Shown here: positions 1 to 64,000 of the stretch, piece after piece
How the letters are laid out: every line of letters starts with the position of its first letter
Position numbering within the stretch: the first letter of the stretch is position 1
Assembly: GCA_043811005.1 (NCBI GenBank)
Contig: JBDRNO010000218.1
Span: 6,925-70,924, forward strand
Direction: 5' to 3'
DNA length: 64,000 nucleotides
From: Bacteroidota bacterium
GTDB taxonomy: Bacteria; Bacteroidota; Bacteroidia; NORP154
Notes under the pieces: model-generated
Database searches by the model: none
The model's input: the letters and a program-made list of their open reading frames with translations, nothing else
What the model was told of the DNA's origin: nothing
Position numbers and translations under genes: made by a program

Positions 1-552
1 TAAATCTGCTGTTTTAATGGGTTTTTCAATTGGTGTTAATAAATCCTCTTCTTCTTTCTTTTTCTTTCTTTCATTTGCCTGCTTAATAAACTCAGTATTT
101 TCATCTTCAATAATTTTTTGAAGATCCCTGTCGAACATAATTATTTTCACATAATTATCTTCCAGATGTTTTATTCCTTTACCATAAACAGTATAATCCG
201 GATCAGTAATACCAACATAAACGGTTTTTATTCTTGCTTTTGAAGTCCGTTTGCAACAAGCTATTTTTGGAGGTGTTCTTTCAACACAAGGCTCAAGTGT
301 GGTAAACAAAATACAATCATCAAGTTTTTTGTTCCCAAGTTTTCTTTCAAGTAAGGTAAATTCCGCATGATCGCCATCTCTGAGTTCTCCTCTGTGAGCT
401 CTTTCAATTTTACCGTCCGGAAATAACAAAATTGTTCCAACCTTGGGCGGCACTTTACCATCTGGTCTTGGTTCATTCATGCTCTTATTCATCTCCTCAA
501 TTGCCAATTCCATGTAAGGCCTTGGATTAAATATTTCTTCTTTTTTTGCCAT
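1..552 (-). CDS. CDA-fold (RibD-like) zinc deaminase domain protein; 5' end complete, 3' end runs off the window
   Basis: Absent from the ORF track because there is no stop inside the window. ATG at 552, frame hand-translated and open to nt 1 (184 codons): MAKKEEIFNPRPYMELAIEEMNKS... Zinc-deaminase signature DGDHAEFTLLE ... TTLEPCVERTPPKIACC (H-A-E / P-C-x8-C-C, resembling the RibD TLEPC..TPPC motif). Starts 11 nt after the methyltransferase stop on the same strand. Confidence 0.6.
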   Translation of the reverse strand, partial: MAKKEEIFNPRPYMELAIEEMNKSMNEPRPDGKVPPKVGTILLFPDGKIERAHRGELRDGDHAEFTLLERKLGNKKLDDCILFTTLEPCVERTPPKIACCKRTSKARIKTVYVGITDPDYTVYGKGIKHLEDNYVKIIMFDRDLQKIIEDENTEFIKQANERKKKKEEEDLLTPIEKPIKTADL

Positions 553-563
553 AGTTCTTTATT

Positions 564-3500
564 TTATTCTTCCTCCCCATTCTCCAACTCTTTCCCCATC
601 CTGTATTTTATATCGTAATTGATAATAAAATCCAACTCCTCTGCCGTGAAACCGTAATGCTCGGCAAGGACGGTGTCTATTTCATCAATGATGGGTTTGG
701 ATAATCTTGGTTGAAACGATTGTATTTCAAGTATTCCTGCTCGCTTATCGTTTCGAATTTGAAAAATGGAATTCTCCACTAAATCTTTCAATAATTTGGC
801 TGAAAGAGATTCCATTATTTTAAGAATTGAATCGTCAATTTTATCTAATTCAACAGGGAACTTGAGAATTTCTCTTGAATTTACATTTCGGCAATCAGAA
901 AATGTAATGAAGAACCAAAAGAACAAATTACTATTTAAGACACATAATAAAGTATCTTTTTCATTTGCTGTTCCAACAGTTATTTCCTTTAATTCTGATG
1001 GTTCAATTTTATTTTTATGTTCATCGTAGATTACAGGTGGGTTTTCAAAGAACTGAATAAAATGCTGTAGTTTTCTTGTATATCTTACTTTATTGCTTGA
1101 TGACCTAACTATAACATTGGAAACCGTTAATTTCTTGTTTAATAAGGCTTTGAGAATTGATTTTTCAATATCAGAAGAAATTTTGGGATACCCACTAATA
1201 TTGAATAGATTATCCTTAACATCTTGAAATGAAAGTTTGCTAAATAAATTTTCACGCTCATCAGATAGCCACCTATAATATTTAGTGGTGAAATTAATTG
1301 AAGGGTCATTATTAGTACTGATAAAAATTGTTAACCTTTTATCTACACCGTCAAACAGCTTTGAAGGACGAACTCCAAAGTTTGAATAATAAAAACCTGT
1401 TTTACTTTTTGAGCAGACCTTGCGTAATGTGGAATATCCATCCGTTGAAACAATAGATATAGGAACAATCATTCCAATTCTTCCTTTAGAATTAAGCAAT
1501 GACAAAATTGCCCTTTCTATACACATTGCATATAAATCACCGCAAGGTACTGTTTCGTAGTTATTAAGTTTGCATTTCACATCTTTGAGTGAAACATAAG
1601 GCGGATTCCCAATCACTACATCAAACCCATCTTTGTCATGAATTATCTCATAAAACTCCGCAAACCAATGAAAAGGCTGGTGTGTTTCAATCCATTTTTC
1701 AAATTTCAAGCCTTCTGCTTGCTTATGTAGTAAAAGGTTTAATTCGTGATTCAGTTCTTTCAACCGTTTATTAAGGTCGTCTTTGGCAGTTTTAAAATCT
1801 TTGTAATCATCACCGGTGTTTAATTGTATTTCTTTGTATCGGGTGAATGCCCGTGCAACGATATCGCATTTTTCTTCAATTTCATTTTTAACAAGAGCAC
1901 CCATCATATCTTCAATCAGGCTTTTTTCCAATTCCTTTTCGGTTGCAAAACCAACAAGTGTATTTCCTGCCCTTATATTAAAATCAATATCCGGTAATGG
2001 TTCTAAACCTAAATTAGGTTTTCGGTAATCCACTTCAACTGTTGCCACTAATTTTAAAAATAAGCGGAGTTTGGCTATTTCAACAGCTTCATTCATTATG
2101 TCCACGCCATAAAGGTTTCGCAGTATGATGCTCTTGTATATGAAGTAGCTTAAATTTGGATGTTCGGGGCTTTTTACCTGTTCCAAAATTTCTTCAAAAA
2201 ACTTGTATTTTCCTTTAGCCGCTTCGGTAACAAAGTTTTCCATGCGCTGAATGCAACTTTCATAAAGCGGTTCTAAAATATTCATGGCTGCAAAAAGAAA
2301 TGCACCAGAACCACAGGTCGGGTCAATAATAGTAACGTTGTTGAGTGATTTGTAAAAATACTTCAGAAATTCATGGTCAGTTGTGCTTTCTACAACATCT
2401 TGTGCAAACTGGCGAATATTCAGGTTGTAGGTAATAAAATCATTGATGGTAGTTATTTCACCTTTTTCAATTTTGTTTTTTACTTCGGCATATCGGTTTC
2501 TGCGGTCAACTACTTCCCGCCATATTTCTGTCGGTAATGCAAATTTAGTTGGAGCAGCCTTGTTCCATTCTATACGTTTGCTAACATCTTTTATTCCAGT
2601 AGCTATTTTTGCGGGTAATTCTTCTTCAACTCCTTTTTTTACAGCATCGTAAATGTAAATGTCACCGCTTTGATTAGCAGATTGCCATATTTCACCATCG
2701 TTTAAAAATGCTTTTGGGTATTGGCGTTTTGTTTCATCAAACAAATAAGGTAGAATGCAATTTTTGCTGATGTAGTCAGTAATATCCTCCTTAGTGTAGT
2801 AAGCACCCATATTTGCCCTGTCGTTGATATACTTTTCAAAAATATATCCGATAACATCAGGGTTGATGTCCTTGCCTGTGGCTGTAATTCGTGTGTCGAG
2901 ATGCCATTCATACTGGTCGAAAAAATCAAAAATCCGTTCAAATGCTTTATCCTCAATGTCAATGGCGTTGTACATTTTCTCCAATTCGTGTTCGTCAAAC
3001 AAACCGCCATTGAGATAGGGAATTTTTCCGATTTCTATTTTAACTTCTTCCTTTTGATTAGTTTCATTTAAGCCCTGATGAAATAAAACTAAAAGGAAGT
3101 CCCGGTAAAATGAATAGAATTTATTTTTTCCTTTTTTAACCTGACAGGCATTTAATTTATCCCGCAGATAATTCTTGTTGTCATCCAAAAATCCCTTTTT
3201 TTGTATAAAATAGCAGAACATTAAGCGGTTAAGCATTAATGAAGCATACCATTCCTTGTTTACTTTTTGGTCAATTCCTTTAATGAAATTCAGAAATGAA
3301 GTATGCTCTTTTTTAAATTTATCATAAAACTGCTTTGTAACTTTTTCAGCGTTTGCATGGAAATTATCAGCCATTCGTTTTGTAACATCAACAATAGTAA
3401 TTTTTTCTTCTTCGTCCATTTCAAAGAAAATGCCTGATGCCCGCTGGTATAATAATTCAGGGTCTTGTGAAATGTGGTAGCGTGTTTCGGTAACTTTGGT

Positions 3501-3851
3501 TGGTTTGCCGGATTGTCTTACGACCAATTGCCAAATTTGCTCTTGGTTTTTAGCGTCACAGAAAATAATTAAATGCTCCTGAAACAGTTTTGTAACTTTA
3601 GTTTCAATTTTTTTACGGGTATTATAATCGGGAATAAGTCCTTTGTCGGTCGGATTGCCTGCCCGTTCCGCAGGCGGGCAAAGCAGGATTTTAAAACCAC
3701 TTTTTTCGGCAACTGCTTGTAGTGAAAAAGTAAAATTATCAACAGAAATGGGTTGTTTGGTTTTATCGTTATTCCAGCCCATTTCATTAAAAAGCATACG
3801 AAAATTGAACTGTTTTATGTAGCCGGAAAAATCATGTTTACTTATCGCCAT
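564..3851 (-). CDS. Large gamma-class N6-adenine DNA methyltransferase with C-terminal target-recognition region (Eco57I / type IIG / BREX PglX-like architecture)
   Basis: 1095 aa. SAM motif I IIDPTCGSGAFLF precedes catalytic motif IV VIGNPPYV (gamma order). Helical spacer with YLNGGLF and NPDVIGYIFEKY..GAYYT motifs typical of PglX/MmeI-type enzymes. N-terminal LFNEMGW domain. No recognisable PD-(D/E)xK nuclease motif seen. Confidence 0.85.
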   Translation of the reverse strand: MAISKHDFSGYIKQFNFRMLFNEMGWNNDKTKQPISVDNFTFSLQAVAEKSGFKILLCPPAERAGNPTDKGLIPDYNTRKKIETKVTKLFQEHLIIFCDAKNQEQIWQLVVRQSGKPTKVTETRYHISQDPELLYQRASGIFFEMDEEEKITIVDVTKRMADNFHANAEKVTKQFYDKFKKEHTSFLNFIKGIDQKVNKEWYASLMLNRLMFCYFIQKKGFLDDNKNYLRDKLNACQVKKGKNKFYSFYRDFLLVLFHQGLNETNQKEEVKIEIGKIPYLNGGLFDEHELEKMYNAIDIEDKAFERIFDFFDQYEWHLDTRITATGKDINPDVIGYIFEKYINDRANMGAYYTKEDITDYISKNCILPYLFDETKRQYPKAFLNDGEIWQSANQSGDIYIYDAVKKGVEEELPAKIATGIKDVSKRIEWNKAAPTKFALPTEIWREVVDRRNRYAEVKNKIEKGEITTINDFITYNLNIRQFAQDVVESTTDHEFLKYFYKSLNNVTIIDPTCGSGAFLFAAMNILEPLYESCIQRMENFVTEAAKGKYKFFEEILEQVKSPEHPNLSYFIYKSIILRNLYGVDIMNEAVEIAKLRLFLKLVATVEVDYRKPNLGLEPLPDIDFNIRAGNTLVGFATEKELEKSLIEDMMGALVKNEIEEKCDIVARAFTRYKEIQLNTGDDYKDFKTAKDDLNKRLKELNHELNLLLHKQAEGLKFEKWIETHQPFHWFAEFYEIIHDKDGFDVVIGNPPYVSLKDVKCKLNNYETVPCGDLYAMCIERAILSLLNSKGRIGMIVPISIVSTDGYSTLRKVCSKSKTGFYYSNFGVRPSKLFDGVDKRLTIFISTNNDPSINFTTKYYRWLSDERENLFSKLSFQDVKDNLFNISGYPKISSDIEKSILKALLNKKLTVSNVIVRSSSNKVRYTRKLQHFIQFFENPPVIYDEHKNKIEPSELKEITVGTANEKDTLLCVLNSNLFFWFFITFSDCRNVNSREILKFPVELDKIDDSILKIMESLSAKLLKDLVENSIFQIRNDKRAGILEIQSFQPRLSKPIIDEIDTVLAEHYGFTAEELDFIINYDIKYRMGKELENGEEE

Positions 3852-3854
3852 ATT

Positions 3855-4679
3855 CTATTTCAGTTTTGTTATTTGCCGATTAGCCATAAGCGATTTCATT
3901 TGGGTAATTGCTATTTGGTTCAATTGCTTCAATCGTTCAGGTTGGGATAAGCCTTGATTTATCAGTACTGCATTGATGCTTTCCATATTAGAAAGCACCA
4001 CCAATTGTTCAATAGTTGCTTCATCCCTGATGTTACCTTGTTTCTCAGGATTGGCATCCCGCCACTGCTTTGCTGTCGAACCGAATAAAGCTACATTTAG
4101 CATATCTGCTTCATTGGAATATACATAGTTTATCTGGTTTTTACTCAACTCTTTTGGAATAAGATTCTCTTTGATGGCATCGGTATGGATATGATAATTT
4201 ATTTTAGCAAGGGTTCGTTGCAAATTCCATTCAAGTTTTAGCCGGTCGTTTTCATCTTCCTTAAGTCGTTGGAATTCTTTGATAAAATAAAATTTAAATT
4301 CAGCACTTATCCATGTGGCAAATTCAAAAGCAATATCACGATGTGCAAAGGTTCCTCCATATCTTCCTGATTTAGATGTAATTCCAATTGCATTGGTGGT
4401 TTCTATCCATTTTTGCGGGGTAAGTGTGAAACTATTGGAGCCAGATTCATTTTTAAAAGCATCGAATTCGATGCTTTTAAAATTTGGATTATTCAATTGC
4501 TCCCATAATCCACAAAACTCTATAGCACTACGGGTACGAATCCAATTTTGAATAATGTAGTTCGTACGATCAGCATCTTTGTATCTTGCCATATCGGTCA
4601 GTGAAATGTAATCTGCTGACTTATCGGCAAACAATGCTATTTCCCGGCCTTTTACAATGATTGTCTTGTTTTTTGCCAT
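3855..4679 (-). CDS. KilA-N domain protein
   Basis: MAKNKTIIVKGREIALF..DYISLTDMARYK...NWIRTRSAIEFCGLWEQLNNPNF...GRYGGTFAHRDIAFEFATWIS matches the Bacteroidota KilA-N family often embedded in R-M loci. Start placed at the MAKNK ATG (4679). The track ORF extends to 4715 but would overlap the helicase 3' end. Confidence 0.75.
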   Translation of the reverse strand: MAKNKTIIVKGREIALFADKSADYISLTDMARYKDADRTNYIIQNWIRTRSAIEFCGLWEQLNNPNFKSIEFDAFKNESGSNSFTLTPQKWIETTNAIGITSKSGRYGGTFAHRDIAFEFATWISAEFKFYFIKEFQRLKEDENDRLKLEWNLQRTLAKINYHIHTDAIKENLIPKELSKNQINYVYSNEADMLNVALFGSTAKQWRDANPEKQGNIRDEATIEQLVVLSNMESINAVLINQGLSQPERLKQLNQIAITQMKSLMANRQITKLK

Positions 4680-4687
4680 GCCATGTA

Positions 4688-7600
4688 CTATTTGTTTATT
4701 AATCCCATTGAACAAATTATTTGAGGTTCTTTGTTGGGCATTTCATCCTGATTTACAATGCAAAGCTTATCTTCTTCACGCAAGGAAACGACAAGGTTAA
4801 CAAGATCTTCGTCAGAAATACCTGCTTTAAGCTGACGGTTCAATGTTTCCCTTGCGAATTCTTTAAATGGGTATTTATAAATATCATCAACGGCTTTCTT
4901 TAATGCATCGTTCACAAATATGGTATTTTCATATTCCTTACAATACCTGTCAAGACGCATGTAAACCCTGTATTTCGCACCGGTCTTTTTACCAAGTGAG
5001 CTACCGGTAATTTTCTCATCGACCCGGATATATTCAATACCTTTCTTTACAAGTTCATGATGTTTTAAGATTCTATACAGTGGTTCTACATCGGAGTTAC
5101 AAGCCGCTGCTTTTAGAATTGTAAGCTGTGATTGTGTAATAATATTTCCCTTGGTATTTACCCATGCAAGTACATCATTTTCATCATAAGTTCGGGTATA
5201 AACGATCACACCTTCTTTTTCAGCCGCCAGATTATTTTGTTTTGTAGCATAAATGACATTGGGTAAATTGGGTATTGTTTTTATAAATTCAGGTGTTTCA
5301 TCGGTTGCATTTTTCCATATTTGGAAAGCAAAAGAAGCTAAATCAACTTCGCTATCCCCATCTTCTTCGTCCAAAATACCAGATTTTTCGTTATAGAGAT
5401 CTTCAATATTAATTGGGTCGCCATCAAAAAAAACTTCATCGGATCCAACAACTTCAGCATTTTGACGTATGCGATTTGTAAGCCTGTGGCGCAGATTAAT
5501 TATTTGCTCAATTCCATCTTCCGGCAAAAACGAATAGCATATTATTTGTTCTGCCTTTTGTCCAATACGATCAACACGTCCTGCTCGTTGTATAAGCCTT
5601 ATTATTGCCCAAGGCAAATCATAATTCAAAATTATATGGGCATCCTGCAAATTCTGCCCTTCACTCAGAACATCTGTGGAAACTAAAACCCTGATGTCAT
5701 TTTTTGTTTCAGGTATTTTGTTGCTTACCGGACTAAAACGGTACGCCAATGCAGTTGGGTTTTCGCTATTTCCGGTAACGTGTTCAAGTTGTTCAAGTTT
5801 TCGGATTTTTAAATGCTCTGATAAATAATAAGCAGTATCGGCATACTGAGTAAATATCAGCACTTTTTCGTTTTTGTGTTTGTTAGATAACAGTTTGTGC
5901 AAAGCATTCAGTTTTCTATCTTCATTCACATTCCAATCGTTGCCTACTTTTAATATTTTTATTATATCAGAACAATCAGTTGACAATTGTTTGAGCAAAA
6001 CCGGAGCGAAAAATTCACTTCTTATCCAATCAAATTGATGTTTATACTTGCTGCTACTATACAATTCATAAACCTTTGATGCTTTTTTCAAATAAACATT
6101 TTCATTAAGTATAAAATTGATGGTATTTTCATCTTCACCATTATTATCAGTATCATTATCCTCCAGAAAATCATCAAGGTTTTGAGAAATGTTTTTGCCA
6201 ATAGGAACAGGTAAATTGTTTTGAATAGCATAGAAAAAAACATAGTTCCGCAAAATATGCCTGCTTATTGAAATAAGAAAAGAAAAGCCACTGCTTTCAA
6301 GTCTTTTAAAAAGATTTGTCCTGCAAAATCCCATTAATCGTTTTCCTGCACGTGATAAATTTGCTATGATTACTTCTTCCTCTTTAGTTGGTTTAATGGA
6401 AGGCTTTTGTAGTATATAATTTGCTAAACCGTAACGAGGCAAATCAAGTCCATTAATAATATCTACAACACTTTTGGAATATAGTTTTGCGTATTGGTCT
6501 TTTGGATTATCGGGGTTAAAGTCAAATTCAACTTTTTTAGGAATTCTATCAGGGAAATAAGACCGTGTTCCGTCTGAAAAAGTCAAATACTTTCTGTTTT
6601 TATCAGGGTCTAATTCTGCATAGTTTTCTTTAATAAAACTTCTTGTTCTGCGAACAAGATAAAGCCGCATTAATTCACGCCAATCATCTGCATAATGACT
6701 TTTTTCAAAAGCTTTAATACTGCGAATAAAAGTTTCTGTATGTTGTGCACCAAACTGTACTTGTCCGCCTATATTGTTTATATAATTTTCCGGACTAATT
6801 CCCAAATCTTTATCATCCGAAATAAAAAGACGAAGTTGATTTGATAAGTCCAAATAGGATTTGTTATAGGGAGTTGCAGAAAGTAAAATAACCTTACTGT
6901 CATTTTCTTCAAGATATGCTTTTATTGAACGATAACGACTACCCTGATCGTTTCGTAAGTTGTGGCTTTCATCTATTATTACAAGTTTATATCTGCGTAA
7001 ATCCGGCAGTTTTCTTTGTACTTCGCCTATTGAAATTACATTTGCCTTTAAATCATATCTGTTGATGTAGCCTGACCACATCGTTTTTAGATTTGGCGGG
7101 CAAATTACAAGCGTTGAATAGAAAAAATCCTCTTCAAATATTTTTGCTAAAGCACATGCTGTAATTGTCTTTCCTAACCCGACAACATCACCAATAAAAA
7201 CACCTTCGCGGCTGTTTAATTTTTTTGCTGCGATTAAAACGGCTGCTTGTTGAAAAGGCAGAAGTTCTTTTTTAAAGACTTTTGGAATTTTAAATTCATT
7301 CAATCCGGCTCTTGCTTCTTGTGAAAGATGATAAGCCATTTTCAGGTAAATATGATAAGGTGAAACCAAACGGTCTGCCGCCCAGCTATTATCAATGATA
7401 TCAATTAGTTCTTCAGTAATATCAATACACCAGCGATCTTTCCAACGATCATCAAACCATTTAGCTAATTTTGTTGCAGCATCCTGATCCATTACGTCAA
7501 CATTCAATTCTCCTTGTTTTGCAGGGCCGGCCAATGTCAGGTTACTGCTCCCCAAAAAACCAACTACCGGCACACGTTTATCTTCGCTGTAAGCTAAATA

Positions 7601-8047
7601 AAGCTTGGCATGCAAAGGATAGCGTAAATGAAGTTTAACGACTACCTTTTTATCTTTCATCTGTTGGCTTAACTTGCGTAAAGCCCCTTCATCTGCATCT
7701 GATGGCGTTCCAATTGTAAGTTGGTCTTTAAATTCCTGAGCTAATCGTTTTTTTAGTTTTACAGCTTCGTTTTGGTCGAGTATATAACCTTCATCCGCTT
7801 TGAAATAATCACGAAGTATGTCAACCGGTAATTTTTGCATACCAACTAATAGTCTGCATATTCTATGAAAATCATCCTTTTCTTCGGTTACTATTGATCC
7901 TGATAATGAATCAATTTTATCTGCAATTTCTTTCCAACCACGAAGATTAAAATAGCCTACACAAAAATCTGTTCTTTGAGAAACTTCTAAAGTTTCATTT
8001 AACCCTTGTGTAAGGTGGTTTTCAATATTGTCGTAAATCTTTGGCAT
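4688..8047 (-). CDS. PLD-family (HKD) nuclease domain fused to SNF2/SF2 helicase
   Basis: 1119 aa. N-terminal single HKD motif LHAKLYLAY..VVGFLGSSNLT. Helicase motifs GDVVGLGKT (I), LVIIDESHNLRN (II, DExH), LLSATPYNKS (III), STDVLSEGQNLQD (V), QRAGRVDRIGQ (VI). Confidence 0.85.
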   Translation of the reverse strand: MPKIYDNIENHLTQGLNETLEVSQRTDFCVGYFNLRGWKEIADKIDSLSGSIVTEEKDDFHRICRLLVGMQKLPVDILRDYFKADEGYILDQNEAVKLKKRLAQEFKDQLTIGTPSDADEGALRKLSQQMKDKKVVVKLHLRYPLHAKLYLAYSEDKRVPVVGFLGSSNLTLAGPAKQGELNVDVMDQDAATKLAKWFDDRWKDRWCIDITEELIDIIDNSWAADRLVSPYHIYLKMAYHLSQEARAGLNEFKIPKVFKKELLPFQQAAVLIAAKKLNSREGVFIGDVVGLGKTITACALAKIFEEDFFYSTLVICPPNLKTMWSGYINRYDLKANVISIGEVQRKLPDLRRYKLVIIDESHNLRNDQGSRYRSIKAYLEENDSKVILLSATPYNKSYLDLSNQLRLFISDDKDLGISPENYINNIGGQVQFGAQHTETFIRSIKAFEKSHYADDWRELMRLYLVRRTRSFIKENYAELDPDKNRKYLTFSDGTRSYFPDRIPKKVEFDFNPDNPKDQYAKLYSKSVVDIINGLDLPRYGLANYILQKPSIKPTKEEEVIIANLSRAGKRLMGFCRTNLFKRLESSGFSFLISISRHILRNYVFFYAIQNNLPVPIGKNISQNLDDFLEDNDTDNNGEDENTINFILNENVYLKKASKVYELYSSSKYKHQFDWIRSEFFAPVLLKQLSTDCSDIIKILKVGNDWNVNEDRKLNALHKLLSNKHKNEKVLIFTQYADTAYYLSEHLKIRKLEQLEHVTGNSENPTALAYRFSPVSNKIPETKNDIRVLVSTDVLSEGQNLQDAHIILNYDLPWAIIRLIQRAGRVDRIGQKAEQIICYSFLPEDGIEQIINLRHRLTNRIRQNAEVVGSDEVFFDGDPINIEDLYNEKSGILDEEDGDSEVDLASFAFQIWKNATDETPEFIKTIPNLPNVIYATKQNNLAAEKEGVIVYTRTYDENDVLAWVNTKGNIITQSQLTILKAAACNSDVEPLYRILKHHELVKKGIEYIRVDEKITGSSLGKKTGAKYRVYMRLDRYCKEYENTIFVNDALKKAVDDIYKYPFKEFARETLNRQLKAGISDEDLVNLVVSLREEDKLCIVNQDEMPNKEPQIICSMGLINK

Positions 8048-8207
8048 ATAATTAATTTAAATTCAAATGCGCCTTTTTCAAGATCAAGAATAGTTTTTCA
8101 GGTAATCCTATATGCATCATACTTTGCCCCGACATTCGACAAGGCAACTATATAGTATGATAGAGTTAAACTCAATGCACCGTCCACTCATCTTCGATAT
8201 CAAATGA

Positions 8208-8468
8208 TTACACAGATTTACCCATATCATATAATACATCCGGGCAAAAATCCAATCCGTTATTCCAATATATTGTTTCCCATTCGGGCTGTAACTTTAC
8301 ACTGTTAAAATAATCAGGATCCAATAGCGCTTTATATTTGCTGTTTTTTGTTTTACTTCTGGACTTTATTTTTTCTTCCAGATCAAGGATCTTTATCTCA
8401 CCCGTATTAAACCTTAAAGTAAGTTTATAAGGTTCTTTATTGATAATTTCTTTTATGAGATATAACAT
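8208..8468 (-). CDS. DUF2442-family small protein
   Basis: 86 aa; YKLTLRFNTGEIKILDLE ... IYWNNGLDFCPDVLY pattern typical of DUF2442. 7 nt downstream of the DUF4160 gene. Confidence 0.6.
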   Translation of the reverse strand: MLYLIKEIINKEPYKLTLRFNTGEIKILDLEEKIKSRSKTKNSKYKALLDPDYFNSVKLQPEWETIYWNNGLDFCPDVLYDMGKSV

Positions 8469-8475
8469 TTATGAT

Positions 8476-8739
8476 TTATTTTATTGGTTCAATTTTATTA
8501 ATTTCAGGATTATCTTTTTGGCTTTCTTCCCAATTTTCTATTAATTCATCTCTATGTAATTCAGTCCATGCCTGGATCAATCTCAACTGTTTTTTCGGAA
8601 AACTTCCTTCCATCAAGTCACCGGATTCTATTTCAAACCGTGCATTATACTCTCCATACCTTGCGTGAAAATGTGGTGGTGGATGATCATCTGCATACAT
8701 GGTTATAATTATTCCGAAAAATCTGCTTATCTCTGGCAT
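8476..8739 (-). CDS. DUF4160-family small protein
   Basis: 87 aa; MPEISRFFGIIITMYADDHPPPHFHARYGEYNA is the characteristic DUF4160 N-terminus. Confidence 0.65.
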   Translation of the reverse strand: MPEISRFFGIIITMYADDHPPPHFHARYGEYNARFEIESGDLMEGSFPKKQLRLIQAWTELHRDELIENWEESQKDNPEINKIEPIK

Positions 8740-8784
8740 ACCTTATTATTTAAAATTATCCTAATATAAAAAATTATAGGCATA

Positions 8785-9651
8785 TTACAATTCCGTTAAT
8801 TTCCCATAAGTCTCAGGTCTTCTGTCCCTGAAAAACTGCCATGTTGAGCGGACTTCATCTATCATATCGAGATCAAATTCCGCCACCAGCAACTCATCCT
8901 TATCTTCAGAAGCTTCAGCAATGATCTTACCTTTTGGGTCTACAAAATATGAAGTTCCATAGAACTTACCCAAATTCCACGGTTTCTCCTCCCCTACCCT
9001 GTTGATACATCCCAAAAAGTAACCGTTGGCAACGGCATGGGCGGGTTGCTCTAACTTCCATAAATATTGGGATAATCCTGCAACCGTAGCAGACGGATTA
9101 TATACTATTTCCGCCCCGTTCAGCCCGAGCACTCGCGCTCCATCGGGGAAGTGCCTGTCATAGCAAATATAAACACCGACTTTTGCATACTTGGTATCAA
9201 ACACAGGATAGCCCAGGTTCCCGGGTTTAAAAAAGAACTTTTCCCAGAACCCCGTTGTGTGAGGTATATGGTTTTTCCTGTACTTACCCAAATATTCGCC
9301 TCCGGCATCTATCACGGCAGCGGTATTGTACAAAAAACCGGGTTTTTCCTTTTCATAAACAGGTACAACGATGACCATATCATATTTTCTTGCATATTCC
9401 TGCAATTTTTCCGTTGTTGGGCCGGGAACAGACTCGGCAGATTCATACCACTTCTTATCCTGTCCGGGACAAAAATATGGCGTATTAAAAATTTCCTGCA
9501 GGCAAAGGATCTGAACACCCTGTTTACCTGCATCTTCAATATAAGGAATATGTTTTTGGTACATCGCATCCATTATCTCCTGGATTGTACCCTCTCCCTC
9601 GGTCATAGGGAGTGACATTTGAATCAAACCTGATTTGATTTTTCTTGGCAT
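8785..9651 (-). CDS. Beta-ureidopropionase-like carbon-nitrogen hydrolase (nitrilase superfamily)
   Basis: 288 aa. Glu-Lys-Cys triad contexts LCLQEIF, YRKNHIP, VGVYICYDRHFPD. Segment PYFC..WYESAESVPGPTTEKLQEYARKYDMVIVVPVYEKE resembles beta-alanine synthases. Adjacent to dihydropyrimidinase. Confidence 0.75.
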   Translation of the reverse strand: MPRKIKSGLIQMSLPMTEGEGTIQEIMDAMYQKHIPYIEDAGKQGVQILCLQEIFNTPYFCPGQDKKWYESAESVPGPTTEKLQEYARKYDMVIVVPVYEKEKPGFLYNTAAVIDAGGEYLGKYRKNHIPHTTGFWEKFFFKPGNLGYPVFDTKYAKVGVYICYDRHFPDGARVLGLNGAEIVYNPSATVAGLSQYLWKLEQPAHAVANGYFLGCINRVGEEKPWNLGKFYGTSYFVDPKGKIIAEASEDKDELLVAEFDLDMIDEVRSTWQFFRDRRPETYGKLTEL

Positions 9652-9756
9652 GGTTATTAGTTTAGAGTTTAATTTGTTAAAAAGGTTTTGAAGCTATTGT
9701 TTTTTACCACTCACTAAGAACACTTAGTTTCGCTAAGTTTTTATTTAAGTTATTCA

Positions 9757-11139
9757 TTATATGATCAGGGAAGTTTTTCCTCTTTTAATAAATTGCCCAC
9801 ATCCTTTGCCGATCTTAACTTCTCCATCATCTATAGCAACCTTTCCCCTTAACAAAACTGTCTTGCATTTGCCTGTCACTTCCCACCCTTCATAGCCAGA
9901 GTAATCACAGTTCATGTGGTGTGTATCAACAGAAAGGGTGTGCTTTTCTTCAGGATCAAATATAATTAAATCAGCATCAGAGCCAATAGCTATACTTCCT
10001 TTTTTGGGGGATAAACCAAATATTTTAGCTGCGTTTGTTGATGTAACCTCCACAAATTTGTTCAAACTGATCCTGCCCTTTTCAACTCCTTCCGAATATA
10101 TAAGTTCCATCCTGTGTTCAATACCCGGCATACCATTAGGTATCTTTGAAAAGTCATCCTTACCCATTTTCTTCTGCTCAAAAGTAAATGGTGCATGGTC
10201 GGTACCTATAACCTGTACAAGCCCCTGGTTCAATCCAGCCCATAATGTTTCCCGGTCTTTCTTTTCCCGCAGTGGGGGGCTCATCACCCATTTGGCACCA
10301 TCAAAATCTTTCTCATAAAGGGAAGCATCGAGTAGGAGATACTGAGGGCAAGTTTCCACAAATACCTTTTGATTCCTCAATGTTGCATTGCGCACTGCAT
10401 TCAGCGCACCTTCGCAGGTAAGGTGAACGATATATGCAGATACTCCGGTGTGGTTAGCCATGTCAATAAAGCGCCTGGATGCTTCGGCTTCGGTTATCTC
10501 GGGCTGGGACAGGTAATGGTATAACGGAGACAGTTTCCCTTCGGCTCTATGTTTTGCAACAAGATTATCTATTATATCCCCGTTAGTTGCATGAACCTGA
10601 ACAAGACCACCGAGCTCCTTCATCTGCTTCATCAGGGCTACCATCTGCCCGTCATCTATCATTAAAGCGCCCTTATATGCCATAAAGGTTTTAAAGGATG
10701 TTATTCCTTCCTTCTCAATAATATCTACCAACTCCATGCTTATCTTTTCGTTATAATCAGTAATGGCAATGTGGAATGAATAATCACCAAAGGTGTTTCC
10801 TTCTGACCTCCCACGCCATTCTTCAAGGGCTGAGGAAAGCGACTTTCCCTGCGTTTGTATTACATAGTCAATTACAGTCGTTGTTCCACCATGCAGGGCA
10901 GCACGGGTGCCGGTCTCATAGTTATCGCTTGTGAATGTTCCCATGAAAGGCATGTCAAGGTGAACGTGAGGGTCAATACCGCCCGGAAATACTAATTTGT
11001 CTGAGGCATCAATGGTTTGGTCTGCTTCAATATTCAAACCCTTTCCAATAGTAGAAATTGTTTCTCCTTCAATGAAGATATCGGCAATATAATCATCAGA
11101 TGCTGTGATGATCCTGCCGTTTTTGATCAGTATACTCAT
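9757..11139 (-). CDS. Dihydropyrimidinase / D-hydantoinase (cyclic amidohydrolase)
   Basis: 460 aa. Metal-binding GGIDPHVHLDMPF, carboxylated-Lys context SFKTFMAYKG, VHATNGD, GTDHAP motifs. Confidence 0.85.
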   Translation of the reverse strand: MSILIKNGRIITASDDYIADIFIEGETISTIGKGLNIEADQTIDASDKLVFPGGIDPHVHLDMPFMGTFTSDNYETGTRAALHGGTTTVIDYVIQTQGKSLSSALEEWRGRSEGNTFGDYSFHIAITDYNEKISMELVDIIEKEGITSFKTFMAYKGALMIDDGQMVALMKQMKELGGLVQVHATNGDIIDNLVAKHRAEGKLSPLYHYLSQPEITEAEASRRFIDMANHTGVSAYIVHLTCEGALNAVRNATLRNQKVFVETCPQYLLLDASLYEKDFDGAKWVMSPPLREKKDRETLWAGLNQGLVQVIGTDHAPFTFEQKKMGKDDFSKIPNGMPGIEHRMELIYSEGVEKGRISLNKFVEVTSTNAAKIFGLSPKKGSIAIGSDADLIIFDPEEKHTLSVDTHHMNCDYSGYEGWEVTGKCKTVLLRGKVAIDDGEVKIGKGCGQFIKRGKTSLII

Positions 11140-11227
11140 GTTGCTATTTTTTGAGACTGTGTTTATTTAATTATAATTTTGTACGAAAATAAAAAAAAGG
11201 AGCTTATAAATTTACATAATATTTACA

Positions 11228-13234
11228 ATGAATAAAGTAAGTTATTTATATCCACACAAGCTGGAGCAATTAAGAAAGTTCTCCTCCCGGCTTAACAGAA
11301 TGATGAATAATGGTTCTTTTTACCGTTTGTCATCACACAGACGTTATGTGCTCATTCAAAGGATCAAAAGGTTATATCGTCAATTGCAGAACTATATTCC
11401 TGAATTTAGATTAAAACACATACTTGGATCTGCAGCTCTTTTGCTTATAATGAATACAAAAATATCCAGCGCTCAAACATTTGGGCCTCCTCAAATAAAC
11501 CCTTTTGGATTAACCAACACCAATAATTCATTCCCAACTTTTGTTGATATTGATAGCGATGGCGACTATGATGCTTTTGTAGGTGAGTACTATGGCTTGA
11601 TAAAATACTTTAAGAATAATGGTAACAATACTAATCCATCATTTGCCGCACCTCAAACCAATCCATTTGGATTAGCTAGTGCTTTTTATCTTGCTGCTCC
11701 ATCTTTTGCTGATATTGACGATGATGGAGACCTTGATGCTTTTATTGGAGAAGGATATGGTGCAATAAGATATTTTGAGAATACAGGTAATAATACTGCC
11801 CCGGCTTTCGCTTCACCTCAAGTCAATCCTTTCGGATTGACAAATACCGACTACTATGCTTTCCCAACACATACAGACATTGACAGTGATGGAGACTACG
11901 ATATTTTTGTCGGGGAATACTACGGTGCTATTAAATATTTTGAAAACACGGGTTCCAGTACCTCACCAGCATTTGCATCACAACAGACAAATCCTTTTGG
12001 ATTAACAAATGTCGCAGGATATATTTCAACGCCATCTTTCGTTGATATTGACTGTGACGGTGACTTTGATGCTTTCATAGGCGGAGAGGATTATGGCAGC
12101 ATTACTTATTTTGAAAATACCGGATCAAACACTGCTCCTTCATTTGCTCCAGCTACATCCAATCCCTTTGGTATAAAAAGCACTGGTGGTTTTGCTGCCC
12201 CAAGTTTCGCAGATATTGACGGTGACGGGGATTTTGACCTTTTTATTGGGAATTACAACGGTTCCATTATTTATTATGAGAACACAACAACACCTGATTG
12301 TCCCTCACCTATCAGTCTGTCAGCAGACAATATCTCCTTAAACACAGCAGATCTATCATGGGCATCTACTAATCCCGGCACTGCCTATACACTTGAATAT
12401 GGACCTTCAGGATTTACACCCGGATCAGGAATCACGTTAGCTGGAACATCTGCTACCGGTGTTAATTCACAAAGCATATCCGGCTTGAATGCCACAACTC
12501 TATATGAATTCTACATTCAGGAAGACTGCGGTTCAGGCAATTACAGTGATAATGTTGGTCCGCTTTTATTCGCAACATCACCTGCAAATGACAATTGTAT
12601 TGGTGCAATACCTGTTAATTGCGGAGATATATTCTATGGATCAACCGTTAGTGCCACTACCGATACTCCAGATAGCTGTGGCACAACCAATGGTACAGGT
12701 GGCGGGGTATGGTTTTCTTTTACGGGAACAGGCGATACTATTAATGCTTCCCTATGCAATAGCAATTACGATACGAAAATAAGGGTGTATACCGGTACAT
12801 GCGGTTCATTAGTATGTATAACAGGCATTGACGATACCTGCGGGCTTCAATCAGAAGTTGAATGGCTCTCCCTTATGGATACTACATATTACATTCTCGT
12901 ACATGGATATGGCGATGAAGAAGGATTCTTTACCTTAAATATGTGTAATGCCATTAGTTCTATTAATGAAAGTATCCCGGAATTAAATTTTAATATTTAT
13001 CCCAACCCTGTTAGTCAAAACTTTAATATTGAAATAAGAGGAAAAAGGAATTTGAATAGTTCAACGTTAGAAATATATAATACCATCGGTCAGATAATGC
13101 TTAGGGAAAAACTCAGGGGTTGGTCTAACAAATATCATAAGGAAATTAGCACGGATGGTTTTACCAAGGGGATTTACTTCGTAAGATTAATATCAGAAGA
13201 TTATATTGTTGTCCGCAAGTTGATAATTCAGTAA
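11228..13234 (+). CDS. Secreted FG-GAP/VCBS-repeat protein with T9SS type A C-terminal sorting domain
   Basis: 668 aa. Six ~57-aa repeats NPFGL..P.F.DID.DGD.D.F.GE.YG.I.YFEN.G; FN3-like segment; C-terminal IYPNPVSQNFNIEI...GIYFVRL...KLIIQ sorting domain. Signal-like hydrophobic stretch only at aa ~65-82, so the true start is uncertain. Confidence 0.8.
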   Translation: MNKVSYLYPHKLEQLRKFSSRLNRMMNNGSFYRLSSHRRYVLIQRIKRLYRQLQNYIPEFRLKHILGSAALLLIMNTKISSAQTFGPPQINPFGLTNTNNSFPTFVDIDSDGDYDAFVGEYYGLIKYFKNNGNNTNPSFAAPQTNPFGLASAFYLAAPSFADIDDDGDLDAFIGEGYGAIRYFENTGNNTAPAFASPQVNPFGLTNTDYYAFPTHTDIDSDGDYDIFVGEYYGAIKYFENTGSSTSPAFASQQTNPFGLTNVAGYISTPSFVDIDCDGDFDAFIGGEDYGSITYFENTGSNTAPSFAPATSNPFGIKSTGGFAAPSFADIDGDGDFDLFIGNYNGSIIYYENTTTPDCPSPISLSADNISLNTADLSWASTNPGTAYTLEYGPSGFTPGSGITLAGTSATGVNSQSISGLNATTLYEFYIQEDCGSGNYSDNVGPLLFATSPANDNCIGAIPVNCGDIFYGSTVSATTDTPDSCGTTNGTGGGVWFSFTGTGDTINASLCNSNYDTKIRVYTGTCGSLVCITGIDDTCGLQSEVEWLSLMDTTYYILVHGYGDEEGFFTLNMCNAISSINESIPELNFNIYPNPVSQNFNIEIRGKRNLNSSTLEIYNTIGQIMLREKLRGWSNKYHKEISTDGFTKGIYFVRLISEDYIVVRKLIIQ

Positions 13235-13305
13235 CAAATAGAAGGATTTTAAAACAGCGGGTAAGTATTATGTAATATTATGTCAACTCTATCAACTTAT
13301 TGATT

Positions 13306-14133
13306 TTATATAAACTCTCTTAATACCTTTAAATTAACCTCATCCATATTTTTTTCCTTAGGAGTTTCCAATACCTTGGGGATATCAGGGAATTGTTTCA
13401 TGATTTGCTTGAAAGGTTCAATGCCTATTTTGCCTTTGCCAATATGTTCGTGCCTGTCCACCCTGCTGCCCAAATCAGCTTTTGAGTCATTTAAGTGAAT
13501 CACTTTAAGATTTTGCAATCCTATGATCTTATCCCATTTCTCCATAGTATCCTCAAATCCTCCTTTAGTCCTGATATCATAACCCGCGGCAAAAGCGTGG
13601 CAGGTATCAAAACAGGCGCCAATCCTTTCAGAGCTTACCATGTCCATGATCTCCCTTAAATGTTCAAATGTTCTGCCAATACTTGATCCCTGTCCAGCCA
13701 TATTTTCCAACAATATCATAACATTGGAATAATTCGTTTCATCAATAATTTCCTTCAGCGCTTCAGCAATGTTTTTAATACCTTCATGCTCACTCAACTC
13801 TTTTGGAAAGCCCGGATGTAATATGGTGAACTTTAATCCCAGGTCGTGGCATCTCTGCACCTCCCCTACCATCGCCCTGATGGCATTAACTTTTTTAACC
13901 TTATCGGGATTGGCTAAGTTTACCAGGTAAGAAGCATGAGAAAAGGCAATTTTGATATTTGCTTTATTAAAGCCGGTCTTGAATTTGTCCTGCTCTTCTT
14001 TCGTGAACTGCTTTTCTTTCCACTGCCGTTGGTTCTTGGTGAATATTTGAAAAGCATCAATTCCCAATGATGCAGCTTCCTCACAGGCATTATGAACGCC
14101 TCCGCTTATTGAACAATGAACACCAAGTAGCAT
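13306..14133 (-). CDS. nfo: Endonuclease IV (deoxyribonuclease IV)
   Basis: 275 aa; HASYLVNLA, HPG, LENMAGQGSSIG, CFDTCHAFAAGYD, HLNDSK..GSRVDRHEHIGKG motifs. Confidence 0.9.
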   Translation of the reverse strand: MLLGVHCSISGGVHNACEEAASLGIDAFQIFTKNQRQWKEKQFTKEEQDKFKTGFNKANIKIAFSHASYLVNLANPDKVKKVNAIRAMVGEVQRCHDLGLKFTILHPGFPKELSEHEGIKNIAEALKEIIDETNYSNVMILLENMAGQGSSIGRTFEHLREIMDMVSSERIGACFDTCHAFAAGYDIRTKGGFEDTMEKWDKIIGLQNLKVIHLNDSKADLGSRVDRHEHIGKGKIGIEPFKQIMKQFPDIPKVLETPKEKNMDEVNLKVLREFI

Positions 14134-14161
14134 TTAATTTATACCTTTTTTATTAATAATT

Positions 14162-15514
14162 TTATACACAATACCCATCAGCTATATCAATTGCCCGTGA
14201 GATAATTTCAAGACCTTCATCAATCTGCTCTTTAGTTATGCAGAGTGGTGGTGCAATGAATATCCAGTTCCACCGCACGAATGTAAACATGCCTGATTCA
14301 CGGATAAGGGCAGCCATTTTGTTAGTTACTTCCATTTCATTGGGTTTGGCATTCCAGGGTGTTATGGGTTCTTTTGTTTCGCGATTTTTTACCAGTTCAA
14401 TACAGCCAAATAAGCCGGTGTTTCGAAAATCACCAATAGAGGGGTGTTTTGTCTTCATTACCTCTACACGTTTCTCAAGATATTTTCCCATGTTTGCAGC
14501 ATTTTCTATAAGGTTTTCTTCCTCATAAACTTCAATTGTTGCCAAAGCAGCAGCACATGACACAGCATGGGCGGAATATGTCAGTCCTAAAGGCAGGGAT
14601 TTGTCATTAAAATAATTGGCAATTTCTTCTTTTACTATCATTGCACCTAATGGAATATAACCTGAGGTCAAACCCTTTGCCATGCACATAATATCCGGCT
14701 CCACTCCATGATGGTCAATACCAAACCATTTGCCTGTTCTGCCAAATCCGCTCATTACTTCGTCATCAATGATCAGGATACCGTATTTATCGGCAATGGC
14801 TTTTATCATTTTCCAGTAGCCGGGAGGGTATTTTATACAGCCGGACGAGCCGGATTCACCTTCCAGCAGTATGGCAGCAACACTGTCGGGGTTCTCAAAC
14901 CGTATCACCCGCTCAACATGTTCCGCTGCTTTCCGTGCGCACTCTTCAAGGGTTTTACTGCCCCATGGACAGCGGTAGAAATAGGGATTTTCAATATGAA
15001 CAATATTAGGCATCTGTTGGCTGTCAACAGGGTGTTTCCTGGGATCGCCACCTGCAGATATCGCTCCGTAAGTTGCTCCGTGATATGAACGGTATTGAGC
15101 AATGATCTTATGCCTTCCAGTGAATAATCGTGCCAGCTTGATCGCATTTTCGATGGCTTCAGCTCCTCCAAGTGTATAAAATGTCTTTTTTAATCCACCA
15201 GGGGTGATCTCTGCAAGTTTTTTTCCTAATTCACCTCTTACTTTTGTGATCATTCCCGGATAAACATAGCTCACTTCTTCCATTTGCTTCATAACAGCTT
15301 GCCGCACTTTAGGATGTCCATGACCTATGTTCACATTCATCAACTGTGATGAAAAATCGAGATAACGCTTGCCGTCCCTGTCATAAACATAAACGCCCCC
15401 GGCTCTTTCTATATTTATGGGATCCAACCCACTCTGCTTGGACCAGGAGAAAAGTGTGTAATTAAGGTTATTTTGCAGTATCTGGTCTTTTTCTGAGATC
15501 GTTTTTATTTGCAT
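14162..15514 (-). CDS. Class-III (omega) aminotransferase, likely beta-alanine/omega-amino acid:pyruvate transaminase
   Basis: 450 aa; YTLGGAEAIENAIKLAR, IIDDEVMSGFGRTGKWF, CMAKGLTSGY (PLP lysine context). Genomic context with pyrimidine-catabolic genes. Confidence 0.8.
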   Translation of the reverse strand: MQIKTISEKDQILQNNLNYTLFSWSKQSGLDPINIERAGGVYVYDRDGKRYLDFSSQLMNVNIGHGHPKVRQAVMKQMEEVSYVYPGMITKVRGELGKKLAEITPGGLKKTFYTLGGAEAIENAIKLARLFTGRHKIIAQYRSYHGATYGAISAGGDPRKHPVDSQQMPNIVHIENPYFYRCPWGSKTLEECARKAAEHVERVIRFENPDSVAAILLEGESGSSGCIKYPPGYWKMIKAIADKYGILIIDDEVMSGFGRTGKWFGIDHHGVEPDIMCMAKGLTSGYIPLGAMIVKEEIANYFNDKSLPLGLTYSAHAVSCAAALATIEVYEEENLIENAANMGKYLEKRVEVMKTKHPSIGDFRNTGLFGCIELVKNRETKEPITPWNAKPNEMEVTNKMAALIRESGMFTFVRWNWIFIAPPLCITKEQIDEGLEIISRAIDIADGYCV

Positions 15515-15595
15515 ATTATGAATGTTTTATTTGTTTATTTTCACTATTGTCCTAATAAATTTAAAAATTCAGATAAGGTCATCTATAAATATCAT

Positions 15596-15767
15596 GAGAT
15601 TCCTCTCCGCCAGCCGGCGGATCGGAATGACAGTCTTATTTAGAGTAAGGGGTGGGGGTAAGGGCGCGCTTTGCGCGCCCTTACTCCCACTTTCCCAACA
15701 TAACATAGTTGTCATTCCGAACGTAGCGAGGTCCCTCGTTCCTTGGGATAAACTCCGTGAGGAATCT
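15596..15767. repeat. Composite GC-rich REP-like palindromic element
   Basis: Outer arms gagattcctc..tccgccagccggcgga..tcggaatgacag (15596-15633) and gtcattccga...gtgaggaatct (15711-15767) are inverted at their termini. Central 18-bp stem gtgggggtaagggcgcgc-ttt-gcgcgcccttactcccac (15652-15690, one mismatch). A related copy lies at 26727-26769. Confidence 0.7.
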
Positions 15768-16019
15768 GTTATAATAAAATCTTATTTCATTTTTAAAATA
15801 TTCTTCCAAACCTTCTTCAGCTAAATTGGTCACTTCTTGATTTTTTCTTGCCCGTTTAAAGGAACGAACATATTTCAATCTTTTTAACTTTTCAAGAAAT
15901 CTTTTTAATGCAGTTTCCAATATTTGGTTTTTATTCTTATTTGATTTTTTTGCATAATAATCCAGTTCATTCAATAATTCTTTTGACAACGTACTGGTAA
16001 AAACTGTAGAATTTTTCAT
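15681..16019 (-). CDS. Ribbon-helix-helix (CopG-like) small protein; C-terminal ~30 aa read into the REP-like element
   Basis: N-terminal TSTLSKELLNELDYYAKKSNKNKNQILETALKRFLE is RHH-like. The last third (..IPRNEGPRYVRNDNYVMLGKWE) is encoded by the repeat at 15681-15767. Confidence 0.5.
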   Translation of the reverse strand: MKNSTVFTSTLSKELLNELDYYAKKSNKNKNQILETALKRFLEKLKRLKYVRSFKRARKNQEVTNLAEEGLEEYFKNEIRFYYNRFLTEFIPRNEGPRYVRNDNYVMLGKWE

Positions 16020-16041
16020 AGATATATTTATAAAATTAACC

Positions 16042-17511
16042 TCAGCTCATCCATCCAGTTTTAGCTTCCGGGTTCCACTTGGTGGTTGTCTTTTTGAGCT
16101 TTGTCCAGAATTCTATTGAGCTTTTACCCGTGATGTCACAAACGCCAAACTTGCTATCGTTCCAACCGCCAAATGAGAACGGTTCACGAGGAACGGGAAC
16201 GCCAATATTCACTCCGATCATTCCTGCGCTTGCCCTCTCCTTAACTTCTCTTGCTAAGCCACCGCTTTGTGTATATACTACGGCTGCATTTCCATAGTTT
16301 GAGCTGTTCTCAATCTCAATTGCCTCATCCATATCTTTGACACGAATAATAATAATAACAGGACCGAACACTTCCTCTTTGGCTATTGCCATACCAGGTG
16401 TTACCTGATCAATGAGAGTTGGTCCAAGATAAAATCCACCTTCTTTGCCTTTAACAACAGCATTTCTGCCATCAACCAAAACCTTAGCGCCTGCTTGTTC
16501 GGCTTCAGCAATACTCCTTTCAATTCGCTCTTTGGCTTGTTTGGAAATAATAGCTCCCATATTATCACCCGGTATAATTTTTTTTGCTTCTACACACATT
16601 CTATCCACGATATGGTCAACATCTCCAACACCAACCATAACAGCAGCAGCCATACACCTTTGTCCTGCACAGCCAGACATGGAAGCTACCACATCAGAAG
16701 CTGTCATTTCAAGATGTGCATCTGGTAATACAATCAGGTGATTCTTAGCCCCTCCCAAGGCAACACATCTCTTCAGGTTTGAAGTTGCCCTCTTGTAAAC
16801 AATCTTAGCAACCTTTGTTGAGCCCACAAAAGAAACCGCTTCAATACCCGGATGGTCACATATCGCTTCAACGATCTCTTTATCACCATTCACAACATTA
16901 AAAACACCATCAGGCAGACCTGCTTCTTTAAGCATTTGTGCTATTCTTATAGAGCTGATTGGGACTTGTTCGGATGGTTTCAATATCATACAATTTCCCA
17001 AAGCTATTATATTGGGTATAGTCCAGTGAGGGACCATGTGTGGAAAATTGAAAGGACTGATAGAAGCTACAACACCCAATGGCTTTTGATCCACCCTGCA
17101 TTCAACCCCCTTGCTGACTTCCATAACCTCACCTGCCACAAATTGCGGTAATGAACAGGCAAATTCAGTCAATTCTACACTTTTTCCCACCTCTGCTGTG
17201 GCTTCGCCCATGGTTTTTCCGTTCTCTTCGTGTACTATTGCAGCTAATTCTTTCATGTGCTTTTCCACTAAGGTTTTATAACGGTAAAACACCTGTACCC
17301 TTTCTTTGATAGGCATGCCTGACCATCCCGGGAAAACCGCCCATGCAGCTTTTACCGCTTCATCCAGGTCTTCGGCTTTTGATAAAGGAACGGTTGAAAT
17401 GATCTCACCATCAATAGGGCTGATAACGTCTAAAAGCTCATAACTTTTTGAAATAAATTTACCTCCGATGTAATTTTGCACCCCTGGGTATTTTATAGTT
17501 GATATTTCCAT
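16042..17511 (-). CDS. mmsA: CoA-acylating methylmalonate/malonate-semialdehyde dehydrogenase
   Basis: 489 aa aldehyde dehydrogenase. ISPFNFP, ILKPSEQVP, FVGST, ALGGAKNH, catalytic-Cys context GCAGQRCMA typical of MMSDH. Confidence 0.85.
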   Translation of the reverse strand: MEISTIKYPGVQNYIGGKFISKSYELLDVISPIDGEIISTVPLSKAEDLDEAVKAAWAVFPGWSGMPIKERVQVFYRYKTLVEKHMKELAAIVHEENGKTMGEATAEVGKSVELTEFACSLPQFVAGEVMEVSKGVECRVDQKPLGVVASISPFNFPHMVPHWTIPNIIALGNCMILKPSEQVPISSIRIAQMLKEAGLPDGVFNVVNGDKEIVEAICDHPGIEAVSFVGSTKVAKIVYKRATSNLKRCVALGGAKNHLIVLPDAHLEMTASDVVASMSGCAGQRCMAAAVMVGVGDVDHIVDRMCVEAKKIIPGDNMGAIISKQAKERIERSIAEAEQAGAKVLVDGRNAVVKGKEGGFYLGPTLIDQVTPGMAIAKEEVFGPVIIIIRVKDMDEAIEIENSSNYGNAAVVYTQSGGLAREVKERASAGMIGVNIGVPVPREPFSFGGWNDSKFGVCDITGKSSIEFWTKLKKTTTKWNPEAKTGWMS

Positions 17512-17635
17512 AACTTAAATATTAAAATGATTTGATTTGAATTTGATTTTATAACAAACATAAAATTTGAGATAAAATTAAAAATAAAATTTATAATTTT
17601 GCTTAATTATAAATTCTCTTAAGAAAATAAAACAT

Positions 17636-17854
17636 ATGGAAAGAATTACTATTAATCCGGAAATTTGTCACGGAAAACCTTGCATAAGAGGGATGAGATG
17701 GCCAGTTGAGGTTGTTTTAGATATGCTTTGTTCTGAAATGACAATAAACGAAATATTAAAAGACCATCCTGAACTTGAAAAAGAAGATATAATTGCAAGT
17801 TTGAATTATGCAAAATTATTAGTTTCAGGTAATGCGATTAAGAACGTTGCATAA
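17636..17854 (+). CDS. DUF433 protein (antitoxin-like)
   Basis: 72 aa; ITINPEICHGKPCIRGMRWPVEVVLDML is the DUF433 signature. Its stop overlaps the start of the next gene (ATAATG). Confidence 0.7.
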   Translation: MERITINPEICHGKPCIRGMRWPVEVVLDMLCSEMTINEILKDHPELEKEDIIASLNYAKLLVSGNAIKNVA

Positions 17855-18210
17855 TGAAAATACTGTGCGATGTACATATTTCTTACAAAATTGTTGATTT
17901 TTTTAACAATAAAGGGATTGAAGCCGTTCATGTAAATAATATTCTTGATAAATGGCATACAACAGATCAGGACATTTGTAAATATGCCAATGAAAATAAT
18001 TATGTTGTTGTCAGTAAAGATGTTGATTTTAGAAACAGTTATTTTTTACAAAAAACGCCTAAAAAATTAATTCGAGTTAACCTTGGTAATATTACAAACA
18101 GTGAACTGATTAAAATATTCAACAACAATTTAGCTCTTTTTGAAAAAATTTTTGATAAGGAAAGATTTTATATTGAGATTAATAAAGAAAATATATTTGT
18201 ATCAAGTTAA
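17854..18210 (+). CDS. DUF5615 / Mut7-C-like PIN-fold protein (toxin-like partner of DUF433)
   Basis: 118 aa; MKILCDVHISYKIVDFF..GIEAVHV pattern; translationally coupled to the DUF433 gene. Confidence 0.65.
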   Translation: MKILCDVHISYKIVDFFNNKGIEAVHVNNILDKWHTTDQDICKYANENNYVVVSKDVDFRNSYFLQKTPKKLIRVNLGNITNSELIKIFNNNLALFEKIFDKERFYIEINKENIFVSS

Positions 18211-18278
18211 TAATATTTGGTTAAGTTTTATATTCAATCATAATCTTCTATTCAAGGTTCCTCATATTTTTGTAGAAC

Positions 18279-19592
18279 ATGCATAGAAGATCCTTCACCG
18301 ATACCGTCAACTACTATTTTACGCGGTTCCGGGTTCAACCACCACAGATCAGCGACCCCGTTTCTTCCGGAACGGGAGTGATCATCGTTATACCCTGTTT
18401 CAACGAGCCCGGACTTGTTGAAACATTTGAATCCTTATGGCAGTGTGAGCAACCAAAAGGCGTTGTTGAAATAATTACGGTCATCAATTCCGGAGAAGAT
18501 GCTCCTGATGAATGCATAAGGCAGAACCGCCAAACATACAATGATGCGTTGAAATGGATAGGTTCACATCAACGTGAAAAGCTCGAATTTCACATTTTGA
18601 ATATTATAAACCTCCCTAAAAAACATGCAGGTGTGGGATTGGCAAGAAAGATAGGAATGGATGAGGCATTGCACAGGTTTGAAAATATAGGCTCGGCGGG
18701 TGTGATAGTATGCCTGGATGCAGATTGTAAAGTTGCTGAAAATTATTTAACGGCAATAGAAGATAACTTTGCCCACGGCAAGACAAATGCCGGCACAATT
18801 TATTTTGAACACGATATCAATAGAAAAAATAATAAAGTTTTAATCGAGGGGATCTTAAAGTATGAACTCTTTATTCGCTATAATGTGCGAGCACTAAAAT
18901 TCAGCGGTTTTCCTTATGCATATCATACCGTTGGCTCTTGTATGGCGGTAAGAGCTGATGTTTATGCTTTAGCCGGGGGTATGAACAAGAGAAAAGCCGG
19001 GGAGGACTTTTATTTTTTACATAAAATAATTCCTCTCGGAAATTTCGTTGAGATCAATAACACCTGTGTATACCCCTCACCAAGAATATCCGACAGGGTT
19101 CCTTTTGGCACCGGCAAAACCATGCTGGACTGGGTGAAAAAACATGAAGAGCCGGCAAGAGTCAAGGGACAAGGTCTAAAAGGGGAATTTTTAACATATA
19201 ACTTCTCAACATTTGAGGACCTGCGGGCATTAGTTCTTTCAGTTGATGCCTTGTACAACTGCCATGCGAAATCAAACTACGATGAATTGATGGAAAAACT
19301 TCCCTTATCTGTCAGGATATACCTTAAAGAAGAAAATTTTCATGAAAAGTTAACTGAAATAATTCAAGAGACCTCATCCCTTGTATCATTCAGAAAACGA
19401 TTTTTTGCCTGGTTTAATGGATTGAAGATCATAAAATTCGTTCATTATGCGAGAGATCACTATTATGAACAGGTTCCGTTACATGAAGCATGTAAGCTGC
19501 TACTTCGCAATAAGAATATTAAATTTGCCGATGAAGTGAAAGAGGTGGAATTATTACAGATTTTCAGAGAGTTGGATCGGGATTCTTTATAA
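18279..19592 (+). CDS. Family 2 glycosyltransferase
   Basis: 437 aa; VIIVIPCFNEP..., DADC (DxD-like) and GEDFYF motifs. Confidence 0.6.
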   Translation: MHRRSFTDTVNYYFTRFRVQPPQISDPVSSGTGVIIVIPCFNEPGLVETFESLWQCEQPKGVVEIITVINSGEDAPDECIRQNRQTYNDALKWIGSHQREKLEFHILNIINLPKKHAGVGLARKIGMDEALHRFENIGSAGVIVCLDADCKVAENYLTAIEDNFAHGKTNAGTIYFEHDINRKNNKVLIEGILKYELFIRYNVRALKFSGFPYAYHTVGSCMAVRADVYALAGGMNKRKAGEDFYFLHKIIPLGNFVEINNTCVYPSPRISDRVPFGTGKTMLDWVKKHEEPARVKGQGLKGEFLTYNFSTFEDLRALVLSVDALYNCHAKSNYDELMEKLPLSVRIYLKEENFHEKLTEIIQETSSLVSFRKRFFAWFNGLKIIKFVHYARDHYYEQVPLHEACKLLLRNKNIKFADEVKEVELLQIFRELDRDSL

Positions 19593-19608
19593 TGTAGTGA
19601 TTAATTAT

Positions 19609-20265
19609 CTATTCAAACCTGGCTATAACCGTTTCCCTGCCAGTGACTTTTTGATTTAACTCAACATCTATCTTTATATTTAAAGGAAGTAAAAGATCCA
19701 CACGCGAGCCGAATTTTATAAATCCAAATTCATCCCCCTGCGTTACAGTATCCCCTTCCTTACAATAATAAACTATTCTTCTGGCAACAGTACCTGCAAT
19801 CTGACGAACTAATATAGAAACTTTGTCGTTTTCGATCACAACGGTTGTCCTTTCGTTCTTTGAGGAAGATTTCGGGTGCCAGGCGACTAAATTTTCTCCT
19901 GGATGATATTTAAAATATTTTATGTTTCCGCTAACAGGATACCAATTGATGTGAACATCCAAAGGTGACATAAAAATGGATACTTGCTTCCTTTTTTCAT
20001 TAAAATATTCGGTTTCTTCTACTTCTTCAATAGCTACTATCTTACCATCTGCGGATGCTAAAATATTGTTCTCGTTAATTGTAATGTGTCTGTCAGGGCT
20101 CCTGAAAAACATCAAGATCATTATTAATAAAATAACAGAAACAACAGTGCTAATAATGTTAATGGTTCTGTTTCCAGGAACAAAGTAATATAGTAAAACA
20201 TTTACAATAATTAAAACAACTATTGCAATTAAGATTATTTCATATCCTTCTTTGTGTAGAGACAT
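19609..20265 (-). CDS. psd: Phosphatidylserine decarboxylase proenzyme
   Basis: 218 aa; N-terminal TM segments; self-cleavage site context FGFIKFGSRVDLLLP. Confidence 0.85.
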   Translation of the reverse strand: MSLHKEGYEIILIAIVVLIIVNVLLYYFVPGNRTINIISTVVSVILLIMILMFFRSPDRHITINENNILASADGKIVAIEEVEETEYFNEKRKQVSIFMSPLDVHINWYPVSGNIKYFKYHPGENLVAWHPKSSSKNERTTVVIENDKVSILVRQIAGTVARRIVYYCKEGDTVTQGDEFGFIKFGSRVDLLLPLNIKIDVELNQKVTGRETVIARFE

Positions 20266-20343
20266 TATGATTTAGTATCTAAAAAGTTAAATCTTTGCCA
20301 ATTTTGGCATAAAATTTTAATAAACGTTTCGTGAAGCATAATT

Positions 20344-20482
20344 GTTACTGGTTACTGGGTGCTGAGTACTGGTAGTAATCACTTCATAAAAAATGTTATC
20401 AAAATAAACCAGAAACCAGTTACCAGCCTTCGCAGGCAGTAGCCTGCTTTGGCAGGCGAAGGCCAGCAGCCAGAAACTGTAA
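20344..20482. repeat. Word-hairpin repeat plus GC-rich palindrome
   Basis: Arm ttactggttactgggtgctgagtactggta (20344-20373) faces arm aaccagaaaccagttaccag (20406-25). It is followed by ccttc-gcaggc-agta-gcctgc-tttg-gcaggc-gaagg (20426-20461). Confidence 0.7.
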
Positions 20483-20547
20483 CTTATGTAGTAATATATT
20501 TTTGATAATTTTTATCCTGTTTCGTTCTGGTTCGTCCACCTTATAAT

Positions 20548-21387
20548 TTATCTAATCAATTGCAGGTAAATAAAAACAAAAGGTGTTGAAAGCAGCAACC
20601 CGTCAAATCTGTCTAATATTCCTCCATGGCCAGGTAATATTTTGCCGGAGTCTTTAATATTTAAGCTTCTCTTGAACAACGATTGCACCAGGTCTCCCAA
20701 TGTGCTAAAAACAATGATAATAGCAGCTATTACCAACCAATCAACAACACCAAGTTCTGTAAAATAAATTGATATAATATATGCTATCACAAAACAGATC
20801 ACTGCACCTCCAATGCTCCCTTCCCATGTCTTTTTAGGGGATATTCTTTCAAATAACCTGTGTTTTCCAAAGTTAATCCCGATCAAATACGCAACGGTAT
20901 CATAAGTCCAAAGGAGAAAAAAGAATCCCAAAAGAATGTTTGGTTGGTAGCCTATTTCCGGATCGGGACAAACAATATAATTAATCATGGAAAGCGGAAG
21001 GGCTACATAAATAATTCCCAGAAAAGTATAGGCAATATTCGTAAACGGCTTTTGTGTCTTGCGGAATAGTTCAACAATAAAAAAAAGAAACAATATGGGA
21101 ATGATTAATAAGCATGTTAATCCTTCCCAATTAAATCGAAACAAGTTGGGTGGTATGGTGAAAACAAAAAATGTGTTAGACAAAAACAAAAGGAACGCTC
21201 CTATTACTCCGATTATTTTTTGTGGTTTTATGCCGTCTTTTTCAGATAATTTGTATAGTTCCCACGTCCCTAATACAGTGATAATTGCGAAAAGGACTAC
21301 AATTGCGAGTTGAGACAAAAGTATTGAGCCGATTATTATCGCTATAAAAAATACTCCTGTTATTGTTCTAGTAATCAAATTGCTCAT
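20548..21387 (-). CDS. cdsA: Phosphatidate cytidylyltransferase
   Basis: 279 aa polytopic membrane protein; signature SLFKRSLNIKDSGKILPGHGGILDRFDGLL. Confidence 0.85.
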   Translation of the reverse strand: MSNLITRTITGVFFIAIIIGSILLSQLAIVVLFAIITVLGTWELYKLSEKDGIKPQKIIGVIGAFLLFLSNTFFVFTIPPNLFRFNWEGLTCLLIIPILFLFFIVELFRKTQKPFTNIAYTFLGIIYVALPLSMINYIVCPDPEIGYQPNILLGFFFLLWTYDTVAYLIGINFGKHRLFERISPKKTWEGSIGGAVICFVIAYIISIYFTELGVVDWLVIAAIIIVFSTLGDLVQSLFKRSLNIKDSGKILPGHGGILDRFDGLLLSTPFVFIYLQLIR

Positions 21388-21590
21388 TACAACCTATTTT
21401 TTTTAATTATATGTATAGCCCTCAAAACATCTTTTTTATTCACATATAATTCTATCTCACCGAATAAATAGGATGAATCTTTCTTATTGATATCTATTGC
21501 CTGTATTCCATTTTCAGCTAATACCCCTTTTACTATCTCAATATTATTCACTTGTGTGGAGTTGTAAATATTTACCCAATCCTTTTCCAT
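21387..21590 (-). CDS. DUF2007 (putative signal-transducing) small protein
   Basis: 67 aa; position between the LUD gene and cdsA, and the pattern W..IY......A.IVKG.L...GI, as in flavobacterial DUF2007 genes. Confidence 0.5.
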   Translation of the reverse strand: MEKDWVNIYNSTQVNNIEIVKGVLAENGIQAIDINKKDSSYLFGEIELYVNKKDVLRAIHIIKKNRL

Positions 21591-21593
21591 TAT

Positions 21594-22304
21594 TCACTTA
21601 TTATCATCCACAAGGAAAACACAGACCTCTTTCGGGCCGTGAGCACCTATTATCAGTGTTTTTTCAATATCAGCAGTTCTGCTCGGCCCGGTAATGGTAG
21701 TGATCATAGAAGGAAGCTGGTCTCCGTATTTATCCCTGATACCCTGCAAGGCATCTTTAACATCCTGTACCAATTGCGATGTATATGCCAGCACAATATG
21801 TACGTCTGGAAAAACGGCTAATCTTCTTCCGGATGTTTGTTTGGATGAAATGAGGATACTTCCTGTCCGGGCAATTAAAAATTCGCAAAATGTAATTCCA
21901 GCAATGATCTTATCTGCTTGTTCAGGGGCGGATGCTGATATTTCAGGATCACTTTTTTGACTCTCCGGCAACCCGGCATCATCAGAATATGAAATTTCCC
22001 CTTTGTTTAATAATTCTTTTATATAATTTTCCAGGCAAAAAAGATTTTCCCATTTGGTCTCATTAACCAAACGTTTTAAATTATCAATGAATTCATTTTC
22101 ATTTTCACAAAAGACAAATTTCCCTGAAACCTCTGTGAACTGGCGGGCAAAAGTAATATCCATCTCAGACCTATCAGGATCAGAATAAGCATAAATGCCT
22201 TTATTAAAATCAATCTCGCTATGTAGCGATGTATCTGTTGACTTATGAATAAGGGCTTTCCTGACATTTCTCAGGATTTTTTCTCTTGAAGCGGTTTCTT
22301 GCAT
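21594..22304 (-). CDS. LUD-domain (LutB/LutC-like) protein
   Basis: 236 aa; conserved Bacteroidota position between ftsH and cdsA; C-terminal ..ITGPSRTADIE.TL..GAHGP.. motif of LUD domains. Confidence 0.6.
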   Translation of the reverse strand: MQETASREKILRNVRKALIHKSTDTSLHSEIDFNKGIYAYSDPDRSEMDITFARQFTEVSGKFVFCENENEFIDNLKRLVNETKWENLFCLENYIKELLNKGEISYSDDAGLPESQKSDPEISASAPEQADKIIAGITFCEFLIARTGSILISSKQTSGRRLAVFPDVHIVLAYTSQLVQDVKDALQGIRDKYGDQLPSMITTITGPSRTADIEKTLIIGAHGPKEVCVFLVDDNK

Positions 22305-22397
22305 ATTATTGATTGTTTAGTCAATTACATCTAAAATCTTTGCCACATGTGGCAACAATATTTGCACAAATGCACTGGAACTATGTTATATCAATGA

Positions 22398-22475
22398 TTA
22401 CGCGAATCGTTAATCAGGCGCGAATGAAGCGAATAGTATTCGCATAATTCGAGTTGAAATTAGCGATTCGCGTAA
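22398..22475. repeat. Nested inverted repeat built from CGCGAAT words
   Basis: ttacgcgaatcg (22398-22409) is the perfect reverse complement of cgattcgcgtaa (22464-22475). Inner gcgaata-g-tattcgc palindrome. Confidence 0.7.
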
Positions 22476-22492
22476 CTTTTATCATAAAACCT

Positions 22493-24715
22493 CTAAGGTT
22501 CTGGTTTGTCCAAGTTAGGTTGTTCTTCTTCGTTTTCCTTATTTTCTTCTGCTGTTTGTTTTGCTGTTTTTTTGTCTGTTCCAATATATTGTGTCATATC
22601 TTTCAGGGCATGCTTGTTGAGGGTGGTTTCATCTGTCTTGCTTTCAATTGTTTTCTCTTTCACCTTTTTACTGGTTTTTTCGGCATGTTCCAGCACTGGC
22701 AGTTCATTAGTTCCTTTTACAGACTTTTCTTCCGTATCTTTCTCACCGAAAGGTCTTTTTCCGATCAACCGTACCAGATCATCCTTGAAGATAACTTCTT
22801 TTTTAAGTAATTCTTTGGAAATTAGCTCTAATTCTTTTCTTTTTTTTAACAGTAATTTTTTTGTTCTTTCATAAGCATCTTGCACTATATTTCTAACTTC
22901 CTCATCAATGGTTTGTCCGGTGGTTTCAGAATAGGGTTTTGTAAAAGAGTATTCCCCTTGCTGCGGGTCATAGAATGAGATATTTCCTATTTTTTCATTC
23001 ATGCCGTACATTGTAACCATACTGTATGCAACCTTAGTTACGCGTTCCAGGTCGTCTAATGCGCCTGTTGTAATTTTACCGAAGATTATTTCTTCGGCAA
23101 CTCTTCCACCCAGGGTCATACACATTTCATCTATTAGTTTCTCGGTTCGGTATAAATATTGTTCTTTTGGAAGATATTGTGCATATCCAAGCGCTGCAAG
23201 ACCCCGTGGAACAATACTCACTTTAACCAGGGGGTTGGCATGTTCTAAAAACCAACCTGCAACTGCGTGTCCTGCCTCATGATAAGCGATAATTTCTTTT
23301 TCTTCGGGTGAGATGATCTTGCTTTTCTTCTCGAGCCCCCCTATCACCCTATCAATAGCATCCTGAAAATCCTTCATGCCAACAACCTTACTATTGTTTC
23401 TAGCAGCAATCAATGCAGCTTCATTACATACATTTGCTATATCTGCTCCTGCAAACCCGGGGGTTTGGGTTGCAAGAGTTTTTGCAGAGACATCTTTATT
23501 AAATTTTATCGGTTTGAGATGAACCTCAAATATTGCCTCCCTACCTTTAATATCGGGTCTGTCAATGGCAATTTGTCTGTCAAATCTCCCACCACGTAAA
23601 AGGGCAGAATCAAGTATTTCAGGTCTGTTAGTAGCTGCTAAAATAATAACACCCGAATTGGTTGAAAAGCCATCCATTTCTGATAAAAGAGAGTTCAATG
23701 TGTTCTCCCGTTCATCATTCGCACCTGTGAACTGCGCCCTGCTTCTCGTCCTACCAACAGCATCAATTTCGTCAATAAATATGATGCTCGGGGCTTTTGC
23801 CTTGGCTTGTTTAAATAAATCCCTAACCCTTGCTGCACCAACACCTACAAACATCTCTACGAAATCAGATCCTGTAAGAGAGAAGAAAGGAACGCCTGCT
23901 TCTCCTGCAACCGCTTTAGCGAGAAGCGTTTTCCCGGTACCTGGAGGACCGATCAGTAATACCCCTTTAGGTATTTTTGCGCCTAATTTTGTGTATTTCT
24001 GAGGTTTCTTAAGAAATTCAACTATTTCCTGGATTTCTTCTTTAGCTTCTTCCAGACTGGCAACATCTTTAAAGGAAATATTTATTTCATCAGTTGAATC
24101 AATAAGCGCTGCCCTGGACTTTCCTATATTGAAAATATTGCCAGGACCACCACCAACACCTCCGCTCATTCTTCTCATAATAAATATCCAAAGAGCGATC
24201 ATAAGAATAATAGGGAAAAGCCACCCGAGCAGCTCTCCTCCCCAGTTCTTACGCTTTTCATATACAGGCTCGATAATATCTTCTTCTGCAAACTCTGCTT
24301 GTGCTTCATCTAATTTTTTTACAAATATTTCAGGAGAGCCAATAGTGAAAAAGTAGTGTGGACCTGGATTTGGCGAACCACCAATAGCTTTCTGGCTAAC
24401 CTCATTATACTTTTCATCTGGCAAGAAATCTTTTTTAATATAAATTTCAACTATTTCATTATTAACAACCACTATTCTTTCAACTTCATATTTGTTTAGC
24501 ATCTCTCTTTCAAACTCCTGCCATGTTGTATCTTTTATACTTGAACCCCAATTAAGAAACTGTATCCCGAAAAAAACAAGGGCAATGATCGCATAAATCC
24601 AATATACACTAAATTTTTTCTTTTTTTGTGGATTTGACCTTTTATAAGCACCCCCCTCACCCTTTTTTTCCTGATGATCAAATTTTCCGCTTTTATTCTT
24701 TCCTTCTTTATACAT
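22493..24715 (-). CDS. ftsH: ATP-dependent zinc metalloprotease FtsH
   Basis: 740 aa; Walker A GPPGTGKTLLAKAVAGEA, Walker B IIFIDEIDA, SRH, zinc motif HEAGHAV; Lys/Glu-rich C-terminal tail. Confidence 0.95.
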   Translation of the reverse strand: MYKEGKNKSGKFDHQEKKGEGGAYKRSNPQKKKKFSVYWIYAIIALVFFGIQFLNWGSSIKDTTWQEFEREMLNKYEVERIVVVNNEIVEIYIKKDFLPDEKYNEVSQKAIGGSPNPGPHYFFTIGSPEIFVKKLDEAQAEFAEEDIIEPVYEKRKNWGGELLGWLFPIILMIALWIFIMRRMSGGVGGGPGNIFNIGKSRAALIDSTDEINISFKDVASLEEAKEEIQEIVEFLKKPQKYTKLGAKIPKGVLLIGPPGTGKTLLAKAVAGEAGVPFFSLTGSDFVEMFVGVGAARVRDLFKQAKAKAPSIIFIDEIDAVGRTRSRAQFTGANDERENTLNSLLSEMDGFSTNSGVIILAATNRPEILDSALLRGGRFDRQIAIDRPDIKGREAIFEVHLKPIKFNKDVSAKTLATQTPGFAGADIANVCNEAALIAARNNSKVVGMKDFQDAIDRVIGGLEKKSKIISPEEKEIIAYHEAGHAVAGWFLEHANPLVKVSIVPRGLAALGYAQYLPKEQYLYRTEKLIDEMCMTLGGRVAEEIIFGKITTGALDDLERVTKVAYSMVTMYGMNEKIGNISFYDPQQGEYSFTKPYSETTGQTIDEEVRNIVQDAYERTKKLLLKKRKELELISKELLKKEVIFKDDLVRLIGKRPFGEKDTEEKSVKGTNELPVLEHAEKTSKKVKEKTIESKTDETTLNKHALKDMTQYIGTDKKTAKQTAEENKENEEEQPNLDKPEP

Positions 24716-24774
24716 TAATGATATTTTTTTATTTTAAAATTACTTGTTATAAAATAAGTTCAGATTTTAATATT

Positions 24775-25173
24775 TTATTTCAACTTTGTTTGCTTTAAAA
24801 GACCTTCTTGACCTGATAGGTATTCGGGATCAGCATCCGCCCATAAACCTTCCAAATTATAATATTCTCTTGTTTCTTTCAGGAAAACATGCACTACAAT
24901 ATCAATATAATCCAACAATATCCATTTGGCATTTTCGTAACCTTCCTTATGCCAGGCATTTACACCTGTATGTTTTTTTACCTCTTCTTCAATGAAACTT
25001 GCTATTGCATTAACCTGTCTTGAAGAATCACCATGACAGATCACAAAATAATCGCAAAAAGCATTCTCAATTTTTTTCAGGTTAAACTTAATTATATTTT
25101 CTCCTTTTTTATCCTGAATGACTTTTATAATAAAGTCAACTAATTTTGAAGTTCCATCTGATCTTTTCCTCAT
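24775..25173 (-). CDS. rsfS: Ribosome silencing factor RsfS
   Basis: 132 aa; ..DYFVICHGDSSRQVNAIA..., W.LLDY.DIVVHVF pattern. Confidence 0.85.
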   Translation of the reverse strand: MRKRSDGTSKLVDFIIKVIQDKKGENIIKFNLKKIENAFCDYFVICHGDSSRQVNAIASFIEEEVKKHTGVNAWHKEGYENAKWILLDYIDIVVHVFLKETREYYNLEGLWADADPEYLSGQEGLLKQTKLK

Positions 25174-25431
25174 TCAAATCTAAATGTCAATATTTATAAA
25201 TCAAATTACGAAGTTAAATTCTTATTTTGCATTTGCAGGTACAAAAATAATCATTTCTTTTGCATTAAGGATATAGCTTCTCAAATTTATTGTATCCAAA
25301 TTTCAAAGAAGTCTATTTTTCCCGCAAAGAGCGCAAAGTTTTATCTTAATTAATAATAGCGAACTTTGCGGGCTTGGCGTGCTTTACGGGAGATAAAATA
25401 GCCCATTAAATTTTTGTTTATTTTTTAATCA

Positions 25432-25449
25432 ATCCGATAGCTATCGGAT
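25432..25449. repeat. 18-bp perfect palindrome atccgatagctatcggat (member of the TCCG-NN-AGCT-NN-CGGA family)
   Basis: Perfect dyad. It is a 15-bp insertion relative to the otherwise identical 28-bp sequence at 37571-37598. Confidence 0.85.
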
Positions 25450-25458
25450 TACAAAGTT

Positions 25459-26289
25459 ATGTTCTTAAAAAAAATGTATCGAAGTGAAACATTATTTATT
25501 GGACATAGGATAATAGAATTAAACTCTGTTGGCTCAACAAACAGCTATGCAAGCGAATTATTGAATCCCGATTTTAATCAAAATAATGTTATTGAGGGAA
25601 CGATAGTTCTTGCCTGGTCGCAGTATTCCGGGAGAGGTCAGAGGGGATACAATTGGAAAAGTGAACCATTTAAAAATCTTACTTTAAGCATTATCCTTTA
25701 TCCTGCATTTTTAAGGGCAGAAGAACAATTTATGCTCAATAAGGTGATCTCTCTGGGTGTTTGCGACTATGTATGTAAGGTACACCCCTGTCTCCTACCA
25801 AAGGGAGGGGAGAGCCGACACTCGAAAAGCCCTTCATCTGTGAAAATCAAATGGCCCAATGATATTAATATTGGAGATGAAAAAGTTGCAGGCATATTGA
25901 TAGAGAATTCAATAAGAAATAATAAAATTGTTAGTTCTGTCATTGGTATTGGCTTAAACGTGAACCAAACCCGTTTTAGCAGCGCTATTCCCAATCCCGC
26001 TTCGCTTAAATTAATAATAGGAAAAGATTTTGACTTGAGAACTTGCTTAAGCGAGTTGTGTTCTTTTATTGAAGCCCGTTATTTACAATTAAGATCCGGT
26101 AAAATTGAAAGAATTGATAGTGATTATTTAAAATCTCTGTACAGATACATGCAAGAGAGTTCTTATGAGATCCAGGGAAAACGATTTAGTGCAAAAATAA
26201 CAGGTGTATCAAACCAAGGAAAACTGGTTTTAGAAAAGAAAAGCGGAACTAAAGTGGAATGTGATTTTAAAGAGATTAAATTTATATAA
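25459..26289 (+). CDS. birA: Biotin--[acetyl-CoA-carboxylase] ligase
   Basis: 276 aa; GRGQRGYNWKS (GRGRxGRxW), KIKWPNDI, VAGILIE motifs. Contains an odd GC-rich ~16-aa stretch (aa 108-125). Confidence 0.8.
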   Translation: MFLKKMYRSETLFIGHRIIELNSVGSTNSYASELLNPDFNQNNVIEGTIVLAWSQYSGRGQRGYNWKSEPFKNLTLSIILYPAFLRAEEQFMLNKVISLGVCDYVCKVHPCLLPKGGESRHSKSPSSVKIKWPNDINIGDEKVAGILIENSIRNNKIVSSVIGIGLNVNQTRFSSAIPNPASLKLIIGKDFDLRTCLSELCSFIEARYLQLRSGKIERIDSDYLKSLYRYMQESSYEIQGKRFSAKITGVSNQGKLVLEKKSGTKVECDFKEIKFI

Positions 26290-26290
26290 G

Positions 26291-26464
26291 AACATAATTT
26301 CATTAATTGATTAAAAAAGAAATTATATATATAATTGAGTTAAGAATAAATAAGCTAATGTTGCTGGGTACTGGTTACTGGGTGGTTGTACTGATTTCGT
26401 AGTCTGAGTATAAAACCAACAACCCCGAACCAAGAACCCAAAGCCCAGAAACTGATTATTAAAT
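26291..26464 (+). repeat. Dispersed ~180-bp hairpin repeat, copy A
   Basis: Aligns by eye along its whole length with the reverse complement of 37415-37598. Shared segments: aacataa..attgattaaaaaa, aattgagttaa, taatgttgctgg, core gtactg..gagtataaaac.aacaacc, and terminus ctgattattaaat. Internal GGT-word arm faces an ACC-word arm. Confidence 0.8.
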
Positions 26465-26497
26465 ACTAAAAAAGTTAAGTTCTAAAATAAAGCTTTG

Positions 26498-26513
26498 TCC
26501 GCCAGCTGGCGGA
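26498..26513. repeat. 16-bp palindrome tccgccagctggcgga
   Basis: Perfect dyad; identical copies at 26742-26757 and 48182-48197. Confidence 0.85.
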
Positions 26514-26726
26514 GGCTTTGCGGGAGGATAAAACATTGCAATGGAGCGATGCGGAATTCACGAGGCATATTCGCTTAATTAAAAATCCTTTATTATCAAG
26601 TGTTTCCGATGAGTTTCACCTCAAATATTACCCCAAAACTGAACTAAATAGCACTATTTCGGGGTAATGTTTTCCTAATAGTGTTCTTTTCGCCAGATTA
26701 ATATAAAAATTGCTGTTCATTACCGG

Positions 26727-26769
26727 GAGATTCCTCACTCCTCCGCCAGCTGGCGGATCGGAATGACAG
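26727..26769. repeat. GC-rich REP-like element (gagattcctc..tccgccagctggcgga..tcggaatgacag)
   Basis: Near-identical to 15596-15633. Contains palindrome 26742-26757. Abuts the 5' end of the transposase ORF. Confidence 0.75.
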
Positions 26770-26779
26770 TGATTGTTTT

Positions 26780-28027
26780 TTGGTAAGGAGGGAGAGCGAA
26801 TTTCCCTCACGAACACCTATCCCGAAAAATTCATTATTATACGGTTTGCTCACAGATTTCTCAAAACAACTACCAGATGAACGGGATCCATTGCGCATTA
26901 CTCACGGTATGGACAAACTCATCAAGCAGCGTGTTTTCCTTCAGTGTCTTGGTTATGAAGATTGCAACGACAGTGATGAGTTGTCCCATGATCCTTTACT
27001 CAAGGAGTTTTTGGAAAAGAGTCTGGCTTCTCAACCCACACTGAGCCGGTTGGAGAATAGCGTGGATAAACATACGATAAAGGATTTATTGGAATATTGG
27101 ATTGATCGTTATGTATCAAGTATTGACCCTTCCCGTACTCATATTGTTATAGATGTTGATTCCACTGATGACCCGACTTATGGCTGCCAGCAACTGTCCA
27201 TGTTTCATGGTTACTATTACCATCATATGTACCACATTCTTTTGTTTCATGACGCTCATACCGGGCAGGTGATACTTCCTTTTCTTCGAGCCGGCAATAC
27301 CCATACTGCTGCCGGTGCGACAGCATTATTGAAAAGAATCGTGGAAAAGATACGCAAGCGCTTTCCAGGGATGAAGATCACCTTACGGGCAGATTCAGGA
27401 TTTTCCGGCCCGGACATCTACCGCCTGGCACAAAGGATGTGTCTTAAGTTTTGTATAGGCATACCGACCAACCAACGACTCAAAGCTTTAACATTGGACA
27501 GCGAAAAAAAAGTAGTTAAAAAATATGTCAGTAAGAATATCAAACATCAACGAGTGGTTGGCCCTTTTTTATACCGGGCCAAAAGCTGGGATACCCCACA
27601 AAATGTATGGGCCAAGGTTGAATCTACCGGAAAAGGATTGAATGTGCGTTATATTATCAGTAATATCGAGCAAAAAGGAAAAGATATCTATTTCGGGTTC
27701 TATGTTCATCGTGCCGAGGCCAGCGAGAACAGGATCAAAGAGTTGAAGAACATGTGCTATGCAGACCGCCTGTCATGTCATAGTTTCTATGCCAATTTCC
27801 TGAGGTTATTCTTCAGCTGCCTGTCTTATGAACTCATGCGGTTGCTCAAGGATGTTATAATCAAAACAAACTACAAAAAAGCCAGCAAGTGGCAGGTACA
27901 TAATATCCGCCTGTTCTTACTCAAAATCGGGGCCTGTGTAAAAAAAAGGGTACGCACTATTACTATCTGCTTCTCAAGAGCTTTTCCAAGACAGGCTTTG
28001 TTCAGGCAGGTGGCTGCTCTTTGTTAA
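26780..28027 (+). mobile_element. IS1380-family DDE transposase gene, probably 5'-truncated or degenerate
   Basis: 415 aa. LASQPTLSRLEN, IVIDVDSTDDPTYG, HGYYYHHMYHILLF, LRAGNTH, ITLRADSGFSGPDIY motifs match the IS1380 layout. No ATG start: TTG inside the REP-like element, frame closed at 26699. About 30 N-terminal residues expected from family members are missing. Terminal inverted repeats not identified. Confidence 0.7.
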
Positions 28028-28358
28028 GCAACCTTTTTTCCATGGTTTCCCTCAAGTTGAGCACCCAATCAACAGGGGGAAATAATGTCCAAACTTTGGT
28101 TTTTGCACGGGTTTGTCGCAAAAACAGCTATTACTTTAGTCAAATGTTGCTCTATCTGCAGAACTGCCTACAGAATTTTCGGATATAGTGCTTTCGAAAC
28201 AGGTTTGATCAGTGATTTAACTTTCAGGGACACGCTCAAGTCTTGTCAAAATCGCCCAATGAATAATGCGGGCTATAAAAACAAACAAGATAGTGAGTAA
28301 ATTCCGATACTATAAAATAAAGTCACTTTCATTGGGAAGGGGATGAAAATCCAAGAGT

Positions 28359-28760
28359 CTAATCATTTATCTCTTTCAACTTCTCCACAAGCAAATTAAA
28401 AAAATTCTGCAGTAGATTTTCCACCAACATTTCCATCATAGGATCAAGTTCGGATTCAAATACTAATTGAGAGTTACACTTATCTTTATCAGTATTATCT
28501 ATTTTACAGCTCAGATTAAATTCAAAAGGGGACTTTACAGTAGATTCAATCCTGATCTCCGAGTTGGGTAGCCTGTCAACGATATGCATACCGATAACTG
28601 GCACTCCTTGTAAGGTAAAAGAACATTCATCTATGGTAGATTCAAAGTTTATAACCTGGTTAGGCATTATTTTTTCAAAATTATTGAAATCACTCAGAAA
28701 ATTGTAAATATTCTCAGAAGAGTTGTTGATTTCAACCTTTTCGCTTTCAATTATCGTCAT
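28359..28760 (-). CDS. SRPBCC (START-like) family protein
   Basis: 133 aa; pattern ..SSENIYNFLSDFNNFEKIMP.. typical of small SRPBCC proteins. Overlaps the upstream hydrolase stop by 4 nt. Confidence 0.45.
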   Translation of the reverse strand: MTIIESEKVEINNSSENIYNFLSDFNNFEKIMPNQVINFESTIDECSFTLQGVPVIGMHIVDRLPNSEIRIESTVKSPFEFNLSCKIDNTDKDKCNSQLVFESELDPMMEMLVENLLQNFFNLLVEKLKEIND

Positions 28761-29635
28761 TTTTTAACAGTATTACTCAATAAAAACGATTTTACATCCA
28801 TTGCAGATTGCTCGGGAATCTCGTCCATAGGTACATGTCCTACATTTTCATATAGAATAAGTGTAGAATTTGGAATATCATTTTTGAAACGATAGCCATG
28901 TTCAACAGGTACCCATGTGTCTGCTTCCCCCCAAAGTATAAGAGTTGGCGATTTAATGTTTTTTATTGCATCTGTATTTCTATCAAATTTCGTATTGGCT
29001 ATGGTAATAAAAGCTTCTTGATTGCCATCCATTAAAAACAGTTCATAATAACGTTCAATTAGCTCTTCTGTGATTTTTTGTTGATCGTAATAGACTTCTT
29101 TGAGAAACCTCTCAATTAATTTGCGCGTGGCCACATATTTGATGAATTTGTTAATGAACGGTGTCTGTGCCATTTTAAAGGGTAGAGGGTAATCTTTTCT
29201 TTTAATATATCCGGCAGCATCAATCAGTATCATCTTATTGATCCTCTCAGGATATTCAAGAGCAAATTCCCAGGCAATCCAACCACCTAATGAACTACCT
29301 GCAATATTGCATCGTTCAACCTGAAGTTCGTTTAATAGTGTTTGTAAGCATGTCATGTAAACGCTCTTGGTGTATTCAGCATTGGTGATATGCCCGGTTA
29401 ATCCGAAACCCGGAAGGTCCAACCTGATGATCCTGAAGTCATTGGATAGCTCTTGTGTCCAGCTATCGAACGTATGAAGCGAAGAAAGCGCTCCGTGAAG
29501 CAGTAATAATGGGTATGTATCAGAAGAGATTGACTCCCTGTTTCGGCATTCCTCATCACGGTAATGTATCTGCATTCCATTTATTTCCATAAACCTGGAG
29601 TGCTCATTTATATATTTTTCCTTTATCTTTTCCAT
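28757..29635 (-). CDS. Alpha/beta-fold hydrolase
   Basis: 292 aa; LLLLHG oxyanion region, nucleophile elbow AGSSLGG, C-terminal GHVPMDE. Confidence 0.75.
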   Translation of the reverse strand: MEKIKEKYINEHSRFMEINGMQIHYRDEECRNRESISSDTYPLLLLHGALSSLHTFDSWTQELSNDFRIIRLDLPGFGLTGHITNAEYTKSVYMTCLQTLLNELQVERCNIAGSSLGGWIAWEFALEYPERINKMILIDAAGYIKRKDYPLPFKMAQTPFINKFIKYVATRKLIERFLKEVYYDQQKITEELIERYYELFLMDGNQEAFITIANTKFDRNTDAIKNIKSPTLILWGEADTWVPVEHGYRFKNDIPNSTLILYENVGHVPMDEIPEQSAMDVKSFLLSNTVKK

Positions 29636-30003
29636 AGTAGTTTAAAAAAACGAAAAATAGAAATAATATCTTAAATTAGTAGATCAAAATTAAATAACTT
29701 TTCAACAATTTATAATCACTGACATTATTGCAGAATTATGTGCATTTTTATGCCATAATTGCAGGTTTTTAAATAAATGATAAACTGGCTATTAGCCGAA
29801 TATTTCTTCACGGAAAAATTATATACCTGACAGAATCATTCCCATCTAATTGATATTCAGCTATTTATATTTTATTTTTAAAAACCTTATAGGAATAACA
29901 GATATTCATTACAACTGATATGGCATAGATATTGAAGTATGCGTGCATAACTAATTTAAGTTTAACCTTGTTCCGCAATAACGGCACAAATAAAAATTAA
30001 GTC

Positions 30004-30360
30004 ATGAAAAATGAAAGCATTTTTAAGAAAGTCATCTATGCAGGCGTAGGATTGGCTGCAGTAACTGTTGACAAAATTGAAGAAACTGTTAACGAACTCG
30101 TTGATAAAGGAAAACTTTCCGACAGCGAAGGCAAAAAAATCGTTAAAGATTTCTTCGCAAAAACAGATGAAAAAAGAGAAGAATTCGAAGAAAAATTAAA
30201 AACGACAGTAAAGGAGGTCGTTGATAAGTTCAATTTCCTCAAAAAGGATGATTACGAAGTTTTAAAGAAGCGGGTAAAAGAACTGGAAGATGAGTTGGCA
30301 AAGAAAACAGACGATAGTAAAACTTCTCCCGGTAAAGTAAAAGCTACTGTTGTTAATTAA
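30004..30360 (+). CDS. Phasin-family-like coiled-coil protein
   Basis: 118 aa; GVGLAAVTVDKIEETVNELVDKGKLS..EGKKIVKDF resembles COG3937 phasin-like proteins. Followed by a terminator. Confidence 0.45.
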   Translation: MKNESIFKKVIYAGVGLAAVTVDKIEETVNELVDKGKLSDSEGKKIVKDFFAKTDEKREEFEEKLKTTVKEVVDKFNFLKKDDYEVLKKRVKELEDELAKKTDDSKTSPGKVKATVVN

Positions 30361-30388
30361 CAGTATATAAAGATGGCTGAAAAATGAA

Positions 30389-30429
30389 ATGCCAGGTCTG
30401 TATTATATAGATCTGGCATTTTTTTTTTA
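30389..30429 (+). terminator. Rho-independent terminator
   Basis: atgccaggtct-gtattatat-agatctggcat (11-bp stem, one mismatch) followed by a run of 10 T. Confidence 0.8.
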
Positions 30430-30680
30430 CACATTATCTAAAAAATATTTACTATTGTAGTGAAAAGGACATAGCTAGGCAAATTTATTAAAAAGGAATT
30501 AATCGGAAACTTCAATGCTTATTTTAATATTTACCTATCTACTATTTACCCGCTCTGTCCTTGTTATTTGTTATTAGTTATTGGTTATTTGTTAAAAAAG
30601 ATGTATCTATGTGCCATTTACACCAAGGTGCATAAATTATGGAATATATAGCAGGAAATAAATCTTTCTAAATTTGAAAC

Positions 30681-30793
30681 AAGTAGGCAATTAACAATAG
30701 GCAGTAGGCAATATGTTTTTTTACCAACTGCATACTGCCAACTGTCAACTTGCCTATTAACATCAACAAAATTATCGTCCGATAGCTGACGGA
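30681..30793. repeat. TGCCAAC/TGCCTAC-word hairpin element ending in palindrome tccgatagctgacgga
   Basis: Arms aagtaggcaattaacaataggcagtaggcaa / ccaactgcatactgccaactgtcaacttgcctatt, then aacatcaacaaaattatcg, then the palindrome at 30778-30793. Homologous copies at 33201-33305 and 48182-48269 (reverse). Confidence 0.75.
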
Positions 30794-30820
30794 TGGTAAA
30801 TTTGCTTTTTTAAGAACCTA

Positions 30821-32555
30821 ATGATAACCATCCAGACTTTTAAAAATATTAAGCGAATACAAAAGATCATACAGGTTTTAATAAAGTATGGTTTTGAAGA
30901 GGTAGTAACGCATACTCCGTTAAAGCAGTTGGTCCCTAAAAAATTGCGATTATCCTGGTTACGGCAGTCTAGACCTGTCTTTGAATATACAGTCTGGGAG
31001 CGCATCAGGATGGTCTTTGAAGAGTTGGGGGCTTCATTCGTCAAACTAGCACAAGTATTAAGTAACCGTACGGATATGCTGCCCGAACCATTGCTCAAAG
31101 AATTTGAAAAACTCCAGGATAAAGTCCCCCCTTTTGAATTTAGTATAGTTAAATCTATAATTGAGAAAGAGACAGGGAAAAAACTTGAAGATACTTTTGA
31201 ATGGTTTGACCAAACACCTCTCGCATCAGCATCTATAGGTCAGGTACACCGTGCAAGATTATCCTCCGGAGGCAGATCCATGCCTACCGACAAGCAAGGC
31301 GCCTTCGGCGGGAATGAGGGGAGATGTTGTTGTTAAAGTACAACGTCCAGGAGTAAAAGAGATAATAAATACTGATATTGACATTCTGACTGAAATCGCC
31401 AGACGGGGTGAGAACTATTTTGAAAAGAATGGTATTACTAATGTTCTTGACGTTGTGAACACTTTTAAGAAAACCATACAAAAGGAGCTGGATTACAACA
31501 GTGAAGCCAGAAATATTGAGCAATTTCGTTTGTATTATATAAATAACAAGAATTTCTACGTGCCTTATGTATATAAAGAAATTTCAACCGACAAGGTTTT
31601 GATAACGGAATTTGCTGAGGGTTGTAAGATAACTGATCTTGAACAATTAAAGGAATGGGGAATTGATCATGTGCAGTTAGCCGAAACTGGCATGCACATC
31701 TATTTATCTCAAATTTTTGAACATGGATTTTTCCATGCCGATCCTCATCCCGGTAATATCATCATCAAAAAAGACGGAGTTATTTGCCTTATAGACTTCG
31801 GAATGTCAGGTAAATTGATAAAAAGGGATAAATATGCGTTTGCAGGATTATTTATAAGCATGGCTCAGCAAAACCCTCAGCGGATGGCTGATAATTTTCA
31901 ACGGCTTGCCATTACACATCAGATAACGAACAGAAAAGTTTTTGAAAGTGACTTGAACGACATCATCGAGGATTTTACCATGCTGGATGTTAGTGAAAGC
32001 AATATGGCTGAACTAGCGGTACGTTATCAGAAAATTATTTATGACTATAAAATGAAAGTACCTGGGGGTGTTTTCCTGATACTTCGCGCATTGGCAATCC
32101 TTGAAGGTATAGGCAAAACTCTGCACCCTACTTTGAACATATTTGAGTTTGTAAAGCCGTACGGAGCCAAACTACTTAAAGAACAATATTCAATTGGGAA
32201 TATTTCGGAAGAAATTATATACCGGTTTACTCAATTTGATTATTTCCTGAGAAGTTTCCCCCGTGAAATGAATGATATTTTGAGAAAAATCAGAAAAGGA
32301 GAACTACATATTGAAGTTGAAGATAAAAAACACGACCATTTCAGAAAAAAAATGGAGATTGTAGCAAACCGGCTTATTCTGGCTTTTATAATAGGAACAC
32401 TTATTATAGCATCTTCAATAATGATGACCACTGATCATACCTCTGGAATTACTACTTCAAACGGCATACCTTACTTCAGCATATTCGGATTCTCTTTATC
32501 GGCTTTTTTGGGATTTATATTATTTGTTTCTATGTGGAGAAGCGGGGGGGAATAA
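30821..32555 (+). pseudogene. ubiB: UbiB/ABC1 (AarF) family atypical kinase, reading frame broken by a GC-rich insert
   Basis: ORF 30821..31336 carries ..LASASIGQVHRARL. ORF 31251..32555 continues in the +1 frame with ..GDVVVKVQRPGV...HADPHPGN...IDFG. In intact family members about 5 residues separate these motifs; here 58 nt (31262-31319, much more GC-rich than its flanks) intervene. Confidence 0.75.
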
Positions 32556-32580
32556 ATTTAAGGTTCATCACAATAATTGA

Positions 32581-33180
32581 TCAGAACGGAATATGAATTA
32601 TCCCAATCTGGATCAATCCAACCATAAAACCTACAACAGCACCTATAAATTCGATGAATCTGAACTCACTTTCAAGAATGTCCAAAATCAGCTTTTCCAA
32701 TTGTGCGGTAGAAAAGACAGCAACTTTCTGCCGGATTATTTCCTCGATATCTAAAGAAGCTTCAATATTAGCAACAGTCTGGTCAATCATCTCAGGTGCT
32801 ATTTTATTCATCTCGTTCATAAATTCCTGTTTTATTTTTATTTTGGATTTCTTTCTTACGAATAAAGATATCACCGGATATTTGGATGGAAAAGTGTTTT
32901 CGAGGTAGTCCTCGAGTTTTCTTTCAATATTTTGATTGATCTGAGCAACATTTTTGGGGTGTTTGATGATCGCCTGAATTTCTTTAACGGATAACAGGTC
33001 ATCCGCAACAAGTTTACCGATCTTTACAGCCAATAACTGCTGCCTTTTAGGAAACACTCCCTGTATTTCGAAAAACAGGATCTTTACCTTCTTCCGGGGA
33101 TGAAATAACATTTTAACCGCCAGAAAATTTGTAAACCAACCTATTACGGCTGCGATTATCGGAAGTGTATAGATGAACAT
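32581..33180 (-). CDS. DUF445-family membrane protein
   Basis: 199 aa; IGWFTNFLAVKMLFHPRK...GVFPKRQ pattern. Confidence 0.55.
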   Translation of the reverse strand: MFIYTLPIIAAVIGWFTNFLAVKMLFHPRKKVKILFFEIQGVFPKRQQLLAVKIGKLVADDLLSVKEIQAIIKHPKNVAQINQNIERKLEDYLENTFPSKYPVISLFVRKKSKIKIKQEFMNEMNKIAPEMIDQTVANIEASLDIEEIIRQKVAVFSTAQLEKLILDILESEFRFIEFIGAVVGFMVGLIQIGIIHIPF

Positions 33181-33200
33181 TAAATTTTACTAAATATTAT

Positions 33201-33305
33201 GCAAGTAGGCATCCGATAGCTAACGGATTGACAGTAGGAAGTAAGCAATTTTTTCTTTTATACCAACTACATACTGTCAACTTGTCAATTAACACCAACA
33301 AATTA
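33201..33305. repeat. TGCCAAC-word hairpin element with palindrome tccgatagctaacgga inserted in its left arm
   Basis: gcaagtaggca[tccgatagctaacgga]ttgacagtaggaagtaagcaa...taccaactacatactgtcaacttgtcaattaacaccaacaaatta. The homologous copy at 30681 lacks the palindrome at this position. Confidence 0.75.
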
Positions 33306-33325
33306 AAGCTAATATGTAAGTCTTT

Positions 33326-33979
33326 TTAAACCTTAAGGGTCCATTTCCAATTACCTGGGTCTTCCCTCCAGCTCTTTAGTACAGTAAGTTCCTTGTCATT
33401 GATGTATCCTGATTGTAATGCTTGCTGAATAAGTATTTCGTAGTTGCATAAAGTAACTAACGGGCATTTGGCTTTATTGAAATTGTCGGAGGCTACCTTA
33501 AATCCATAAGTAAATATAGCAACCATACCCTTAACGATACAATCTGCTTCTTTCAACGCTTTAACGGCATTTATACTGCTTTTTCCGGTTGATATTAAAT
33601 CTTCAACAACAACAATTGATTGACCGGGTTGTACATTTCCCTCTATCCTTTTTTTTAGTCCGTGTTTTTTATCATCAGTACGAACATATACGAAAGGTAA
33701 TCCCAACTGTTCTGCAGCCAGTACCCCGTGAGCTATCCCGGCAGTTGCAACTCCTGCAATAACATCCGGTTTCCCGTATTTTTCAAAAATGGCAACAGCT
33801 AATTGCTGGCGAATATAGGTTCTGATATCCGTATATGATAATATTTTCCTGTTGTCACAATATATGGGTGATTTCCAACCGGAAGCCCATGTAAAGGGAT
33901 TTGCAGGTTGCAATATTATTGCTTTAATTTGCAGTAGGGATTTGGCTATTTTTAATGCCGTTTCTTTATTTAAAATCAT
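33326..33979 (-). CDS. pyrE: Orotate phosphoribosyltransferase
   Basis: PRPP motif IVVVEDLISTGKSS; N-terminal ..PFTWASGWKSPIYCDNRK. Start set to Met-12 of the track ORF (MILNKETALK..), which fits family N-termini. Confidence 0.85.
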   Translation of the reverse strand: MILNKETALKIAKSLLQIKAIILQPANPFTWASGWKSPIYCDNRKILSYTDIRTYIRQQLAVAIFEKYGKPDVIAGVATAGIAHGVLAAEQLGLPFVYVRTDDKKHGLKKRIEGNVQPGQSIVVVEDLISTGKSSINAVKALKEADCIVKGMVAIFTYGFKVASDNFNKAKCPLVTLCNYEILIQQALQSGYINDKELTVLKSWREDPGNWKWTLKV

Positions 33980-33986
33980 GCTGTAA

Positions 33987-34598
33987 ATGTATAAAATTTT
34001 CATTAATGACAAGCCACTTATTTTAACTGATGATATAAATTATTATCGGGAAGCGGAGTACAGCATACTTTTAAAGTTTGACACAACAGAGGGCTTACTG
34101 CTTGCAGTAGAAGCATTAGAGAGCCAGGAGAAAGTTGAAAGTTTATTTGTTGTTCATGATGACCTGGCATATTTATGGGAAGCTTTTAGCTCAAATTATA
34201 CTATTATTGAAGCAGCCGGCGGGATGGTTAAAAACCCGAAGGATGAAATACTATTTATTCACCGCCTCAACAAATGGGATCTGCCTAAAGGAAAAATAAA
34301 AGAAGGCGAAAATCCTGAAAAGGCAGCTATCAGGGAAGTAGAGGAAGAATGCGGCATAAGTGAACTATCAATAATAAAGCTATTACCCCCAACCTATCAT
34401 ACATATACCCGGGACAATAAAAAGTTATTGAAAAAAACATATTGGTTTGAGATGTATTATAAAGGGGACAACCGGTTAAAACCTCAAGCAGAAGAAGAAA
34501 TTAAGGAAGCGAAATGGTTTAGCGAGAATGAGATCAATAATATTTTAGATAATACATACAATTCAATAAGGGAATTGGTTGATTTGTATATTGGTTAG
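33987..34598 (+). CDS. NUDIX hydrolase
   Basis: 203 aa; Nudix box GKIKEGENPEKAAIREVEEECGI. Confidence 0.8.
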   Translation: MYKIFINDKPLILTDDINYYREAEYSILLKFDTTEGLLLAVEALESQEKVESLFVVHDDLAYLWEAFSSNYTIIEAAGGMVKNPKDEILFIHRLNKWDLPKGKIKEGENPEKAAIREVEEECGISELSIIKLLPPTYHTYTRDNKKLLKKTYWFEMYYKGDNRLKPQAEEEIKEAKWFSENEINNILDNTYNSIRELVDLYIG

Positions 34599-34654
34599 TT
34601 AATTATTAAAGTTATATTCTTGACTGTTTAATACTTAATATCCCATTTCTCCAA

Positions 34655-36157
34655 TTACCAATTTTCTTTACTTCCAACCTTTGATTTTTTTGTTTTTGGT
34701 TTTGTTAATTCATAAAACAACCTTTCTATTCCACCACTAGGTCGCTTCGCAGGAGATTGCTTAAGATTGCCATCTTTATCAATTAAAAAATACATAGGGA
34801 TTGATCTTATATTGTAATCCTTTTTCACCTTCTTATAGTTACCATAATGCAGGAATGTCCAGCCCATGCCGATATGCCCTATATCATACTTGTTATTCTT
34901 CAAAAATTCCTTCATGGTTGAAAAATGTTTATCAGTTGATATACTGATGAACTCAATTTGGTCACTATATTTTTCTTTTAGCTTGACAGTTAATCTCATT
35001 TCCTGTAAACAAGGTGCGCACCATGTTGCCCAGAAGTCCAAATAAACATATTTGCCCTTAAAATCGCTTAACTTTACCAGATTTCCATATTGGTCAAACA
35101 GCTCAAAATCAGGGGCTTTTGAACCAGAACTTAATTTCAATAATAACTTTTTGATGTTTTGAGCGATCTTTTTATGTTCTGCAATTTGGCTTTTTACACC
35201 AATCGAATCTAATATATCAAGGATGCTATTTTTCTTAAACTCAGGTTTGTAGTAAATTTCATGCAATCCCTTTAACAATATCAATTCTCTTAATGTGTCG
35301 TTATTTAATAATTTGTCTTTACCCAGATCTCTCATCAGCTCTTCATAACTTTTATTCACATTGACAATAGTTGTTATGCCTTCGCCTTCAGGAGATAAAG
35401 ATTTCATCAAGAGGTGATTGGAAAAATAATGAGTTATAAAATCCATGTATTCATAATGGCTACTCTTTACAGGAACTGATAAGATATATTTTTCTTCCAT
35501 CAATTTCTTGTTGTTTTTAAGTGTTATTTGTTCAATTGAGGCAAATTTGTAATGCATAAATGTTTTAAAATAACTGTTCCCGGTTCCTGTTCCGGCAGTA
35601 TGGGGATTGGAATATTTTTCATTCATCATAACAATAAAGCTGTCTGCTTTTGCCTTTCCTCCGCCCTGTATAAGTATAGGATAATATTTATAAATGAATT
35701 CATTATAATGAATGTTAAAATCTCTTATTATAATATTCAATTCTTTATCGTCAGCATTTATGAACTCTATTTGTTTTTCGGTTTCTGTATCCGGAGAAGG
35801 GGAAAGGTCAGCATTATAGTGCGGAAAAATTATTTCATATATTAAACCCGGTTCTATGTAAAGTGTTTTGTCTGTTTCATCTATCCTGATCTTAGCATAA
35901 GTTGTATATGGAATACTGTCTTTCCGCAGTAACTTATGAGGGGGCGGGAATATTAATTCGAAGTTTCCCTCATCATCAATCTTACTTGCAGCTAATTCTT
36001 TTTCAGTGAAAGCCAGGTAGTCATCATAAACTATCACGGATATCTCCTCTCCTTCATAACCTGTGGTTTTGCCTTTAATGGTAATGTTTTGAGCAAAACA
36101 ATCAGTAATAAATATAAGGAAATAGGTTAATATAAAAAAAATAGAAAACCTGATCAT
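34655..36157 (-). CDS. TlpA/AhpC-family thioredoxin-fold thiol-disulfide oxidoreductase with N-terminal extension
   Basis: 500 aa; signal peptide; C-terminal domain with YVYLDFWATWCAPC active site. Confidence 0.75.
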   Translation of the reverse strand: MIRFSIFFILTYFLIFITDCFAQNITIKGKTTGYEGEEISVIVYDDYLAFTEKELAASKIDDEGNFELIFPPPHKLLRKDSIPYTTYAKIRIDETDKTLYIEPGLIYEIIFPHYNADLSPSPDTETEKQIEFINADDKELNIIIRDFNIHYNEFIYKYYPILIQGGGKAKADSFIVMMNEKYSNPHTAGTGTGNSYFKTFMHYKFASIEQITLKNNKKLMEEKYILSVPVKSSHYEYMDFITHYFSNHLLMKSLSPEGEGITTIVNVNKSYEELMRDLGKDKLLNNDTLRELILLKGLHEIYYKPEFKKNSILDILDSIGVKSQIAEHKKIAQNIKKLLLKLSSGSKAPDFELFDQYGNLVKLSDFKGKYVYLDFWATWCAPCLQEMRLTVKLKEKYSDQIEFISISTDKHFSTMKEFLKNNKYDIGHIGMGWTFLHYGNYKKVKKDYNIRSIPMYFLIDKDGNLKQSPAKRPSGGIERLFYELTKPKTKKSKVGSKENW

Positions 36158-36220
36158 TGTTTAAATGGTTAAATGGTTCGATTGTTAAATTGTTCAATTG
36201 TTGAATTGCTAAATTCAATC

Positions 36221-36682
36221 TTAAATCAAATCGACTCCTTCAGGAACAAACTGGCTTGCATCACCGCCACAACTCAGTATATCACGAACAATTGTTGAAT
36301 TTATTGCCGATAATTCAGGGATGGAAAGGATAAATACGGTTTCGATCTCAAGTACCATTGCTTTGTTCATCAGGGCGATAGTGCGTTCAAATTCAAAGTC
36401 GGCAGATGTTCGGAGACCCCTTAATATATATTGAGCATTTATTTCATTACAGAAGTCAACTGTCAACCCTTCATATTTCTCTATTCTTACTGTTACTTCA
36501 TTGACAAAGACCTTATTAAGCCAATCAATTCTTTTTTCTAAAGGAAAATAATGCTCTTTGGTAGAATTAATGCCAATAGCTATCACGATCTCATCAAAAA
36601 GAGGAATAGCCCTTTTAACAATTGATTCGTGCCCTTTTGTGATAGGGTCAAAAGAGCCGGGGAATACTGCGGTTTTTTTCAT
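36221..36682 (-). CDS. coaD: Pantetheine-phosphate adenylyltransferase
   Basis: 153 aa; AVFPGSFDPITKGHESIV, ILRGLR, ISST-like motifs. Confidence 0.9.
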   Translation of the reverse strand: MKKTAVFPGSFDPITKGHESIVKRAIPLFDEIVIAIGINSTKEHYFPLEKRIDWLNKVFVNEVTVRIEKYEGLTVDFCNEINAQYILRGLRTSADFEFERTIALMNKAMVLEIETVFILSIPELSAINSTIVRDILSCGGDASQFVPEGVDLI

Positions 36683-36814
36683 GGTGAAATATTAAAGGCA
36701 AGCATAAAGCCAGTTTTTATTACCAAATTTTCAAATTCAGTCGAATCTACAGTTATAAATAAACGTAATAGTATATTTTATATTACCAAATATACCAAAA
36801 TATAAAAAATCAAC

Positions 36815-37345
36815 TCATAAAAATATACTAAAATTCACCTCCCCATATCTCCTCTTCTCCAAAAAATGTTTATGTTTAGAAAAATCAGTCTTTTTTTTAT
36901 GTTCAATGATCAGCCAGCCGTTATTTTTTAAGAGCTTATTATCAAACACCAATTCAGCGATCAGATCAATACCTTCCAATTCATAAGGGGGGTCAGCAAA
37001 GATAATGCCATAATGATCCTTACAATCTGCGAGGTATTTAAACGCATTGTTTTTAATAATGTTAATATTTTCAAAACCCAATGCTAGTGTAATTTTCTTT
37101 ATGAATTGTAAGCACTTATGGTTCACATCAACTGACGTAATGTCATTTGCCCCTCTCGATGCAAATTCATACGATATATTTCCCGTCCCGGTAAAAAGGT
37201 CAAGGACATTTAAGCTCTCAAAATCGAAATAGTTGGACATGATATTAAACAAGCTCTCTTTTGCAAAGTCAGTTGTAGGGCGTACGGGAAGGTTTTTAGG
37301 AGGATTTATCCGCCTCCCTTTATGTGTTCCGCTTATGATCCGCAT
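36815..37345 (-). CDS. rsmD: 16S rRNA (guanine966-N2)-methyltransferase
   Basis: 176 aa; MRIISGTHKGRRI, LDLFTGTGN, FADPPYE. Confidence 0.85.
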   Translation of the reverse strand: MRIISGTHKGRRINPPKNLPVRPTTDFAKESLFNIMSNYFDFESLNVLDLFTGTGNISYEFASRGANDITSVDVNHKCLQFIKKITLALGFENINIIKNNAFKYLADCKDHYGIIFADPPYELEGIDLIAELVFDNKLLKNNGWLIIEHKKKTDFSKHKHFLEKRRYGEVNFSIFL

Positions 37346-37414
37346 AAGGTTAGCTAATTAATAGTATCGGAATTTCAATATTTAAACCCGATATGCTGTT
37401 AATTAATCTTTTAA

Positions 37415-37598
37415 ATTTAATAATCAGGTGCTGGGTGCTGGGTTCTGGGCACTGGGTTCCAGGTTGTTAGTTTTATACTCAAACTCTGTAACCAGTACAT
37501 ACCACCCAGCACACAGCAACCAGTATCCAGCAACATTATCTTATATATAATTAACTCAATTTAAAATATTTTTTTTAATCAATTTACAAAGTTATGTT
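37415..37598 (-). repeat. Dispersed ~180-bp hairpin repeat, copy B (inverted relative to copy A)
   Basis: Reverse complement aligns with 26291-26464. Contains the empty-site version ttttttaatcaatttacaaagttatgtt (37571-37598). Confidence 0.8.
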
Positions 37599-37619
37599 AT
37601 GTATTAATGAATTAATTAA

Positions 37620-39299
37620 TTATCTTTTTCCAGGTTTTATTTCTTGGGTGATTATATAACCAAAATTTTCAATATCGAAATCAACTCTATCTTTAAATGG
37701 AAGATAATATTCCTGAAATACTCCAGTAGGATTTAATGAGATTAAACTATCATTAACACTTATTTTTACTTTCATTTTGAAATTATCCGGTACTTCTTTA
37801 GCCCACCTGTAATGCAATGTTCCTGCTTCATTATTTTCCGGATCAAACCAATACTCTAATACCGGAGGATTTATTTCTTTTAAGTAAAGGTCAAAATAAG
37901 GACTAAAATCTCTCCCGCTCTTTTCATTGAAAAAAGCAATAAATTCATCGGCAGTAATATTGCTTTTTGCGAATTCAATTTGAGCCGCCTTCAATATTTT
38001 AAAAAATAAATCATCATTTTCTAATTGCCTTCTTAAAGTATGCAATAAAGCAGCTCCTTTACTGTAAATGTCAAGATCTTTGTAATTTACCCAGCTATTG
38101 TATCTGACACCACATGGCTTTAATACTGCTCTCTTATTTACTGTGCCATAAGTAAAAGACCTTACTAACTGGTTGTAATCTTCTTCGCCATACATCCTTT
38201 CAACTATCAACGCATCTAAATATTCTGCAAATCCTTCATGTAGCCACATATCGCAGTAATCAAAAGCGGTTAAATTATTACCCCACCACTCATGTCCTAA
38301 TTCATGTGCAAGGATAATGTCAATATCTCTCCAATTATTTTGATATTCACTTCCCATCGCTATAGCCGATTGGTGCTCCATAGCTGAAAAAGTAGATTCA
38401 ACAAATTTACATCCATCGTTCCACCAGGGATAGACGCCAAATAATTCTTCCAAATGGTTCATGATCAACGGTGTTTGATCATAATACTTATTAGCTTTGA
38501 ATTTATTGTAACTTAAAGCATATACCTGAATTTGCCTTTGGACACCTTCAATATCCACGTAATCCTTTTCAATCTTCACGAAATCACCCACATTAAAAGA
38601 AATATTGTAAACATTAATTGGATTTTTTACTGACCAGTGATATACTTTCTCGTTTTTATTTATACTTACACTATCTAATTTCCCATTTGCCACACCAACT
38701 AAGTCGTTTGGAACGCCAACATGAATAGAACAGCTATCAGGTTCATCATATAATAAGTCTTTACAGGGCATCATAAAATGAGGTCCAACTGCCTCAGTTT
38801 GAGAAGAGATCCAGGGCTTGTCATTTTCATCCCTCTTCCATTGTATCGGGCCTTCCTTTAACAGATTTACCGGCTTGCCTTGATACGAAATTTCAACCTC
38901 TATCAATTCGTTTAATTTTAAATCCTGATTGAATATCAGGAACAAAACATCTTTCTTCCGCTTCCATTTTTTTAAAGGATAACTGCTTTTAATATGATTG
39001 ATCTTCAAATGTCTCTGTAAGTCTAACATAATACTATCTTGTCTTTCAACCACTTTAAATTGTAATTTCATTACAGCATTTATTGATTTCTCTACTGGAT
39101 TTACACTTACATACCAATCATAATAGGTTATATCATAACATGACCTATAAGCATTAACCGAACCTTTGAATTCATCCCACTTTGAAAACCGGGGAAAGTG
39201 TGTCTTGGCAGAAGGTAAAAAATATTTAGTGAATGGAATATAATGACAAGATTGGAATATAATAAAGCAAAGAATATAGATATAAAATTTCTTCTTCAT
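37620..39299 (-). CDS. M1-family zinc aminopeptidase
   Basis: 559 aa; HELGHEWWGN (HExxH) and WLHEGFAEY downstream Glu motif; N-terminal signal/lipoprotein-like sequence. Confidence 0.85.
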   Translation of the reverse strand: MKKKFYIYILCFIIFQSCHYIPFTKYFLPSAKTHFPRFSKWDEFKGSVNAYRSCYDITYYDWYVSVNPVEKSINAVMKLQFKVVERQDSIMLDLQRHLKINHIKSSYPLKKWKRKKDVLFLIFNQDLKLNELIEVEISYQGKPVNLLKEGPIQWKRDENDKPWISSQTEAVGPHFMMPCKDLLYDEPDSCSIHVGVPNDLVGVANGKLDSVSINKNEKVYHWSVKNPINVYNISFNVGDFVKIEKDYVDIEGVQRQIQVYALSYNKFKANKYYDQTPLIMNHLEELFGVYPWWNDGCKFVESTFSAMEHQSAIAMGSEYQNNWRDIDIILAHELGHEWWGNNLTAFDYCDMWLHEGFAEYLDALIVERMYGEEDYNQLVRSFTYGTVNKRAVLKPCGVRYNSWVNYKDLDIYSKGAALLHTLRRQLENDDLFFKILKAAQIEFAKSNITADEFIAFFNEKSGRDFSPYFDLYLKEINPPVLEYWFDPENNEAGTLHYRWAKEVPDNFKMKVKISVNDSLISLNPTGVFQEYYLPFKDRVDFDIENFGYIITQEIKPGKR

Positions 39300-39397
39300 G
39301 AATCCATTCTTTTGGCTTTAATTGCTTGCAATGTCTCTGAATAAATAGCGTTTTAATGCTGTTTTAAACAAATCAAAAATAAATTACTTTTCCTTAA

Positions 39398-39472
39398 ACT
39401 CTTCCAGGTCGGCGACTCTGGAAGGTTTAATAAAAAAAACGACCTTCCAGAGTCCGAAGGACCTGGAAGAGT
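39398..39472. repeat. Nested perfect inverted repeat (CTTCCAG words)
   Basis: A actcttccaggtc / B gactctggaaggt / loop / B' accttccagagtc / A' gacctggaagagt. Both 13-bp pairs are perfect complements. Confidence 0.8.
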
Positions 39473-39517
39473 CGAAAACTCCTATATTAAAAATCTGTGT
39501 AACCGTTGATAATCTCT

Positions 39518-40432
39518 TTAATCTGTGTTCAACAAATACTGACTGAAAAGGTTATAATAAAAATGTTTTGGTGTATCATTGAACAGGTAGCTATACTCAA
39601 AACTGTCGCTCCTTTCCCCTAAGCTAATATTCCTGATATACTTGTAAAGCAATGAATAATGATCGGAATTTTTTTCTATTTCCCCAATCAATACTAATTC
39701 CTGGTTTTCGGGATTTAATTGAAGCTGTTCGCAAACAAATAGAATGTAATAAACAAAGTCCTCTTTTGTCTGATAGTCAAATGAATTAAAGAGTATCAGG
39801 TTTTTGCCATCTAATACCACAACATCAAAGTGAGAATCACGGAAATGAATGATCAGCTTTTTATCATTGTGGTTTTTATATTGGATCAACAGCCCTTCAA
39901 TCAGTGAACTTGAATGATGGAATATACTAACACCAGGAAATGCATTTTTTAATGTACTATCAACGCATTGTGGCAGAATGTACAGGTTTAGTGAGTCCAG
40001 ATTACTCAATTTATCAGCAGCAACTTTTTCATCCTTATCAATGGAATGATTAAAGCCCAGGTAATCTTCCTCGTTAGATTTTTCAAATAATGGAGTTGGG
40101 ATTAATGTTGATCTGTTATGTACTATTAATGCACTTGCCGATTTATATCTCATTTGCAGCAAGTCATTTTTTTGGATCAATTTGTCGAGTATAACGCATA
40201 GAGAAACGGAATTTTGAATCCTTTCAAAATGCCAGGACTCCAAGCCAATATATTTATTGCGTTTGGTATTGAGTATACAAAAAGAAAATCCCTCCAAACC
40301 GAGTTGAAGGGACAGATGATATTGTGATAACAAATTTTTATCAAATGATTCGTCAATAAGACTTATGGCTGGGTGCTGGGTGCTTGTTACTGGGTGCTTG
40401 TTACTGGGTGCTTGGTGCTGGTTAATAGTCAC
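39518..40432 (-). CDS. DUF3822-family protein (start uncertain)
   Basis: YHLSLQLGLEGFSFCIL... pattern, and the conserved flavobacterial neighbourhood with rsmD/coaD. The only in-frame start is a GTG inside the heptamer array, so the first ~22 codons are repeat-encoded. Confidence 0.55.
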   Translation of the reverse strand: MTINQHQAPSNKHPVTSTQHPAISLIDESFDKNLLSQYHLSLQLGLEGFSFCILNTKRNKYIGLESWHFERIQNSVSLCVILDKLIQKNDLLQMRYKSASALIVHNRSTLIPTPLFEKSNEEDYLGFNHSIDKDEKVAADKLSNLDSLNLYILPQCVDSTLKNAFPGVSIFHHSSSLIEGLLIQYKNHNDKKLIIHFRDSHFDVVVLDGKNLILFNSFDYQTKEDFVYYILFVCEQLQLNPENQELVLIGEIEKNSDHYSLLYKYIRNISLGERSDSFEYSYLFNDTPKHFYYNLFSQYLLNTD

Positions 40433-40556
40433 TGTTTGCTGGTTACTGGTTGCTGTTTGCTGGTTACTGGTTGCTGGATGCTGGTCACTGGTTGCTGGAT
40501 GCTGGTTGCTGGTTGCTGGTTACTGGTTGCTGGATGCTGGTCACTGGTTGCTGGTT
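40368..40556. repeat. Tandem heptanucleotide array, 27 units of RCTGGTT in unbroken 7-nt phase
   Basis: Hand-sliced units: gctgggt gctgggt gcttgtt actgggt ... actggtt gctggtt. The 28-bp blocks 40466-40493 and 40522-40549 are identical. Confidence 0.9.
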
Positions 40557-40597
40557 TAACCTGTGAAATTTGAGTTGCGAAGCGAATATTTCACTAG

Positions 40598-40880
40598 GAT
40601 TACTTGATATTGGATATTAGATGTTTGATATTCTTATAACACCGATTACACCGATTTTAATGATTACACAGATTTGTCATTGTCAATTGCCTACTGCTTA
40701 CTGGTTGCATGGTTGTTTGATAGTTTTTATTGCTTACTGCTTATTGTATCCGAACAATCCCCGCTTCTCCGTTTCGCCCACTCTCCGATTCCAAATTTCA
40801 ATAATTGCCAACTGCCTACTGTCAACTGCATACTTATCGCTGGGCACCAGTCAATTAATGTAATTTTTTACCAATAATCT
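40598..40880. repeat. Consecutive blocks of different short-word tandem repeats
   Basis: NGATNTT x5 (40598-40632); caccgatta-type 9-mers (40641-40675); TGYMWAC heptamers (40674-40708 and 40803-40835). No credible ORF. Confidence 0.75.
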
Positions 40881-40903
40881 TTAATCAACAATCTGTAATC
40901 AAT

Positions 40904-41515
40904 TTATTCTCCCCAGTTACCACTTGTTGAGGGTTCTTCCATGGATCCTACCTTTAATCCATCGTTCAGGTCAATATCTTCGTTTTTCATGTCTAAACCC
41001 TGGTAAATAACTCCATAACTTGCAAAAACTTCAAACACCTTAACTCTTACCTTTCCTTTTTCTACTTCTCCTGCCCGAATCCTGAATTTCTCACCCCTTC
41101 CAAATGGTATACGGGGCAACGAGTCAATATGGAACGAAGCCAAATGATCTTGCAGGTAATTTGAGGAAAAAATGGAATCTTTAACATTAATATATGATGT
41201 GTCTCTTGTCACAATGCCCATTTGAACTGCTTCTTCTTCACTTAATGTATCAGGCACGGTACCTACTGCCATAATTAGAGGAAAAGAATCATTCTTAACA
41301 AAATAAAGGAGAGAATCAAAATTGTCTGCATAAAAGTCATTTACCATTTTAAAAGCGATTTGAGCGGTTCTGATATCTTTTAACCGTTCGATAACAAAAT
41401 CCCGTCTGTGCATTGTTTCCTTTTCAAATTTGATTTTACTGGCTATACTGTCATAAACGAAATATAATAAAACGATTATTATTAGCCACAATACGATTTT
41501 GAGGATTGGTTTCAT
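40904..41515 (-). CDS. Hypothetical N-terminally membrane-anchored protein
   Basis: 203 aa; one N-terminal TM helix (ILKIVLWLIIIVLLYFVY); no motif recognised. Confidence 0.4.
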   Translation of the reverse strand: MKPILKIVLWLIIIVLLYFVYDSIASKIKFEKETMHRRDFVIERLKDIRTAQIAFKMVNDFYADNFDSLLYFVKNDSFPLIMAVGTVPDTLSEEEAVQMGIVTRDTSYINVKDSIFSSNYLQDHLASFHIDSLPRIPFGRGEKFRIRAGEVEKGKVRVKVFEVFASYGVIYQGLDMKNEDIDLNDGLKVGSMEEPSTSGNWGE

Positions 41516-41685
41516 GTTTTTTTGTATTTTTATTAAGATTGCAAAATTATAAGTTTTTTTGATTCATCAACAAATTTTGAGTAATATCTTAAACGTATCA
41601 GAATTTACTCACTATATTGTTTATTTTTAAGAGTACAACAATTTTACAATTTTGTAGTTATTATTCCTAACGCAGCAAAAGAATA

Positions 41686-42822
41686 ATGAATAAATTAAAA
41701 AATATAAATTTTTTACACCGTTATTCAACAGGGTTAATACTTTTTACCCCGTCATTAGACAGGGCTTTGCTTTTCTGCTTTCTACTTTTTACTTTATCCC
41801 AAGAACCCGGGATCGCCCAGATAGGAGGTAATAACACTTATGGATTTCTAAACCTGGTGACATCTGCAAGGGTCTCGGCTTTGGGGGGAAACGCAATATC
41901 AATAAAAGACGGGGATTTGAACCTCGCCTGGCACAATCCATCCTTACTGGATAGCAATATGCACAATCATCTTGCATTGAATTTTGTAGATTATTTCTCT
42001 GATATTAATTACGGCTCTGTAATTTATTCCAAAACTTATGAGAAGTATGGGAGTTTTAGTGCCGGTGCTCATTATATTCATTATGGAACATTCATTGAAG
42101 CAGATGAAACGGGCAGGATCATTAAAGAATTCACAGCAGATGATTATGCTTTAATTATCGGATGGGGGAAAAATGTAGTCCCTAAGAACTACTCTGGAAA
42201 TTCAGTATTTTCAATCGGAGCAAATCTGAAGATGATATTTTCCATGCTTGAACAATACACTTCTTTTGGAGCAGCCCTTGATTTGTCAGGCACCTATCAT
42301 AATGCCGGCAGAGGACTTACTGTAACAACAGTTGTTAAAAATGCAGGAATACAATTGAAAGGATACAATAAAAAAAACAGGGAACCATTACCTTTTGAAA
42401 TTCAACTGGGTATTTCAAAAAAACTTAAACATGCACCATTCCGGCTATTAGTCGTTGCCCAACACCTTGAAAAATGGGACATGACATATAAATACCCAAA
42501 TAGCTCTGTTCCCGATATTGATCCCATAACCAATGAAGAGATCAAAGAAGAGAAAAGGACCGGGGATAAGCTTATGCGTCACTTTATCATTGGAGGAGAA
42601 TTCCTTATCACTAAAAACTTTCACCTCCGGGCTGGCTATAATTACCAGCGCAGAAAAGAGCTACAGGTCTCAACAAGAACTGCATTAACAGGATTTTCAG
42701 GGGGATTTAGCTTTAAGGTTTATAAATTCAATATTGGCTATGCAAGAGCATCATATCACCTGGTTGGTGGTCCTAATTACTTTACTATTACTACAAATTT
42801 ATCGGAGTTTTATACGAAATGA
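41686..42822 (+). CDS. porQ: Type IX secretion system outer-membrane protein, PorQ-like
   Basis: 378 aa beta-barrel-like protein. N-terminal GGNNTYGFLNLVTSARVSALGGNAISIKDGDLNLAWHNPSLL matches my recollection of the PorQ family. Overlaps the cmk start by 4 nt. Confidence 0.6.
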   Translation: MNKLKNINFLHRYSTGLILFTPSLDRALLFCFLLFTLSQEPGIAQIGGNNTYGFLNLVTSARVSALGGNAISIKDGDLNLAWHNPSLLDSNMHNHLALNFVDYFSDINYGSVIYSKTYEKYGSFSAGAHYIHYGTFIEADETGRIIKEFTADDYALIIGWGKNVVPKNYSGNSVFSIGANLKMIFSMLEQYTSFGAALDLSGTYHNAGRGLTVTTVVKNAGIQLKGYNKKNREPLPFEIQLGISKKLKHAPFRLLVVAQHLEKWDMTYKYPNSSVPDIDPITNEEIKEEKRTGDKLMRHFIIGGEFLITKNFHLRAGYNYQRRKELQVSTRTALTGFSGGFSFKVYKFNIGYARASYHLVGGPNYFTITTNLSEFYTK

Positions 42823-43505
42823 AAAAAATTACAATCGCGATAGACGGTCACTCATCCTGTGGAAAAAGCACTCTTGCCAAGGATATGGCAAATCGGCTTG
42901 GCTATGCTTATATTGATACGGGAGCAATGTACCGGGCTTTTACGCTATATTGTTTGAGGAATAAGATCATTGCTGATGAAAATATTAATATTAACAAAAT
43001 CGATGAAGCTCTCAAAAACATAAACATCTTTTTTAGACACAATCCTGATACAAATATTTCCGAGACTTACCTGAATGGGGAAAATATTGAAAACGCGATC
43101 CGGCAAATGCCGGTATCGGAAATTGTTTCTAAAATAAGTGAGATTAAAGAAGTACGGCAAAAAATGGTAAGCATTCAGCAGGAAATGGGTAAAAAAAAAG
43201 GAGTTGTTATGGAAGGAAGGGATATTGGCACGGTTGTGTTTCCCAATGCTGAGATGAAATTTTTCATGACCGCTGATATTGATGTTCGCGCTAAAAGAAG
43301 ATATGAGGAGCTAATAGCTAAAGGTTTGGATGTAACCTTTAATCAAGTGAAAAAAAATCTCCAAAAAAGGGATGAGAAAGATTCACACAGGGAAGAAAGC
43401 CCATTAGTTCAGGCAAAGGATGCTATTGTCTTAGACAGCACCAACATTAATCAGCAGCAGCAATTGGAATTTGCTTTGAAGTTGGTTGATTCGTTGATCG
43501 GTTGA
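42819..43505 (+). CDS. cmk: Cytidylate kinase
   Basis: 228 aa; IAIDGHSSCGKSTLAKDMA..GYAYIDTGAMYRA, GRDIGTVVFP. Confidence 0.9.
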   Translation: MKKITIAIDGHSSCGKSTLAKDMANRLGYAYIDTGAMYRAFTLYCLRNKIIADENININKIDEALKNINIFFRHNPDTNISETYLNGENIENAIRQMPVSEIVSKISEIKEVRQKMVSIQQEMGKKKGVVMEGRDIGTVVFPNAEMKFFMTADIDVRAKRRYEELIAKGLDVTFNQVKKNLQKRDEKDSHREESPLVQAKDAIVLDSTNINQQQQLEFALKLVDSLIG

Positions 43506-43531
43506 TTGCTTTACGTTAATATTAGTTTTAT

Positions 43532-44835
43532 TCAAAAGCATGAACTTTTTTCTTTTTCCTTATTTTTAATTTCCCAAAAATACCAATCCCTCAATCCCCA
43601 TAATCCTTTAATCCCCCAATCCCCCAAAACATCATCAACACTTTTTGCATCTTCAAAAAAAGAGAGAATTTGCTGCAATACTTCATCAACGGTTGCATCG
43701 GGGCAGGATGCTCCGCTGGTGAGGATAATATCAACGTGTTGCTTTTTAGGCAGAAAATCCTTTGTTTCCTTCATCTTATCGTTGCGATGATCATAATGCC
43801 GTATCAGATTTCCCGAAAGGATCTCTTTAGCAGATGAAATATAGTATGTTTTTCCGGTGTACCGTGATTCGCATAATTCAACAAGATGTGATGTGTTAGA
43901 ACTGTTGTATCCCCCAACCACAATTGCCATATCTACTTGCAGCTTTAATAAACCGCGGGTGGCTTCCTGGCTATCATTGGTTGCATAGCAGAGGGTATCC
44001 CTTGTGTCGGCAAAATGGCTTTTCATATCCTTCATGCCATATTTCCCGATCATAGTGCTTTTTAGAAAGGTTGCTATCTCTTTAGTCTCAGTAGCGAGCA
44101 TTGTTGTTTGATTAACCACACCTATCCTTTTAAAGTCCTTTGATGCATCAAACCCATCTGAGAACCTACCTTAAAAAGGGTGTGAAATTCATTAACATCT
44201 GTTTTACCTGAGATTATTCCTGCTAATTCCTTTGCTTCATCCAAATTTTTTATAATTAATGACGGAGCATTTATAGTGCTGTGCGAAAAGGTTGCCTTGG
44301 TTTCTTCATGGTTGTGCTTGCCGTGAATTATTATGGTATAATTGTCTTTCCCGAGCTTTTCAGACCTGTTCCACACCTTTTCTACAAAAGGACAGGTTGT
44401 GTCGTACTTACGCGTGTTTATTCCAATATCTTTGAGCTTTTTTTCTGTTTCCGGCGTTGTTCCGAAGGCGGGAATTATCACTATATCACCGGGTTTAAGC
44501 TCATCCCATTCAACAAACTGATTGCCTTCTGTATCCATAATAAATTTGATCCCCCTTTGTTGCAGGTCACTGTTAACATCGGGATTGTGTATCATCTGGC
44601 TTAGGAGGAATATTCTTTTGCCTGGATTCTCTTCAAGCGCCTGGTATGATATCTCAATTGCATTCTCTACACCGAAGCAGAAACCGAAGTGACGCGCTAT
44701 AAAAAACCTCACCACACCAAAATCCATTACAGTAGGAGAAAAATCCTTTTTCCTCGGATCCTGCTGCCTTCGCATTTCCTTTATTCTTGAAATTACAGAA
44801 CTTCTATAAAATACAGGGATTTTGAATGCTTTCAT
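43532..44835 (-). pseudogene. ispH: Long-form 4-hydroxy-3-methylbut-2-enyl diphosphate reductase, split by a 1-nt frameshift
   Basis: ORF 44122..44835 (..FGFCFGVENAI.., TTCPFV, HGKHNHEE) and ORF 43532..44119 (VVNQTTM.., DTLCYAT, VVGGYNSSNTSHL) are the two halves. Extending the second frame upstream gives GRFSDGFDASKDFKRIGVVNQTTM up to a TAA at 44171-73. The frames meet at the run cctacc-tt-aaaaa-ggg (44165-44180). Confidence 0.8.
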
Positions 44836-44840
44836 ATTAA

Positions 44841-44938
44841 CTGGTTGCTGGATACTAGATGCTGGATATTAGATATTTGTTATTGTCATTGTTAATTGTC
44901 TACTGTCAACTGCCTGCTTTCAACTGGATTCTGGTTAA
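44841..44938. repeat. 14 heptamers in one continuous phase whose word drifts CTGGTTG > CTGGATA > TTAGATA > TTGTCAT > TGTCAAC > TGCCTGC > TGGTTAA
   Basis: Hand-sliced from 44841. Lies immediately upstream of the ispH start (44835, minus strand). Confidence 0.8.
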
Positions 44939-45110
44939 GTTGAAATATCAAACAGGACAAAGTTAATTATAAATTCGTCATATTATTTCAAACCGGTTGG
45001 TGTAAATCTCATAGGAAGTTCTTTTATGTTGAATAAGACTTTTTACGCTTCAATTTTCATTAGCTGGACAAACTGTTTCGGTTTACGTTGGGAATAATCC
45101 AGGTTAATAT

Positions 45111-45166
45111 CATCCATCTCCCATCAACCATCTCACATCTCACATCAAATATATTCCATCGAATAT
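45111..45166. repeat. 8 heptamers, most ending in CAT
   Basis: catccat ctcccat caaccat ctcacat ctcacat caaatat attccat cgaatat. Confidence 0.75.
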
Positions 45167-45353
45167 TCCATCATAAATTTTTCCTTTCCACAATAAAATT
45201 ATATCTTTACACCCGCTTTTTGAAAAAGCATGAGACAAAAAACTGTTTTCGCCCATTTCCCTGTCCTTTATGAAACAGGGAATATGCAGTTAATGTTAAA
45301 CCCCTTCTGTAACTGGCGATATTGCAGGATACAAAATTTACCATGTAATATAT

Positions 45354-47483
45354 ATGGAAGAAGAAAAAACAAAAGAAACAAAACAGGAAACAACTGAAAA
45401 TGTTGAGGTAGCTGAACAACAAAAAAACGAAAATAAAACCGTTTCCCCTTCCCAAAAAGACGATACATCCGTCAATACCCCGACTGTCACCACCGAAGAA
45501 AAAGAATTCGACTGGAGCAAACTCGATATTAAAAAGGAAAATATTTATGATCCTGAAGAAAGGGCTAAATTGGAAGCCATGTATGACGAAACACTAAAAT
45601 CAATTGTCGAGCATGAGGTAGTTGATGGGTCAGTGGTCGCAAAAAACGATAGGGAAGTTGTGGTAAATACAGGATATAAATCAGACGGTGTTATCTCTTT
45701 GTCAGAATTCAGATATAACCCTGATCTGAAAGTAGGTGATCCGGTTGAAGTATATATTGAAATTCAAGAAGACAAAAACGGACAATTAGTGCTTTCGCAC
45801 AAAAAAGCCAGAGTACTTAAGGCATGGGAAAAAGTTAATAATGCCCTTAATACCAACGAGGTTATTACAGGATTTATCAAGTGCAGAACAAAGGGGGGAT
45901 TGATCGTTGATGTGTTTGGCATTGAAGCATTCCTGCCTGGTTCTCAAATTGAGGTTAAGCCCATTCGCGATTATGATGTTTATGTTGGTAAGAAGATGGA
46001 ATTCAAAGTTGTTAAGATCAATAAAGAATACAAAAATGTTGTCGTTTCACATAAAGCGCTTATAGAAGAAGAGCTTAAAGAACAGAGAAAAGAGATCATT
46101 TCCAAGCTCGAAAAAGGTCAGGTGCTTGAAGGGACTGTTAAAAATATTACCTCTTACGGTGTTTTTATGGATCTAGGAGGTGTTGATGGATTGATTCACA
46201 TTACCGATCTTTCATGGGGCAGGATAGCACATCCTGAAGAAATTGTAGTGCTTGACCAGAAGCTAAACGTTGTAATTCTCGATTTTGACGAAAAAAAGAC
46301 GAGGATTCAGCTCGGACTAAAGCAATTGATAAAGCATCCGTGGGATTCATTAGATGAAAAGAAATTTAATGTGGAAAATAAAATCAAAGGAAAGGTGGTA
46401 GTAGTTGCTGATTATGGTGCTTTTATTGAAGTTGCCCCTGGTGTTGAGGGACTGGTTCATGTTTCTGAAATGTCGTGGTCACAGCATCTGAGAAGCGCCC
46501 AGGATTTTTTGAAAGTAGGCGATGAAGTTGAAACAATTATATTAACTTTAGATAAGGAAGATAGAAAAATGTCTCTTGGCATTAAACAGTTAGTACCTGA
46601 TCCATGGAAAGATGTTGATAAAAAGTATCCTGTAAAATCTAAACATAAAGGAATTATCCGCAACATTACCAACTATGGCATTTTTGTTGAACTGGATGAA
46701 GGTGTTGACGGTTTGATCCATATTTCAGACCTTTCATGGTCTAAAAAGATCAAACACCCATCCGAATTTGCCAATTTAGGTGATGAGATCGAAGTTGTAA
46801 TTCTAGATCTGGATATTGATGAAAGAAAGGTAAGCTTAGGTCATAAACAATTGGAAGAAAATCCATGGGATATATTTGAAACTGTATTTTTGGTTGATTC
46901 TGTACATAAGGGAACAATTACAAGTATTACTGAAAAAGGGGCTATAGTAGCTCTGCCTTATGGTGTTGAAGGGTTTGCCCCTACACGCCATCTTTTTAAA
47001 GAAGATGGTGACAAAACTCAGGTTGATGAATCCAAGGACTTTATTGTTCTGGAATTTTCTAAAAAAGCCAAGAGAATTTTAGTTTCCCATACTAATATTC
47101 ATAAAAAAGAAGATCCCGAAAAAACAATTGAAAAAACCAATATTAAAGAAAAAAGCGAAAAAGATAAAACAGGAGATATCAAGAAGAAATCAAAAGCTGT
47201 TAAAAAAGCAGTTAAAAAAGTAAGAAGTGGCTTGGAGACAAGCAGATTGGGTGATATAGAAGCATTATCTTTATTAAAATCTAAAATGGATAAAACGGAT
47301 ATGGAGGAAAAGGTTAGAGCCGAAAAGAATCTTGCTGAAAAACAGGAACGGGATGATGAAGCAGGAGAGGAAAAAACAAAAAAAACAGGAAAACCCACCC
47401 CAAAAAAAAGCATTTCTCCTGAACCTGTAGCATCAGGTACTAAAACCGAACCCAAAAAAAAATCATCATCCAAAAAAAAATAA
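45354..47483 (+). CDS. rpsA: 30S ribosomal protein S1 with acidic N-terminal and Lys-rich C-terminal extensions
   Basis: 709 aa; six S1 (OB-fold) repeats (e.g. G.V..G.V..I..YGVFMDLGGVDGLIHI.DLSW). About 55 extra N-terminal and about 110 extra C-terminal residues. Confidence 0.9.
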   Translation: MEEEKTKETKQETTENVEVAEQQKNENKTVSPSQKDDTSVNTPTVTTEEKEFDWSKLDIKKENIYDPEERAKLEAMYDETLKSIVEHEVVDGSVVAKNDREVVVNTGYKSDGVISLSEFRYNPDLKVGDPVEVYIEIQEDKNGQLVLSHKKARVLKAWEKVNNALNTNEVITGFIKCRTKGGLIVDVFGIEAFLPGSQIEVKPIRDYDVYVGKKMEFKVVKINKEYKNVVVSHKALIEEELKEQRKEIISKLEKGQVLEGTVKNITSYGVFMDLGGVDGLIHITDLSWGRIAHPEEIVVLDQKLNVVILDFDEKKTRIQLGLKQLIKHPWDSLDEKKFNVENKIKGKVVVVADYGAFIEVAPGVEGLVHVSEMSWSQHLRSAQDFLKVGDEVETIILTLDKEDRKMSLGIKQLVPDPWKDVDKKYPVKSKHKGIIRNITNYGIFVELDEGVDGLIHISDLSWSKKIKHPSEFANLGDEIEVVILDLDIDERKVSLGHKQLEENPWDIFETVFLVDSVHKGTITSITEKGAIVALPYGVEGFAPTRHLFKEDGDKTQVDESKDFIVLEFSKKAKRILVSHTNIHKKEDPEKTIEKTNIKEKSEKDKTGDIKKKSKAVKKAVKKVRSGLETSRLGDIEALSLLKSKMDKTDMEEKVRAEKNLAEKQERDDEAGEEKTKKTGKPTPKKSISPEPVASGTKTEPKKKSSSKKK

Positions 47484-47557
47484 CTAGTATCTTGTATGTC
47501 TAAATACCGGAATTCAATAGTTAAAAACAAGTTTAATAATAGAATCATAAGTGCTTT

Positions 47558-47591
47558 ACCCCGTATATTATCAAAGTGCGGGGTTTTTTTT
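47558..47591 (+). terminator. Probable rho-independent terminator of rpsA
   Basis: accccg..(loop)..cggggt stem followed by 8 T. Confidence 0.6.
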
Positions 47592-47604
47592 GTCTTGAAA
47601 TGAG

Positions 47605-48159
47605 ATGAAACCAAGAATTATCTTAAATAGCAAACACTTTGAGCTGACCATCAACAGGTTATGTTATCAATTAATTGAAAATCACAATGACTTTAGTGAT
47701 TCTGCACTTATTGGTTTGCAGCCCAGGGGTATATACCTGGCACAGAGAATCCACGATGAATTATCTGTAATTCTTTCCACCTCCAGCAAAAAAAATATCG
47801 AAATTCTTCACGGAAATATTGATGTTACCTTTTTTAGGGACGATTTCAGGAGAAGGGAATATCCAATTACTCCGAAATCAACACGGATGGATTTTGTTGT
47901 GGAAAACAAAAATGTGATACTCGTTGATGATGTGCTTTATACAGGACGTACTGTCAGGGCAGGCATGGAAGAAATATTGACTTACGGCAGGCCAAAACAA
48001 ATTGAACTTCTGGTGTTTATTGACAGGAGATTCAGCCGGCATTTGCCCATAGAGCCCAATTACGTTGGCAGTTCAGTTGATACCATTACTTCTGAAAGAG
48101 TAAAAGTTGAATGGAAAGAAATGGAAGGGGGAGATAAGGTTTATTTATATACACCATAG
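47605..48159 (+). CDS. pyrR: Bifunctional pyrimidine operon regulator / uracil phosphoribosyltransferase
   Basis: 184 aa; PRPP motif VILVDDVLYTGRTVRA; LIGLQPRGIYLA. Confidence 0.85.
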   Translation: MKPRIILNSKHFELTINRLCYQLIENHNDFSDSALIGLQPRGIYLAQRIHDELSVILSTSSKKNIEILHGNIDVTFFRDDFRRREYPITPKSTRMDFVVENKNVILVDDVLYTGRTVRAGMEEILTYGRPKQIELLVFIDRRFSRHLPIEPNYVGSSVDTITSERVKVEWKEMEGGDKVYLYTP

Positions 48160-48181
48160 GCTCTTAAAAATTCGTTATTGA

Positions 48182-48269
48182 TCCGCCAGCTGGCGGATGG
48201 ATAATTTTGTTGATATTAACAGACAATTGGCAGTTGGCAATTTGTTCTTTTTGCCAACTGTCAACTGCC
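48182..48269. repeat. Palindrome tccgccagctggcgga plus TGCCAAC-word hairpin element (reverse orientation)
   Basis: Reverse complement reads ggcagttgacagttggcaaaaagaacaaattgccaactgcc..ttaatatcaacaaaattatcca-tccgccagctggcgga, the same layout as 30681-30793. Confidence 0.75.
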
Positions 48270-48451
48270 GATTTGCATCAAAATTGCAAAAACTCATTTT
48301 TCCCGCTAAAAGCGGTCTTTATTTAAAATTGAATTTTAAATAAACGTAGTACCTAATCCGTAAAATCTTGACGCAATTCAAAATATTTTATTTGTTTAAC
48401 AGTCTAAGCCAATGATATAATAGCATTAAGACAAAAAACAAAAAGAAATAA

Positions 48452-49381
48452 ATGCAAAGCAACCTTAGTGTTAACCACCTGTTGGGTATAAAATATCTTA
48501 CTGTAGATGACATTAATTTGATCCTGCAGTTAGCTGATAATTTTAAAGAAGTTATCAACCGCCCCATTAAGAAAGTGCCTTCTCTTAGAGATATTACTGT
48601 AGCCAACCTCTTTTTCGAAAACTCTACCCGGACCAGGTTGTCCTTTGAATTGGCTGAGAAGCGTCTTTCTGCTGATGTGATTAATTTTTCTGCATCTTCC
48701 TCATCATTAAAGAAAGGGGAAACACTGATTGATACTGTAAATAATATCCTCGCAATGAAAGTGGATATGATCGTCATGCGACACCCTAATCCCGGTTCCT
48801 GTATTTTTTTGTCAAAACATATTGATGCCAAAATTATAAATGCCGGTGACGGAGCACATGAACACCCGACCCAGGCATTGCTGGATGCCTATTCCATTAG
48901 AAAAAAACACGGCTCTGTTAAGGGAAAAAAGGTAGTTATTGTTGGAGATATATTACATTCAAGAGTTGCCTTATCCAATATTTTTTGCCTGCAAAAGTTA
49001 GGAGCAGAGGTAATGGTATGCGGTCCAACAACCCTTATGCCTAAATATATCAGTTCCTTAGGCGTTAAGGTTGAGTATAATTTACGAAAAGCCCTTGAGT
49101 GGTGTGATATTGCAAATATTTTAAGAATTCAGCTCGAACGGCAGGAGATCAAATATGTCCCTTCTTTAAGGGAATATACAATGCTGTATGGAGTGAACAG
49201 AGAGCTGCTGGATTCATTAAAAAAGGAGATAACCATAATGCACCCAGGACCTATCAACAGGGGAGTAGAAATTACAAGTGATGTAGCTGATTCAAAACAA
49301 TCAATCATCCTGGAGCAGGTCGAGAATGGTGTTGCCGTTAGAATGGCTGTGCTTTATTTGTTGGCGGGGAAGATTAAATGA
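48452..49381 (+). CDS. pyrB: Aspartate carbamoyltransferase catalytic subunit
   Basis: 309 aa; STRTRLSFE, HEHPTQALLD, HSRV, MHPGPINRG. Confidence 0.9.
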   Translation: MQSNLSVNHLLGIKYLTVDDINLILQLADNFKEVINRPIKKVPSLRDITVANLFFENSTRTRLSFELAEKRLSADVINFSASSSSLKKGETLIDTVNNILAMKVDMIVMRHPNPGSCIFLSKHIDAKIINAGDGAHEHPTQALLDAYSIRKKHGSVKGKKVVIVGDILHSRVALSNIFCLQKLGAEVMVCGPTTLMPKYISSLGVKVEYNLRKALEWCDIANILRIQLERQEIKYVPSLREYTMLYGVNRELLDSLKKEITIMHPGPINRGVEITSDVADSKQSIILEQVENGVAVRMAVLYLLAGKIK

Positions 49382-49487
49382 ATTCAGAACTCACTCCTGG
49401 CTCAAAAATAGCGCCAGTAAAGTATCTTTAGTTTAAGTAAAATTTGGAATAGTAAAATTTATCAAGGATTGATCAGGAGTACTGAAT

Positions 49488-51569
49488 TCATTCCTCCTCC
49501 GCATCTTCCATAGCATCTTCAATTTTCGCCTTTTCCTTTATTATATCAATATCAAGCGTCCCAACAACTTTTAATTCGGTTCTCCTGTTTAACTGCCTGC
49601 CTTCGGGATTATCGGAGCCATCTGGGTTTGTGTTGAGTGCTATGGGCTGGGATTCACCGTAGCCCTTTGCGATAAGACGTTTTTTACTGATCCCTTCCTT
49701 TCTTAGAAATTTCACCACACTCTCGGCTCTTCTTTGTGATAGCTTTTCATTATAGAGATCATCACCCTTACTATCGGTATGAGCGCTGAGCTCAACAATT
49801 ATTTCCGGGTTTTCATTTAAGATAGAAACCAGCAAATCAAGAGTTTTATCTGATGCCGGGCGGAGTGTTGCCTTATCAAAATCATAATAAATATCTTTTA
49901 AAACAATGGCTTTGTTCAATTCCAGTTTTTTTAACGGTAACTTTACGTGAAGAGTATCGGATTCCTCGAGGTCAAGAGTGCTTACCATTGCGCTATTGGA
50001 AAAGTACCCACTTTTTGCAGCACTTATTTTATATAACTTATTTTGATTTAATGTAAAAAAGAAAAGTAAATCCTTAACTGTTGTTACTTCATCTATAAGT
50101 ACTTCTTCCCAGCCTTTATCAATCAAATTCAGTTTGATTTTAACCTCTTCCAGTATAGTTTGTGTTGAATCATCTGCATCATAAGCAAAGCCATCAACAG
50201 CAAAATTAAGCACTTTGTGCCAATCGAACCTGAAGATGTCATCACAGCATGTTTCACTTTTCAGGGCAATAACACCCGGTCTGTTAGAAACAAAGTACCC
50301 TCCTTTTCTGTCGGAAACAAAATACATGTCATCTACACGGGAATTCAAGGGGTATCCAATATTTTGCGGATCTGACCATTTACGCAGATTACCTTCAGTC
50401 ATAAAAACATCATAACCGCCTATGCCTGGATGCCCGTTGGAACTAAAGTATAAAATATTGGTTTTGCTATCAAAATAGGGCGTTAATTCATCATTCAGCG
50501 TATTTATCTTTTTCCCTAAATTTTTTGGTGTTTTACGAACGGCAAAATCTCCTTGCTTTGAAGTTATAACATACCATAAATCCAGTCCTCCTATGCTGCC
50601 GGGCATGTCTGATGCAAAATATAGAATATGTGCCCCTTTTTTATAAGGGGCAACTGTTGGGTGTGTGCTGGTAAATCCCGGCATATTGATCAATTCATCC
50701 AGCTTTACCGGATTTTCCCAATTCCCGTTTTCGTAATCGCTCTGGTAGATTGAACATAATAATTTACCCTCATCATTTTCTTCACAACGGGTAAAAAAGA
50801 ATTTTTTAAGGTCCGGTGAAAAAGCACCGTTGGCAACATCAGCATTTGAAACATTTACTATTTCAGGCAGCAATTCTCCTGTATTCCATTTTCCGTTATC
50901 TTTCTTCGATTGGTAGAGGCGGAATTTAGCGCCTTTATATACTCCATCCTCTGCAATAATAATAGTATCGGTCCTTAAAGAAGCGTACAATAACAAACTG
51001 TCACCTACTGGAAAAGGAGCTGCTTCTGTATATGCTGCATTTACGGCTTTCCCAAGATGTTCAATTTTAACCTCAAGGGGTTTTTTGATAGCTTCAATTG
51101 CATAATCGCACCCTTTTATTTCATTATCCGCAAGTATTTTATGATTTTTTGAATTTTCCCCGCGATATGAATTCTTAAATTTTTCAAATTCTAATTTGGC
51201 TGCTTTATAATCACCATTCATTTTTAATGTAAGGGCATATTTATATTGTGAAAAAGGATATTGCACAAGGTTTTGTAACTTTACCTGTTCATAATGCATC
51301 TCCGCATTCTTGTAATCACGGGAGTTGTAATATGATTCCGCAAGTTTATATGCAACATCCACGTCATCGGTTTCATCAAGCACTTCCTGATAATAATGAG
51401 CAGCATCGTAGTAATATCCTTCACCGTAAAATTTATCAGCCAATTTTAGTTTGCTTTTCCACGTTAAGCCACCTTCACTGCCCAATCTACTCATCTGGCA
51501 ACCCCAGAAAGAGGTGAAGATCAATACAAGTACTAAAATAGCAAGAATGTTATGTGTCGTCTGTTTCAA
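49488..51569 (-). CDS. OmpA-family protein with TPR and beta-propeller-like regions
   Basis: 693 aa; signal peptide; TPR-like YY..A..YY repeats; C-terminal OmpA domain ..FDKATLRP...AHTDSKGDDLYNEKLSQRRA...NRRTELKV. Confidence 0.8.
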   Translation of the reverse strand: MKQTTHNILAILVLVLIFTSFWGCQMSRLGSEGGLTWKSKLKLADKFYGEGYYYDAAHYYQEVLDETDDVDVAYKLAESYYNSRDYKNAEMHYEQVKLQNLVQYPFSQYKYALTLKMNGDYKAAKLEFEKFKNSYRGENSKNHKILADNEIKGCDYAIEAIKKPLEVKIEHLGKAVNAAYTEAAPFPVGDSLLLYASLRTDTIIIAEDGVYKGAKFRLYQSKKDNGKWNTGELLPEIVNVSNADVANGAFSPDLKKFFFTRCEENDEGKLLCSIYQSDYENGNWENPVKLDELINMPGFTSTHPTVAPYKKGAHILYFASDMPGSIGGLDLWYVITSKQGDFAVRKTPKNLGKKINTLNDELTPYFDSKTNILYFSSNGHPGIGGYDVFMTEGNLRKWSDPQNIGYPLNSRVDDMYFVSDRKGGYFVSNRPGVIALKSETCCDDIFRFDWHKVLNFAVDGFAYDADDSTQTILEEVKIKLNLIDKGWEEVLIDEVTTVKDLLFFFTLNQNKLYKISAAKSGYFSNSAMVSTLDLEESDTLHVKLPLKKLELNKAIVLKDIYYDFDKATLRPASDKTLDLLVSILNENPEIIVELSAHTDSKGDDLYNEKLSQRRAESVVKFLRKEGISKKRLIAKGYGESQPIALNTNPDGSDNPEGRQLNRRTELKVVGTLDIDIIKEKAKIEDAMEDAEEE

Positions 51570-51610
51570 CTGAAAAAAGTTATATGTTCATAATTCCTGA
51601 TTACATATCA

Positions 51611-51645
51611 CCAATTGCCAACTGCTTACTGCCAACTGCCTACTG
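51611..51645. repeat. 5 heptamers CYWAYTG (TGCCAAC-word family)
   Basis: ccaattg ccaactg cttactg ccaactg cctactg. Confidence 0.75.
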
Positions 51646-51648
51646 TTT

Positions 51649-52671
51649 TTAAAGTCTCTTACACGGTACTGACGTTTTTATGCCAAGCTTGGGATTGGCG
51701 TTAAAAAGATAAATCAAAGAAAACTCAAAAGCTCCCTTGCCATTGCTTGCTGCTCTCAATGATGAGACATTGATATCATAACTAAAAGCGAATTTATAAT
51801 TATTGTATACTATTCCAGGTACGAGAATAATTGCATCCGAGACCCTGTACCATGCACCAAAAACAAGTGAAACATTTAATACCGGTGATTTTTTCAAATT
51901 ATAAAGCGCATTTGATCCGATAAGAAATTCCTTATCTTTTGTTTGCCCTGCAAAAAGAAATTCAGGCAAAAGAGTGGTCTTTTCATTAAGGTCATATATT
52001 GCACCAGCGTTAAATAAGCATCTCATGTTCAAACTATTATTATCTGCCTCATAAAAACTTTCATTTGGAGTTGTAAGATTAAAAAGTGATAATCCGGAAA
52101 ATATTTTAAGTCTTTCATCATATAAATAATTCCATAACCCACCTATATGAATATTTGGATACAAAAAGGAATTGGAAGAATAAATTTCGCCACTTTCCAG
52201 TTCAGGTTTATAAAAGACACTTTCATATTGATTATGAAAACGTAAATCATCATAATTCACACTTTTCTGAACAATCCCCGCTTCAATCCCCAAGCTCACA
52301 AGATGGCGGGCATCTGCTCCTATTCTTTTGTGATATGCAAAAGAAGCAGTCGCGGTTTGAGTCGTCAGTTCTGCTATGCCTGATTTATCAGAATACAAAA
52401 CAAGTCCAACACCTAAAAAGTCATCCTTAATTATTTCCTTGTTAATTTTCCTGTCAAAAAAACCTGAGTAAGTTACATAAGGTACGGTAAAGCTGGACCA
52501 TTGATTCCTGTAAATCAATCCAACGCGGTAATCACCATCGAAATGACCTGTCATTGCAGGATTTAACAGCAATGGTGATGCGTAGTATTGGGAGAAGTGG
52601 ATATCTTGACCATAAACTTTTAGGAAAATAAATAAAGTAAACAAAATTATGTTTAATATATATTTCATCAT
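51649..52671 (-). CDS. PorP/SprF-family T9SS membrane protein
   Basis: 340 aa; N-terminal QDIHFSQYYASPLLLNPAMTG signature; C-terminal ..GAFEFSLIY. Confidence 0.85.
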   Translation of the reverse strand: MMKYILNIILFTLFIFLKVYGQDIHFSQYYASPLLLNPAMTGHFDGDYRVGLIYRNQWSSFTVPYVTYSGFFDRKINKEIIKDDFLGVGLVLYSDKSGIAELTTQTATASFAYHKRIGADARHLVSLGIEAGIVQKSVNYDDLRFHNQYESVFYKPELESGEIYSSNSFLYPNIHIGGLWNYLYDERLKIFSGLSLFNLTTPNESFYEADNNSLNMRCLFNAGAIYDLNEKTTLLPEFLFAGQTKDKEFLIGSNALYNLKKSPVLNVSLVFGAWYRVSDAIILVPGIVYNNYKFAFSYDINVSSLRAASNGKGAFEFSLIYLFNANPKLGIKTSVPCKRL

Positions 52672-52696
52672 GCGTTTAGTGTTTCCTGTTTCCTGT

Positions 52697-53110
52697 TTAG
52701 TGTTTTTTTTTGATTTTTTCCTGTTTGTACTTTTGGCCCCTGATGTCAGTAGAATTAAGATAATCTATAAGCCCTTTTATCATTTTGCCTATATCATCAG
52801 CAAGAGTATAAAGTTCATTAAATTTTGCTTTTGTAATGTATTCTTGGTCTAATATTCTGTATAGTTGTGAACGTAATTCACCTGATGAACCTTTTGCATA
52901 ACCTAAGAATTGTATAAATTCACCATTCCCACCTCTTTCAAAACCCTCTGCAATATTGTCCATAATAGATCCGCTGGAATCTGTCATTTGATCTTTCAGC
53001 TTAAAATCTTTAGACAGACCTCCTGTTTTGGTAATTTCATAAACTTTTTTAGACAATTCTCTTGCCTTTTGCCAAGCGATTATGTCTTCAAATCTCTCAA
53101 TTGTAGCCAT
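52697..53110 (-). CDS. Four-helix-bundle protein (23S rRNA intervening-sequence protein family)
   Basis: FEDIIAWQKARELSKKVYEIT..., DQMTDSSGSIMDNIAEGFERG..EFIQFLGYAKGSSGELRSQL. Start set to MATIERF (53110). Confidence 0.8.
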   Translation of the reverse strand: MATIERFEDIIAWQKARELSKKVYEITKTGGLSKDFKLKDQMTDSSGSIMDNIAEGFERGGNGEFIQFLGYAKGSSGELRSQLYRILDQEYITKAKFNELYTLADDIGKMIKGLIDYLNSTDIRGQKYKQEKIKKKH

Positions 53111-53183
53111 TTTTTTATTAATACCCCATATTAAAAAAATCAACTCTAAACAGACAACTCTAAACCCTGAATAAAAAAACTAA

Positions 53184-55139
53184 TCATCTCAGTAAAATAA
53201 CTTCCCCATTCCCATCCTGAGTTTTTCCGCTTAATGTCTCTTCAACAATATAATAATAAACATATTTCCCAATTTCCTGCGGTTCTCCCTTGAAAGTTCC
53301 ATCCCATCCCCCGGTCAGATCCTGTGTTTCAAACACTACCTGTCCCCAGCGGTTAAATATCTTAAATTCAATTAATTTGTTAAAACCAACAGTTAAAAGA
53401 TAAAGAACATCATTCTCTCCATCATTATTAGGGGTAAAAGCATTGGGTACAGCCACCAAAGGATCAACAACATGAACAGTCACGGAATCCTTATTCCTGC
53501 ATCCATCTGAGGAGGTTCCGGTTACGATAAAATCAGTTGTTTCAAGAGGGGTAGCAACCGGGTAGGGAATTGTATCATTATCAAGAACATCGGCTGGATA
53601 CCACTCATAACCGGCTGCACCAACAGCGAATAATTGAACACTTTCGCCCAGGGTAATATAGATATCTTCTATTCCTGCATTAGCTATTATTACCGGTAAA
53701 GGATAAAATGTAACTGAACGCATGGCAGTGTCTTTACATCCTTCATCAGTGGTAACGATCAATCTAACTTGACAATTCAAAGTATCACTATAGATGTGTT
53801 GGGGATCCTGTATGTTATCTGTTTCCCCATCTTTAAAATCCCATTCCCACGCAACAATCTGTCCGCTCAGACTATCGGAAAATGAATTATCAAAAAAACC
53901 CACCGTATCAAACACACAAACTTTATCGTATTGGATCCTTGCTTCCAAAGCCGGTGGAAGAGGAAGATCAATCATTACAGTATCAGCACATTCAAATTCC
54001 ATATTTACGATCAAAGTAATAGTATATGTAGTATCAAGGGCTGGAAAAACATAAGTTGGATTTTCTTCTGAGCTAGTATCTGTGTCAATAGTGTCTATAC
54101 CAAAATCCCAGAAATATGTTTCCGGCTTAAACCCGGTATATGTAAAATTAACGATCCTTGGATCGCAGTGGTCGGGTTCGGCAATAAAATCCGGATATGC
54201 GTCTTCAATGCATGGGGCGACATAAAACTGAAAATCCCTTTTATTGGTGGATAATAATACTCCATTCCTGTATTCCGACACACATACTGCAAAAACATAC
54301 ACTCCCTCTTTTTCAGGAGTCCCTGTCAACAAACCGGTTTGAGAATCAATTTTAAATGAATCAACAGGGGCATATATCGGATACGAGCCGCTATAAGGAG
54401 GATTAGTAATGTAAGGAACAGTATAAAGATATGATGGCGGTAAAGCAGGATTGGGAGCTGCCCCCCATGATGAAAAGTTGAATTCATCTGCATCGCATAG
54501 TTCATACACCAATGAATCTCCATCAGGGTCAGTGGCTGAATGGTCGTAAACAAATTCTGCATCCAGGCAAATGATAGTTGGGGGAAGCGTATTAAAATAT
54601 GGTGAGCTATTACACCCTGCCGTAGCTGTGTCAGGTATATTGATATACCAACCGGCTCCAACATCAGGTTGATCGGGACAAGGGGGTAATACAATGTTTT
54701 CTATATCCCATGTTCTGCAACAACGTTGGTAAGTAAAACTAAAACCCCCGGGCGAAAATGGTAAAAATGCCTTTGCTGTAAAGACTCCTTCCTCAATACA
54801 AATATCAGGAGGAGCAAATAAACAAACATTATAAGTATTGTTTTCCAATGTATCTGTTGGAGGTAAAAACATATTGAAGTTTTTAACCTGGTTCTCTGAC
54901 ATATCATATATTGTAACATATATCACCGAATCGAAATCAGCAATTGGCTGCGGAGAAGCACAGCCCCAATGAAAGCCCATACATTCCCTGTATAGCTTGA
55001 CAGTAAATTGATAATAATTGGTATTGGGGTCTAAACACTTGTATATAAGTTCACCGCCAACAATGTGGGTTGATTGTGCTGGATTATATAGCGTAAAACA
55101 CAATACAAATACTAATAAAAAACGGAATAATAATCCCAT
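53184..55139 (-). CDS. T9SS type B (gliding-motility-associated) C-terminal sorting domain surface protein with PKD-like domains
   Basis: C-terminus PNAFTPNNDGENDVLYL...FKIFNRWGQVVFE...GWDGTFKG...GKYVYYY. Start set to MGLLFRFLLVFVL (signal peptide) so it does not overlap the upstream porP/sprF-like gene. Confidence 0.8.
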   Translation of the reverse strand: MGLLFRFLLVFVLCFTLYNPAQSTHIVGGELIYKCLDPNTNYYQFTVKLYRECMGFHWGCASPQPIADFDSVIYVTIYDMSENQVKNFNMFLPPTDTLENNTYNVCLFAPPDICIEEGVFTAKAFLPFSPGGFSFTYQRCCRTWDIENIVLPPCPDQPDVGAGWYINIPDTATAGCNSSPYFNTLPPTIICLDAEFVYDHSATDPDGDSLVYELCDADEFNFSSWGAAPNPALPPSYLYTVPYITNPPYSGSYPIYAPVDSFKIDSQTGLLTGTPEKEGVYVFAVCVSEYRNGVLLSTNKRDFQFYVAPCIEDAYPDFIAEPDHCDPRIVNFTYTGFKPETYFWDFGIDTIDTDTSSEENPTYVFPALDTTYTITLIVNMEFECADTVMIDLPLPPALEARIQYDKVCVFDTVGFFDNSFSDSLSGQIVAWEWDFKDGETDNIQDPQHIYSDTLNCQVRLIVTTDEGCKDTAMRSVTFYPLPVIIANAGIEDIYITLGESVQLFAVGAAGYEWYPADVLDNDTIPYPVATPLETTDFIVTGTSSDGCRNKDSVTVHVVDPLVAVPNAFTPNNDGENDVLYLLTVGFNKLIEFKIFNRWGQVVFETQDLTGGWDGTFKGEPQEIGKYVYYYIVEETLSGKTQDGNGEVILLR

Positions 55140-55143
55140 TGTA

Positions 55144-55178
55144 TTGATTTTTGATATTAGATATTGGATATTAGATCT
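55144..55178. repeat. 5 heptamers TNGATNT
   Basis: ttgattt ttgatat tagatat tggatat tagatct. Same word family as 40598-40632 and 44848-44875. Confidence 0.7.
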
Positions 55179-55215
55179 TGTTTTCATTTGAAATCTATAA
55201 TATAAAGCAAAGAGC

Positions 55216-56247
55216 TTAAAACTCCGGACAACTAACATCCTGAACAATTGCCCTTGATGATTTAATTATATAAATTAATGCAACTTCAATACTTCCACGC
55301 CCATTGCTTGTTTGGTTTAAACTGGATACATTTATATCATAGCTTATTGCGAGCGTTAAATTGAAATATTCCAAGCCTGTCATAAATATCAAAGCATCTG
55401 AATTAGCCCAGTACCTGTACCAGGCGCCCAGCCGTATAGCTGCATCAGAAGAGGTATTATATCTGACAGCCGTTCCGAAATTTACTTCATTAGATGCATC
55501 CTGCCTCATGTAAAGGATACTCGGAAATACATCCCATTGATGAGTGATAACAAAAGCCGCTCCTCCCTGTAATGATGTTCTGGTGGATAAATAATTCTTC
55601 TCGTTCGAGTTCAGAAAATTAATTGTGGGTCTTGATAAATGATAAGTAGAAACCCCAAGGTAAAACTTCATTTTGTTAGACAGCGTATAATTCCACAACA
55701 CCCCTGCATTAACATCAGCATAAGTAATGCTGGTGGTTTGAAAAGTTTCAATTGTTGCTCCCCCTGATACGCCATTGGCAATCTCCCTCTCAATTTGGTC
55801 GCCAAAACGCAATAGATTAGGATCAAAGCCCATCTGCACCATGCCTCCCTGGGCACCCATGGAGAAAATATGTTTCCCTTTACCGGTCATGTCCCTATGA
55901 TATGCGAGAGAGCCAAATATACCTGAAGTGGAAAGATCGCCCTTGCCTGCCTTGTCACTGAATGCGCTTACGCCAACACCTGTCATATCGGCAGCTTTCA
56001 TGTATTTGTCTAAAATATGCATGTCATAAGATGCCGAAAAGGTAACATAAGGATCACCCCCGGTTGCCATTTTCCATTGACTCCTGTAATTACTGGCAAG
56101 CCGGTATTTACCGTTATAGAACCCTGTTTGTGCCGGGCTAAGGGTAAGAGGTGAAAAATAGAACTGGGAGAAATGGATGTCCTGTCCTTGTGATTTAAGG
56201 ATGGAAAAAATGAAAAATATGAGAATGTATAAAGTATGTTTTGTCAT
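55216..56247 (-). CDS. PorP/SprF-family T9SS membrane protein
   Basis: 343 aa; QDIHFSQFYFSPLTLSPAQTG signature. Confidence 0.85.
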   Translation of the reverse strand: MTKHTLYILIFFIFSILKSQGQDIHFSQFYFSPLTLSPAQTGFYNGKYRLASNYRSQWKMATGGDPYVTFSASYDMHILDKYMKAADMTGVGVSAFSDKAGKGDLSTSGIFGSLAYHRDMTGKGKHIFSMGAQGGMVQMGFDPNLLRFGDQIEREIANGVSGGATIETFQTTSITYADVNAGVLWNYTLSNKMKFYLGVSTYHLSRPTINFLNSNEKNYLSTRTSLQGGAAFVITHQWDVFPSILYMRQDASNEVNFGTAVRYNTSSDAAIRLGAWYRYWANSDALIFMTGLEYFNLTLAISYDINVSSLNQTSNGRGSIEVALIYIIKSSRAIVQDVSCPEF

Positions 56248-56270
56248 TATTGAAGTTGTTGTTTTATGTT

Positions 56271-56514
56271 GCTACGAAATACGAAAATATACGAATGTAC
56301 GAAAACACGTTTTTAATATAAATTTACAATTCTTTTTGAAACAGCATTTTGATAAAACTTCTCTTTATGCCCAAAACCCACTTCTGTCCATACATTAAAC
56401 AAAACCCCTATTATTTGATAAGATAATTCAGGATAAACTAAATCCTTTTTTTTTTAACTTACTTGACTGCATTATTCTTTTTCGTATATTCGTAAACATT
56501 TCGTATTTCGTAGC
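56271..56514. repeat. Inverted repeats built from TACGAAA words, flanking a 212-bp AT-rich segment
   Basis: gctacgaaatacgaaa (56271-56286) is the perfect reverse complement of tttcgtatttcgtagc (56499-56514). Further acgaa words extend both arms (to 56309 and from 56478). Confidence 0.8.
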
Positions 56515-56522
56515 TGCTCACA

Positions 56523-59500
56523 TCATCTAATCAACGTAACATTCCCGCTCACAGGCCCGATTTCCACATCTTTGATCGTAGTTGCAGTTAACAACCAGGT
56601 ATATACTCCAACTTCCATATCTTTTCCCGTTTTCATGTGTCTGCCATCCCATCCTTGATCAATACTACTTGTTTCAAAAATCATTTCTCCCCAACGATTG
56701 AATATTTTAAAATTAAAATCCTCAAGCGCTTCCCCCTCCCTTCCTAATATATCATACACATACAATATATCATTCAATCCATCACCATCAGGGGTGAACG
56801 CATCGGGGACTTCGGGTTCAAATTCAAAAGGTATTACTTCAATTGTAATAGTAGCTGAGTCAACACAGCCGGTCTCATCGGTTATGGTTACAATATAAGT
56901 TGTAGTGGTATCAGGATTTGCCAAGGGATTAGGTACATCAGTATTATCAAGACCTGTTGCAGGAATCCATACATATTCAATCCCACCACTTGCATTAAGC
57001 ATTATCTGGTCACCTAAAAATATGGTCGTATCATTTCCTGCATTTACAACAGGAAGATCATTAACAATAACTGTAAAAGTATCTGTTTTAGGAGGACAGA
57101 TTGAATCATAAGTGACAGTTACAGTATAATCTGTACTAACCACAGGGTATGCAACAGGGTCTGGTATAGTGGTATTAGAAAGCCCCTGGCTTGGGTTCCA
57201 TACATACTGAATAACCCCTTCAACATAAACATTGAGCTGTGTGCTGTCGCCAAGACATATCTCATCATGATCAGGTATGATATCAGGATGTCTTACAACT
57301 CTCACAATAATATAAGCAGAAGCAGGACAACCGTTATCCACTTTTACTATATATGAAGTTGTGGAATCAGGTGAAACTATCAAGGTATCACCACCAAAAG
57401 CTTTTAAAATGTCTCGCAGGATGACACCATCAGATATCCATGTAAATTGGTTATCTACACCAAACTCTGTATTAGCTGCAGTGAGTTTTATTGTTTGTCC
57501 TTCACAAATTGTAGTATCAGGTTTAGGGGAAGTCTCAATAATTGTATTAGGTAATACAGTTACTGTAATCTCATTATAATCACAATATGAAACATCATTA
57601 TCACATTTATTACAAGCCCCGATAGAGATGGATACAGAGCCATATATTTTCCACGCAACCGTAATTTCATTATTTCCATGAACTATAATTTCACCGATGC
57701 TATCGGCATCAAAACCCCATTCATAAAAGGTATTTGCAGTAAAATTAACAGAATATGTAACAGTATCTCCCACGCATACCAGATCAGGACCAGATATCTG
57801 AACCTCGGGCATTAGATCTACAGTAAATGTCAGAGTATCTGATATGGGACCCCAACAATCTCCTCCTGATTGTTTTTCCTGAACAGTAACTGAATAGGAA
57901 CCTGAAGGAAAGTTATCAACAGTAAAGCATATAGTTGGCCAGGCTGGGTGTCCGTTTTGTCCAGGTGTCCATGTAAAAGGCAAAAACCCAGGTTCAAACT
58001 GTATAATATATTCTGATGATGGTACCTGGGCATTATAAATTGTTATACATAAAAAATCTGTTGTATCACAAACTATGGCACTTGGCACTACTTCAAATAT
58101 AAGTGGAATACCTGATACCCCGCCAATTGTTAAGCGAATCACACTTCCCAATAGGTTTGTTATATCAGACCCGTCAGTAGCAATAATTCGCATATAATAC
58201 ATTCCCAATTGTAAACCAAGTGCGTAATAATCGGGAATGGGAGGGATGCAAATCTCTAATTGACCTGAAACTGTATCAAACAATATGCCCAGGTCACCTT
58301 CATTTACTATTGTCATTGCCGGGGGATACATTGGTGGGTCGCCAGGGGAAAGAAGCTGAACTATAAATTCATTGCCGGGATTGTAGAATATAGCTGAATC
58401 GAAGGTATTAATATCAACGGGAATATAAAAACACACACCATTGGTATCCGTAATACAAACACTGGTATCCTGGGCTTCATTTGTTTTTATGTCACATTCC
58501 ATAATACAGAAAGGGCCCCAGGGAACAGTTGTAGTATATGGTGCTACTGTGTCATTAAGAGCAGGATTTGTTGACACTATTCTGAGATAATAATTACACC
58601 CAGGTGGCACAATGGGAATTTGTCCGCTAATTGAGCCGGGTGATACAGGTGGCGGATAAATTGCCGGGTCAAAAGTTTGTGTGCTTCCTAAGGGACCTCC
58701 CATCACATAAGCAGTATCATCAAAACTGCCGGTAGAATCAGACAGTTCTAAATAGTACTCATTCCCGGGGTTAAATGCGCCATAAGAGAAAAATTTCACA
58801 TCTATAACGCTATAAATGCAAACGGGTTGCTGACCAGCAGGCAAACCTGGCATGTTAGTAGTGTCAAGAGGATCATAATATGGGTCTTGTAACACAGCAG
58901 GTGGCGGCAGGGCAATTTCCATGTTATCCGGGCAATCAATAATTTCAATACAAACAGTATACGGCTCTCCTATAATTATCGGTGGAGTAAGCCGGACTAC
59001 CCGGAATGTGTAACATGAGCCAAACGGCATTGAAGTAGGGAATTTCACTCCCCATGAAGAAGGAAGGGCAAAAGTGACAGGTGGATCAAATGCCGGTAAA
59101 GTAAATTGATAACTCCAGAGAAAAGTAGAGTTGGTGAAGTCTCCTGCTGAATCTGACATTTCAATTACATATACTCCAGCACATAAGCTGTCATTAACAG
59201 TAAACCAAAATTCAGGAGAATTGAGGTCTTCATGACAGATAGGGCTTGAAATGAAATTTACGGCTTCAATTGAGCTCGCATCATAATTTTCATAAAATGC
59301 TACCAGCATGATATCATCAATTGAAAAGGGTAAGCTGTCATTGGTATTAATATTATCGTTTGTCCATTTGAAAGCAAACGTGAGGTTACTAAGACCAAGA
59401 AAAGCCGGGTCTTCAATACTCGAAAAATTCCATTTATCAACAGCATTGTATTTTGTTCTGCTGCCTGTACCGGGTGTGCTGGTTGCCAGTGTCCAGGTTG

Positions 59501-59960
59501 CTCCTCCATCAAGGCTGTAATAGACTTCTCCGTAATCTGCAGGTGATGCCTTGGCAAGCCACCAAAAATTAAAAACGATCCTCGTAAAACCAAAGGTGCA
59601 AAAGCTGGTGTCAAGTTCTGCCCAGCGCACCGAAGTAATATTGGGATTATAATTGGAGTTTAATGCAGAACTTGCTAAGTCTTTTATATGCAGATAACTG
59701 CCCCCTGGATTGCCGATCTGCCCAATAGTTCCTCCTGTTGAATCCTGCGGGGGAGTATTGGGATAAACTCCATTACCATCGTACTCATCATTTACAAACC
59801 AAAAATTAGTACCGGTTCCACCACCTGAATTGAGAAGAAAACTATGGTCAGGGGCATCTTCAAAATTTTCAAAATATTGAATTGTAAAATTTTGCGAGTA
59901 AGCTACATGGCTGTATAAGACAACAAAAAGCAGCAAAAATGTATTTTTGAACTTTATCAT
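56523..59960 (-). CDS. Large T9SS type B C-terminal sorting domain surface protein
   Basis: 1145 aa; signal peptide; C-terminus PDAFTPDGDGLNDILYV...FKIFNRWGEMIFE...GWDGRHMK..GVYTWLL. Confidence 0.8.
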   Translation of the reverse strand: MIKFKNTFLLLFVVLYSHVAYSQNFTIQYFENFEDAPDHSFLLNSGGGTGTNFWFVNDEYDGNGVYPNTPPQDSTGGTIGQIGNPGGSYLHIKDLASSALNSNYNPNITSVRWAELDTSFCTFGFTRIVFNFWWLAKASPADYGEVYYSLDGGATWTLATSTPGTGSRTKYNAVDKWNFSSIEDPAFLGLSNLTFAFKWTNDNINTNDSLPFSIDDIMLVAFYENYDASSIEAVNFISSPICHEDLNSPEFWFTVNDSLCAGVYVIEMSDSAGDFTNSTFLWSYQFTLPAFDPPVTFALPSSWGVKFPTSMPFGSCYTFRVVRLTPPIIIGEPYTVCIEIIDCPDNMEIALPPPAVLQDPYYDPLDTTNMPGLPAGQQPVCIYSVIDVKFFSYGAFNPGNEYYLELSDSTGSFDDTAYVMGGPLGSTQTFDPAIYPPPVSPGSISGQIPIVPPGCNYYLRIVSTNPALNDTVAPYTTTVPWGPFCIMECDIKTNEAQDTSVCITDTNGVCFYIPVDINTFDSAIFYNPGNEFIVQLLSPGDPPMYPPAMTIVNEGDLGILFDTVSGQLEICIPPIPDYYALGLQLGMYYMRIIATDGSDITNLLGSVIRLTIGGVSGIPLIFEVVPSAIVCDTTDFLCITIYNAQVPSSEYIIQFEPGFLPFTWTPGQNGHPAWPTICFTVDNFPSGSYSVTVQEKQSGGDCWGPISDTLTFTVDLMPEVQISGPDLVCVGDTVTYSVNFTANTFYEWGFDADSIGEIIVHGNNEITVAWKIYGSVSISIGACNKCDNDVSYCDYNEITVTVLPNTIIETSPKPDTTICEGQTIKLTAANTEFGVDNQFTWISDGVILRDILKAFGGDTLIVSPDSTTSYIVKVDNGCPASAYIIVRVVRHPDIIPDHDEICLGDSTQLNVYVEGVIQYVWNPSQGLSNTTIPDPVAYPVVSTDYTVTVTYDSICPPKTDTFTVIVNDLPVVNAGNDTTIFLGDQIMLNASGGIEYVWIPATGLDNTDVPNPLANPDTTTTYIVTITDETGCVDSATITIEVIPFEFEPEVPDAFTPDGDGLNDILYVYDILGREGEALEDFNFKIFNRWGEMIFETSSIDQGWDGRHMKTGKDMEVGVYTWLLTATTIKDVEIGPVSGNVTLIR

Positions 59961-59988
59961 AAATTGGTATTTTAAAAAAATTAATATG

Positions 59989-60549
59989 TCAGAATATCTC
60001 TCTTAAATTAATCCTAAATCCAGGTAATATAAAGGATGATTCAAGAATCTCGGGTTTTTTAAATGTTTTAAATACTTCATAGTTCTCTTTTTCGTTCAAT
60101 AGGAATATTTCAATTAATTCTTCTTCAGGATAAACTATCCAATATTCCTTTACTCCAAATCTTTCATATATAACTTTTTTCGTAACAGTATCCCTGTAAA
60201 CACTTCCCTGTGATATTATTTCCACCACGAGGTCGGGGGCTCCTTTTATGTTTTTCTCTTCTATTATACCTGTACGTTTTTTTGAAATAAACATAATATC
60301 GGGCTGGACCGTAACTTTTTCATCAAAGAAAACATCACAAGGAGCATCAAGTACTTCTCCGAGATGATTATCATTCACAAATTTCCTCATCACATATTCG
60401 ATCCTGCCGGAGATTACCTGATGATTGGTAAAAGGTGCCGGCTCCATGATTATATCACCATCAATAAGCTCACACTTGCTGTCGGCAGGAGTTAACCGGC
60501 AATAATCCTGATATGTGTATTTTTTCTTATTTTTTACCGTTAATTCCAT
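59989..60549 (-). CDS. Uma2-family (DUF820) PD-(D/E)xK endonuclease-like protein
   Basis: 186 aa; ..CELIDGDIIMEPAP...QPDIMFI...GAPDLVVEIIS....D...K...Y...GV.EYWIV pattern. Confidence 0.8.
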   Translation of the reverse strand: MELTVKNKKKYTYQDYCRLTPADSKCELIDGDIIMEPAPFTNHQVISGRIEYVMRKFVNDNHLGEVLDAPCDVFFDEKVTVQPDIMFISKKRTGIIEEKNIKGAPDLVVEIISQGSVYRDTVTKKVIYERFGVKEYWIVYPEEELIEIFLLNEKENYEVFKTFKKPEILESSFILPGFRINLREIF

Positions 60550-60551
60550 AA

Positions 60552-62069
60552 TTATTCTAAAATAATTTTCCTCACAAATACTTTTTTGCCTGTATTAATT
60601 TTAATGAAATACATTCCTTTGGGTTTACTTGTGAGGTCAATAATTTGCTGTATGGACGAGGTATGTTTTGACTCTACAATATATTTCTCCCTAAATATTT
60701 CCTCCCCGATCAGGTTATAGATTGAAACATCAATATCCCTATCTTTACTTAAATAATAATTAATATATATAATACCAGAAGATGGTATTGGAATAATATT
60801 TACCATTTCAATACTTTCATATTCTTTAATATTAACAGATGAATCAAGTACTTCTATTAGCTTATTTATACTATCACTACATCCGCTACTTGTATTAACT
60901 GCATAAAGCCATACTGTAAAAATTCCTATGCTGTCATAAATGTGCACAGGATCCATAACAGTGATTGTTGAGTCATCTCCAAAATCCCATAACCATGAAT
61001 TCGCACCAAAACTAATATTATCAAAGCTTATGGAATCTCCAACAATAACTGTATAAGCGCCTGTAATAAAATCAGCATGAATTGAATCAATAGTTAGGGA
61101 TTTTATTATGGTATCACTCCCATAAGCATTGGTTGCAATTAGAGTTATATAATATGTGCCGGCATATTGATAAGTATTGATTACCTGTGCATTGCCCGAG
61201 ACGGAGTTTCCATCGCCAAAATCCCATATCCAGTTGGTTGGGAAAAAAGCAGAGTAATCGGTAAATTCAACTATACCTTGACATTCATCAATAAAACTAT
61301 AAATAAAATCTGCGTCAGGCGGCACGGCAGCTGCTTGAATGATCACACCGTAATCTTCTGCTTGCCCGTATGTTAAAGCAGAACATGGCGCTGGAGGGGC
61401 TACACCTACATAATCCGAGGCAACCCGCATACGAAGCATTGTGCCGGTTACTGCATTTTGTGGAATGAAAAAGATTCCTGTATGGTATTGTTTTTGATTA
61501 TCTGAAGTGAATACCAATTCATTGATCGAATCAAAGGTTCCATCATTGTTGTAATCAATCCATACACGCACATTTTCTTCCCAATCAGGATTTGTTTGAA
61601 CTGAAATGGTATCTTTAGAACCAACTAAAGTATTTGTGAAATTAAAACAACTATAATCCGTATAACCTTCAATTAAACTTCCTGTTGTATTATTGATATT
61701 ATTGTAGAAAACATTATATATTCCTATATCCATTGAAGTGTTAATAACTGTAGGAGTACAAGCGGGTAAATCCGGACCTTTAATAATTGTGATATAATCA
61801 ATTTTTATCATTGTATCCTGTCCATAATCATTGAAGACGATCATGGTTACTGTAAATGTCCCTGTATCGGTATATACATGAGAAGGATCCTGAACAGAAT
61901 CTGTTCCACCATCACCAAAGTCCCAGTACCAGGAAGAAGGGAAATTGCTTGACATATCAGTAAAATTCACTACTGCTCCCAGGCAATTATTGGTATTTCC
62001 TGCTGTAAAATCAGCAACAGGGGGTATGGTATCAGGCTTGTAAAAAAATTGCATATTGGGCCTGTTCAT
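60552..62069 (-). CDS. PKD-domain protein with T9SS type A sorting domain; probably the C-terminal part of the upstream ORF
   Basis: 505 aa; three PKD-like W.WDFGDG repeats; C-terminal ..IPIPSSGIIYINY...VSIYNLIGEEIF...GMYFIKI..KIILE. Same reading frame as 62193..64000. Confidence 0.75.
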   Translation of the reverse strand: MNRPNMQFFYKPDTIPPVADFTAGNTNNCLGAVVNFTDMSSNFPSSWYWDFGDGGTDSVQDPSHVYTDTGTFTVTMIVFNDYGQDTMIKIDYITIIKGPDLPACTPTVINTSMDIGIYNVFYNNINNTTGSLIEGYTDYSCFNFTNTLVGSKDTISVQTNPDWEENVRVWIDYNNDGTFDSINELVFTSDNQKQYHTGIFFIPQNAVTGTMLRMRVASDYVGVAPPAPCSALTYGQAEDYGVIIQAAAVPPDADFIYSFIDECQGIVEFTDYSAFFPTNWIWDFGDGNSVSGNAQVINTYQYAGTYYITLIATNAYGSDTIIKSLTIDSIHADFITGAYTVIVGDSISFDNISFGANSWLWDFGDDSTITVMDPVHIYDSIGIFTVWLYAVNTSSGCSDSINKLIEVLDSSVNIKEYESIEMVNIIPIPSSGIIYINYYLSKDRDIDVSIYNLIGEEIFREKYIVESKHTSSIQQIIDLTSKPKGMYFIKINTGKKVFVRKIILE

Positions 62070-62192
62070 AGAAGTTGAGCCGGTAGTAATGCTGCAAACA
62101 CCGCTGGCATCCTGGTTGAGCCAAATTAAACTGTTAAATAAATTTGTTGAATAATAATGCTTGGCATTAGCTACGAATGAGCTATTGTTGAA

Positions 62193-64000
62193 TCAAGTCT
62201 CTATCAGAAGATGTGATGTTCCGTCCCAATAAAAAGGAGAGGAAAAGGCATGAATGTTCCAGCCGGCAGTTTCGGTGTATGTTTGAGGACCCCAAACAGG
62301 AGTTAACCCAACATCATCAAAAACGGTAGTAGTAACACTATTAGTTGTGTTTTTTATTTTTATGGTAAAGTCTTGCAAGGGTATACCAGCTGGTACTGCA
62401 ACATTAAATGCAAGGTTATATATCCAACCATGTGCCTTCATACCTGCATTTATCAATTCAGGTGCCTGTATGATAATTTGATGTTTTGCACCCCAGTAAT
62501 AATTTCCATAAGGCGCAGGATAACCTGTATTCGAATTAGTAGAAGTACCATAACCGATTGTAATATTGGAATCACAAATAACCTGAATATTGGTTATACT
62601 ATCATTTGTTGCGACACTATCAGCCGGCAAGCTTGTCCATGCATCAAAAACATAAGTGCCGTAAACAGATAAATCAGCAGGTGTTGTGAAAGTATAGCTT
62701 AAGGTATCATTAGGATTCAACAGAGAATATATGGTCTCATTTACTGGTGGTCCGCCATCAACACGGTATGAAACAGGTATGGTATCCTGTGGATCGGAGC
62801 CAAAGTTCTTCACTCTTATTGTAACATCTTCATTTGAACTCAAACCGAAGCCAGAAATTGGTTCATCAATAGCAATAACTCCTACATCATTTGCAAAGGG
62901 ACAATAAAAATTCACTGAAATAGCAAGTGAAGCGGACCATGAAGTCCAAGAGGCACCTCCATCATTTGAATATTTAAAATTTTCATCTGTATCAGTGTAA
63001 TCAGAAGAAGTACCTGCAAGACTACTACCTGTTGCACCTGTATTCATACCATCGAGCAGGGCCCAATATTTCGTGCCGGCAGTAACTGGTATACTAAGTC
63101 CATTTATATTGAACCAGTTACCTGTCGGAGAAGGATTGATAAGTCCGCTTTCCCATAAAACTGCACTTTCATCTGGATTTCCAGAGCCATCGTCAGGAGC
63201 AATAGCAATTCTAATTTCACCTTCAGCAGCACTTTCCTGTAACCATACGCCAACACTTGAAATTGTACTAATATCAGCAAAAAATGATTGTCCGTAAAAA
63301 TTACTTCCGGTTTCACCCACAGTACCTATAGTGCCTGTTTTGGCTGTATATTCATCAATAATCGTATCTCCACTGGTTAACGAATATGCTGAAAAATTTT
63401 TGATCGTATCATTAGTATTATCAGCATCTGTGCTTAAAGCGGTCCATGCATCAAAAAAATAGGTTCCTTGAGTTGATAGATTAGCAGAGTCGGAAAAAGA
63501 AAATATTGCGGTATCACCGGGGTTAAGTGTGGCAAAAATAGTATCAACCACAGCGCTTCCTCCATTAACGCGATACGACACAGGAATAGTATCCTGTGCA
63601 GAAGTGCCAAAGTTTTTAACACTAACCGTAACATTTTCGCTTGTGCTTAAGGAGCAGCCGGAGTATGGTGAATTAATGGCAATAACCCCAACATCGTTAG
63701 GTGGTGGTTCAGAAATATAGATATCATCCACACCAAAACCTTCATCGGTTATGCTGACATTTGAATAAAAAACAAAACGGATCCTAACATCTGCTAGTCC
63801 GGAAAGTCCTGTTAATTCATGTCTGGCTGTCCTCCATATTCCGCTTGTATCGGAACTGCCATCCCACCAATTGTTGGCAGCATCATTATACCAGTTGATC
63901 CCCCCTGATGAACCAGTACCAAGCTTTATCCATGTTGATCCACCATCAGTACTGTATTCTACCCATCCTTCATCACAACAGGATTCAGTTGAATAAATAT
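62193..64000 (-). CDS. N-terminal/central part of a giant surface protein (two CARDB-like repeats); 5' end beyond the window
   Basis: The track ORF starts at a GTG (63731), but I hand-translated the frame and it stays open to 63998 (..CCDEGWVEYSTDGGSTWIKLGTG..IRFVFYSNVSITDEGFGVDDIYI..). Two ~100-aa repeats NDVGVIAI..P.SG..LS..E.VT..VKNFG...QDTIPVSYRV.GG. Ends at TGA 62193-62195. Confidence 0.75.
   Translation of the reverse strand, partial: IYSTESCCDEGWVEYSTDGGSTWIKLGTGSSGGINWYNDAANNWWDGSSDTSGIWRTARHELTGLSGLADVRIRFVFYSNVSITDEGFGVDDIYISEPPPNDVGVIAINSPYSGCSLSTSENVTVSVKNFGTSAQDTIPVSYRVNGGSAVVDTIFATLNPGDTAIFSFSDSANLSTQGTYFFDAWTALSTDADNTNDTIKNFSAYSLTSGDTIIDEYTAKTGTIGTVGETGSNFYGQSFFADISTISSVGVWLQESAAEGEIRIAIAPDDGSGNPDESAVLWESGLINPSPTGNWFNINGLSIPVTAGTKYWALLDGMNTGATGSSLAGTSSDYTDTDENFKYSNDGGASWTSWSASLAISVNFYCPFANDVGVIAIDEPISGFGLSSNEDVTIRVKNFGSDPQDTIPVSYRVDGGPPVNETIYSLLNPNDTLSYTFTTPADLSVYGTYVFDAWTSLPADSVATNDSITNIQVICDSNITIGYGTSTNSNTGYPAPYGNYYWGAKHQIIIQAPELINAGMKAHGWIYNLAFNVAVPAGIPLQDFTIKIKNTTNSVTTTVFDDVGLTPVWGPQTYTETAGWNIHAFSSPFYWDGTSHLLIET

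Follow-up and report, generated by a model that had tools for sequence, protein, structure and literature searches.

A predicted defence module of a helicase-nuclease and a DNA methyltransferase with variable passenger genes in a Bacteroidota bacterium

Known systems and the layout of the locus

Pairs of a Swi2/Snf2 helicase and a PglX-like methylase are common to class 1 DISARM, ARMADA and type 3 BREX. In MANTIS, MtsD is a dimeric SF2 helicase-nuclease with an N-terminal PLD domain, which acts downstream of a hemimethylating methylase. We analyzed a locus of a Bacteroidota bacterium that also carries a helicase and a methylase, and our assessment is that it encodes a predicted split, ATP-dependent R-M-like system related to DISARM, ARMADA and MANTIS. 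The locus lies at the left edge of the window, i.e. the whole stretch of 64,000 nucleotides that was analyzed, and consists of the following features:

8047..4688, minus strand: helicase, 1119 aa
4679..3855, minus strand: KilA-N gene, 274 aa from ATG
3851..564, minus strand: methyltransferase, 1095 aa
552..1, minus strand: deaminase gene, open frame of 184 codons, cut by the window edge
8048..8207, minus strand: presumed operon promoter region, 160 nt intergenic, upstream of the helicase

The ORF listing and translations confirmed the four minus-strand genes with gaps of 8, 3 and 11 nt that were given in the preliminary description, and every motif named there was present when read from the sequence and by Pfam. 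Judged by this spacing alone, the four genes would be co-transcribed. The region 8048..8207 was the sole sizeable non-coding gap flanking them. A sigma-70 scan of this region, of a kind unsuited to Bacteroidota, gave background level, and no minus-strand terminator-like sites were found in the intergenic gaps by a scan not tuned to Bacteroidota. The GC content of the locus was low compared with its flank.

For comparison we took 77 related loci together with flanks of up to 10 kb; 71 of these loci had enough upstream sequence. The helicase gene was directly upstream of the methylase gene in all 71, and the gap between them was at most 40 nt in 52. Within the same flanks, only the helicase, the methylase and a DprA-like gene were found in more than 20% of the 77 loci. 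The loci span Bacteroidota, Chlorobiota, Acidobacteriota, Desulfobacterota, Firmicutes, Spirochaetota, Verrucomicrobiota and Cyanobacteria. Relatives of the methylase occur in at least 558 species-representative genomes, and its N-terminal module formed 660 clusters at 50% identity (E ≤ 1e-30). The distribution of the pair is patchy and includes plasmids. With this constant pairing, the earlier reading of helicase and methylase as a restriction-like module held. We consider it likely that the two genes, usually together with the DprA-like gene, constitute a widespread, unnamed, predicted methylation-based defence module.

The helicase-nuclease and the methyltransferase

The helicase was matched in Pfam by PLDc_2 (aa 120-202), SNF2-rel_dom/ResIII and Helicase_C. 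We read from its sequence one HKD motif (H146, K148 ... GSSN169), Walker A (GLGK293T), D359ESH and QRAGRVDRIGQ.

7442..7690, minus strand: HKD (PLD-family) nuclease domain of the helicase, aa 120-202, from PLDc_2

The PLDc_2 match scored 27.5 bits (cut-off 27), and the elements LHAKLYL...GSSNLT...QGELN of this domain were at least 95% conserved. The same level of conservation was observed for the HKD, Walker A, DESH and motif VI among 69 species-level orthologues, in agreement with the previously reported order of a single N-terminal HKD followed by SNF2/SF2 motifs. The top PADLOC match was 'HKD+Snf2' C3a139 (165 bits, aa 119-969), and some orthologues carry the annotation NgoFVII-family restriction endonuclease. 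The full-length structural model was poor (pLDDT 58). The best Foldseek matches of this low-confidence model were Swi2/Snf2 remodellers, Hef and RapA; SauUSI was missing from the 50 best. We predict that the protein is the restriction and motor subunit, with a PLD nuclease and a Swi2/Snf2-type SF2 ATPase. Since there is one HKD per chain, the active site would need a dimer. Nuc, BfiI, SauUSI and MtsD (bioRxiv 10.64898/2026.09.23.753747) are the analogues that suggest such a requirement.

The second protein of the pair is a gamma-class N6-adenine DNA methyltransferase of the MmeI/PglX type. It matched Eco57I, MmeI_Mtase and, weakly, MmeI_hel in Pfam, and its motifs I (D510PTCGSGAF) and IV (N749PPY) were at least 95% conserved in 69-71 species-level orthologues. 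The nearest solved structures, weakly so, were PglX/BrxX. An N-terminal domain and a helical spacer precede its methyltransferase domain, and a variable target-recognition domain (TRD) and a conserved C-terminal tail follow it. Two of these parts are considered here:

717..1451, minus strand: variable TRD-like region of the methylase, aa 801-1045, from a drop in conservation
3342..3851, minus strand: N-terminal domain of the methylase, aa 1-170, from the AF2 model

Mean column conservation of the TRD-like region was 0.33-0.51, compared with 0.6-0.95 elsewhere in the protein. In four relatives (P0010, P0011, P0013, P0018) the TRD was only about 30% identical, where the first 800 residues were 78-89% and the C-terminal tail 84-94% identical. 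Low identity of the TRD between otherwise close methylases points to domain swapping, and the C-terminal TRD-like region noted earlier is thus a mosaic, swapped specificity domain. Conservation is far stronger in the helicase (93% identity to the closest relative vs 77% for the methylase).

It is unlikely, in our estimation, that the methylase is a self-contained Type IIG/IIL R-M enzyme with an N-terminal nuclease, and that the helicase is separate or auxiliary and merely co-travels with it. The family is already in a REBASE-derived 'Type IIG' model set, and PADLOC REase_MTase_IIG PDLC03628 matched the methylase over its full length with 1061 bits; the MmeI_Mtase and MmeI_hel domains agree with such an enzyme. 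Further, the AF2 model of the N-terminal domain (mean pLDDT 77.5, topology aa-bbb-a-bbb-a) contains an alpha-beta-beta-beta-alpha-beta-like core, and Hagemann et al. reported weak HSDR_N similarity in the orthologue slr6050 (PMC6105098). Against this, the Foldseek search of the domain in PDB gave no match at E<0.01, to a nuclease or otherwise, and the MmeI N-terminal nuclease family of Pfam did not match the methylase. The candidate catalytic residues were not conserved (D38 in 41, E49 in 53, D99 in 57 and K101 in 18 of 71 sequences). The helicase itself has an intact PLD nuclease motif and adjoins the methylase in every locus with upstream sequence, often within 40 nt. The N-terminal domain is therefore not a demonstrable nuclease, as the absence of a nuclease motif reported for this protein before had indicated, although the modelled topology could be that of a degenerate or atypical one. 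The 'Type IIG' label given to the methylase by current tools is probably misleading.

The DprA-like gene and a proposed mechanism

A DprA-like family of about 155 aa was found by clustering in 55 of the 77 loci. In 66 loci 2 kb or more of downstream sequence was available, and the gene came after the methylase in 57 of them. The start of the gene overlapped the methylase stop codon in nine loci (by 4 nt in eight, by 11 nt in one). Its matches were Pfam (E=4.9e-6), PsyrA (E=3e-11) and TIGR00732 (E=5e-4). The gene is missing from some orthologous loci, including those of pSYSX and pPRO1. At the locus studied here its position would fall beyond the cargo genes and outside the window, the left edge of which cuts the deaminase gene. 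The preliminary description was made without sight of this gene because the window ends too early.

We propose the following mechanism for the predicted defence module. The methylase would use its exchangeable C-terminal TRD to recognize a short, asymmetric site, where it would methylate one adenine and thereby mark self DNA. On unmethylated DNA, the site-bound methylase would recruit or license a helicase-nuclease dimer, presumably by physical interaction. The dimer would then translocate on ATP and cut with a single PLD active site formed between its two chains. As with Type III, Type ISP and MANTIS enzymes, sites probably have to communicate before DNA is cut; their orientation may also matter. 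The DprA-like (SLOG/Rossmann) protein from the 3' end of the operon might serve as a regulator or as a DNA/nucleotide-binding adaptor.

The closest experimental data concern the orthologue slr6050 (M.Ssp6803IV) of Synechocystis pSYSX, which is 46.6% identical to this methylase and lies beside a helicase 48% identical to ours. The asymmetric sequence GA(m6A)GGC was tentatively assigned to slr6050, by elimination only, and segregation of its knockout failed (PMC6105098). Such a failure is expected if cognate restriction activity is present. It fits restriction addiction, and other causes could produce it as well.

One such cause would be a regulatory role. DprA mediates recombination during natural transformation, and RapA-type Snf2 proteins act on RNA polymerase. 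These two activities, and the apparently essential nature of slr6050 in Synechocystis, would be in line with a non-defence module, in which a methylase and a Snf2 remodeller with a DprA-like mediator serve gene regulation, DNA uptake or repair. We find this reading very unlikely: the helicase has an intact, conserved PLD nuclease motif, close relatives of the methylase differ by swapped TRDs in the manner of R-M specificity subunits, and the pair is scattered patchily over phyla and occurs on plasmids too. Further, the GC content is below that of the flank, and known anti-phage systems fill the interior of the operon.

Passenger genes and known system types

The operons have two internal cargo slots, one between helicase and methylase (slot 1) and one between methylase and DprA-like gene (slot 2). 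Across the loci these slots contained GajA/GajB (Gabija), DarT/DarG, RhuM, YhcG, PDDEXK_3, Fic, AlbA_2-HATPase_c_4, KilA-N and VapC (VapBC).

The KilA-N gene studied here was matched by Pfam KilA-N (68 bits), by the PADLOC candidate PDC-S22 over its full length (452 bits) and by PHROG 2657 'transcriptional regulator'. The ORF lister placed its start at a TTG at 4715; the ATG at 4679 fits the 274-aa orthologues and the PDC-S22 match from position 1.

The deaminase gene matched dCMP_cyt_deam_1 / Inv-AAD in Pfam, and we read from it the motifs H62AE64 ... PC89 ... C99. The H/E/C/C residues were invariant in orthologues, with RibD-like PC-x9-C spacing, and the deaminase domains of RibD and TadA were, weakly, the nearest solved structures. 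Full-length orthologues have 497-504 aa and carry HATPase_c_4. By this comparison, the window is predicted to hold the first 184 codons of a fusion of about 500 aa, with a CDA-fold deaminase, HATPase_c_4 and wHTH.

The preliminary description treated the four genes as one system, and this part of it did not stand; its core pair, its non-canonical gene set and the lack of a nuclease in the methylase did. An obligate four-gene system, with KilA-N as DNA-binding sensor and the deaminase as effector or modifier, is highly improbable and largely refuted by the comparative data. The tight 8, 3 and 11 nt spacing on one strand speaks for it, as do the recurrence of KilA-N in slot 1 in seven loci and of the deaminase gene 21-138 nt past the methylase stop in six loci other than this one. 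Nevertheless, each extra gene was present in about 10% or fewer of the related loci (KilA-N in 7 of 71, the deaminase in about 6 of 66, about 9%), and no other sampled locus had both, so that the four-gene order was not conserved. Unrelated known defence systems occupy the same slots, and the nine loci with overlapping methylase and DprA-like genes have no slot 2 cargo. Of the 39 deaminase loci for which 4.5 kb or more of upstream sequence was available, only 8 had such a methylase; the other neighbours were mostly Type I R-M genes, RhuM and GmrSD, and some deaminase genes lay among housekeeping genes. Most of this family is thus found outside the core system, beside Type I R-M genes or alone. 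From the comparison of loci, we regard the KilA-N and deaminase-HATPase_c_4 genes as interchangeable passengers outside the core machine. Both are probably co-transcribed hitch-hikers that serve independently in second-line defence or in regulation.

The absence of a canonical defence gene set (DISARM, BREX, MANTIS or Type ISP), noted earlier, was supported by the NCBIfam scores, which missed the curated cut-offs widely (DrmD 131 vs 610 bits, PglX 81 vs 500, PLD anti-phage helicase 124 vs 1100). The accompanying analogy with a DrmC-DrmD fusion plus DrmMI-like methylase, or a split Type ISP enzyme, is fair for the architecture. An ordinary DISARM, BREX, ARMADA or MANTIS system, with its remaining genes past the left edge, has a close to negligible chance: the window does end inside the deaminase gene with the left flank outside it, and there were partial PADLOC/NCBIfam matches to DrmD, DrmMI, PglX, BrxHII and the MANTIS-type PLD helicase, but no recurrent DrmA/B, PglZ, BrxC, DUF499 or YprA was found within 10 kb in the 77 loci, where just the three families named above recur. 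These partner families were also absent from the 25 most frequent PADLOC matches of 62 large same-strand neighbours. All 25 were ATPase/helicase models, e.g. GajA, GajB, AriA and PtuA.

Gene layout and genomic setting

The ORF list and the translations confirmed that the locus consists of four consecutive minus-strand genes, separated by 8, 3 and 11 nt, as the preliminary description had stated:

8047..4688, minus strand: helicase, 1119 aa (ORF list and translation), with Pfam PLDc_2 (aa 120-202), SNF2-rel_dom/ResIII and Helicase_C
4679..3855, minus strand: KilA-N protein, 274 aa counted from the ATG, with Pfam KilA-N
3851..564, minus strand: methyltransferase, 1095 aa, with Pfam Eco57I, MmeI_Mtase and a weak MmeI_hel
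552..1, minus strand: deaminase frame, open for 184 codons and continuing past the left edge of the window, with Pfam dCMP_cyt_deam_1/Inv-AAD

All the motifs named in that description were found as well, namely one HKD motif (H146, K148, GSSN169), GLGK293T, D359ESH and QRAGRVDRIGQ in the helicase, and DPTCGSGAF and N749PPY in the methylase.

The source organism is a Bacteroidota MAG (methylase entry P0001). G+C content was 0.31-0.37 over the defence genes (window 1-8800) and 0.40-0.44 in the neighbouring metabolic genes (8800-11000). The adjacent housekeeping block has genes for a CN-hydrolase, an amidohydrolase and a protein with a T9SS tail. Since the defence genes have lower G+C than their metabolic neighbours, this suggests horizontal acquisition. 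Between the defence island and the housekeeping genes, directly 5' of the helicase and on the same strand, we observed a pair of small genes (window 8208-8739, minus strand) encoding DUF2442 (86 aa) and DUF4160 (87 aa; PHROG 14333) proteins, which may be toxin-antitoxin-like. Further along, the plus strand (11228-13234) encodes an FG-GAP/fn3 protein whose Por_Secre_tail domain, for T9SS sorting, fits a Bacteroidota host. Scans of the window for tRNAs and Rfam families gave no matches. The counts of a promoter and terminator scan, which is invalid for Bacteroidota promoters, were at the level of the shuffled background.

Helicase, methylase and DprA-like protein

We compared the locus with related loci from other genomes. 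More than 8000 entries of the protein collection are related to the methylase; the best 120 were 61-79% identical to it, its own 100% entry being set aside, and the family forms at least 660 clusters at 50% identity. In a scan involving one genome per species, at least 558 of 600 candidate stretches were confirmed. Among the matches listed there were 80 loci from Bacteroidota, Chlorobiota, Acidobacteriota, Desulfobacterota, Firmicutes, Spirochaetota, Lentisphaerota, Kiritimatiellia, Fibrobacterota and KSB1. When the ORFs of 77 distinct loci were clustered, the methylase was present in 77, the helicase in 73 (the remaining loci were truncated) and a protein of about 155 aa in 55, while the fourth most common family was found in only 15 of 77. 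A helicase orthologue was located directly upstream of the methylase and on the same strand in every locus with enough upstream sequence, and the gap between the two did not exceed 40 nt in 52 of 71 loci. The helicase was the more uniform protein (nearest relative 93% identical, compared with 77% for the methylase). No fusion of the two (Rosetta-stone) was detected among the best 150 50%-identity representatives of the methylase N-terminal module, the longest of which had 1343 aa.

In the helicase, the residues of HKD, Walker A, DESH and motifs III and VI were at least 95% conserved among 69-71 orthologues, as were motifs I and IV in the methylase. Both proteins are therefore expected to be active. 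The best PADLOC match of the helicase was the 'HKD+Snf2' cluster C3a139 (165 bits); its matches to DrmD, BrxHI/BrxHII, DpdE and HmaA were partial. Its AF2 model was poor (pLDDT 58, pTM 0.41; 45 sequences, at least 73% identity), and Foldseek searches with this model returned generic Swi2/Snf2, Hef and RapA cores only; SauUSI was not among the matches of this low-confidence model.

The methylase is of the gamma class, as DPTCGSGAF precedes NPPY, and its C-terminal region is variable and swapped. Residues 801-1045 were approximately 30% identical among proteins that share 78-89% identity over the first 800 residues (P0010, P0011, P0013 and P0018). In the same comparisons the C-terminal tail was 84-94% identical, the last 50 residues being again highly conserved. 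We read this mosaic as the signature of target-recognition-domain (TRD) swapping.

The N-terminal domain of the methylase gave an AF2 model with pLDDT 77.5 and the topology aa-bbb-a-bbb-a. The structure search proposed for this domain did not yield a significant neighbour, as Foldseek returned nothing from the PDB at E<0.01; the top matches, SAS-6 coiled coils, were rejected as artefacts of the long helix at aa 153-191. Candidate acidic and lysine (PD-ExK) positions of the domain varied across 71 orthologues, and Pfam gave no nuclease family in the chain. Because the N-terminal domain had no significant PDB neighbour and the candidate residues were not conserved, we found no evidence, in sequence or model, for a nuclease of the methylase's own, in agreement with the preliminary description, in which no nuclease motif was seen. 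One relative (P0019, locus L001:10001-13333) was only 48% identical to the window methylase over its N-terminal 170 residues (window 3342-3851), although identity reached 72-81% between aa 171 and 800 and was 66% for the TRD region. From this drop in identity, the N-terminal domain too appears to be exchanged between lineages.

The protein of about 155 aa, whose gene would lie beyond the left edge of the window, appears by its profile matches to be a distant DprA/Smf-type Rossmann (SLOG) domain with a Pfam score just below the cut-off (DNA_processg_A, 26.3 bits vs 29.6, E=4.9e-6). It also matched PADLOC PsyrA (E=3e-11) and TIGR00732 (E=5e-4); its profile reached DprA 3uqz among PDB sequences only at E=0.58, with a congruent alignment range. 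The gene is not universal among related loci: where at least 2 kb downstream of the methylase was available, it was found in 57 of 66 loci (tblastn rescues included). It was always on the operon strand, and its median distance downstream of the methylase was 1.4 kb. Nine loci are compact three-gene operons, in which the start of the DprA-like gene overlaps the stop codon of the methylase (4 nt in eight loci, 11 nt in the ninth). In one Spirochaetales locus (L056:5210-5740) the DprA-like gene was situated directly upstream of the helicase, not downstream of the methylase.

An SF2 helicase paired with a small DprA-like protein resembles PsyrTA, in which a RecQ-like helicase is the toxin and a DprA-like protein the antitoxin. 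Here, however, the helicase is of the Snf2 type with a PLD domain, the DprA-like protein has about 155 aa as compared with 398 profile positions, and a methylase is present. We treat the similarity by analogy, as a lead on the role of the third gene and not as membership.

Searching plasmids with tblastn, we obtained full-length orthologues on pSYSX of Synechocystis sp. PCC 6803 and pPRO1 of Pelobacter propionicus (DSM 2379). Other cultured carriers are Pedobacter changchengzhani E01020, Nibrella viscosa JCM 17925, Gracilimonas amylolytica LA399 and Caproiciproducens galactitolivorans. On pSYSX (43696-51129) a 'helicase-related protein' (43696-47151) is followed by a VapBC pair, then by a methylase of 1100 aa. 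The pSYSX helicase is 48% identical to the window helicase, with an intact HKD motif, and the methylase is 46.6% identical to its counterpart. This methylase is slr6050 (M.Ssp6803IV), to which the asymmetric motif GA(m6A)GGC was tentatively assigned by elimination and REBASE (Hagemann et al., PMC6105098). Because the motif is asymmetric, methylation is possible on one strand only. The same authors did not obtain a segregated slr6050 knockout and called the gene essential; the adjoining PLD-Snf2 helicase-nuclease goes unmentioned in their paper. If the intact nuclease beside it were an active restriction partner, the methylase gene would be expected to resist deletion, and this may explain the failure to segregate the knockout.

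Comparison with known systems and a proposed mechanism

PADLOC model PDLC03628 ('REase_MTase_IIG', a REBASE-derived Type IIG model) matched the methylase end to end (1061 bits, aa 6-1090). All curated NCBIfam equivalogs were missed widely: the helicase scored 130.6 vs 610 bits for DrmD (NF038317, Helicase_C region only) and 124 vs 1100 bits for the MANTIS-type 'phospholipase D-like anti-phage protein' (NF042964), and the methylase scored 80.9 vs 500 bits for BREX-1 PglX (NF033452). Because the former matches fully while every equivalog is missed, current tools would label the locus 'RM type IIG' plus a stray candidate, not DISARM, BREX or MANTIS. The view that the locus fits no canonical defence system holds in so far as DISARM, BREX and MANTIS are concerned, and is qualified in that 'Type IIG' is an existing catalogue label for the methylase family. 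We also compared 62 large same-strand neighbours with PADLOC. The 25 most frequent matches were all to ATPase or helicase models, e.g. GajA, GajB, AriA and PtuA, with no DrmA/B, PglZ, BrxC or DUF499-type partner among them.

MANTIS (formerly Gao_RL/Gao_29, equal to Type-2 BREX-related (BR)) is defined by features described in bioRxiv 10.64898/2026.09.23.753747, and Type-2 BR in PMC12839542. The likeness lies in an effector with an N-terminal single-HKD PLD domain and an SF2 helicase, in an N6A methylase partner that sets specificity, and, if the slr6050 assignment holds, in methylation of one strand at short asymmetric sites. The window helicase carries such an N-terminal HKD nuclease fused to its SF2/Snf2 motor; the equivalog was nonetheless missed. 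The differences are that neither the DUF499/AAA+ ATPase (MtsA) nor DUF3780 (MtsB) is present in the window or in 77 related loci, that the methylase has a TRD of its own and belongs to the MmeI/PglX (Eco57I) type, not to the MANTIS/COG1743 type, and that a DprA-like gene is found instead.

A Swi2/Snf2 helicase together with a PglX-like methylase is common to class 1 DISARM, ARMADA and BREX type 3. Class 1 DISARM (DrmA, DrmB, DrmC, DrmD, DrmMI) and ARMADA (ArmA-D) resemble the locus in that a large gene for a PglX-like N6A methylase accompanies one for a Swi2/Snf2 helicase (DrmD/BrxHII/RapA-like), and in that a PLD nuclease takes part. The locus differs from both in lacking a YprA/DUF1998 helicase (DrmA/DrmB, ArmC), and from class 1 DISARM in that its PLD domain forms the N-terminal part of the Snf2 helicase and is not a separate DrmC. 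DrmA (YprA-like) and DrmB (DUF1998) were absent from the visible window and not recurrent in the 77 related loci, and no gene defining ARMADA recurred in the related loci.

The Type ISP enzymes (LlaGI, LlaBIII) comprise the same parts, that is a nuclease, an SF2 translocase, a gamma-class N6A methylase and a C-terminal TRD, which reads an asymmetric site (PMC3874165). In our locus these are divided between two polypeptides, with a PLD/HKD nuclease as opposed to an Mrr-like PD-(D/Q/E)xK one and a Swi2/Snf2-type motor. The proposal of a split, PLD-armed Type ISP analogue therefore holds in the functional sense, as a two-chain counterpart with a gamma-class methylase and a C-terminal TRD. The methylase shares its domain order with Type IIG/IIL enzymes (MmeI family) and BREX PglX/BrxX: an N-terminal domain is followed by a helical spacer, the gamma-class methylase and a modular, swappable TRD. 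PglX/BrxX are also the closest solved structures. Unlike Type IIG/IIL enzymes, the methylase has no conserved PD-ExK residues in its N-terminal domain and has an obligatory helicase-nuclease neighbour. Unlike BREX, the locus has no PglZ, BrxC, BrxA, BrxB or BrxL; PglZ and BrxC/PglY, by which BREX types 1-6 are recognized, were not found in the window and were not recurrent in related loci. Type III restriction-modification (R-M) systems consist of a beta-class Mod with an internal TRD and a Res with a C-terminal PD-ExK nuclease. In comparison, the gamma-class motif order, the C-terminal TRD and the N-terminal PLD found here make the resemblance functional only.

Judged by gene content, the system differs from DISARM, ARMADA, BREX and MANTIS by having no DrmA/B, ArmC, BrxC/PglZ or DUF499/DUF3780, and further by its PLD-Snf2 fusion, its MmeI-type methylase with its own TRD and, usually, its DprA-like gene. 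In the freely accessible literature we found no named system of a PLD-Snf2 protein and an Eco57I/MmeI-type methylase, with or without a DprA-like protein; what it contained were systems related to this one (MANTIS, BR types, DISARM, ARMADA, Hma) and the paper on the Synechocystis methylome.

We consider it likely that the core is a split, ATP-dependent R-M system. The methylase-TRD subunit would recognize a short asymmetric site and methylate one strand. On unmodified DNA, it would license a dimer of the PLD-Snf2 subunit, which would then translocate and cut. Since there is one HKD motif per chain, two chains would have to combine to make the active site, as they do in Nuc, BfiI, SauUSI and MtsD; because the helicase model is poor and recovered only generic cores, an MtsD/SauUSI-like dimer stays an analogy. 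When a site methylated on one strand is replicated, one of the two daughter duplexes carries no mark there, so self-tolerance probably needs communication between sites. By analogy with Type III and Type ISP enzymes, and in a graded form with MANTIS, this would probably take place in a defined orientation. Regulation or loading of the helicase-nuclease is a possible role of the DprA-like protein, with the PsyrTA pairing as a lead.

If this reading is true, at least several hundred bacterial species carry a family that is misfiled as single-protein Type IIG restriction enzymes, and its methylase is the modification-and-specificity half of a two-protein ATP-driven system with the nuclease on the Snf2 motor. 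It would be a minimal, genetically simple addition to the DISARM/ARMADA/BREX-3/MANTIS continuum and a cleaner model for how a PglX-type methylase licenses a translocating nuclease, and it would explain why slr6050, a plasmid methylase of the model cyanobacterium Synechocystis PCC 6803, seemed 'essential', which has so far had no explanation. Even if the reading is wrong, the locus remains a defence island of standard components with correctly drawn limits. Besides being widespread and probably mis-annotated, the core is easy to test, also in the model cyanobacterium; its overall logic is that of known methylation-based defences.

Cargo slots and passenger genes

Two positions in the operon hold variable genes, one between helicase and methylase (slot 1) and one between methylase and DprA-like gene (slot 2). 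Slot 1 was occupied in 17 of 71 loci, with KilA-N in 7 of those 17. On pSYSX this slot holds VapBC. The interval from methylase to DprA-like gene contained 1-6 same-strand genes in 41 of 53 loci. We classified 120 genes from the slots with Pfam and PADLOC (Table).

Table. Cargo genes in the two slots (n = 120)
HATPase_c_4: 11 (COG2865-type proteins)
Schlafen/AlbA_2: 9 (COG2865-type proteins)
KilA-N: 7
PDDEXK_3: 6
YhcG/DUF1016 (PDC-S02): 5
RhuM (PDC-S05): 3
Fic: 3
DUF4062: 3
CDA deaminase: 3
GmrSD: 2
Complete Gabija (GajA+GajB): 3 loci
Complete DarT+DarG: 2 loci

Gabija (L019, L025, L065) and DarTG (L024, with full-length PADLOC matches) were embedded between methylase and DprA-like gene, always co-directional with the operon. 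The KilA-N protein of the window matched the PADLOC single-gene candidate PDC-S22 (451.9 bits; aa 1-273 against profile positions 1-273 of 281), that is, a putative defence candidate only.

The preliminary description had presented the four genes as one restriction-like operon. A single four-gene system was not borne out, as each of the extra genes is variable and the slots hold unrelated systems. The four-gene order was not conserved either, KilA-N and deaminase occurring together in no other sampled locus. Its restriction-like core of helicase and methylase stood, and KilA-N and deaminase as parts of the system did not. On the comparative evidence, the locus is a conserved two-to-three-gene restriction-like core with two passenger genes, not a four-gene system. 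The passengers would be independent modules riding in the operon, and the conserved methylase 3' end and the DprA-like gene may serve as recombination anchors for cargo exchange.

The same passenger families occur inside another methylation-based operon, Type I R-M with embedded accessory genes (PADLOC 'PDC-S' candidates). COG2865/AlbA_2-HATPase_c_4, RhuM, YhcG and KilA-N are common to Type I R-M loci, and the deaminase-HATPase_c_4 gene is found most often by hsdR/M/S. The difference is that the host operon here is the trio of PLD-Snf2, methylase and DprA-like genes, in which whole Gabija and DarTG systems are also embedded.

According to full-length orthologues, the deaminase frame is the N-terminal third of a deaminase-HATPase_c_4-wHTH fusion of about 500 aa. 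Pfam dCMP_cyt_deam_1 scored 40 bits against a cut-off of 25, and PADLOC gave no match. The zinc and catalytic residues H62AE64, PC89 and C99 are present in the window and invariant in 14 diverse family members, with RibD-like cysteine spacing (PC-x9-C). The C-terminal two thirds of the fusion match the 'RecG-like' COG2865 scaffold; by domain composition, the deaminase stands in for its usual Schlafen/AlbA_2 head.

This family is widespread and mostly found apart from the helicase-methylase system (80 metagenomic loci). Any such methylase was detected in 8 of the 39 loci with at least 4.5 kb upstream, and the DprA-like gene downstream in 8 of 57. In L038, L059, L093, L101 and L102 the DprA-like gene follows the deaminase fusion gene at no more than about 0.5 kb, and the same arrangement is predicted for the window locus, after some 950 further nucleotides of deaminase gene. 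Other neighbours were chiefly those of Type I R-M (HSDR_N 9, ResIII 9, HsdM/S 3), along with RhuM (5) and GmrSD (4). As the deaminase mostly occurs elsewhere, we rejected the idea of a dedicated methylase partner, e.g. for a second base modification. We regard the fusion as a putative effector candidate.

Taken further, the trio may be a distinct, unnamed ATP-dependent R-M class mislabelled 'Type IIG', whose operon would also carry exchangeable second-line immune genes in two fixed core-bracketed slots (here KilA-N and deaminase-HATPase_c_4-wHTH), the latter then being a new deaminase-based anti-phage effector with a RibD-like CDA head replacing the Schlafen/AlbA_2 of a COG2865-type scaffold. 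We offer this combined reading tentatively, as possible rather than probable. Fixed internal cargo slots are a practical route to mining new defence genes.

In a distant helicase/methylase pair (L088:2402-6346, approximately 25-33% identity), the methylase of 1314 aa is fused to a Schlafen/AlbA_2 domain, so that this usually separate cargo is part of a core protein; a deaminase fusion gene was located about 2.6 kb further downstream. A lone deaminase-HATPase_c_4 gene was observed amid unrelated genes in Dinghuibacter silviterrae (L087) and in a Chryseolinea MAG, and near an AbiJ_NTD4 fragment in L090 and L091.

What the first reader, a model, noticed from the sequence alone, without database searches (positions are those of the whole stretch)
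1..552. CDA-fold deaminase domain encoded as the last gene of the restriction-like operon
This ORF is missing from the supplied track because its stop lies outside the window. Hand translation gives an open 184-codon frame with a clean zinc-deaminase signature (DHAEFTLLE ... TLEPCVERTPPKIACC), followed by a Lys/Glu-rich linker. The TLEPC..TPP..C spacing resembles RibD-type pyrimidine deaminases rather than dCMP deaminases.

Nucleotide-depleting and nucleic-acid-editing deaminases are established anti-phage or toxin effectors. A deaminase translationally adjacent to an MTase/helicase-nuclease pair is unusual. It could be an effector, or could act on modified bases. The C-terminal domains are unknown.
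Basis: partly seen in the sequence, partly recalled or inferred. Interest (0 to 1): 0.6.

Follow-up and report, generated by a model that had tools for sequence, protein, structure and literature searches.

The report
Deaminase-ATPase gene with phage-matched DNA sites
The fragment starts a 496-residue bacterial protein joining a riboflavin-type zinc deaminase to an ATP switch and a DNA-reading tail; it is optional cargo in a restriction-like gene cluster, and its tail appears matched to short DNA sites found beside the gene and in phage genomes.

Summary
Window 552..1 (minus strand) is the 5' third of a 496-codon gene with an intact zinc-deaminase signature.

- The deaminase is RibD-like, but the gene is not ribD. 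A true ribD lies elsewhere in the genome.
- The C-terminal part is a GHKL ATPase (HATPase_c_4) plus a winged helix. This is the COG2865 'Schlatpase-HTH' body with a deaminase in place of the Schlafen head.
- It is neither the last gene nor a core part of the operon. The conserved core is PLD-SNF2 helicase, MTase and a DprA-like gene.
- The deaminase fusion fills a variable slot. In other loci that slot is empty or holds Schlafen-GHKL, NYN or GmrSD genes.
- The family is large. At least 30 of 80 loci sit beside Type I, Type IIG-like or GmrSD restriction genes.

Three-part 9-bp repeats start at the stop codon.
- Their sequence co-varies with the recognition helix and wing of the tail.
- The same motifs are about 100-fold over-represented in phage contigs, mostly between ssb and uvsX-like genes. 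The gene itself is absent from those contigs.

Earlier reports of this scan noted this family and its repeats on other genomes.

The parts
1..552 (-). First 184 codons of the 496-codon deaminase-GHKL-wHTH gene. The full gene is contig C218 7476..5986, which equals L003 7476..5986 and continues 938 nt left of the window.
   Evidence: Predicted structure has mean pLDDT 88. Off-window parts: GHKL HATPase_c_4 at residues 326-405, wHTH at about 435-496, and three tripartite repeats at C218 5959-5991 (overlapping the TAG stop), 5896-5928 and 5821-5853. A DprA-like gene lies at C218 5803..5339.
361..369 (-). Codons for H62-A63-E64, the zinc ligand and the catalytic glutamate.
   Evidence: Invariant in 54 homologs. 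Sequence read.
253..291 (-). Codons for P88-C89 ... C99-C100, the RibD-type PC-x9-C zinc loop with invariant R92 and K96.
   Evidence: Aligned to the RibG zinc loop.
196..204 (-). Codons for D117-P118-D119, which align with the ribose-binding D101-P-N103 of B. subtilis RibG.
   Evidence: Profile alignment. The roles of D101, N103 and K79 come from PMC8256712. D117 is invariant.
564..3851 (-). 1095-aa Eco57I/MmeI/PglX-like N6-adenine DNA methyltransferase, a core gene of the host cassette.
   Evidence: Pfam Eco57I, MmeI_Mtase and MmeI_hel. Full-length match to PADLOC REase_MTase_IIG PDLC03628. Present in 26 of 29 helicase-centred loci.
3855..4715 (-). KilA-N protein (PADLOC PDC-S22), an optional insert between the helicase and the MTase.
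   Evidence: Absent from all 80 deaminase-centred loci. Present in only some helicase-centred loci.
4688..8047 (-). 1119-aa PLD(HKD)-SNF2 helicase, a core gene of the host cassette.
   Evidence: Pfam PLDc_2, SNF2-rel_dom and Helicase_C. PADLOC C3a139 'HKD+Snf2' and partial DrmD matches.
8208..8739 (-). DUF4160 and DUF2442 small-gene pair at the upstream edge of the inserted island.
8785..11139 (-). CN-hydrolase and dihydropyrimidinase-like amidohydrolase genes. They form the upstream half of a reductive pyrimidine-catabolism operon that the island of about 10 kb interrupts.
   Evidence: The PreT-like and PreA-like halves lie at C218 5278..2544. The operon is uninterrupted in L010.

Best explanation
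The gene encodes a three-module protein. The N-terminus is a RibD-like zinc deaminase, probably the effector. The middle is a GHKL ATPase (HATPase_c_4), probably an ATP-driven oligomerisation switch. The C-terminus is a winged helix-turn-helix (wHTH), the site reader.

The protein is a COG2865 'Schlatpase-HTH' scaffold in which a deaminase replaces the Schlafen/AlbA_2 head. It is mobile accessory cargo of restriction and defence loci. Here it occupies the variable slot between the MTase and the DprA-like gene of a three-gene system (PLD-SNF2 helicase, MTase, DprA-like gene).

The gene carries its own cis sites. These are units of three 9-bp half-sites, laid out as arm, 3 nt, direct arm, 3 nt, inverted arm. 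The inner GACA is invariant and the outer five positions vary. The first unit starts on the stop codon and units repeat about every 63 bp.

Inferred mechanism:
- The wHTH reads these sites as DNA.
- The same motifs on incoming phage DNA, typically in the ssb-uvsX intergenic region, recruit the protein.
- ATP-dependent assembly then switches on the deaminase.
- The deaminase acts on a nucleotide-type substrate or on nucleic acid near the site.
- The self copies at the gene's 3' end hold or autoregulate the protein.

Shown here: the architecture, the slot position, the repeats, their co-variation with the tail, and their presence in phage contigs. Inferred only: binding, activation, the substrate and a defence phenotype.
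For: Architecture:
- Pfam domains and a confident model.
- Foldseek places the body on 3LMM/DIP2311 (E 5e-12) and the head on RibD/RibG at 2.2-2.8 A over about 154 columns.
- A profile search of the PDB gives RibD at 1e-9 and 3LMM at 1.6e-8.
- Catalytic and GHKL motifs are invariant: HAE, PC..C, E311/N315, G344, G383/G385.

Cargo status:
- In helicase-centred loci, 26 of 29 have the MTase, 21 of 29 the DprA-like gene and 4 of 29 the deaminase fusion.
- The same slot is empty or holds SLFN_AlbA_2+HATPase_c_4, NYN, or GmrSD with an AAA ATPase.
- At least 30 of 80 family loci have Type I, Type IIG-like or GmrSD genes within 3 genes.

Repeats:
- 68 of 77 loci have them.
- Density is 9.9 per kb after the stop codon, against 0.29 per kb in the rest of the loci and 0.97 per kb in other intergenic regions.
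- The only 3 such elements in the 4.6-Mb genome are at this locus, with 0.02 expected.
- None was found in 400 other genomes of the phylum.
- Polarity is fixed in 71 of 73 elements.
- Covariation is shown.

Tail-site match:
- 22 of the 30 columns most associated with arm type lie in residues 426-496 (Fisher p = 4e-13). The top ones are in the recognition helix (462-467) and the wing (481-488).
- L059 has a body 45% identical but the same tail and the same arms. L009 has a body 77% identical but a different tail and different arms.

Phage copies:
- 89 stretches for type A and at least 120 for type B, against 1 and 0 for composition-matched controls.
- 55 of 98 distinct copies lie within 60 nt after an SSB gene, most often before a UvsX-like gene.
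- The gene itself is absent from viral contigs.

From the literature: the GHKL domain of a Schlatpase binds ATP and drives tetramerisation (bioRxiv 10.64898/2026.05.29.728809).
Against: - No biochemical, expression or phenotype data exist.
- The tail codons and the repeats are physically adjacent. Co-inheritance as one recombination unit could produce the association without any binding.
- About half of the family loci sit beside ordinary housekeeping genes, so a defence role rests on enrichment only.
- The nearest structural relatives of the head act on free mononucleotide-type substrates. That fits awkwardly with a site-tethered DNA editor.
- Many phage copies come from related phages, so the counts are not independent. 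About a third are followed by T-runs and could simply be terminators.
- Phage contigs carry roughly one copy per Gb. Finding none in 1.4 Gb of cellular genomes is therefore not a significant contrast.
- No function explains why self copies should lie at the 3' end of the gene.
Confidence: 0.55

Rival explanations
1. Type III toxin-antitoxin-like unit. The repeats work as RNA hairpins in the gene's own 3' UTR. They bind and silence the deaminase toxin, as AvcI RNA silences the deaminase AvcD. Phage shut-off of host transcription frees the toxin. The phage copies are decoy antitoxins.
For: - The repeats lie beside a deaminase-NTPase gene, have strictly fixed polarity relative to the gene (71 of 73), and can form two alternative hairpins.
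- AvcID provides a precedent (PMC10511110).
- Phage copies lie in transcribed intergenic regions with the same polarity as the upstream gene.
Against: - G.U pairs are rare.
- All three half-sites keep strict sequence identity, including an invariant GACA.
- The co-varying protein positions are the recognition helix and wing of a wHTH, which typically read the major groove of B-DNA.
- Known type III antitoxin repeats lie upstream of the toxin gene, not downstream.
- No expression data are available.
Confidence: 0.15
2. Site-specific transcription regulator of restriction and defence operons. The wHTH binds the repeats to control read-through into downstream genes such as the DprA-like gene or HsdR. 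The deaminase domain senses or processes a small-molecule signal and is not an immune effector.
For: - The last repeat ends 7-54 nt before the DprA-like start codon in this locus and in L191, L199 and L245.
- The gene often sits between HsdS and HsdR.
- Most COG2865 proteins are annotated as HTH regulators.
Against: - The repeats are present whatever lies downstream, including opposite-strand genes and housekeeping genes.
- The catalytic residues and the ATPase motifs are all invariant.
- The phage copies are unexplained under this reading.
Confidence: 0.12
3. One reading: the deaminase is the dedicated effector, or a modified-base processor, of the MTase/PLD-SNF2 helicase restriction-like system.
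For: - There is an 11-nt gap to the MTase stop codon and the gene is on the same strand.
- The same gene order (helicase, MTase, deaminase, DprA-like) recurs in different phyla: L018, L023, L028, L070, L081, L191, L199, L218 and L245.
Against: - Only 4 of 29 helicase-centred loci have it.
- In many loci the DprA-like gene follows the MTase after 21-23 nt with nothing between.
- The closest relatives of this protein (85-90% identical, L004-L008) lack the pair.
- The same slot holds unrelated cargo in other loci.
Confidence: 0.08
4. Metabolic enzyme: a housekeeping RibD, or a pyrimidine deaminase feeding the flanking reductive pyrimidine-catabolism operon.
For: - The head is RibD-like and retains the ribose-binding Asp motif.
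- The island lies inside a dihydropyrimidinase / CN-hydrolase / PreT / PreA operon. In L010 a 72%-identical homolog sits directly upstream of the same operon.
Against: - There is no reductase domain, and the TIGR00326 score is 43 bits against a 156-bit cut-off.
- A true ribD lies on C230 at 279 bits.
- Only 2 of 81 loci have the pyrimidine operon nearby.
- The GHKL, wHTH and repeat features have no metabolic rationale.
Confidence: 0.03

Closest known systems
COG2865 / 'Schlatpase-HTH' proteins (SLFN_AlbA_2 + HATPase_c_4 GHKL ATPase + C-terminal HTH; DIP2311, PDB 3LMM; the Schlatpase module of SLFN-pAgo RzAgo)
   Same: - Same GHKL module (Pfam PF13749, 49.8 bits), same C-terminal HTH and same overall length.
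- The body superposes on 3LMM.
- Same habitat in restriction loci, and even the same slot of the same helicase/MTase/DprA-like system.
- The ATP-binding residues are conserved.
   Different: - The Schlafen/AlbA_2 nuclease head is replaced by a RibD-like zinc deaminase.
- Tripartite repeats at the stop codon were seen only with the deaminase versions in the slots examined.
- The paper that names the Schlatpase does not mention deaminase fusions.
RibD/RibG deaminase domain (riboflavin biosynthesis; PDB 2B3Z, 4G3M, 2HXV, 3ZPC)
   Same: - Best sequence and fold match for residues 1-150: HAE, a long PC-x8/9-C zinc loop, and 2.2-2.8 A rmsd.
- D117 and D119 align with the ribose-binding D101 and N103.
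   Different: - No reductase domain and no rib operon, and the score is far below the family cut-off.
- The residue aligned with RibG N23 is a proline (reading the alignment with B. subtilis RibG numbering from my own knowledge).
- The genome has its own ribD.
Deaminase-based anti-phage systems (AvcD/AvcID and dCTP deaminase defence)
   Same: A CDA-fold deaminase joined to an NTPase module in a defence context. In AvcID, nucleic-acid repeats lie next to the gene (PMC10511110; bioRxiv 10.1101/2021.04.26.441389).
   Different: - A different deaminase clade (RibD-like rather than dCMP/dCTP type).
- A GHKL ATPase rather than a P-loop NTPase.
- A sequence-reading wHTH is present.
- The repeats are downstream and look like DNA half-sites. 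No activity has been shown.
DISARM / BREX-type methyltransferase-helicase systems (PglX, DrmD, DrmC), for the host cassette
   Same: A PglX/MmeI-like MTase and a PLD plus SNF2 helicase give partial matches to the PglX, DrmMI and DrmD models.
   Different: All matches are far below the curated cut-offs. The conserved set here is only three genes: a PLD-SNF2 fusion, the MTase and a DprA-like gene. This cassette is the subject of another finding on this window.

Membership tests
RibD (TIGR00326, bifunctional deaminase/reductase) | Whole-protein score over the curated cut-off (156 bits) | tested here: not met
   43.3 bits, covering the deaminase part only.
RibD (TIGR00326, bifunctional deaminase/reductase) | C-terminal reductase domain | tested here: not met
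   Residues 185-496 are a GHKL ATPase plus wHTH.
RibD (TIGR00326, bifunctional deaminase/reductase) | It is the genome's riboflavin-pathway copy | tested here: not met
   A separate gene on C230 scores 279 bits, over the cut-off.
CDA-fold zinc deaminases (Pfam PF00383) | H-x-E and PC-x(n)-C zinc motifs, and a score over the gathering threshold | tested here: met
   37-40 bits against a cut-off of 25. The motifs are invariant in 54 homologs.
AID/APOBEC-like deaminases (Pfam PF18785, Inv-AAD) | Closest relatives are polynucleotide-editing deaminases | tested here: inconclusive
   The Pfam score of 45-48 bits exceeds the 26.5-bit cut-off. In the fold search, however, APOBEC chains rank far below RibD, Rib2, dCMP deaminase and TadA (E about 1e-3 against 1e-9).
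COG2865 / Schlatpase-HTH | HATPase_c_4 GHKL domain with intact ATP-binding motifs | tested here: met
   PF13749 at 49.8 bits against a cut-off of 26. E311, N315, G344, G383 and G385 are invariant.
COG2865 / Schlatpase-HTH | N-terminal SLFN_AlbA_2 (Schlafen) domain | tested here: not met
   There is no PF04326 match. Residues 1-150 are a deaminase. True SLFN+GHKL proteins occupy the same slot in L221 and L215.
COG2865 / Schlatpase-HTH | C-terminal helix-turn-helix | tested here: met
   The model shows three helices (435-447, 452-459, 463-475) followed by two short strands (479-481, 493-495), which I read as a winged helix. One homolog carries PF08220. The body aligns with 3LMM.
Type III toxin-antitoxin (AvcID/ToxIN-like) | Repeats are transcribed and processed into an RNA that binds the toxin | not testable with these tools
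The sequence features lean towards DNA half-sites.
Core component of the PLD-SNF2 / MTase restriction-like system | Co-occurs with the helicase and MTase in most loci | tested here: not met
   4 of 29 helicase-centred loci and about 8 of 80 deaminase-centred loci.

The most novel reading that the evidence does not exclude
A swappable module made of a wHTH and its cognate three-part site lets a cellular deaminase-ATPase recognise a specific DNA motif in the replication/recombination module of phages (the ssb-uvsX intergenic region) and respond by deamination. This would be sequence-specific innate sensing of phage DNA without methylation marks or guide RNAs. Discrete specificity types (CATAGACA, CTTGGACA, TCTCGCCA and others) would be exchanged among hosts as phages change their sites.
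Probability: 0.3. Interest if true: 0.85.

Novelty: new variant of a known kind. Interest (0 to 1): 0.68.

Why it matters
COG2865 'Schlatpase-HTH' proteins are among the commonest unexplained passengers of restriction loci. This variant offers a way to study them.
- The effector, a deaminase, is easy to assay.
- The DNA-reading tail has an apparent sequence code: tail residues co-vary with 9-bp half-sites.
- The candidate natural target is a conserved motif between phage ssb and uvsX-like genes.

If the model holds, it shows how a bacterial immune protein reads a phage-specific DNA motif directly. It would also supply a naturally programmable deaminase, with a site-reading domain, an ATP switch and a deaminase in one chain.

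If the model fails, the conserved repeats on the stop codon and their phage counterparts still need an explanation.

Tried and rejected
- Housekeeping RibD: rejected.
- Dispersed REP-like repeats: rejected. The only three copies in the 4.6-Mb genome are at this locus, and none was found in 400 other genomes of the phylum.
- Integron attC-like sites: considered because the element sits on the stop codon of a cassette-like gene. Dropped because most arm types lack the AAC/GTT core, the units are tandem, and the neighbours are not cassette arrays.
- Mini-CRISPR array (a 33-nt palindromic unit with about 30 nt between units): considered. Dropped because there are only 2-4 units, the middle part of the unit degenerates while the arms stay conserved, and no cas genes are nearby. 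I did not compare inter-unit sequences between close relatives.
- Plain intrinsic terminators: the window's copies lack T-runs. Only about a third of the phage copies have them.
- A phage homolog of the wHTH tail near the phage sites: none at E <= 1 within the fetched flanks.
- Literature: no paper holds both 'HATPase_c_4' and 'deaminase'. The Schlatpase preprint does not mention deaminases.
- Cellular versus viral density of the motif: not informative at the sample size searched.
Full report
**1. The observation**

It lies on the minus strand, with ATG at window 552, and is still open at base 1 after 184 codons. It carries DHAEFTLLE and TLEPCVERTPPKIACC, followed by a K/E-rich linker.

The window is bases 6925-70924 of contig C218 of a 4.6-Mb genome with 37.8% G+C, in 310 contigs and 83% complete. 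The nearest relatives of its genes come from Bacteroidales and Prolixibacteraceae MAGs.

Fetching the upstream DNA gave the whole gene: C218 7476..5986, 496 codons. The gap to the MTase stop codon is 11 nt.

A further same-strand gene follows 182 nt downstream. It encodes a 154-aa DprA-like protein. Pfam DNA_processg_A gives 28.7 bits, just under its cut-off, and PADLOC PsyrA gives E = 9e-13. The deaminase gene is therefore not the last gene of the cluster.

**2. What the protein is**

Pfam finds the following:
- dCMP_cyt_deam_1 at residues 13-114.
- Inv-AAD at residues 68-142.
- HATPase_c_4 at residues 326-405.

An AlphaFold2 model built on 54 homologs is confident, with mean pLDDT 88. It has three parts:
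- a deaminase domain, residues 1-150;
- a disordered K/E-rich linker;
- an alpha/beta body ending in three helices (435-447, 452-459, 463-475) and two short strands (479-481, 493-495), which I read as a winged helix.

Foldseek puts the body on DIP2311 (PDB 3LMM, E = 5e-12). It puts the head on RibD/RibG deaminase domains at 2.2-2.8 A over about 154 columns. These rank ahead of fungal Rib2, dCMP deaminase, TadA and APOBEC. A profile search of PDB sequences agrees, with RibD at 1e-9 and 3LMM at 1.6e-8.

The following residues are invariant or nearly so across homologs that are 43-94% identical:
- Zinc and catalytic residues: H62, A63, E64, P88, C89, C99.
- Basic residues: R54, R58, R92, K96.
- D117 and D119.
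- GHKL motifs: E311, N315, H319-R320, S342-P-G344, E380-E381, G383, G385.

D117 and D119 align with D101 and N103 of B. subtilis RibG. Those residues bind the ribose hydroxyls, and K79 in the zinc loop binds the phosphate (PMC8256712; alignment). The pocket therefore looks built for a ribose- or phosphate-bearing pyrimidine. This is an inference.

The gene is not ribD.
- It has no reductase domain.
- It scores 43 bits against a 156-bit cut-off.
- A true ribD lies on C230 at 279 bits.

**3. Relation to known proteins**

SLFN_AlbA_2 + HATPase_c_4 + HTH proteins (COG2865) were recently named 'Schlatpase' proteins. In one of them the GHKL domain binds and hydrolyses ATP and drives tetramerisation. 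Most members carry a C-terminal HTH, and the module moves between pAgo, NACHT and Type I restriction systems (bioRxiv 10.64898/2026.05.29.728809).

The protein here has that body, but a deaminase stands where the Schlafen head should be. I found no paper describing this fusion.

**4. Family and neighbourhood**

The fusion is a large family.
- More than 2,600 database proteins match it. The best 120 are at least 59% identical over the full length and carry the same two Pfam domains.
- 350 stretches in the collection of 185,579 GTDB species genomes encode a relative. They span many bacterial phyla, and a few come from archaeal MAGs.

In the 80 loci fetched:
- The gene usually follows a same-strand gene after a short gap (61 of 74 cases, median gap 45 nt).
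- The neighbours vary.
- At least 30 of 80 loci have a restriction gene within three genes. These are Type I HsdM/S/R (often with the fusion between HsdS and HsdR), Eco57I/MmeI-like MTases, or GmrSD.
- The rest sit beside housekeeping genes such as DNA polymerase I or LptF/G.
- The order PLD-SNF2, MTase, fusion, DprA-like gene recurs in L018, L023, L028, L070 and L081. It is partly visible in L013, L020, L035 and L047.
- The closest relatives (85-90% identical, L004-L008) lack that pair.

**5. The reverse test**

I fetched 70 loci around relatives of the helicase. Of the 29 with at least 5.2 kb downstream:
- 26 have the MTase.
- 21 have the DprA-like gene.
- 4 have a full-length deaminase fusion.
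- 3 match the body only.

In several loci the DprA-like gene follows the MTase after 21-23 nt. The conserved system is therefore helicase, MTase and DprA-like gene.

The space between the MTase and the DprA-like gene is a variable slot. It can hold:
- nothing;
- a 205-aa protein of unknown function;
- a NYN nuclease;
- GmrSD with an AAA ATPase;
- ParA together with a SLFN-GHKL protein;
- a SLFN-GHKL protein alone (the three body-only matches);
- the deaminase fusion.

The KilA-N gene is likewise an optional insert between the helicase and the MTase.

The window's genome holds a second paralog of the fusion on contig C304. It sits next to a DinG/XPD-type helicase, a 1104-aa protein with no Pfam match, and a Fic gene.

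**6. Repeats at the stop codon**

Earlier notes of this scan on other genomes mentioned hairpin repeats after the stop codon. I tested this here.

Three units lie between the stop codon and the DprA-like start:
- ACATAGACA-N15-TGTCTATGT, overlapping the TAG stop codon.
- A second copy 63 nt further on.
- AACTTGGACA-N15-TGTCCAAGTT, ending 17 nt before the DprA-like ATG.

Across relatives:
- 68 of 77 loci have such palindromes within -25..+300 of the stop codon.
- The density is 9.9 per kb, against 0.29 per kb in the rest of the loci and 0.97 per kb in other intergenic DNA.
- The first unit starts between -12 and +11 of the stop codon, and the next lies about 62 nt later.

The unit is three 9-nt half-sites separated by 3 nt. 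The consensus is AACnTnGACA nnA AnnTnGACA Tnn TGTCnAnGTT, with invariant GACA / GACA / TGTC and five variable outer positions.

In 71 of 73 units the middle copy is direct with respect to the gene-proximal arm.

The arms differ between loci but stay complementary. There are 169 double-changed cells against about 58 in shuffles. That pairing was used to select the units, so the figure is inflated. The middle arm was not used for selection, and it pairs with the distal arm in 83.5% of cells, against 27-41% in the slid controls. G.U pairs are rare.

The paralog on C304 has the same layout with different arms and a 12-nt spacer.

In the helicase-centred loci, such units occur only in slots that hold the deaminase fusion.

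In the window's genome the three units are the only ones of this format, with 0.02 expected by chance. The type A unit was not found in 400 other genomes of the phylum.

**7. The tail matches the repeats**

I classed the loci by arm type: A = CATAGACA, B = CTTGGACA, C = TCGCGACA, D = TCCCGACA, E = TCTCGCCA with N14, and G = TCTGGACA. I then ranked alignment columns by their association with arm type.

- 22 of the top 30 columns lie in residues 426-496, which hold only 63 of the 383 variable columns (Fisher p = 4e-13).
- The top columns fall in helix 463-475 (R464, T465, S467), in the wing (481-488) and in helix 452-459.
- L059 is 45% identical in the body, yet has almost the same tail (TRTTSRHL...NGENPKSPKLRY) and type A arms.
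- L009 is 77% identical in the body, yet has a different tail and type B arms.
- In every body-identity bin, same-type pairs have tail identity of 0.56-0.74, against 0.34-0.43 for different-type pairs.

Two caveats apply.
- The last codons overlap the first arm, so columns 493-496 are linked to arm type trivially.
- The tail codons and the repeats are adjacent, so co-inheritance could contribute to the association.

**8. Phage copies**

The type A unit occurs in 89 stretches of IMG/VR contigs. Composition-matched control palindromes give 1 and 0.

None of the 80 type A loci examined encodes a relative of the protein. A scan of the whole viral collection found only one distant match, to the body alone.

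The phage copies have the same three-part layout. Different arm types sometimes lie side by side. There is mostly one unit per locus.

55 of 98 distinct units lie within 60 nt after a co-directional ORF ending in [DE][LM]PF. That ORF is a phage single-strand DNA-binding protein (phrog_1192 / phrog_224). The next gene is most often a UvsX-like recombinase (phrog_97).

About a third of the phage units are followed by a T-run. No phage protein in the fetched flanks resembles the tail.

Many of these contigs are related phages, so the counts are not independent.

**9. Reading**

Shown:
- The three-module architecture.
- Its status as optional cargo.
- Gene-linked tripartite repeats with fixed polarity.
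- Their co-variation with the recognition helix and wing of the wHTH.
- The presence of the same motif types in phage replication/recombination modules.

Inferred:
- The wHTH binds these sites as DNA.
- Phage copies recruit the protein.
- ATP-driven assembly activates the deaminase.
- The self copies restrain or autoregulate the protein.

The substrate is unknown. The RibD-like pocket favours a nucleotide-type ligand.

These are set out separately with tests. The metabolic reading is essentially excluded.

**10. Limits**

- There is no biochemistry.
- Gene calls in related loci came from a simple longest-ORF caller, so the neighbour counts are approximate and the restriction count is a lower bound.
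- The family, its repeats and their phage copies were noted earlier by this scan on other genomes.
- New here are the slot analysis, the three-half-site layout and its polarity, the controls, the ssb-uvsX location and the comparison with the RibD pocket.

Noticed in passing
window 8785-11139 and contig C218 2544-5278 (left of the window): The island of about 10 kb runs from the DUF4160 gene to the DprA-like gene. It interrupts a reductive pyrimidine-catabolism operon: dihydropyrimidinase-like and CN-hydrolase genes on one side, PreT-like and PreA-like genes on the other. In L010 the operon is uninterrupted, and a 72%-identical deaminase fusion sits directly upstream of it. This could be a coincidence, an insertion hot spot or a functional link.
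   Followed up: partly
window 3855-4715: The KilA-N gene (PADLOC candidate PDC-S22, E = 2e-136) is an optional insert between the helicase and the MTase. It is present in only some helicase-centred loci and in none of the 80 deaminase-centred loci.
   Followed up: partly
window 8208-8739: A DUF4160 + DUF2442 small-gene pair lies at the upstream edge of the island. It may be a toxin-antitoxin-like or addiction pair.
   Followed up: no
contig C304 12567-14048 (L187 8568-10040): A second paralog of the deaminase-GHKL-wHTH fusion lies in the same genome. It sits between a DinG/XPD-type helicase and a 1104-aa protein with no Pfam match, near a Fic gene. It has its own repeats with different arms and a 12-nt spacer.
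   Followed up: partly
contigs C196, C59, C184, C301, C28, C55 of the same genome: At least six further HATPase_c_4 (COG2865-type) genes occur in this one genome. I did not examine their heads or contexts.
   Followed up: no
contig C218 5821-5853 (17 nt before the DprA-like ATG): The third repeat unit is of type B (CTTGGACA), although the protein's tail is of type A. Mixed types also occur in L004, L010, L013, L199 and L245 and in phage contigs. The last unit often abuts the DprA-like start codon.
   Followed up: partly
L078 2028-2183: Three ATCCCGACA-N15 units with a 61-nt period lie upstream of the deaminase gene rather than downstream. This is an exception to the usual position.
   Followed up: no
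L084-L163 and L259-L338 (IMG/VR contigs): A group of uncultured phages carries the tripartite motif between a gp32-like SSB gene and a UvsX-like recombinase gene. Other copies lie next to tRNA genes, or after a small ORF ending in ENGN or ENGD (phrog_1811).
   Followed up: partly
L191 12455-14323: In one helicase/MTase locus the slot also holds a 623-aa protein with a QueC-like domain and a DpnII/MboI-type endonuclease domain, directly upstream of the deaminase fusion.
   Followed up: no

Follow-up and report, generated by a model that had tools for sequence, protein, structure and literature searches.

A minute GC-rich palindrome, probably selfish DNA, in low-GC bacterial genomes of several phyla

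Here, I show that the genome of a member of the Bacteroidota shares with many other bacterial genomes a real family of minute palindromes, whose frequency lies far above chance and whose copies include filled sites with empty counterparts, copies at the very tips of hairpins and copies in frame within coding sequences. The palindrome is probably a spreading, selfish hairpin insert; judging from sequence comparison, it resembles in its behaviour a mobile DNA element, among the smallest seen, and behaves as selfish DNA rather than as a gene-regulatory site. Such a non-coding, GC-rich hairpin cassette would spread within genomes and may have reached several phyla, each new copy consisting of 12-16 nt of added DNA without target-site duplication.

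The window (the whole stretch of 64,000 nt that was analysed) contains six exact TCCG-NN-AGCT-NN-CGGA sites and one AGCC variant, and the seven copies listed by the initial annotation were all recovered at the positions given in Table 1. The canonical form of the palindrome is (A)TCCGCC-NNNN-GGCGGA(T), from which the AT subfamily, TCCGAT-AGCT-ATCGGA, differs by compensatory changes in both arms. The central AGCT had been taken as fixed, which does not hold, copy 15606 having AGCC and the 4-nt centre being the variable part elsewhere; copies 30778 and 33212 are imperfect dyads. The pattern TCCGNNAGCTNNCGGA has 6 matches in the window versus 0.00 in 100 dinucleotide shuffles, the base-composition expectation for exact sites being about 0.0007 to 0.001, and TCCGCC/GGCGGA is the sole recurrent GC-rich hairpin stem in the window. 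Copy 25433 forms with its flanks a 20-nt palindrome (25431-25450), and its DNA hairpin (6 bp and a 4-nt loop) has a predicted energy of -4.1 kcal/mol (z = -4.2).

Table 1. Copies of the palindrome and their host repeats in the window
Feature	Position	Strand	Context
Loop variant TCCGCCAGCCGGCGGA	15606-15621	.	GATTCC..GGAATG-type hairpin tip (15598-15629); repeat family D15
Perfect AT-subfamily copy TCCGATAGCTATCGGA	25433-25448	.	Filled site of host repeat 25421-25463
Canonical copy TCCGCCAGCTGGCGGA	26498-26513	.	Hairpin -5.9 kcal/mol
Canonical copy	26742-26757	.	Tip of host hairpin GATTCC..GGAATG (26729-26765)
Host 'word hairpin'	30681-30775	+	GTAGGCA words left, TGCCAAC words right; z = -4.0
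Degenerate AT-subfamily copy TCCGATAGCTGACGGA	30778-30793	.	End of word element 30681-30775
Degenerate AT-subfamily copy TCCGATAGCTAACGGA	33212-33227	.	Inside left arm of word element 33201-33305
Empty homologue of host repeat 25421-25463, TTTTTTAATCAATTTACAAAGTTATGTT	37571-37598	+	28/28 identical
Canonical copy	48182-48197	.	Within exact 18-mer ATCCGCCAGCTGGCGGAT (48181-48198)

All seven copies are intergenic, and several lie near gene starts or ends, some of them just upstream of start codons, with no constant position or distance relative to genes. The closest pair is 244 nt apart and there are no regular doublets. Copy 48182, 23 nt past the stop codon of gene 47605-48159, is found where a TGCCAAC-word element ends, and copy 30778 occupies the homologous position in its own element. 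It was also observed that copies 15606 and 26742 both sit at the tip of one larger, common hairpin type, GATTCC..GGAATG. Rfam 15 gave no match at gathering threshold anywhere in the window, a tRNA/tmRNA scan of the window found none, and I know of no convincing match to a tRNA, tmRNA or rRNA fragment that could be a universal donor.

Evidence of mobility is wholly comparative. The central claim of the initial annotation, namely that 25421-25463 equals 37571-37598 plus 15 nt, is borne out by the alignment: 16 nt at the filled site stand in place of a single T, and these are the only two copies of the host repeat in the window. Its second case, concerning the TGCCAAC-word elements, stands as well. 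Copy 33212 reads ggca[TCCGATAGCTAACGGA]ttgac; without an insert, the homologous stretches are ggcaAttaac at 30686-30695 and ggcaGttgac at 48260-48269 (reverse complement). The positions homologous to the insert are empty at 30689/30691 and 48264/48266, the left arm of 30681-30775 corresponding to the site of 33212 in its unfilled state, and the net gain is again 15 nt. Target-site duplication is absent at both window insertion sites.

Further comparisons come from other genomes. At one locus (L176), the true 5S rRNA carries the tip AGGTAAAACCT, which is replaced by ATCCGCCAGCTGGCGGAT in two partial 5S copies further downstream. In the leucyl-tRNA synthetase (LeuRS) of two CPR lineages, C-DPPAGG-C is found versus C-x-x-C in 100 of the 119 homologues; in the TatD of locus L166, AEKYN-PPAG-GLYATVG is found versus AEKYD----GVWATVG in another CPR genome, and the PDB homologues likewise lack the insert, the PDB alignments of RsgA and TatD giving insert lengths that are approximate only, owing to natural loop variation. 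The family of tiny palindromic inserts proposed at the outset is upheld, and over 100 genomes add evidence of this kind from hairpin tips, word arrays, 5S pseudo-copies and in-frame coding inserts.

Across the filled and empty comparisons, the net gains are +15, +15, +12, +12 and +7 nt, and the target bases replaced number 1, 1, about 3-4, and 9. Gains this unequal make a fixed cut-and-paste cassette a poor fit and suit templated copying with terminal microhomology better. Along the same line, an enzyme-free route deserves consideration, even if it is unlikely: a nascent strand, at replication or repair of AT-rich, hairpin-prone DNA, would switch template to an existing copy, itself a very stable hairpin, and return via 1-4 nt of microhomology (AT.. 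/ ..GGAT), by apex conversion or microhomology-mediated templated insertion. The variable gain and replacement speak for it, as does the fact that in both coding cases the target was plausibly already ..AT^GGA.., the outer bases of the palindrome being readable as target-derived. On the other hand, 1-4 nt of microhomology is very weak for ectopic template choice, and the amplification of one particular sequence, the only recurrent GC-rich hairpin of the window, is left unexplained.

The motif is not private to the genome of the window, and its taxon distribution is patchy. The exact 18-mer ATCCGCCAGCTGGCGGAT, scanned in 185,579 species genomes (as 8-kb blocks of genome contigs), occurs in at least 118 blocks versus about 9-15 expected by chance. 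Among the matches listed, which are a sample rather than a census of taxa, about 106 blocks belong to low-GC Bacteroidota, Patescibacteria (CPR), Cloacimonadota and related MAGs or isolates, and 12 are high-GC blocks with long ORFs, which account for the chance expectation. The cultured isolates matched are Niastella yeongjuensis DSM 17621, Pedobacter psychrophilus, Sphingobacterium nematocida, Olivibacter domesticus (DSM 18733) and Aquiflexum lacus; the Patescibacteria contig JBMNNJ010000001.1 is another carrier. Viral contigs gave one chance-like match to the 18-mer, and matches to the 14-base pattern at chance level.

Chance matches, or an artefact of assembly or sequencing, have a next to negligible probability as an explanation. 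The 12 high-GC matches are indeed ordinary coding sequence reading IRQLAD, as chance predicts, and the low-GC matches derive mostly from MAGs; yet shuffled sequence yields none of the window's six sites, the more than 100 low-GC matches have unrelated flanks and come from many laboratories and assemblers, cultured isolates carry the palindrome, and its placement is structured (hairpin tips, in frame).

The nearest relatives, whose FtsH is 73% identical and whose intergenic spacers are compact, lack the palindrome over 51 kb of syntenic DNA, and 719 kb of other Bacteroidota loci hold zero full 16-mer sites and one 14-nt core. A metagenome scan with the BirA-like protein for loci of close strains gave nothing above 49% identity, and the loci it returned were used as a negative control. 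Where the palindrome is shared, it is 18/18 identical between loci whose flanks are 76% identical (L193/L231) or 47-60% identical (L191/L197, whose proteins are 41.6% identical), and identity despite diverged flanks is not what ordinary descent would leave. An identical 16-18-mer in unrelated phyla, missing from close relatives, is likewise unexplained by enzyme-free template switching.

It is the loop that varies freely, the stem being conserved: one-mismatch variants comprise 10 changes in the loop (4 nt) and 1 in the stem (12 nt). A stem kept against drift suggests recognition by something, a point that again tells against an enzyme-free origin. Elsewhere, the palindrome is found at the exact tips of longer host hairpins and inside heptamer-word arrays; 17% of the listed copies are exactly centred within at least 4 further perfect base pairs versus 0.6% of control positions, and this preference for hairpin tips is one that template switching would share. 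The seven window copies and about 150 others (L121-L238) are flanked by only T/AT in the 5' direction and A/AT in the 3' direction. About a third of the listed low-GC copies (41/118) lie in ORFs of at least 150 codons, read as PPAGG (25), SASWR (9) or IRQLAD (7). In-frame copies occur in LeuRS, TatD, PheS, CysRS, Pth and RsgA, mostly as PPAGG, and the canonical form has a stop codon in none of the six frames.

These placements bear on the reading of the palindrome as a functional cis element under selection (an operator for a dimeric protein, a factor-bound RNA hairpin or an intrinsic terminator) rather than an insert. All the window copies being intergenic, several of them near gene ends, agrees with such a role, and a structure-dependent binding site would show the same conserved stem and free loop; copy 30772-30799 passes a hairpin-plus-T-run scan, and terminator-like stems followed by T runs contain copies at L132, L152 and L214. 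The idea is nonetheless improbable. Position and distance to genes are inconsistent, the neighbouring genes show no common functional theme, copies sit in non-functional 5S pseudo-copies and other repeats, the nearest relatives keep the same gene order without the palindrome, and the frequent in-frame copies fall within housekeeping genes. The intrinsic terminator in particular was rejected, a T run following 1 of 6 copies (15000-34900) and several copies lying just upstream of start codons, whereas a long T run belongs to a normal terminator of the window (30386-30422); elsewhere, pre-existing terminator stems contain the palindrome, which does not form them itself.

For a selfish insert, the obvious question concerns its mover. 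The initial annotation called the palindrome autonomous-looking, which cannot be maintained, for 12-16 nt code for nothing; it must be moved in trans or passively copied. It also saw no candidate enzyme in the window and thereby overlooked a 5'-truncated transposase-like ORF (26780-28027, Pfam DDE_Tnp_1_4, E = 3e-108), although no evidence linking this ORF to the palindrome was found. The window also encodes an MmeI/Eco57I-type enzyme (564-3851). The Pfam scan, which covered 51 window ORFs, gave no Y1/HUH domain. When 1,321 ORFs from 102 loci were clustered all against all, no protein family was seen to recur beside the palindrome, none of the ORFs flanked by two copies (11 loci) is transposase-like, and homologues of the window's Avd-like/23S-IVP gene, checked as a linked enzyme, showed no link. 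That a linked gene was not found would suit enzyme-free spread.

Could the copies be remnants or solo ends of a conventional IS or MITE, moved by a DDE enzyme such as that of the element beside copy 26742? This copy does lie 23 nt upstream of the DDE_Tnp_1_4 ORF, and in the MAG CTSoil_027 the right flanks of two copies are 86% identical and start with cggaatgRca, which also follows window copies 15606 and 26742. Yet the ORF is truncated and no inverted repeat pairs the palindrome with its far side, copy 15606, at the tip of a host hairpin of that type too, has a transposase-free neighbourhood, terminal inverted repeats and target-site duplication are absent, and no transposase family recurs in the 102 loci, all of which makes this origin very improbable. 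MITEs are 50-500 bp long, with terminal inverted repeats matching those of an IS and with target-site duplication. Inserts of 12-16 nt are far below any MITE; membership of that class was rejected on this size, on the lack of duplication at either window site and on the failure to find matching IS ends.

Among known systems, the best reading is that the palindrome, as a selfish mini-hairpin mobilised in trans, is closest to the small dispersed repeats (SDRs) of cyanobacteria, to REPs, to the RPEs of Rickettsia and to the GC clusters of yeast mitochondria, and is probably a member of none. No description of the palindrome sequence, or of the host-hairpin words in this sense, was found in the searchable literature. 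Elhai et al. (2008, Genome Res 18:1484) reportedly described SDR1-8 of Nostoc and other cyanobacteria. SDRs are presented as proposed mobile units of tens of nt, nested in repeats that include tandem heptamer arrays, and as precise inserts without terminal inverted repeats or target-site duplication (PMC3116915, PMC5861425); for SDR5, none is reported outside Nostocaceae (PMC5861425). Compared by description, there is a likeness: the palindrome too is nested in repeats and heptamer arrays without target-site duplication, and the window and CPR loci also combine heptamer-word arrays with a tiny insert. SDRs are however 21-27 nt long and are reported only in cyanobacteria, whereas the palindrome adds 12-16 nt, is a perfect GC-rich hairpin frequent in protein-coding genes, and is identical across Bacteroidota, CPR and Cloacimonadota.

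REPs are mainly extragenic, downstream of genes, and form REPINs as inverted doublets; each species or clade has REP sequences of its own, which co-evolve with the cognate RAYT, whose gene is typically repeat-flanked. They are imperfect palindromes of 20-40 bp with a GTAG or CGTC tag at one end, and some lie within genes (PMC3733652); the RAYTs of Bacteroidetes form their own subclass with 'atypical' structures (PMC6006769). Being a short GC-rich hairpin, dispersed in many copies, with its stem kept by compensatory change, the palindrome recalls a REP, as first suggested. That it belongs to a REP/RAYT system is not supported, for it lacks a GT[AG]G or CGTC tag (in the seven window copies and about 150 of L121-L238), is perfect over 16-18 bp, has about a third of its copies in ORFs and spans phyla as one sequence, with no RAYT or Y1 domain among the window ORFs scanned.

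RPEs are about 100-150 bp long, restricted to Rickettsia and have a CGTC tag. They are palindromic selfish repeats in frame in functional protein genes, to which they add a tolerated peptide (PMC3733652). The palindrome likewise lies in frame within protein-coding genes, but it adds only 4-5 codons, is ten-fold shorter and has unrelated hosts. Mitochondrial GC clusters (e.g. GC42), of yeast and others, are GC-rich palindromes proliferating in very AT-rich genomes, with a sporadic distribution, evidence of horizontal transfer and mutual merging or nesting, for which DNA- and RNA-mediated routes have both been proposed (PMC4478555). The palindrome resembles them as a GC-rich palindrome proliferating sporadically in AT-rich genomes, and differs from them in host range and in that they are organellar, 30-60 nt long and have a putative AG/TAG target duplication, of which it shows none. 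HIP1 (GCGATCGC) is an 8-bp cyanobacterial word enriched everywhere, codons included, by selection or repair bias. Both are short palindromes strongly over-represented in a genome, but HIP1 is not an insert, the palindrome has filled and empty pairs, and GCGATCGC has 0 copies in the window, so that a HIP1-like reading was abandoned.

The selfish hairpin insert might thus work as follows. The cassette may be recognised as a folded, single-stranded hairpin by a structure-specific enzyme that acts in trans from a gene elsewhere in these genomes and copies or pastes it, the donor copy presumably being kept. Preferred targets would be DNA that is readily single-stranded or extruded, such as hairpin and terminator tips, arrays of A/T-rich heptamer words and ...AT^... 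contexts; few target bases would be replaced, often at the tip of a pre-existing hairpin, and the outermost A/T and GGA(T) bases may come from the target. Genic copies would persist only where the added PPAG(G) peptide lands in a tolerant loop. A single-strand DNA transposase of the HUH/Y1 type (IS200/RAYT-like) is a first guess for the mover, and a doubtful one.

A bolder proposal, to be held tentatively, is that of an undescribed class of mobile DNA, in which a horizontally shared enzyme system would write a 12-16-nt hairpin into hairpin tips and ...AT^GGA...-like sites, replacing few target bases. It would span CPR and the FCB group and would time and again reshape essential proteins by adding a PPAGG loop, possibly hitting one site more than once (LeuRS, in deeply diverged lineages). 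Either single-strand DNA would be cut and joined in a hairpin-specific manner, or the mechanism would be of the RT/templated-patch kind.

To sum up, the cassette would, if confirmed, rank with the smallest proliferating DNA units known; the same sequence is present in phyla as distant as Patescibacteria and Bacteroidota, and in essential genes (aminoacyl-tRNA synthetases, Pth, RsgA, TatD). Taken together, its tiny size, cross-phylum identity and essential-gene copies would then imply a sequence- and structure-specific machinery. Phylogenetic profiling could use the palindrome as a searchable marker to track down the responsible enzyme, culturable hosts exist (Niastella, Pedobacter, Sphingobacterium, Olivibacter), and an enzyme pasting a defined hairpin into single-stranded DNA would be a potential tool. 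The movement of cyanobacterial SDRs and mitochondrial GC clusters is a long-standing question on which the finding bears, and the implied machinery could explain how AT-rich genomes gain GC-rich hairpins, terminator extensions and small protein-loop insertions.

All seven palindromes of the TCCG-NN-AGCT-NN-CGGA family listed in the initial annotation are present in the window, which is Bacteroidota sequence of 36% GC encoding type IX secretion domains (CHU_C, Por_Secre_tail, PorP/SprF) and an FtsH that matches NCBI MFH1321103.1 of a Bacteroidota MAG exactly. Pattern TCCGNNAGCTNNCGGA occurs six times, versus 0.00 in 100 dinucleotide-preserving shuffles, and TCCGCC/GGCGGA is the sole recurring GC-rich hairpin stem within the window. 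Two subfamilies are recognised, namely TCCGCC-AGCT-GGCGGA (the CC form; three exact copies and an AGCC loop variant at 15606) and TCCGAT-AGCT-ATCGGA (the AT form; one copy perfect, two degenerate), each predicted to fold as a DNA hairpin with a 6-bp stem and a 4-nt loop. Compensatory changes on both arms separate them. The two degenerate AT copies are imperfect dyads; nor is the central AGCT fixed, for loops vary at 15606 and in other genomes. Copies 15606 and 26742 occupy the tip of a common larger hairpin, GATTCC..GGAATG.

Both proposed pairs of filled and empty sites withstand scrutiny. The stretch 25421-25463 equals the 28-nt repeat 37571-37598 with 16 nt replacing one T (net +15 nt), this host repeat having no further copies in the window (n = 2). 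In the alignment of the three intergenic TGCCAAC-word elements (30681, 33201 and 48269 reverse), element 33201 reads ggca[TCCGATAGCTAACGGA]ttgac, while its homologues are empty, ggcaAttaac (30686-30695) and ggcaGttgac (48260-48269, reverse complement); the net gain is again 15 nt, and a target-site duplication is absent. In two of the three elements the palindrome lies elsewhere, following ...caacaaaattatc at a position that corresponds between the two.

The exact 18-mer ATCCGCCAGCTGGCGGAT was sought in 185,579 species, each represented by a single genome (596 Gb in all), and matched at least 118 8-kb blocks, versus about 9-15 expected by chance. Among the matches listed, 12 come from genomes of 57-73% GC, lie in long ORFs and read IRQLAD; they account for the chance expectation. 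The remaining ~106 of the matches listed belong to low-GC genomes: ~44 to Bacteroidota (Bacteroidales, Prolixibacteraceae, Chitinophagales including five Niastella blocks, Ferruginibacter, Saprospiraceae, Pedobacter, Mucilaginibacter, Sphingobacterium, Olivibacter and Aquiflexum), ~38 to Patescibacteria (CPR), five to Cloacimonadota, and others to Marinimicrobia, Fermentibacteria and several MAGs labelled Gammaproteobacteria or just 'bacterium'. Given these counts, those against shuffles, and the presence of the palindrome in isolate genomes, chance or artefact is hardly credible.

The distribution is patchy. The full 16-mer site is absent from 719 kb of Bacteroidota loci retrieved with an unrelated protein (one 14-nt core), as is the palindrome from 51 kb of syntenic DNA of the nearest relatives (FtsH 73% identical), whose birA-rsfS spacer measures 51-86 nt versus 285 nt in the window. 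Viral contigs yielded one chance-like match to the CC form and none to the AT form.

Where it occurs, the palindrome is often the exact tip of a host palindrome, at least four further perfect base pairs surrounding 17% of copies versus 0.6% of random positions (examples in the table). It also lies in tandem or inverted A/T-rich word arrays in blocks L131, L162, L167 and L183, an architecture which the window matches. In block L176 the helix tip of the genuine 5S rRNA is ggtactAGGTAAAACCTgggagag, and two tandem partial 5S-plus-terminator duplicates downstream read ggtactATCCGCCAGCTGGCGGATg(a/g)gagag; the tip has therefore been replaced. The word cggaatgRca follows the palindrome in the window (15622-15634, 26758-26770) and in the Bacteroidetes MAG CTSoil_027 (L135, L178); in the latter the right flanks are 86% identical over 51 nt or more and the left flanks are unrelated, so the palindrome there forms one boundary of a larger repeat.

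Of 118 low-GC copies among the matches listed, 41 fall within ORFs of 150 codons or more, chiefly from CPR genomes, several being assigned as coding by ORF length alone. All frames of the canonical palindrome are free of stop codons, and the 41 read xPPAGG (25), SASWR (9) or IRQLAD (7). In the LeuRS of L191 and L197 the zinc knuckle reads IYC-DPPAGG-C, where 100 of 119 homologues have C-x-x-C (L169, YCD----DCG); likewise, TatD reads AEKYN-PPAG-GLYATVG in L166 versus AEKYD----GVWATVG in L191. Many best matches among the LeuRS homologues (P0001-P0120) span just 300-440 aa, partial or split gene calls that may reflect fragmentary contigs or truly split genes. A regulatory or terminator role, which the terminator-like stems might bring to mind, is unlikely: the seven window copies, all intergenic, have no constant position relative to genes, others lie inside ORFs, and the nearest relatives' syntenic DNA lacks the palindrome.

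Net gains come to +15 nt at both window sites and +7 nt in the 5S copies; for LeuRS and TatD the simplest reading is +12 nt (CCGCCAGCTGGC between ..AT and GGA...), protein insert sizes hinging on alignments with diverged homologues. Taken together, the 12 inner nucleotides are new in every case; the target may supply the outer A/T and GGA(T) bases, and it loses a few bases, with none duplicated. Copies whose flanks the search pattern left free nearly always show T...A around CCGCC-N4-GGCGG, usually with AT on at least one side. Near-canonical variants differ overwhelmingly in the 4-nt loop (AACT, AGCC, GGCT, GACT and others) rather than the 12-nt stem; of the one-mismatch variants, 10 differ in the loop and 1 in the stem. 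Between orthologous genes the palindrome is 18/18 identical in flanks 76% (L193/L231) or 47-60% identical (L191/L197, proteins 41.6%). Ordinary descent with protein-level selection would not preserve it so; the pattern implies that insertion recurred at one permissive site, that other copies repeatedly homogenised it, or that the DNA hairpin is itself under selection.

On balance, the sequences suggest a selfish non-coding mini-hairpin that is copied to further sites, with selection sifting the copies. A trans-acting, structure-specific enzyme recognising the folded single strand would be the favoured mechanism. HUH/Y1 transposases, although a doubtful guess, are the obvious candidates because a RAYT subclass peculiar to Bacteroidetes has atypical structures (PMC6006769). 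As already noted from the window, no candidate mobilising gene was found among its ORFs, nor near other copies. Enzyme-free template switching, with which the variable net gain and possible terminal microhomology agree, is a less likely rival. Copy 26742 adjoins a DDE_Tnp_1_4 ORF (E = 3e-108) that lacks roughly 34 positions at the start of the model and any ATG before residue 44, probably a 5'-truncated IS remnant.

Other repeats and genes were observed alongside. Words of 7 nt (CTGGTTG/CTGGGTG, ACTGCCA/ACTGTCA, AATTGTT, TACGAAA) fill intergenic regions in arrays resembling cyanobacterial STRR heptamer repeats, often as long imperfect inverted repeats folding significantly better than shuffles; 40355-40570 comprises ~30 tandem units. 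The nearest relatives have compact spacers and no word arrays; in the Bacteroidales MAGs L142 and L179 the palindrome is likewise bordered by ACTGCC-type words. Flanked on both sides by inverted heptamer-word arms, the PF05635 gene thus occupies a word-hairpin loop, an arrangement that recalls rRNA intervening sequences with ORFs; palindrome-bearing loci yielded no homologue of the gene. Hairpins of a second small family, cccgcaaag / ctttgcggg(a)gataaaa, adjoin palindromes. Two minus-strand genes, psd and a LUD-domain gene, have TTGCCA-N4-6-TGGCAA dyads 30-40 nt ahead of their start codons; these dyads could be an operator or promoter-associated motif. A 1-nt frameshift near 44165-44175 breaks ispH (LytB) into two ORFs: the sequence there is aaggtagg, and relatives, with intact 407-aa genes, imply aagggtagg. 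The break is either a sequencing/assembly error or the mark of a pseudogene. A defence-like cluster spans 564-8047; MmeI-family enzymes recognise TCCRAC-like sites.

Positions in the window, or 8-kb blocks of other genomes, of palindrome settings and neighbouring features
Feature	Location	Strand
Terminator-like stems tipped by palindrome	L132 (aaaagtcc|ggactttttt), L152, L160, L214, L237	
gtcattgcg|cgcaatgac-type hairpins tipped by palindrome	L148, L173, L153, L184, L215, L226	
Four hairpin units, 22-nt tandem array (ttggcgTCCGCCGACTGGCGGA), Patescibacteria MAG	L174, 3690-3790	
Six loop-/stem-variant units in 450 nt amid GGTCCAC/GTGGAC words, Prolixibacteraceae MAG	L151, 4750-5200	
Copies in LeuRS	L191, L197	
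Copy in TatD	L166	
Copy in RsgA	L209	
Copy in PheS	L234	
Copy in CysRS	L122	
Copies in Pth	L129, L177	
7-nt word arrays	20333-20480, 26356-26450, 30681-30775, 33240-33305, 36158-36220, 37423-37540, 40355-40570, 40700-40835, 44840-44935, 48215-48275, 51605-51648, 56248-56300 with 56480-56522	
PF05635 gene (23S rRNA intervening-sequence protein, bAvd-like four-helix bundle)	52697-53110	-
37-nt inverted arms	52675-52711, 53135-53171	
cccgcaaag-word family	25310-25400, 26514-26535, 48300-48330, 15655-15685	
Separate GC palindrome gggcgcgctttgcgcgccc	15662-15680	
TTGCCA-N4-6-TGGCAA dyads	20296-20316, 22336-22359	
DDE_Tnp_1_4 ORF	26780-28027	
ispH (LytB)	43532-44835	
Eco57I/MmeI-type restriction-methylase	564-3851	
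KilA-N protein	3855-4715	
SNF2 helicase with PLD nuclease domain	4688-8047	

In behaviour the palindrome is like REPs and Rickettsia RPEs (PMC3733652), mitochondrial GC clusters (PMC4478555) and, by description rather than sequence, cyanobacterial SDRs (PMC3116915, PMC5861425). The REP/RAYT and HIP-like affinities first suggested are not supported: the GTAG/CGTC tag of REPs is absent and copies are not confined to extragenic sites but occur in genes, and the defining features of HIP1 are lacking. Its size is not that of an RPE; the defining features of MITEs are likewise lacking, and a remnant of an IS or MITE is unlikely. Because the REP, MITE, RPE and HIP1 identities do not fit and no paper containing the sequence was found in the searchable literature, it is rated a new form within the very small dispersed palindromic repeats, distinguished by its size, its sequence identity across phyla and its presence in essential genes.
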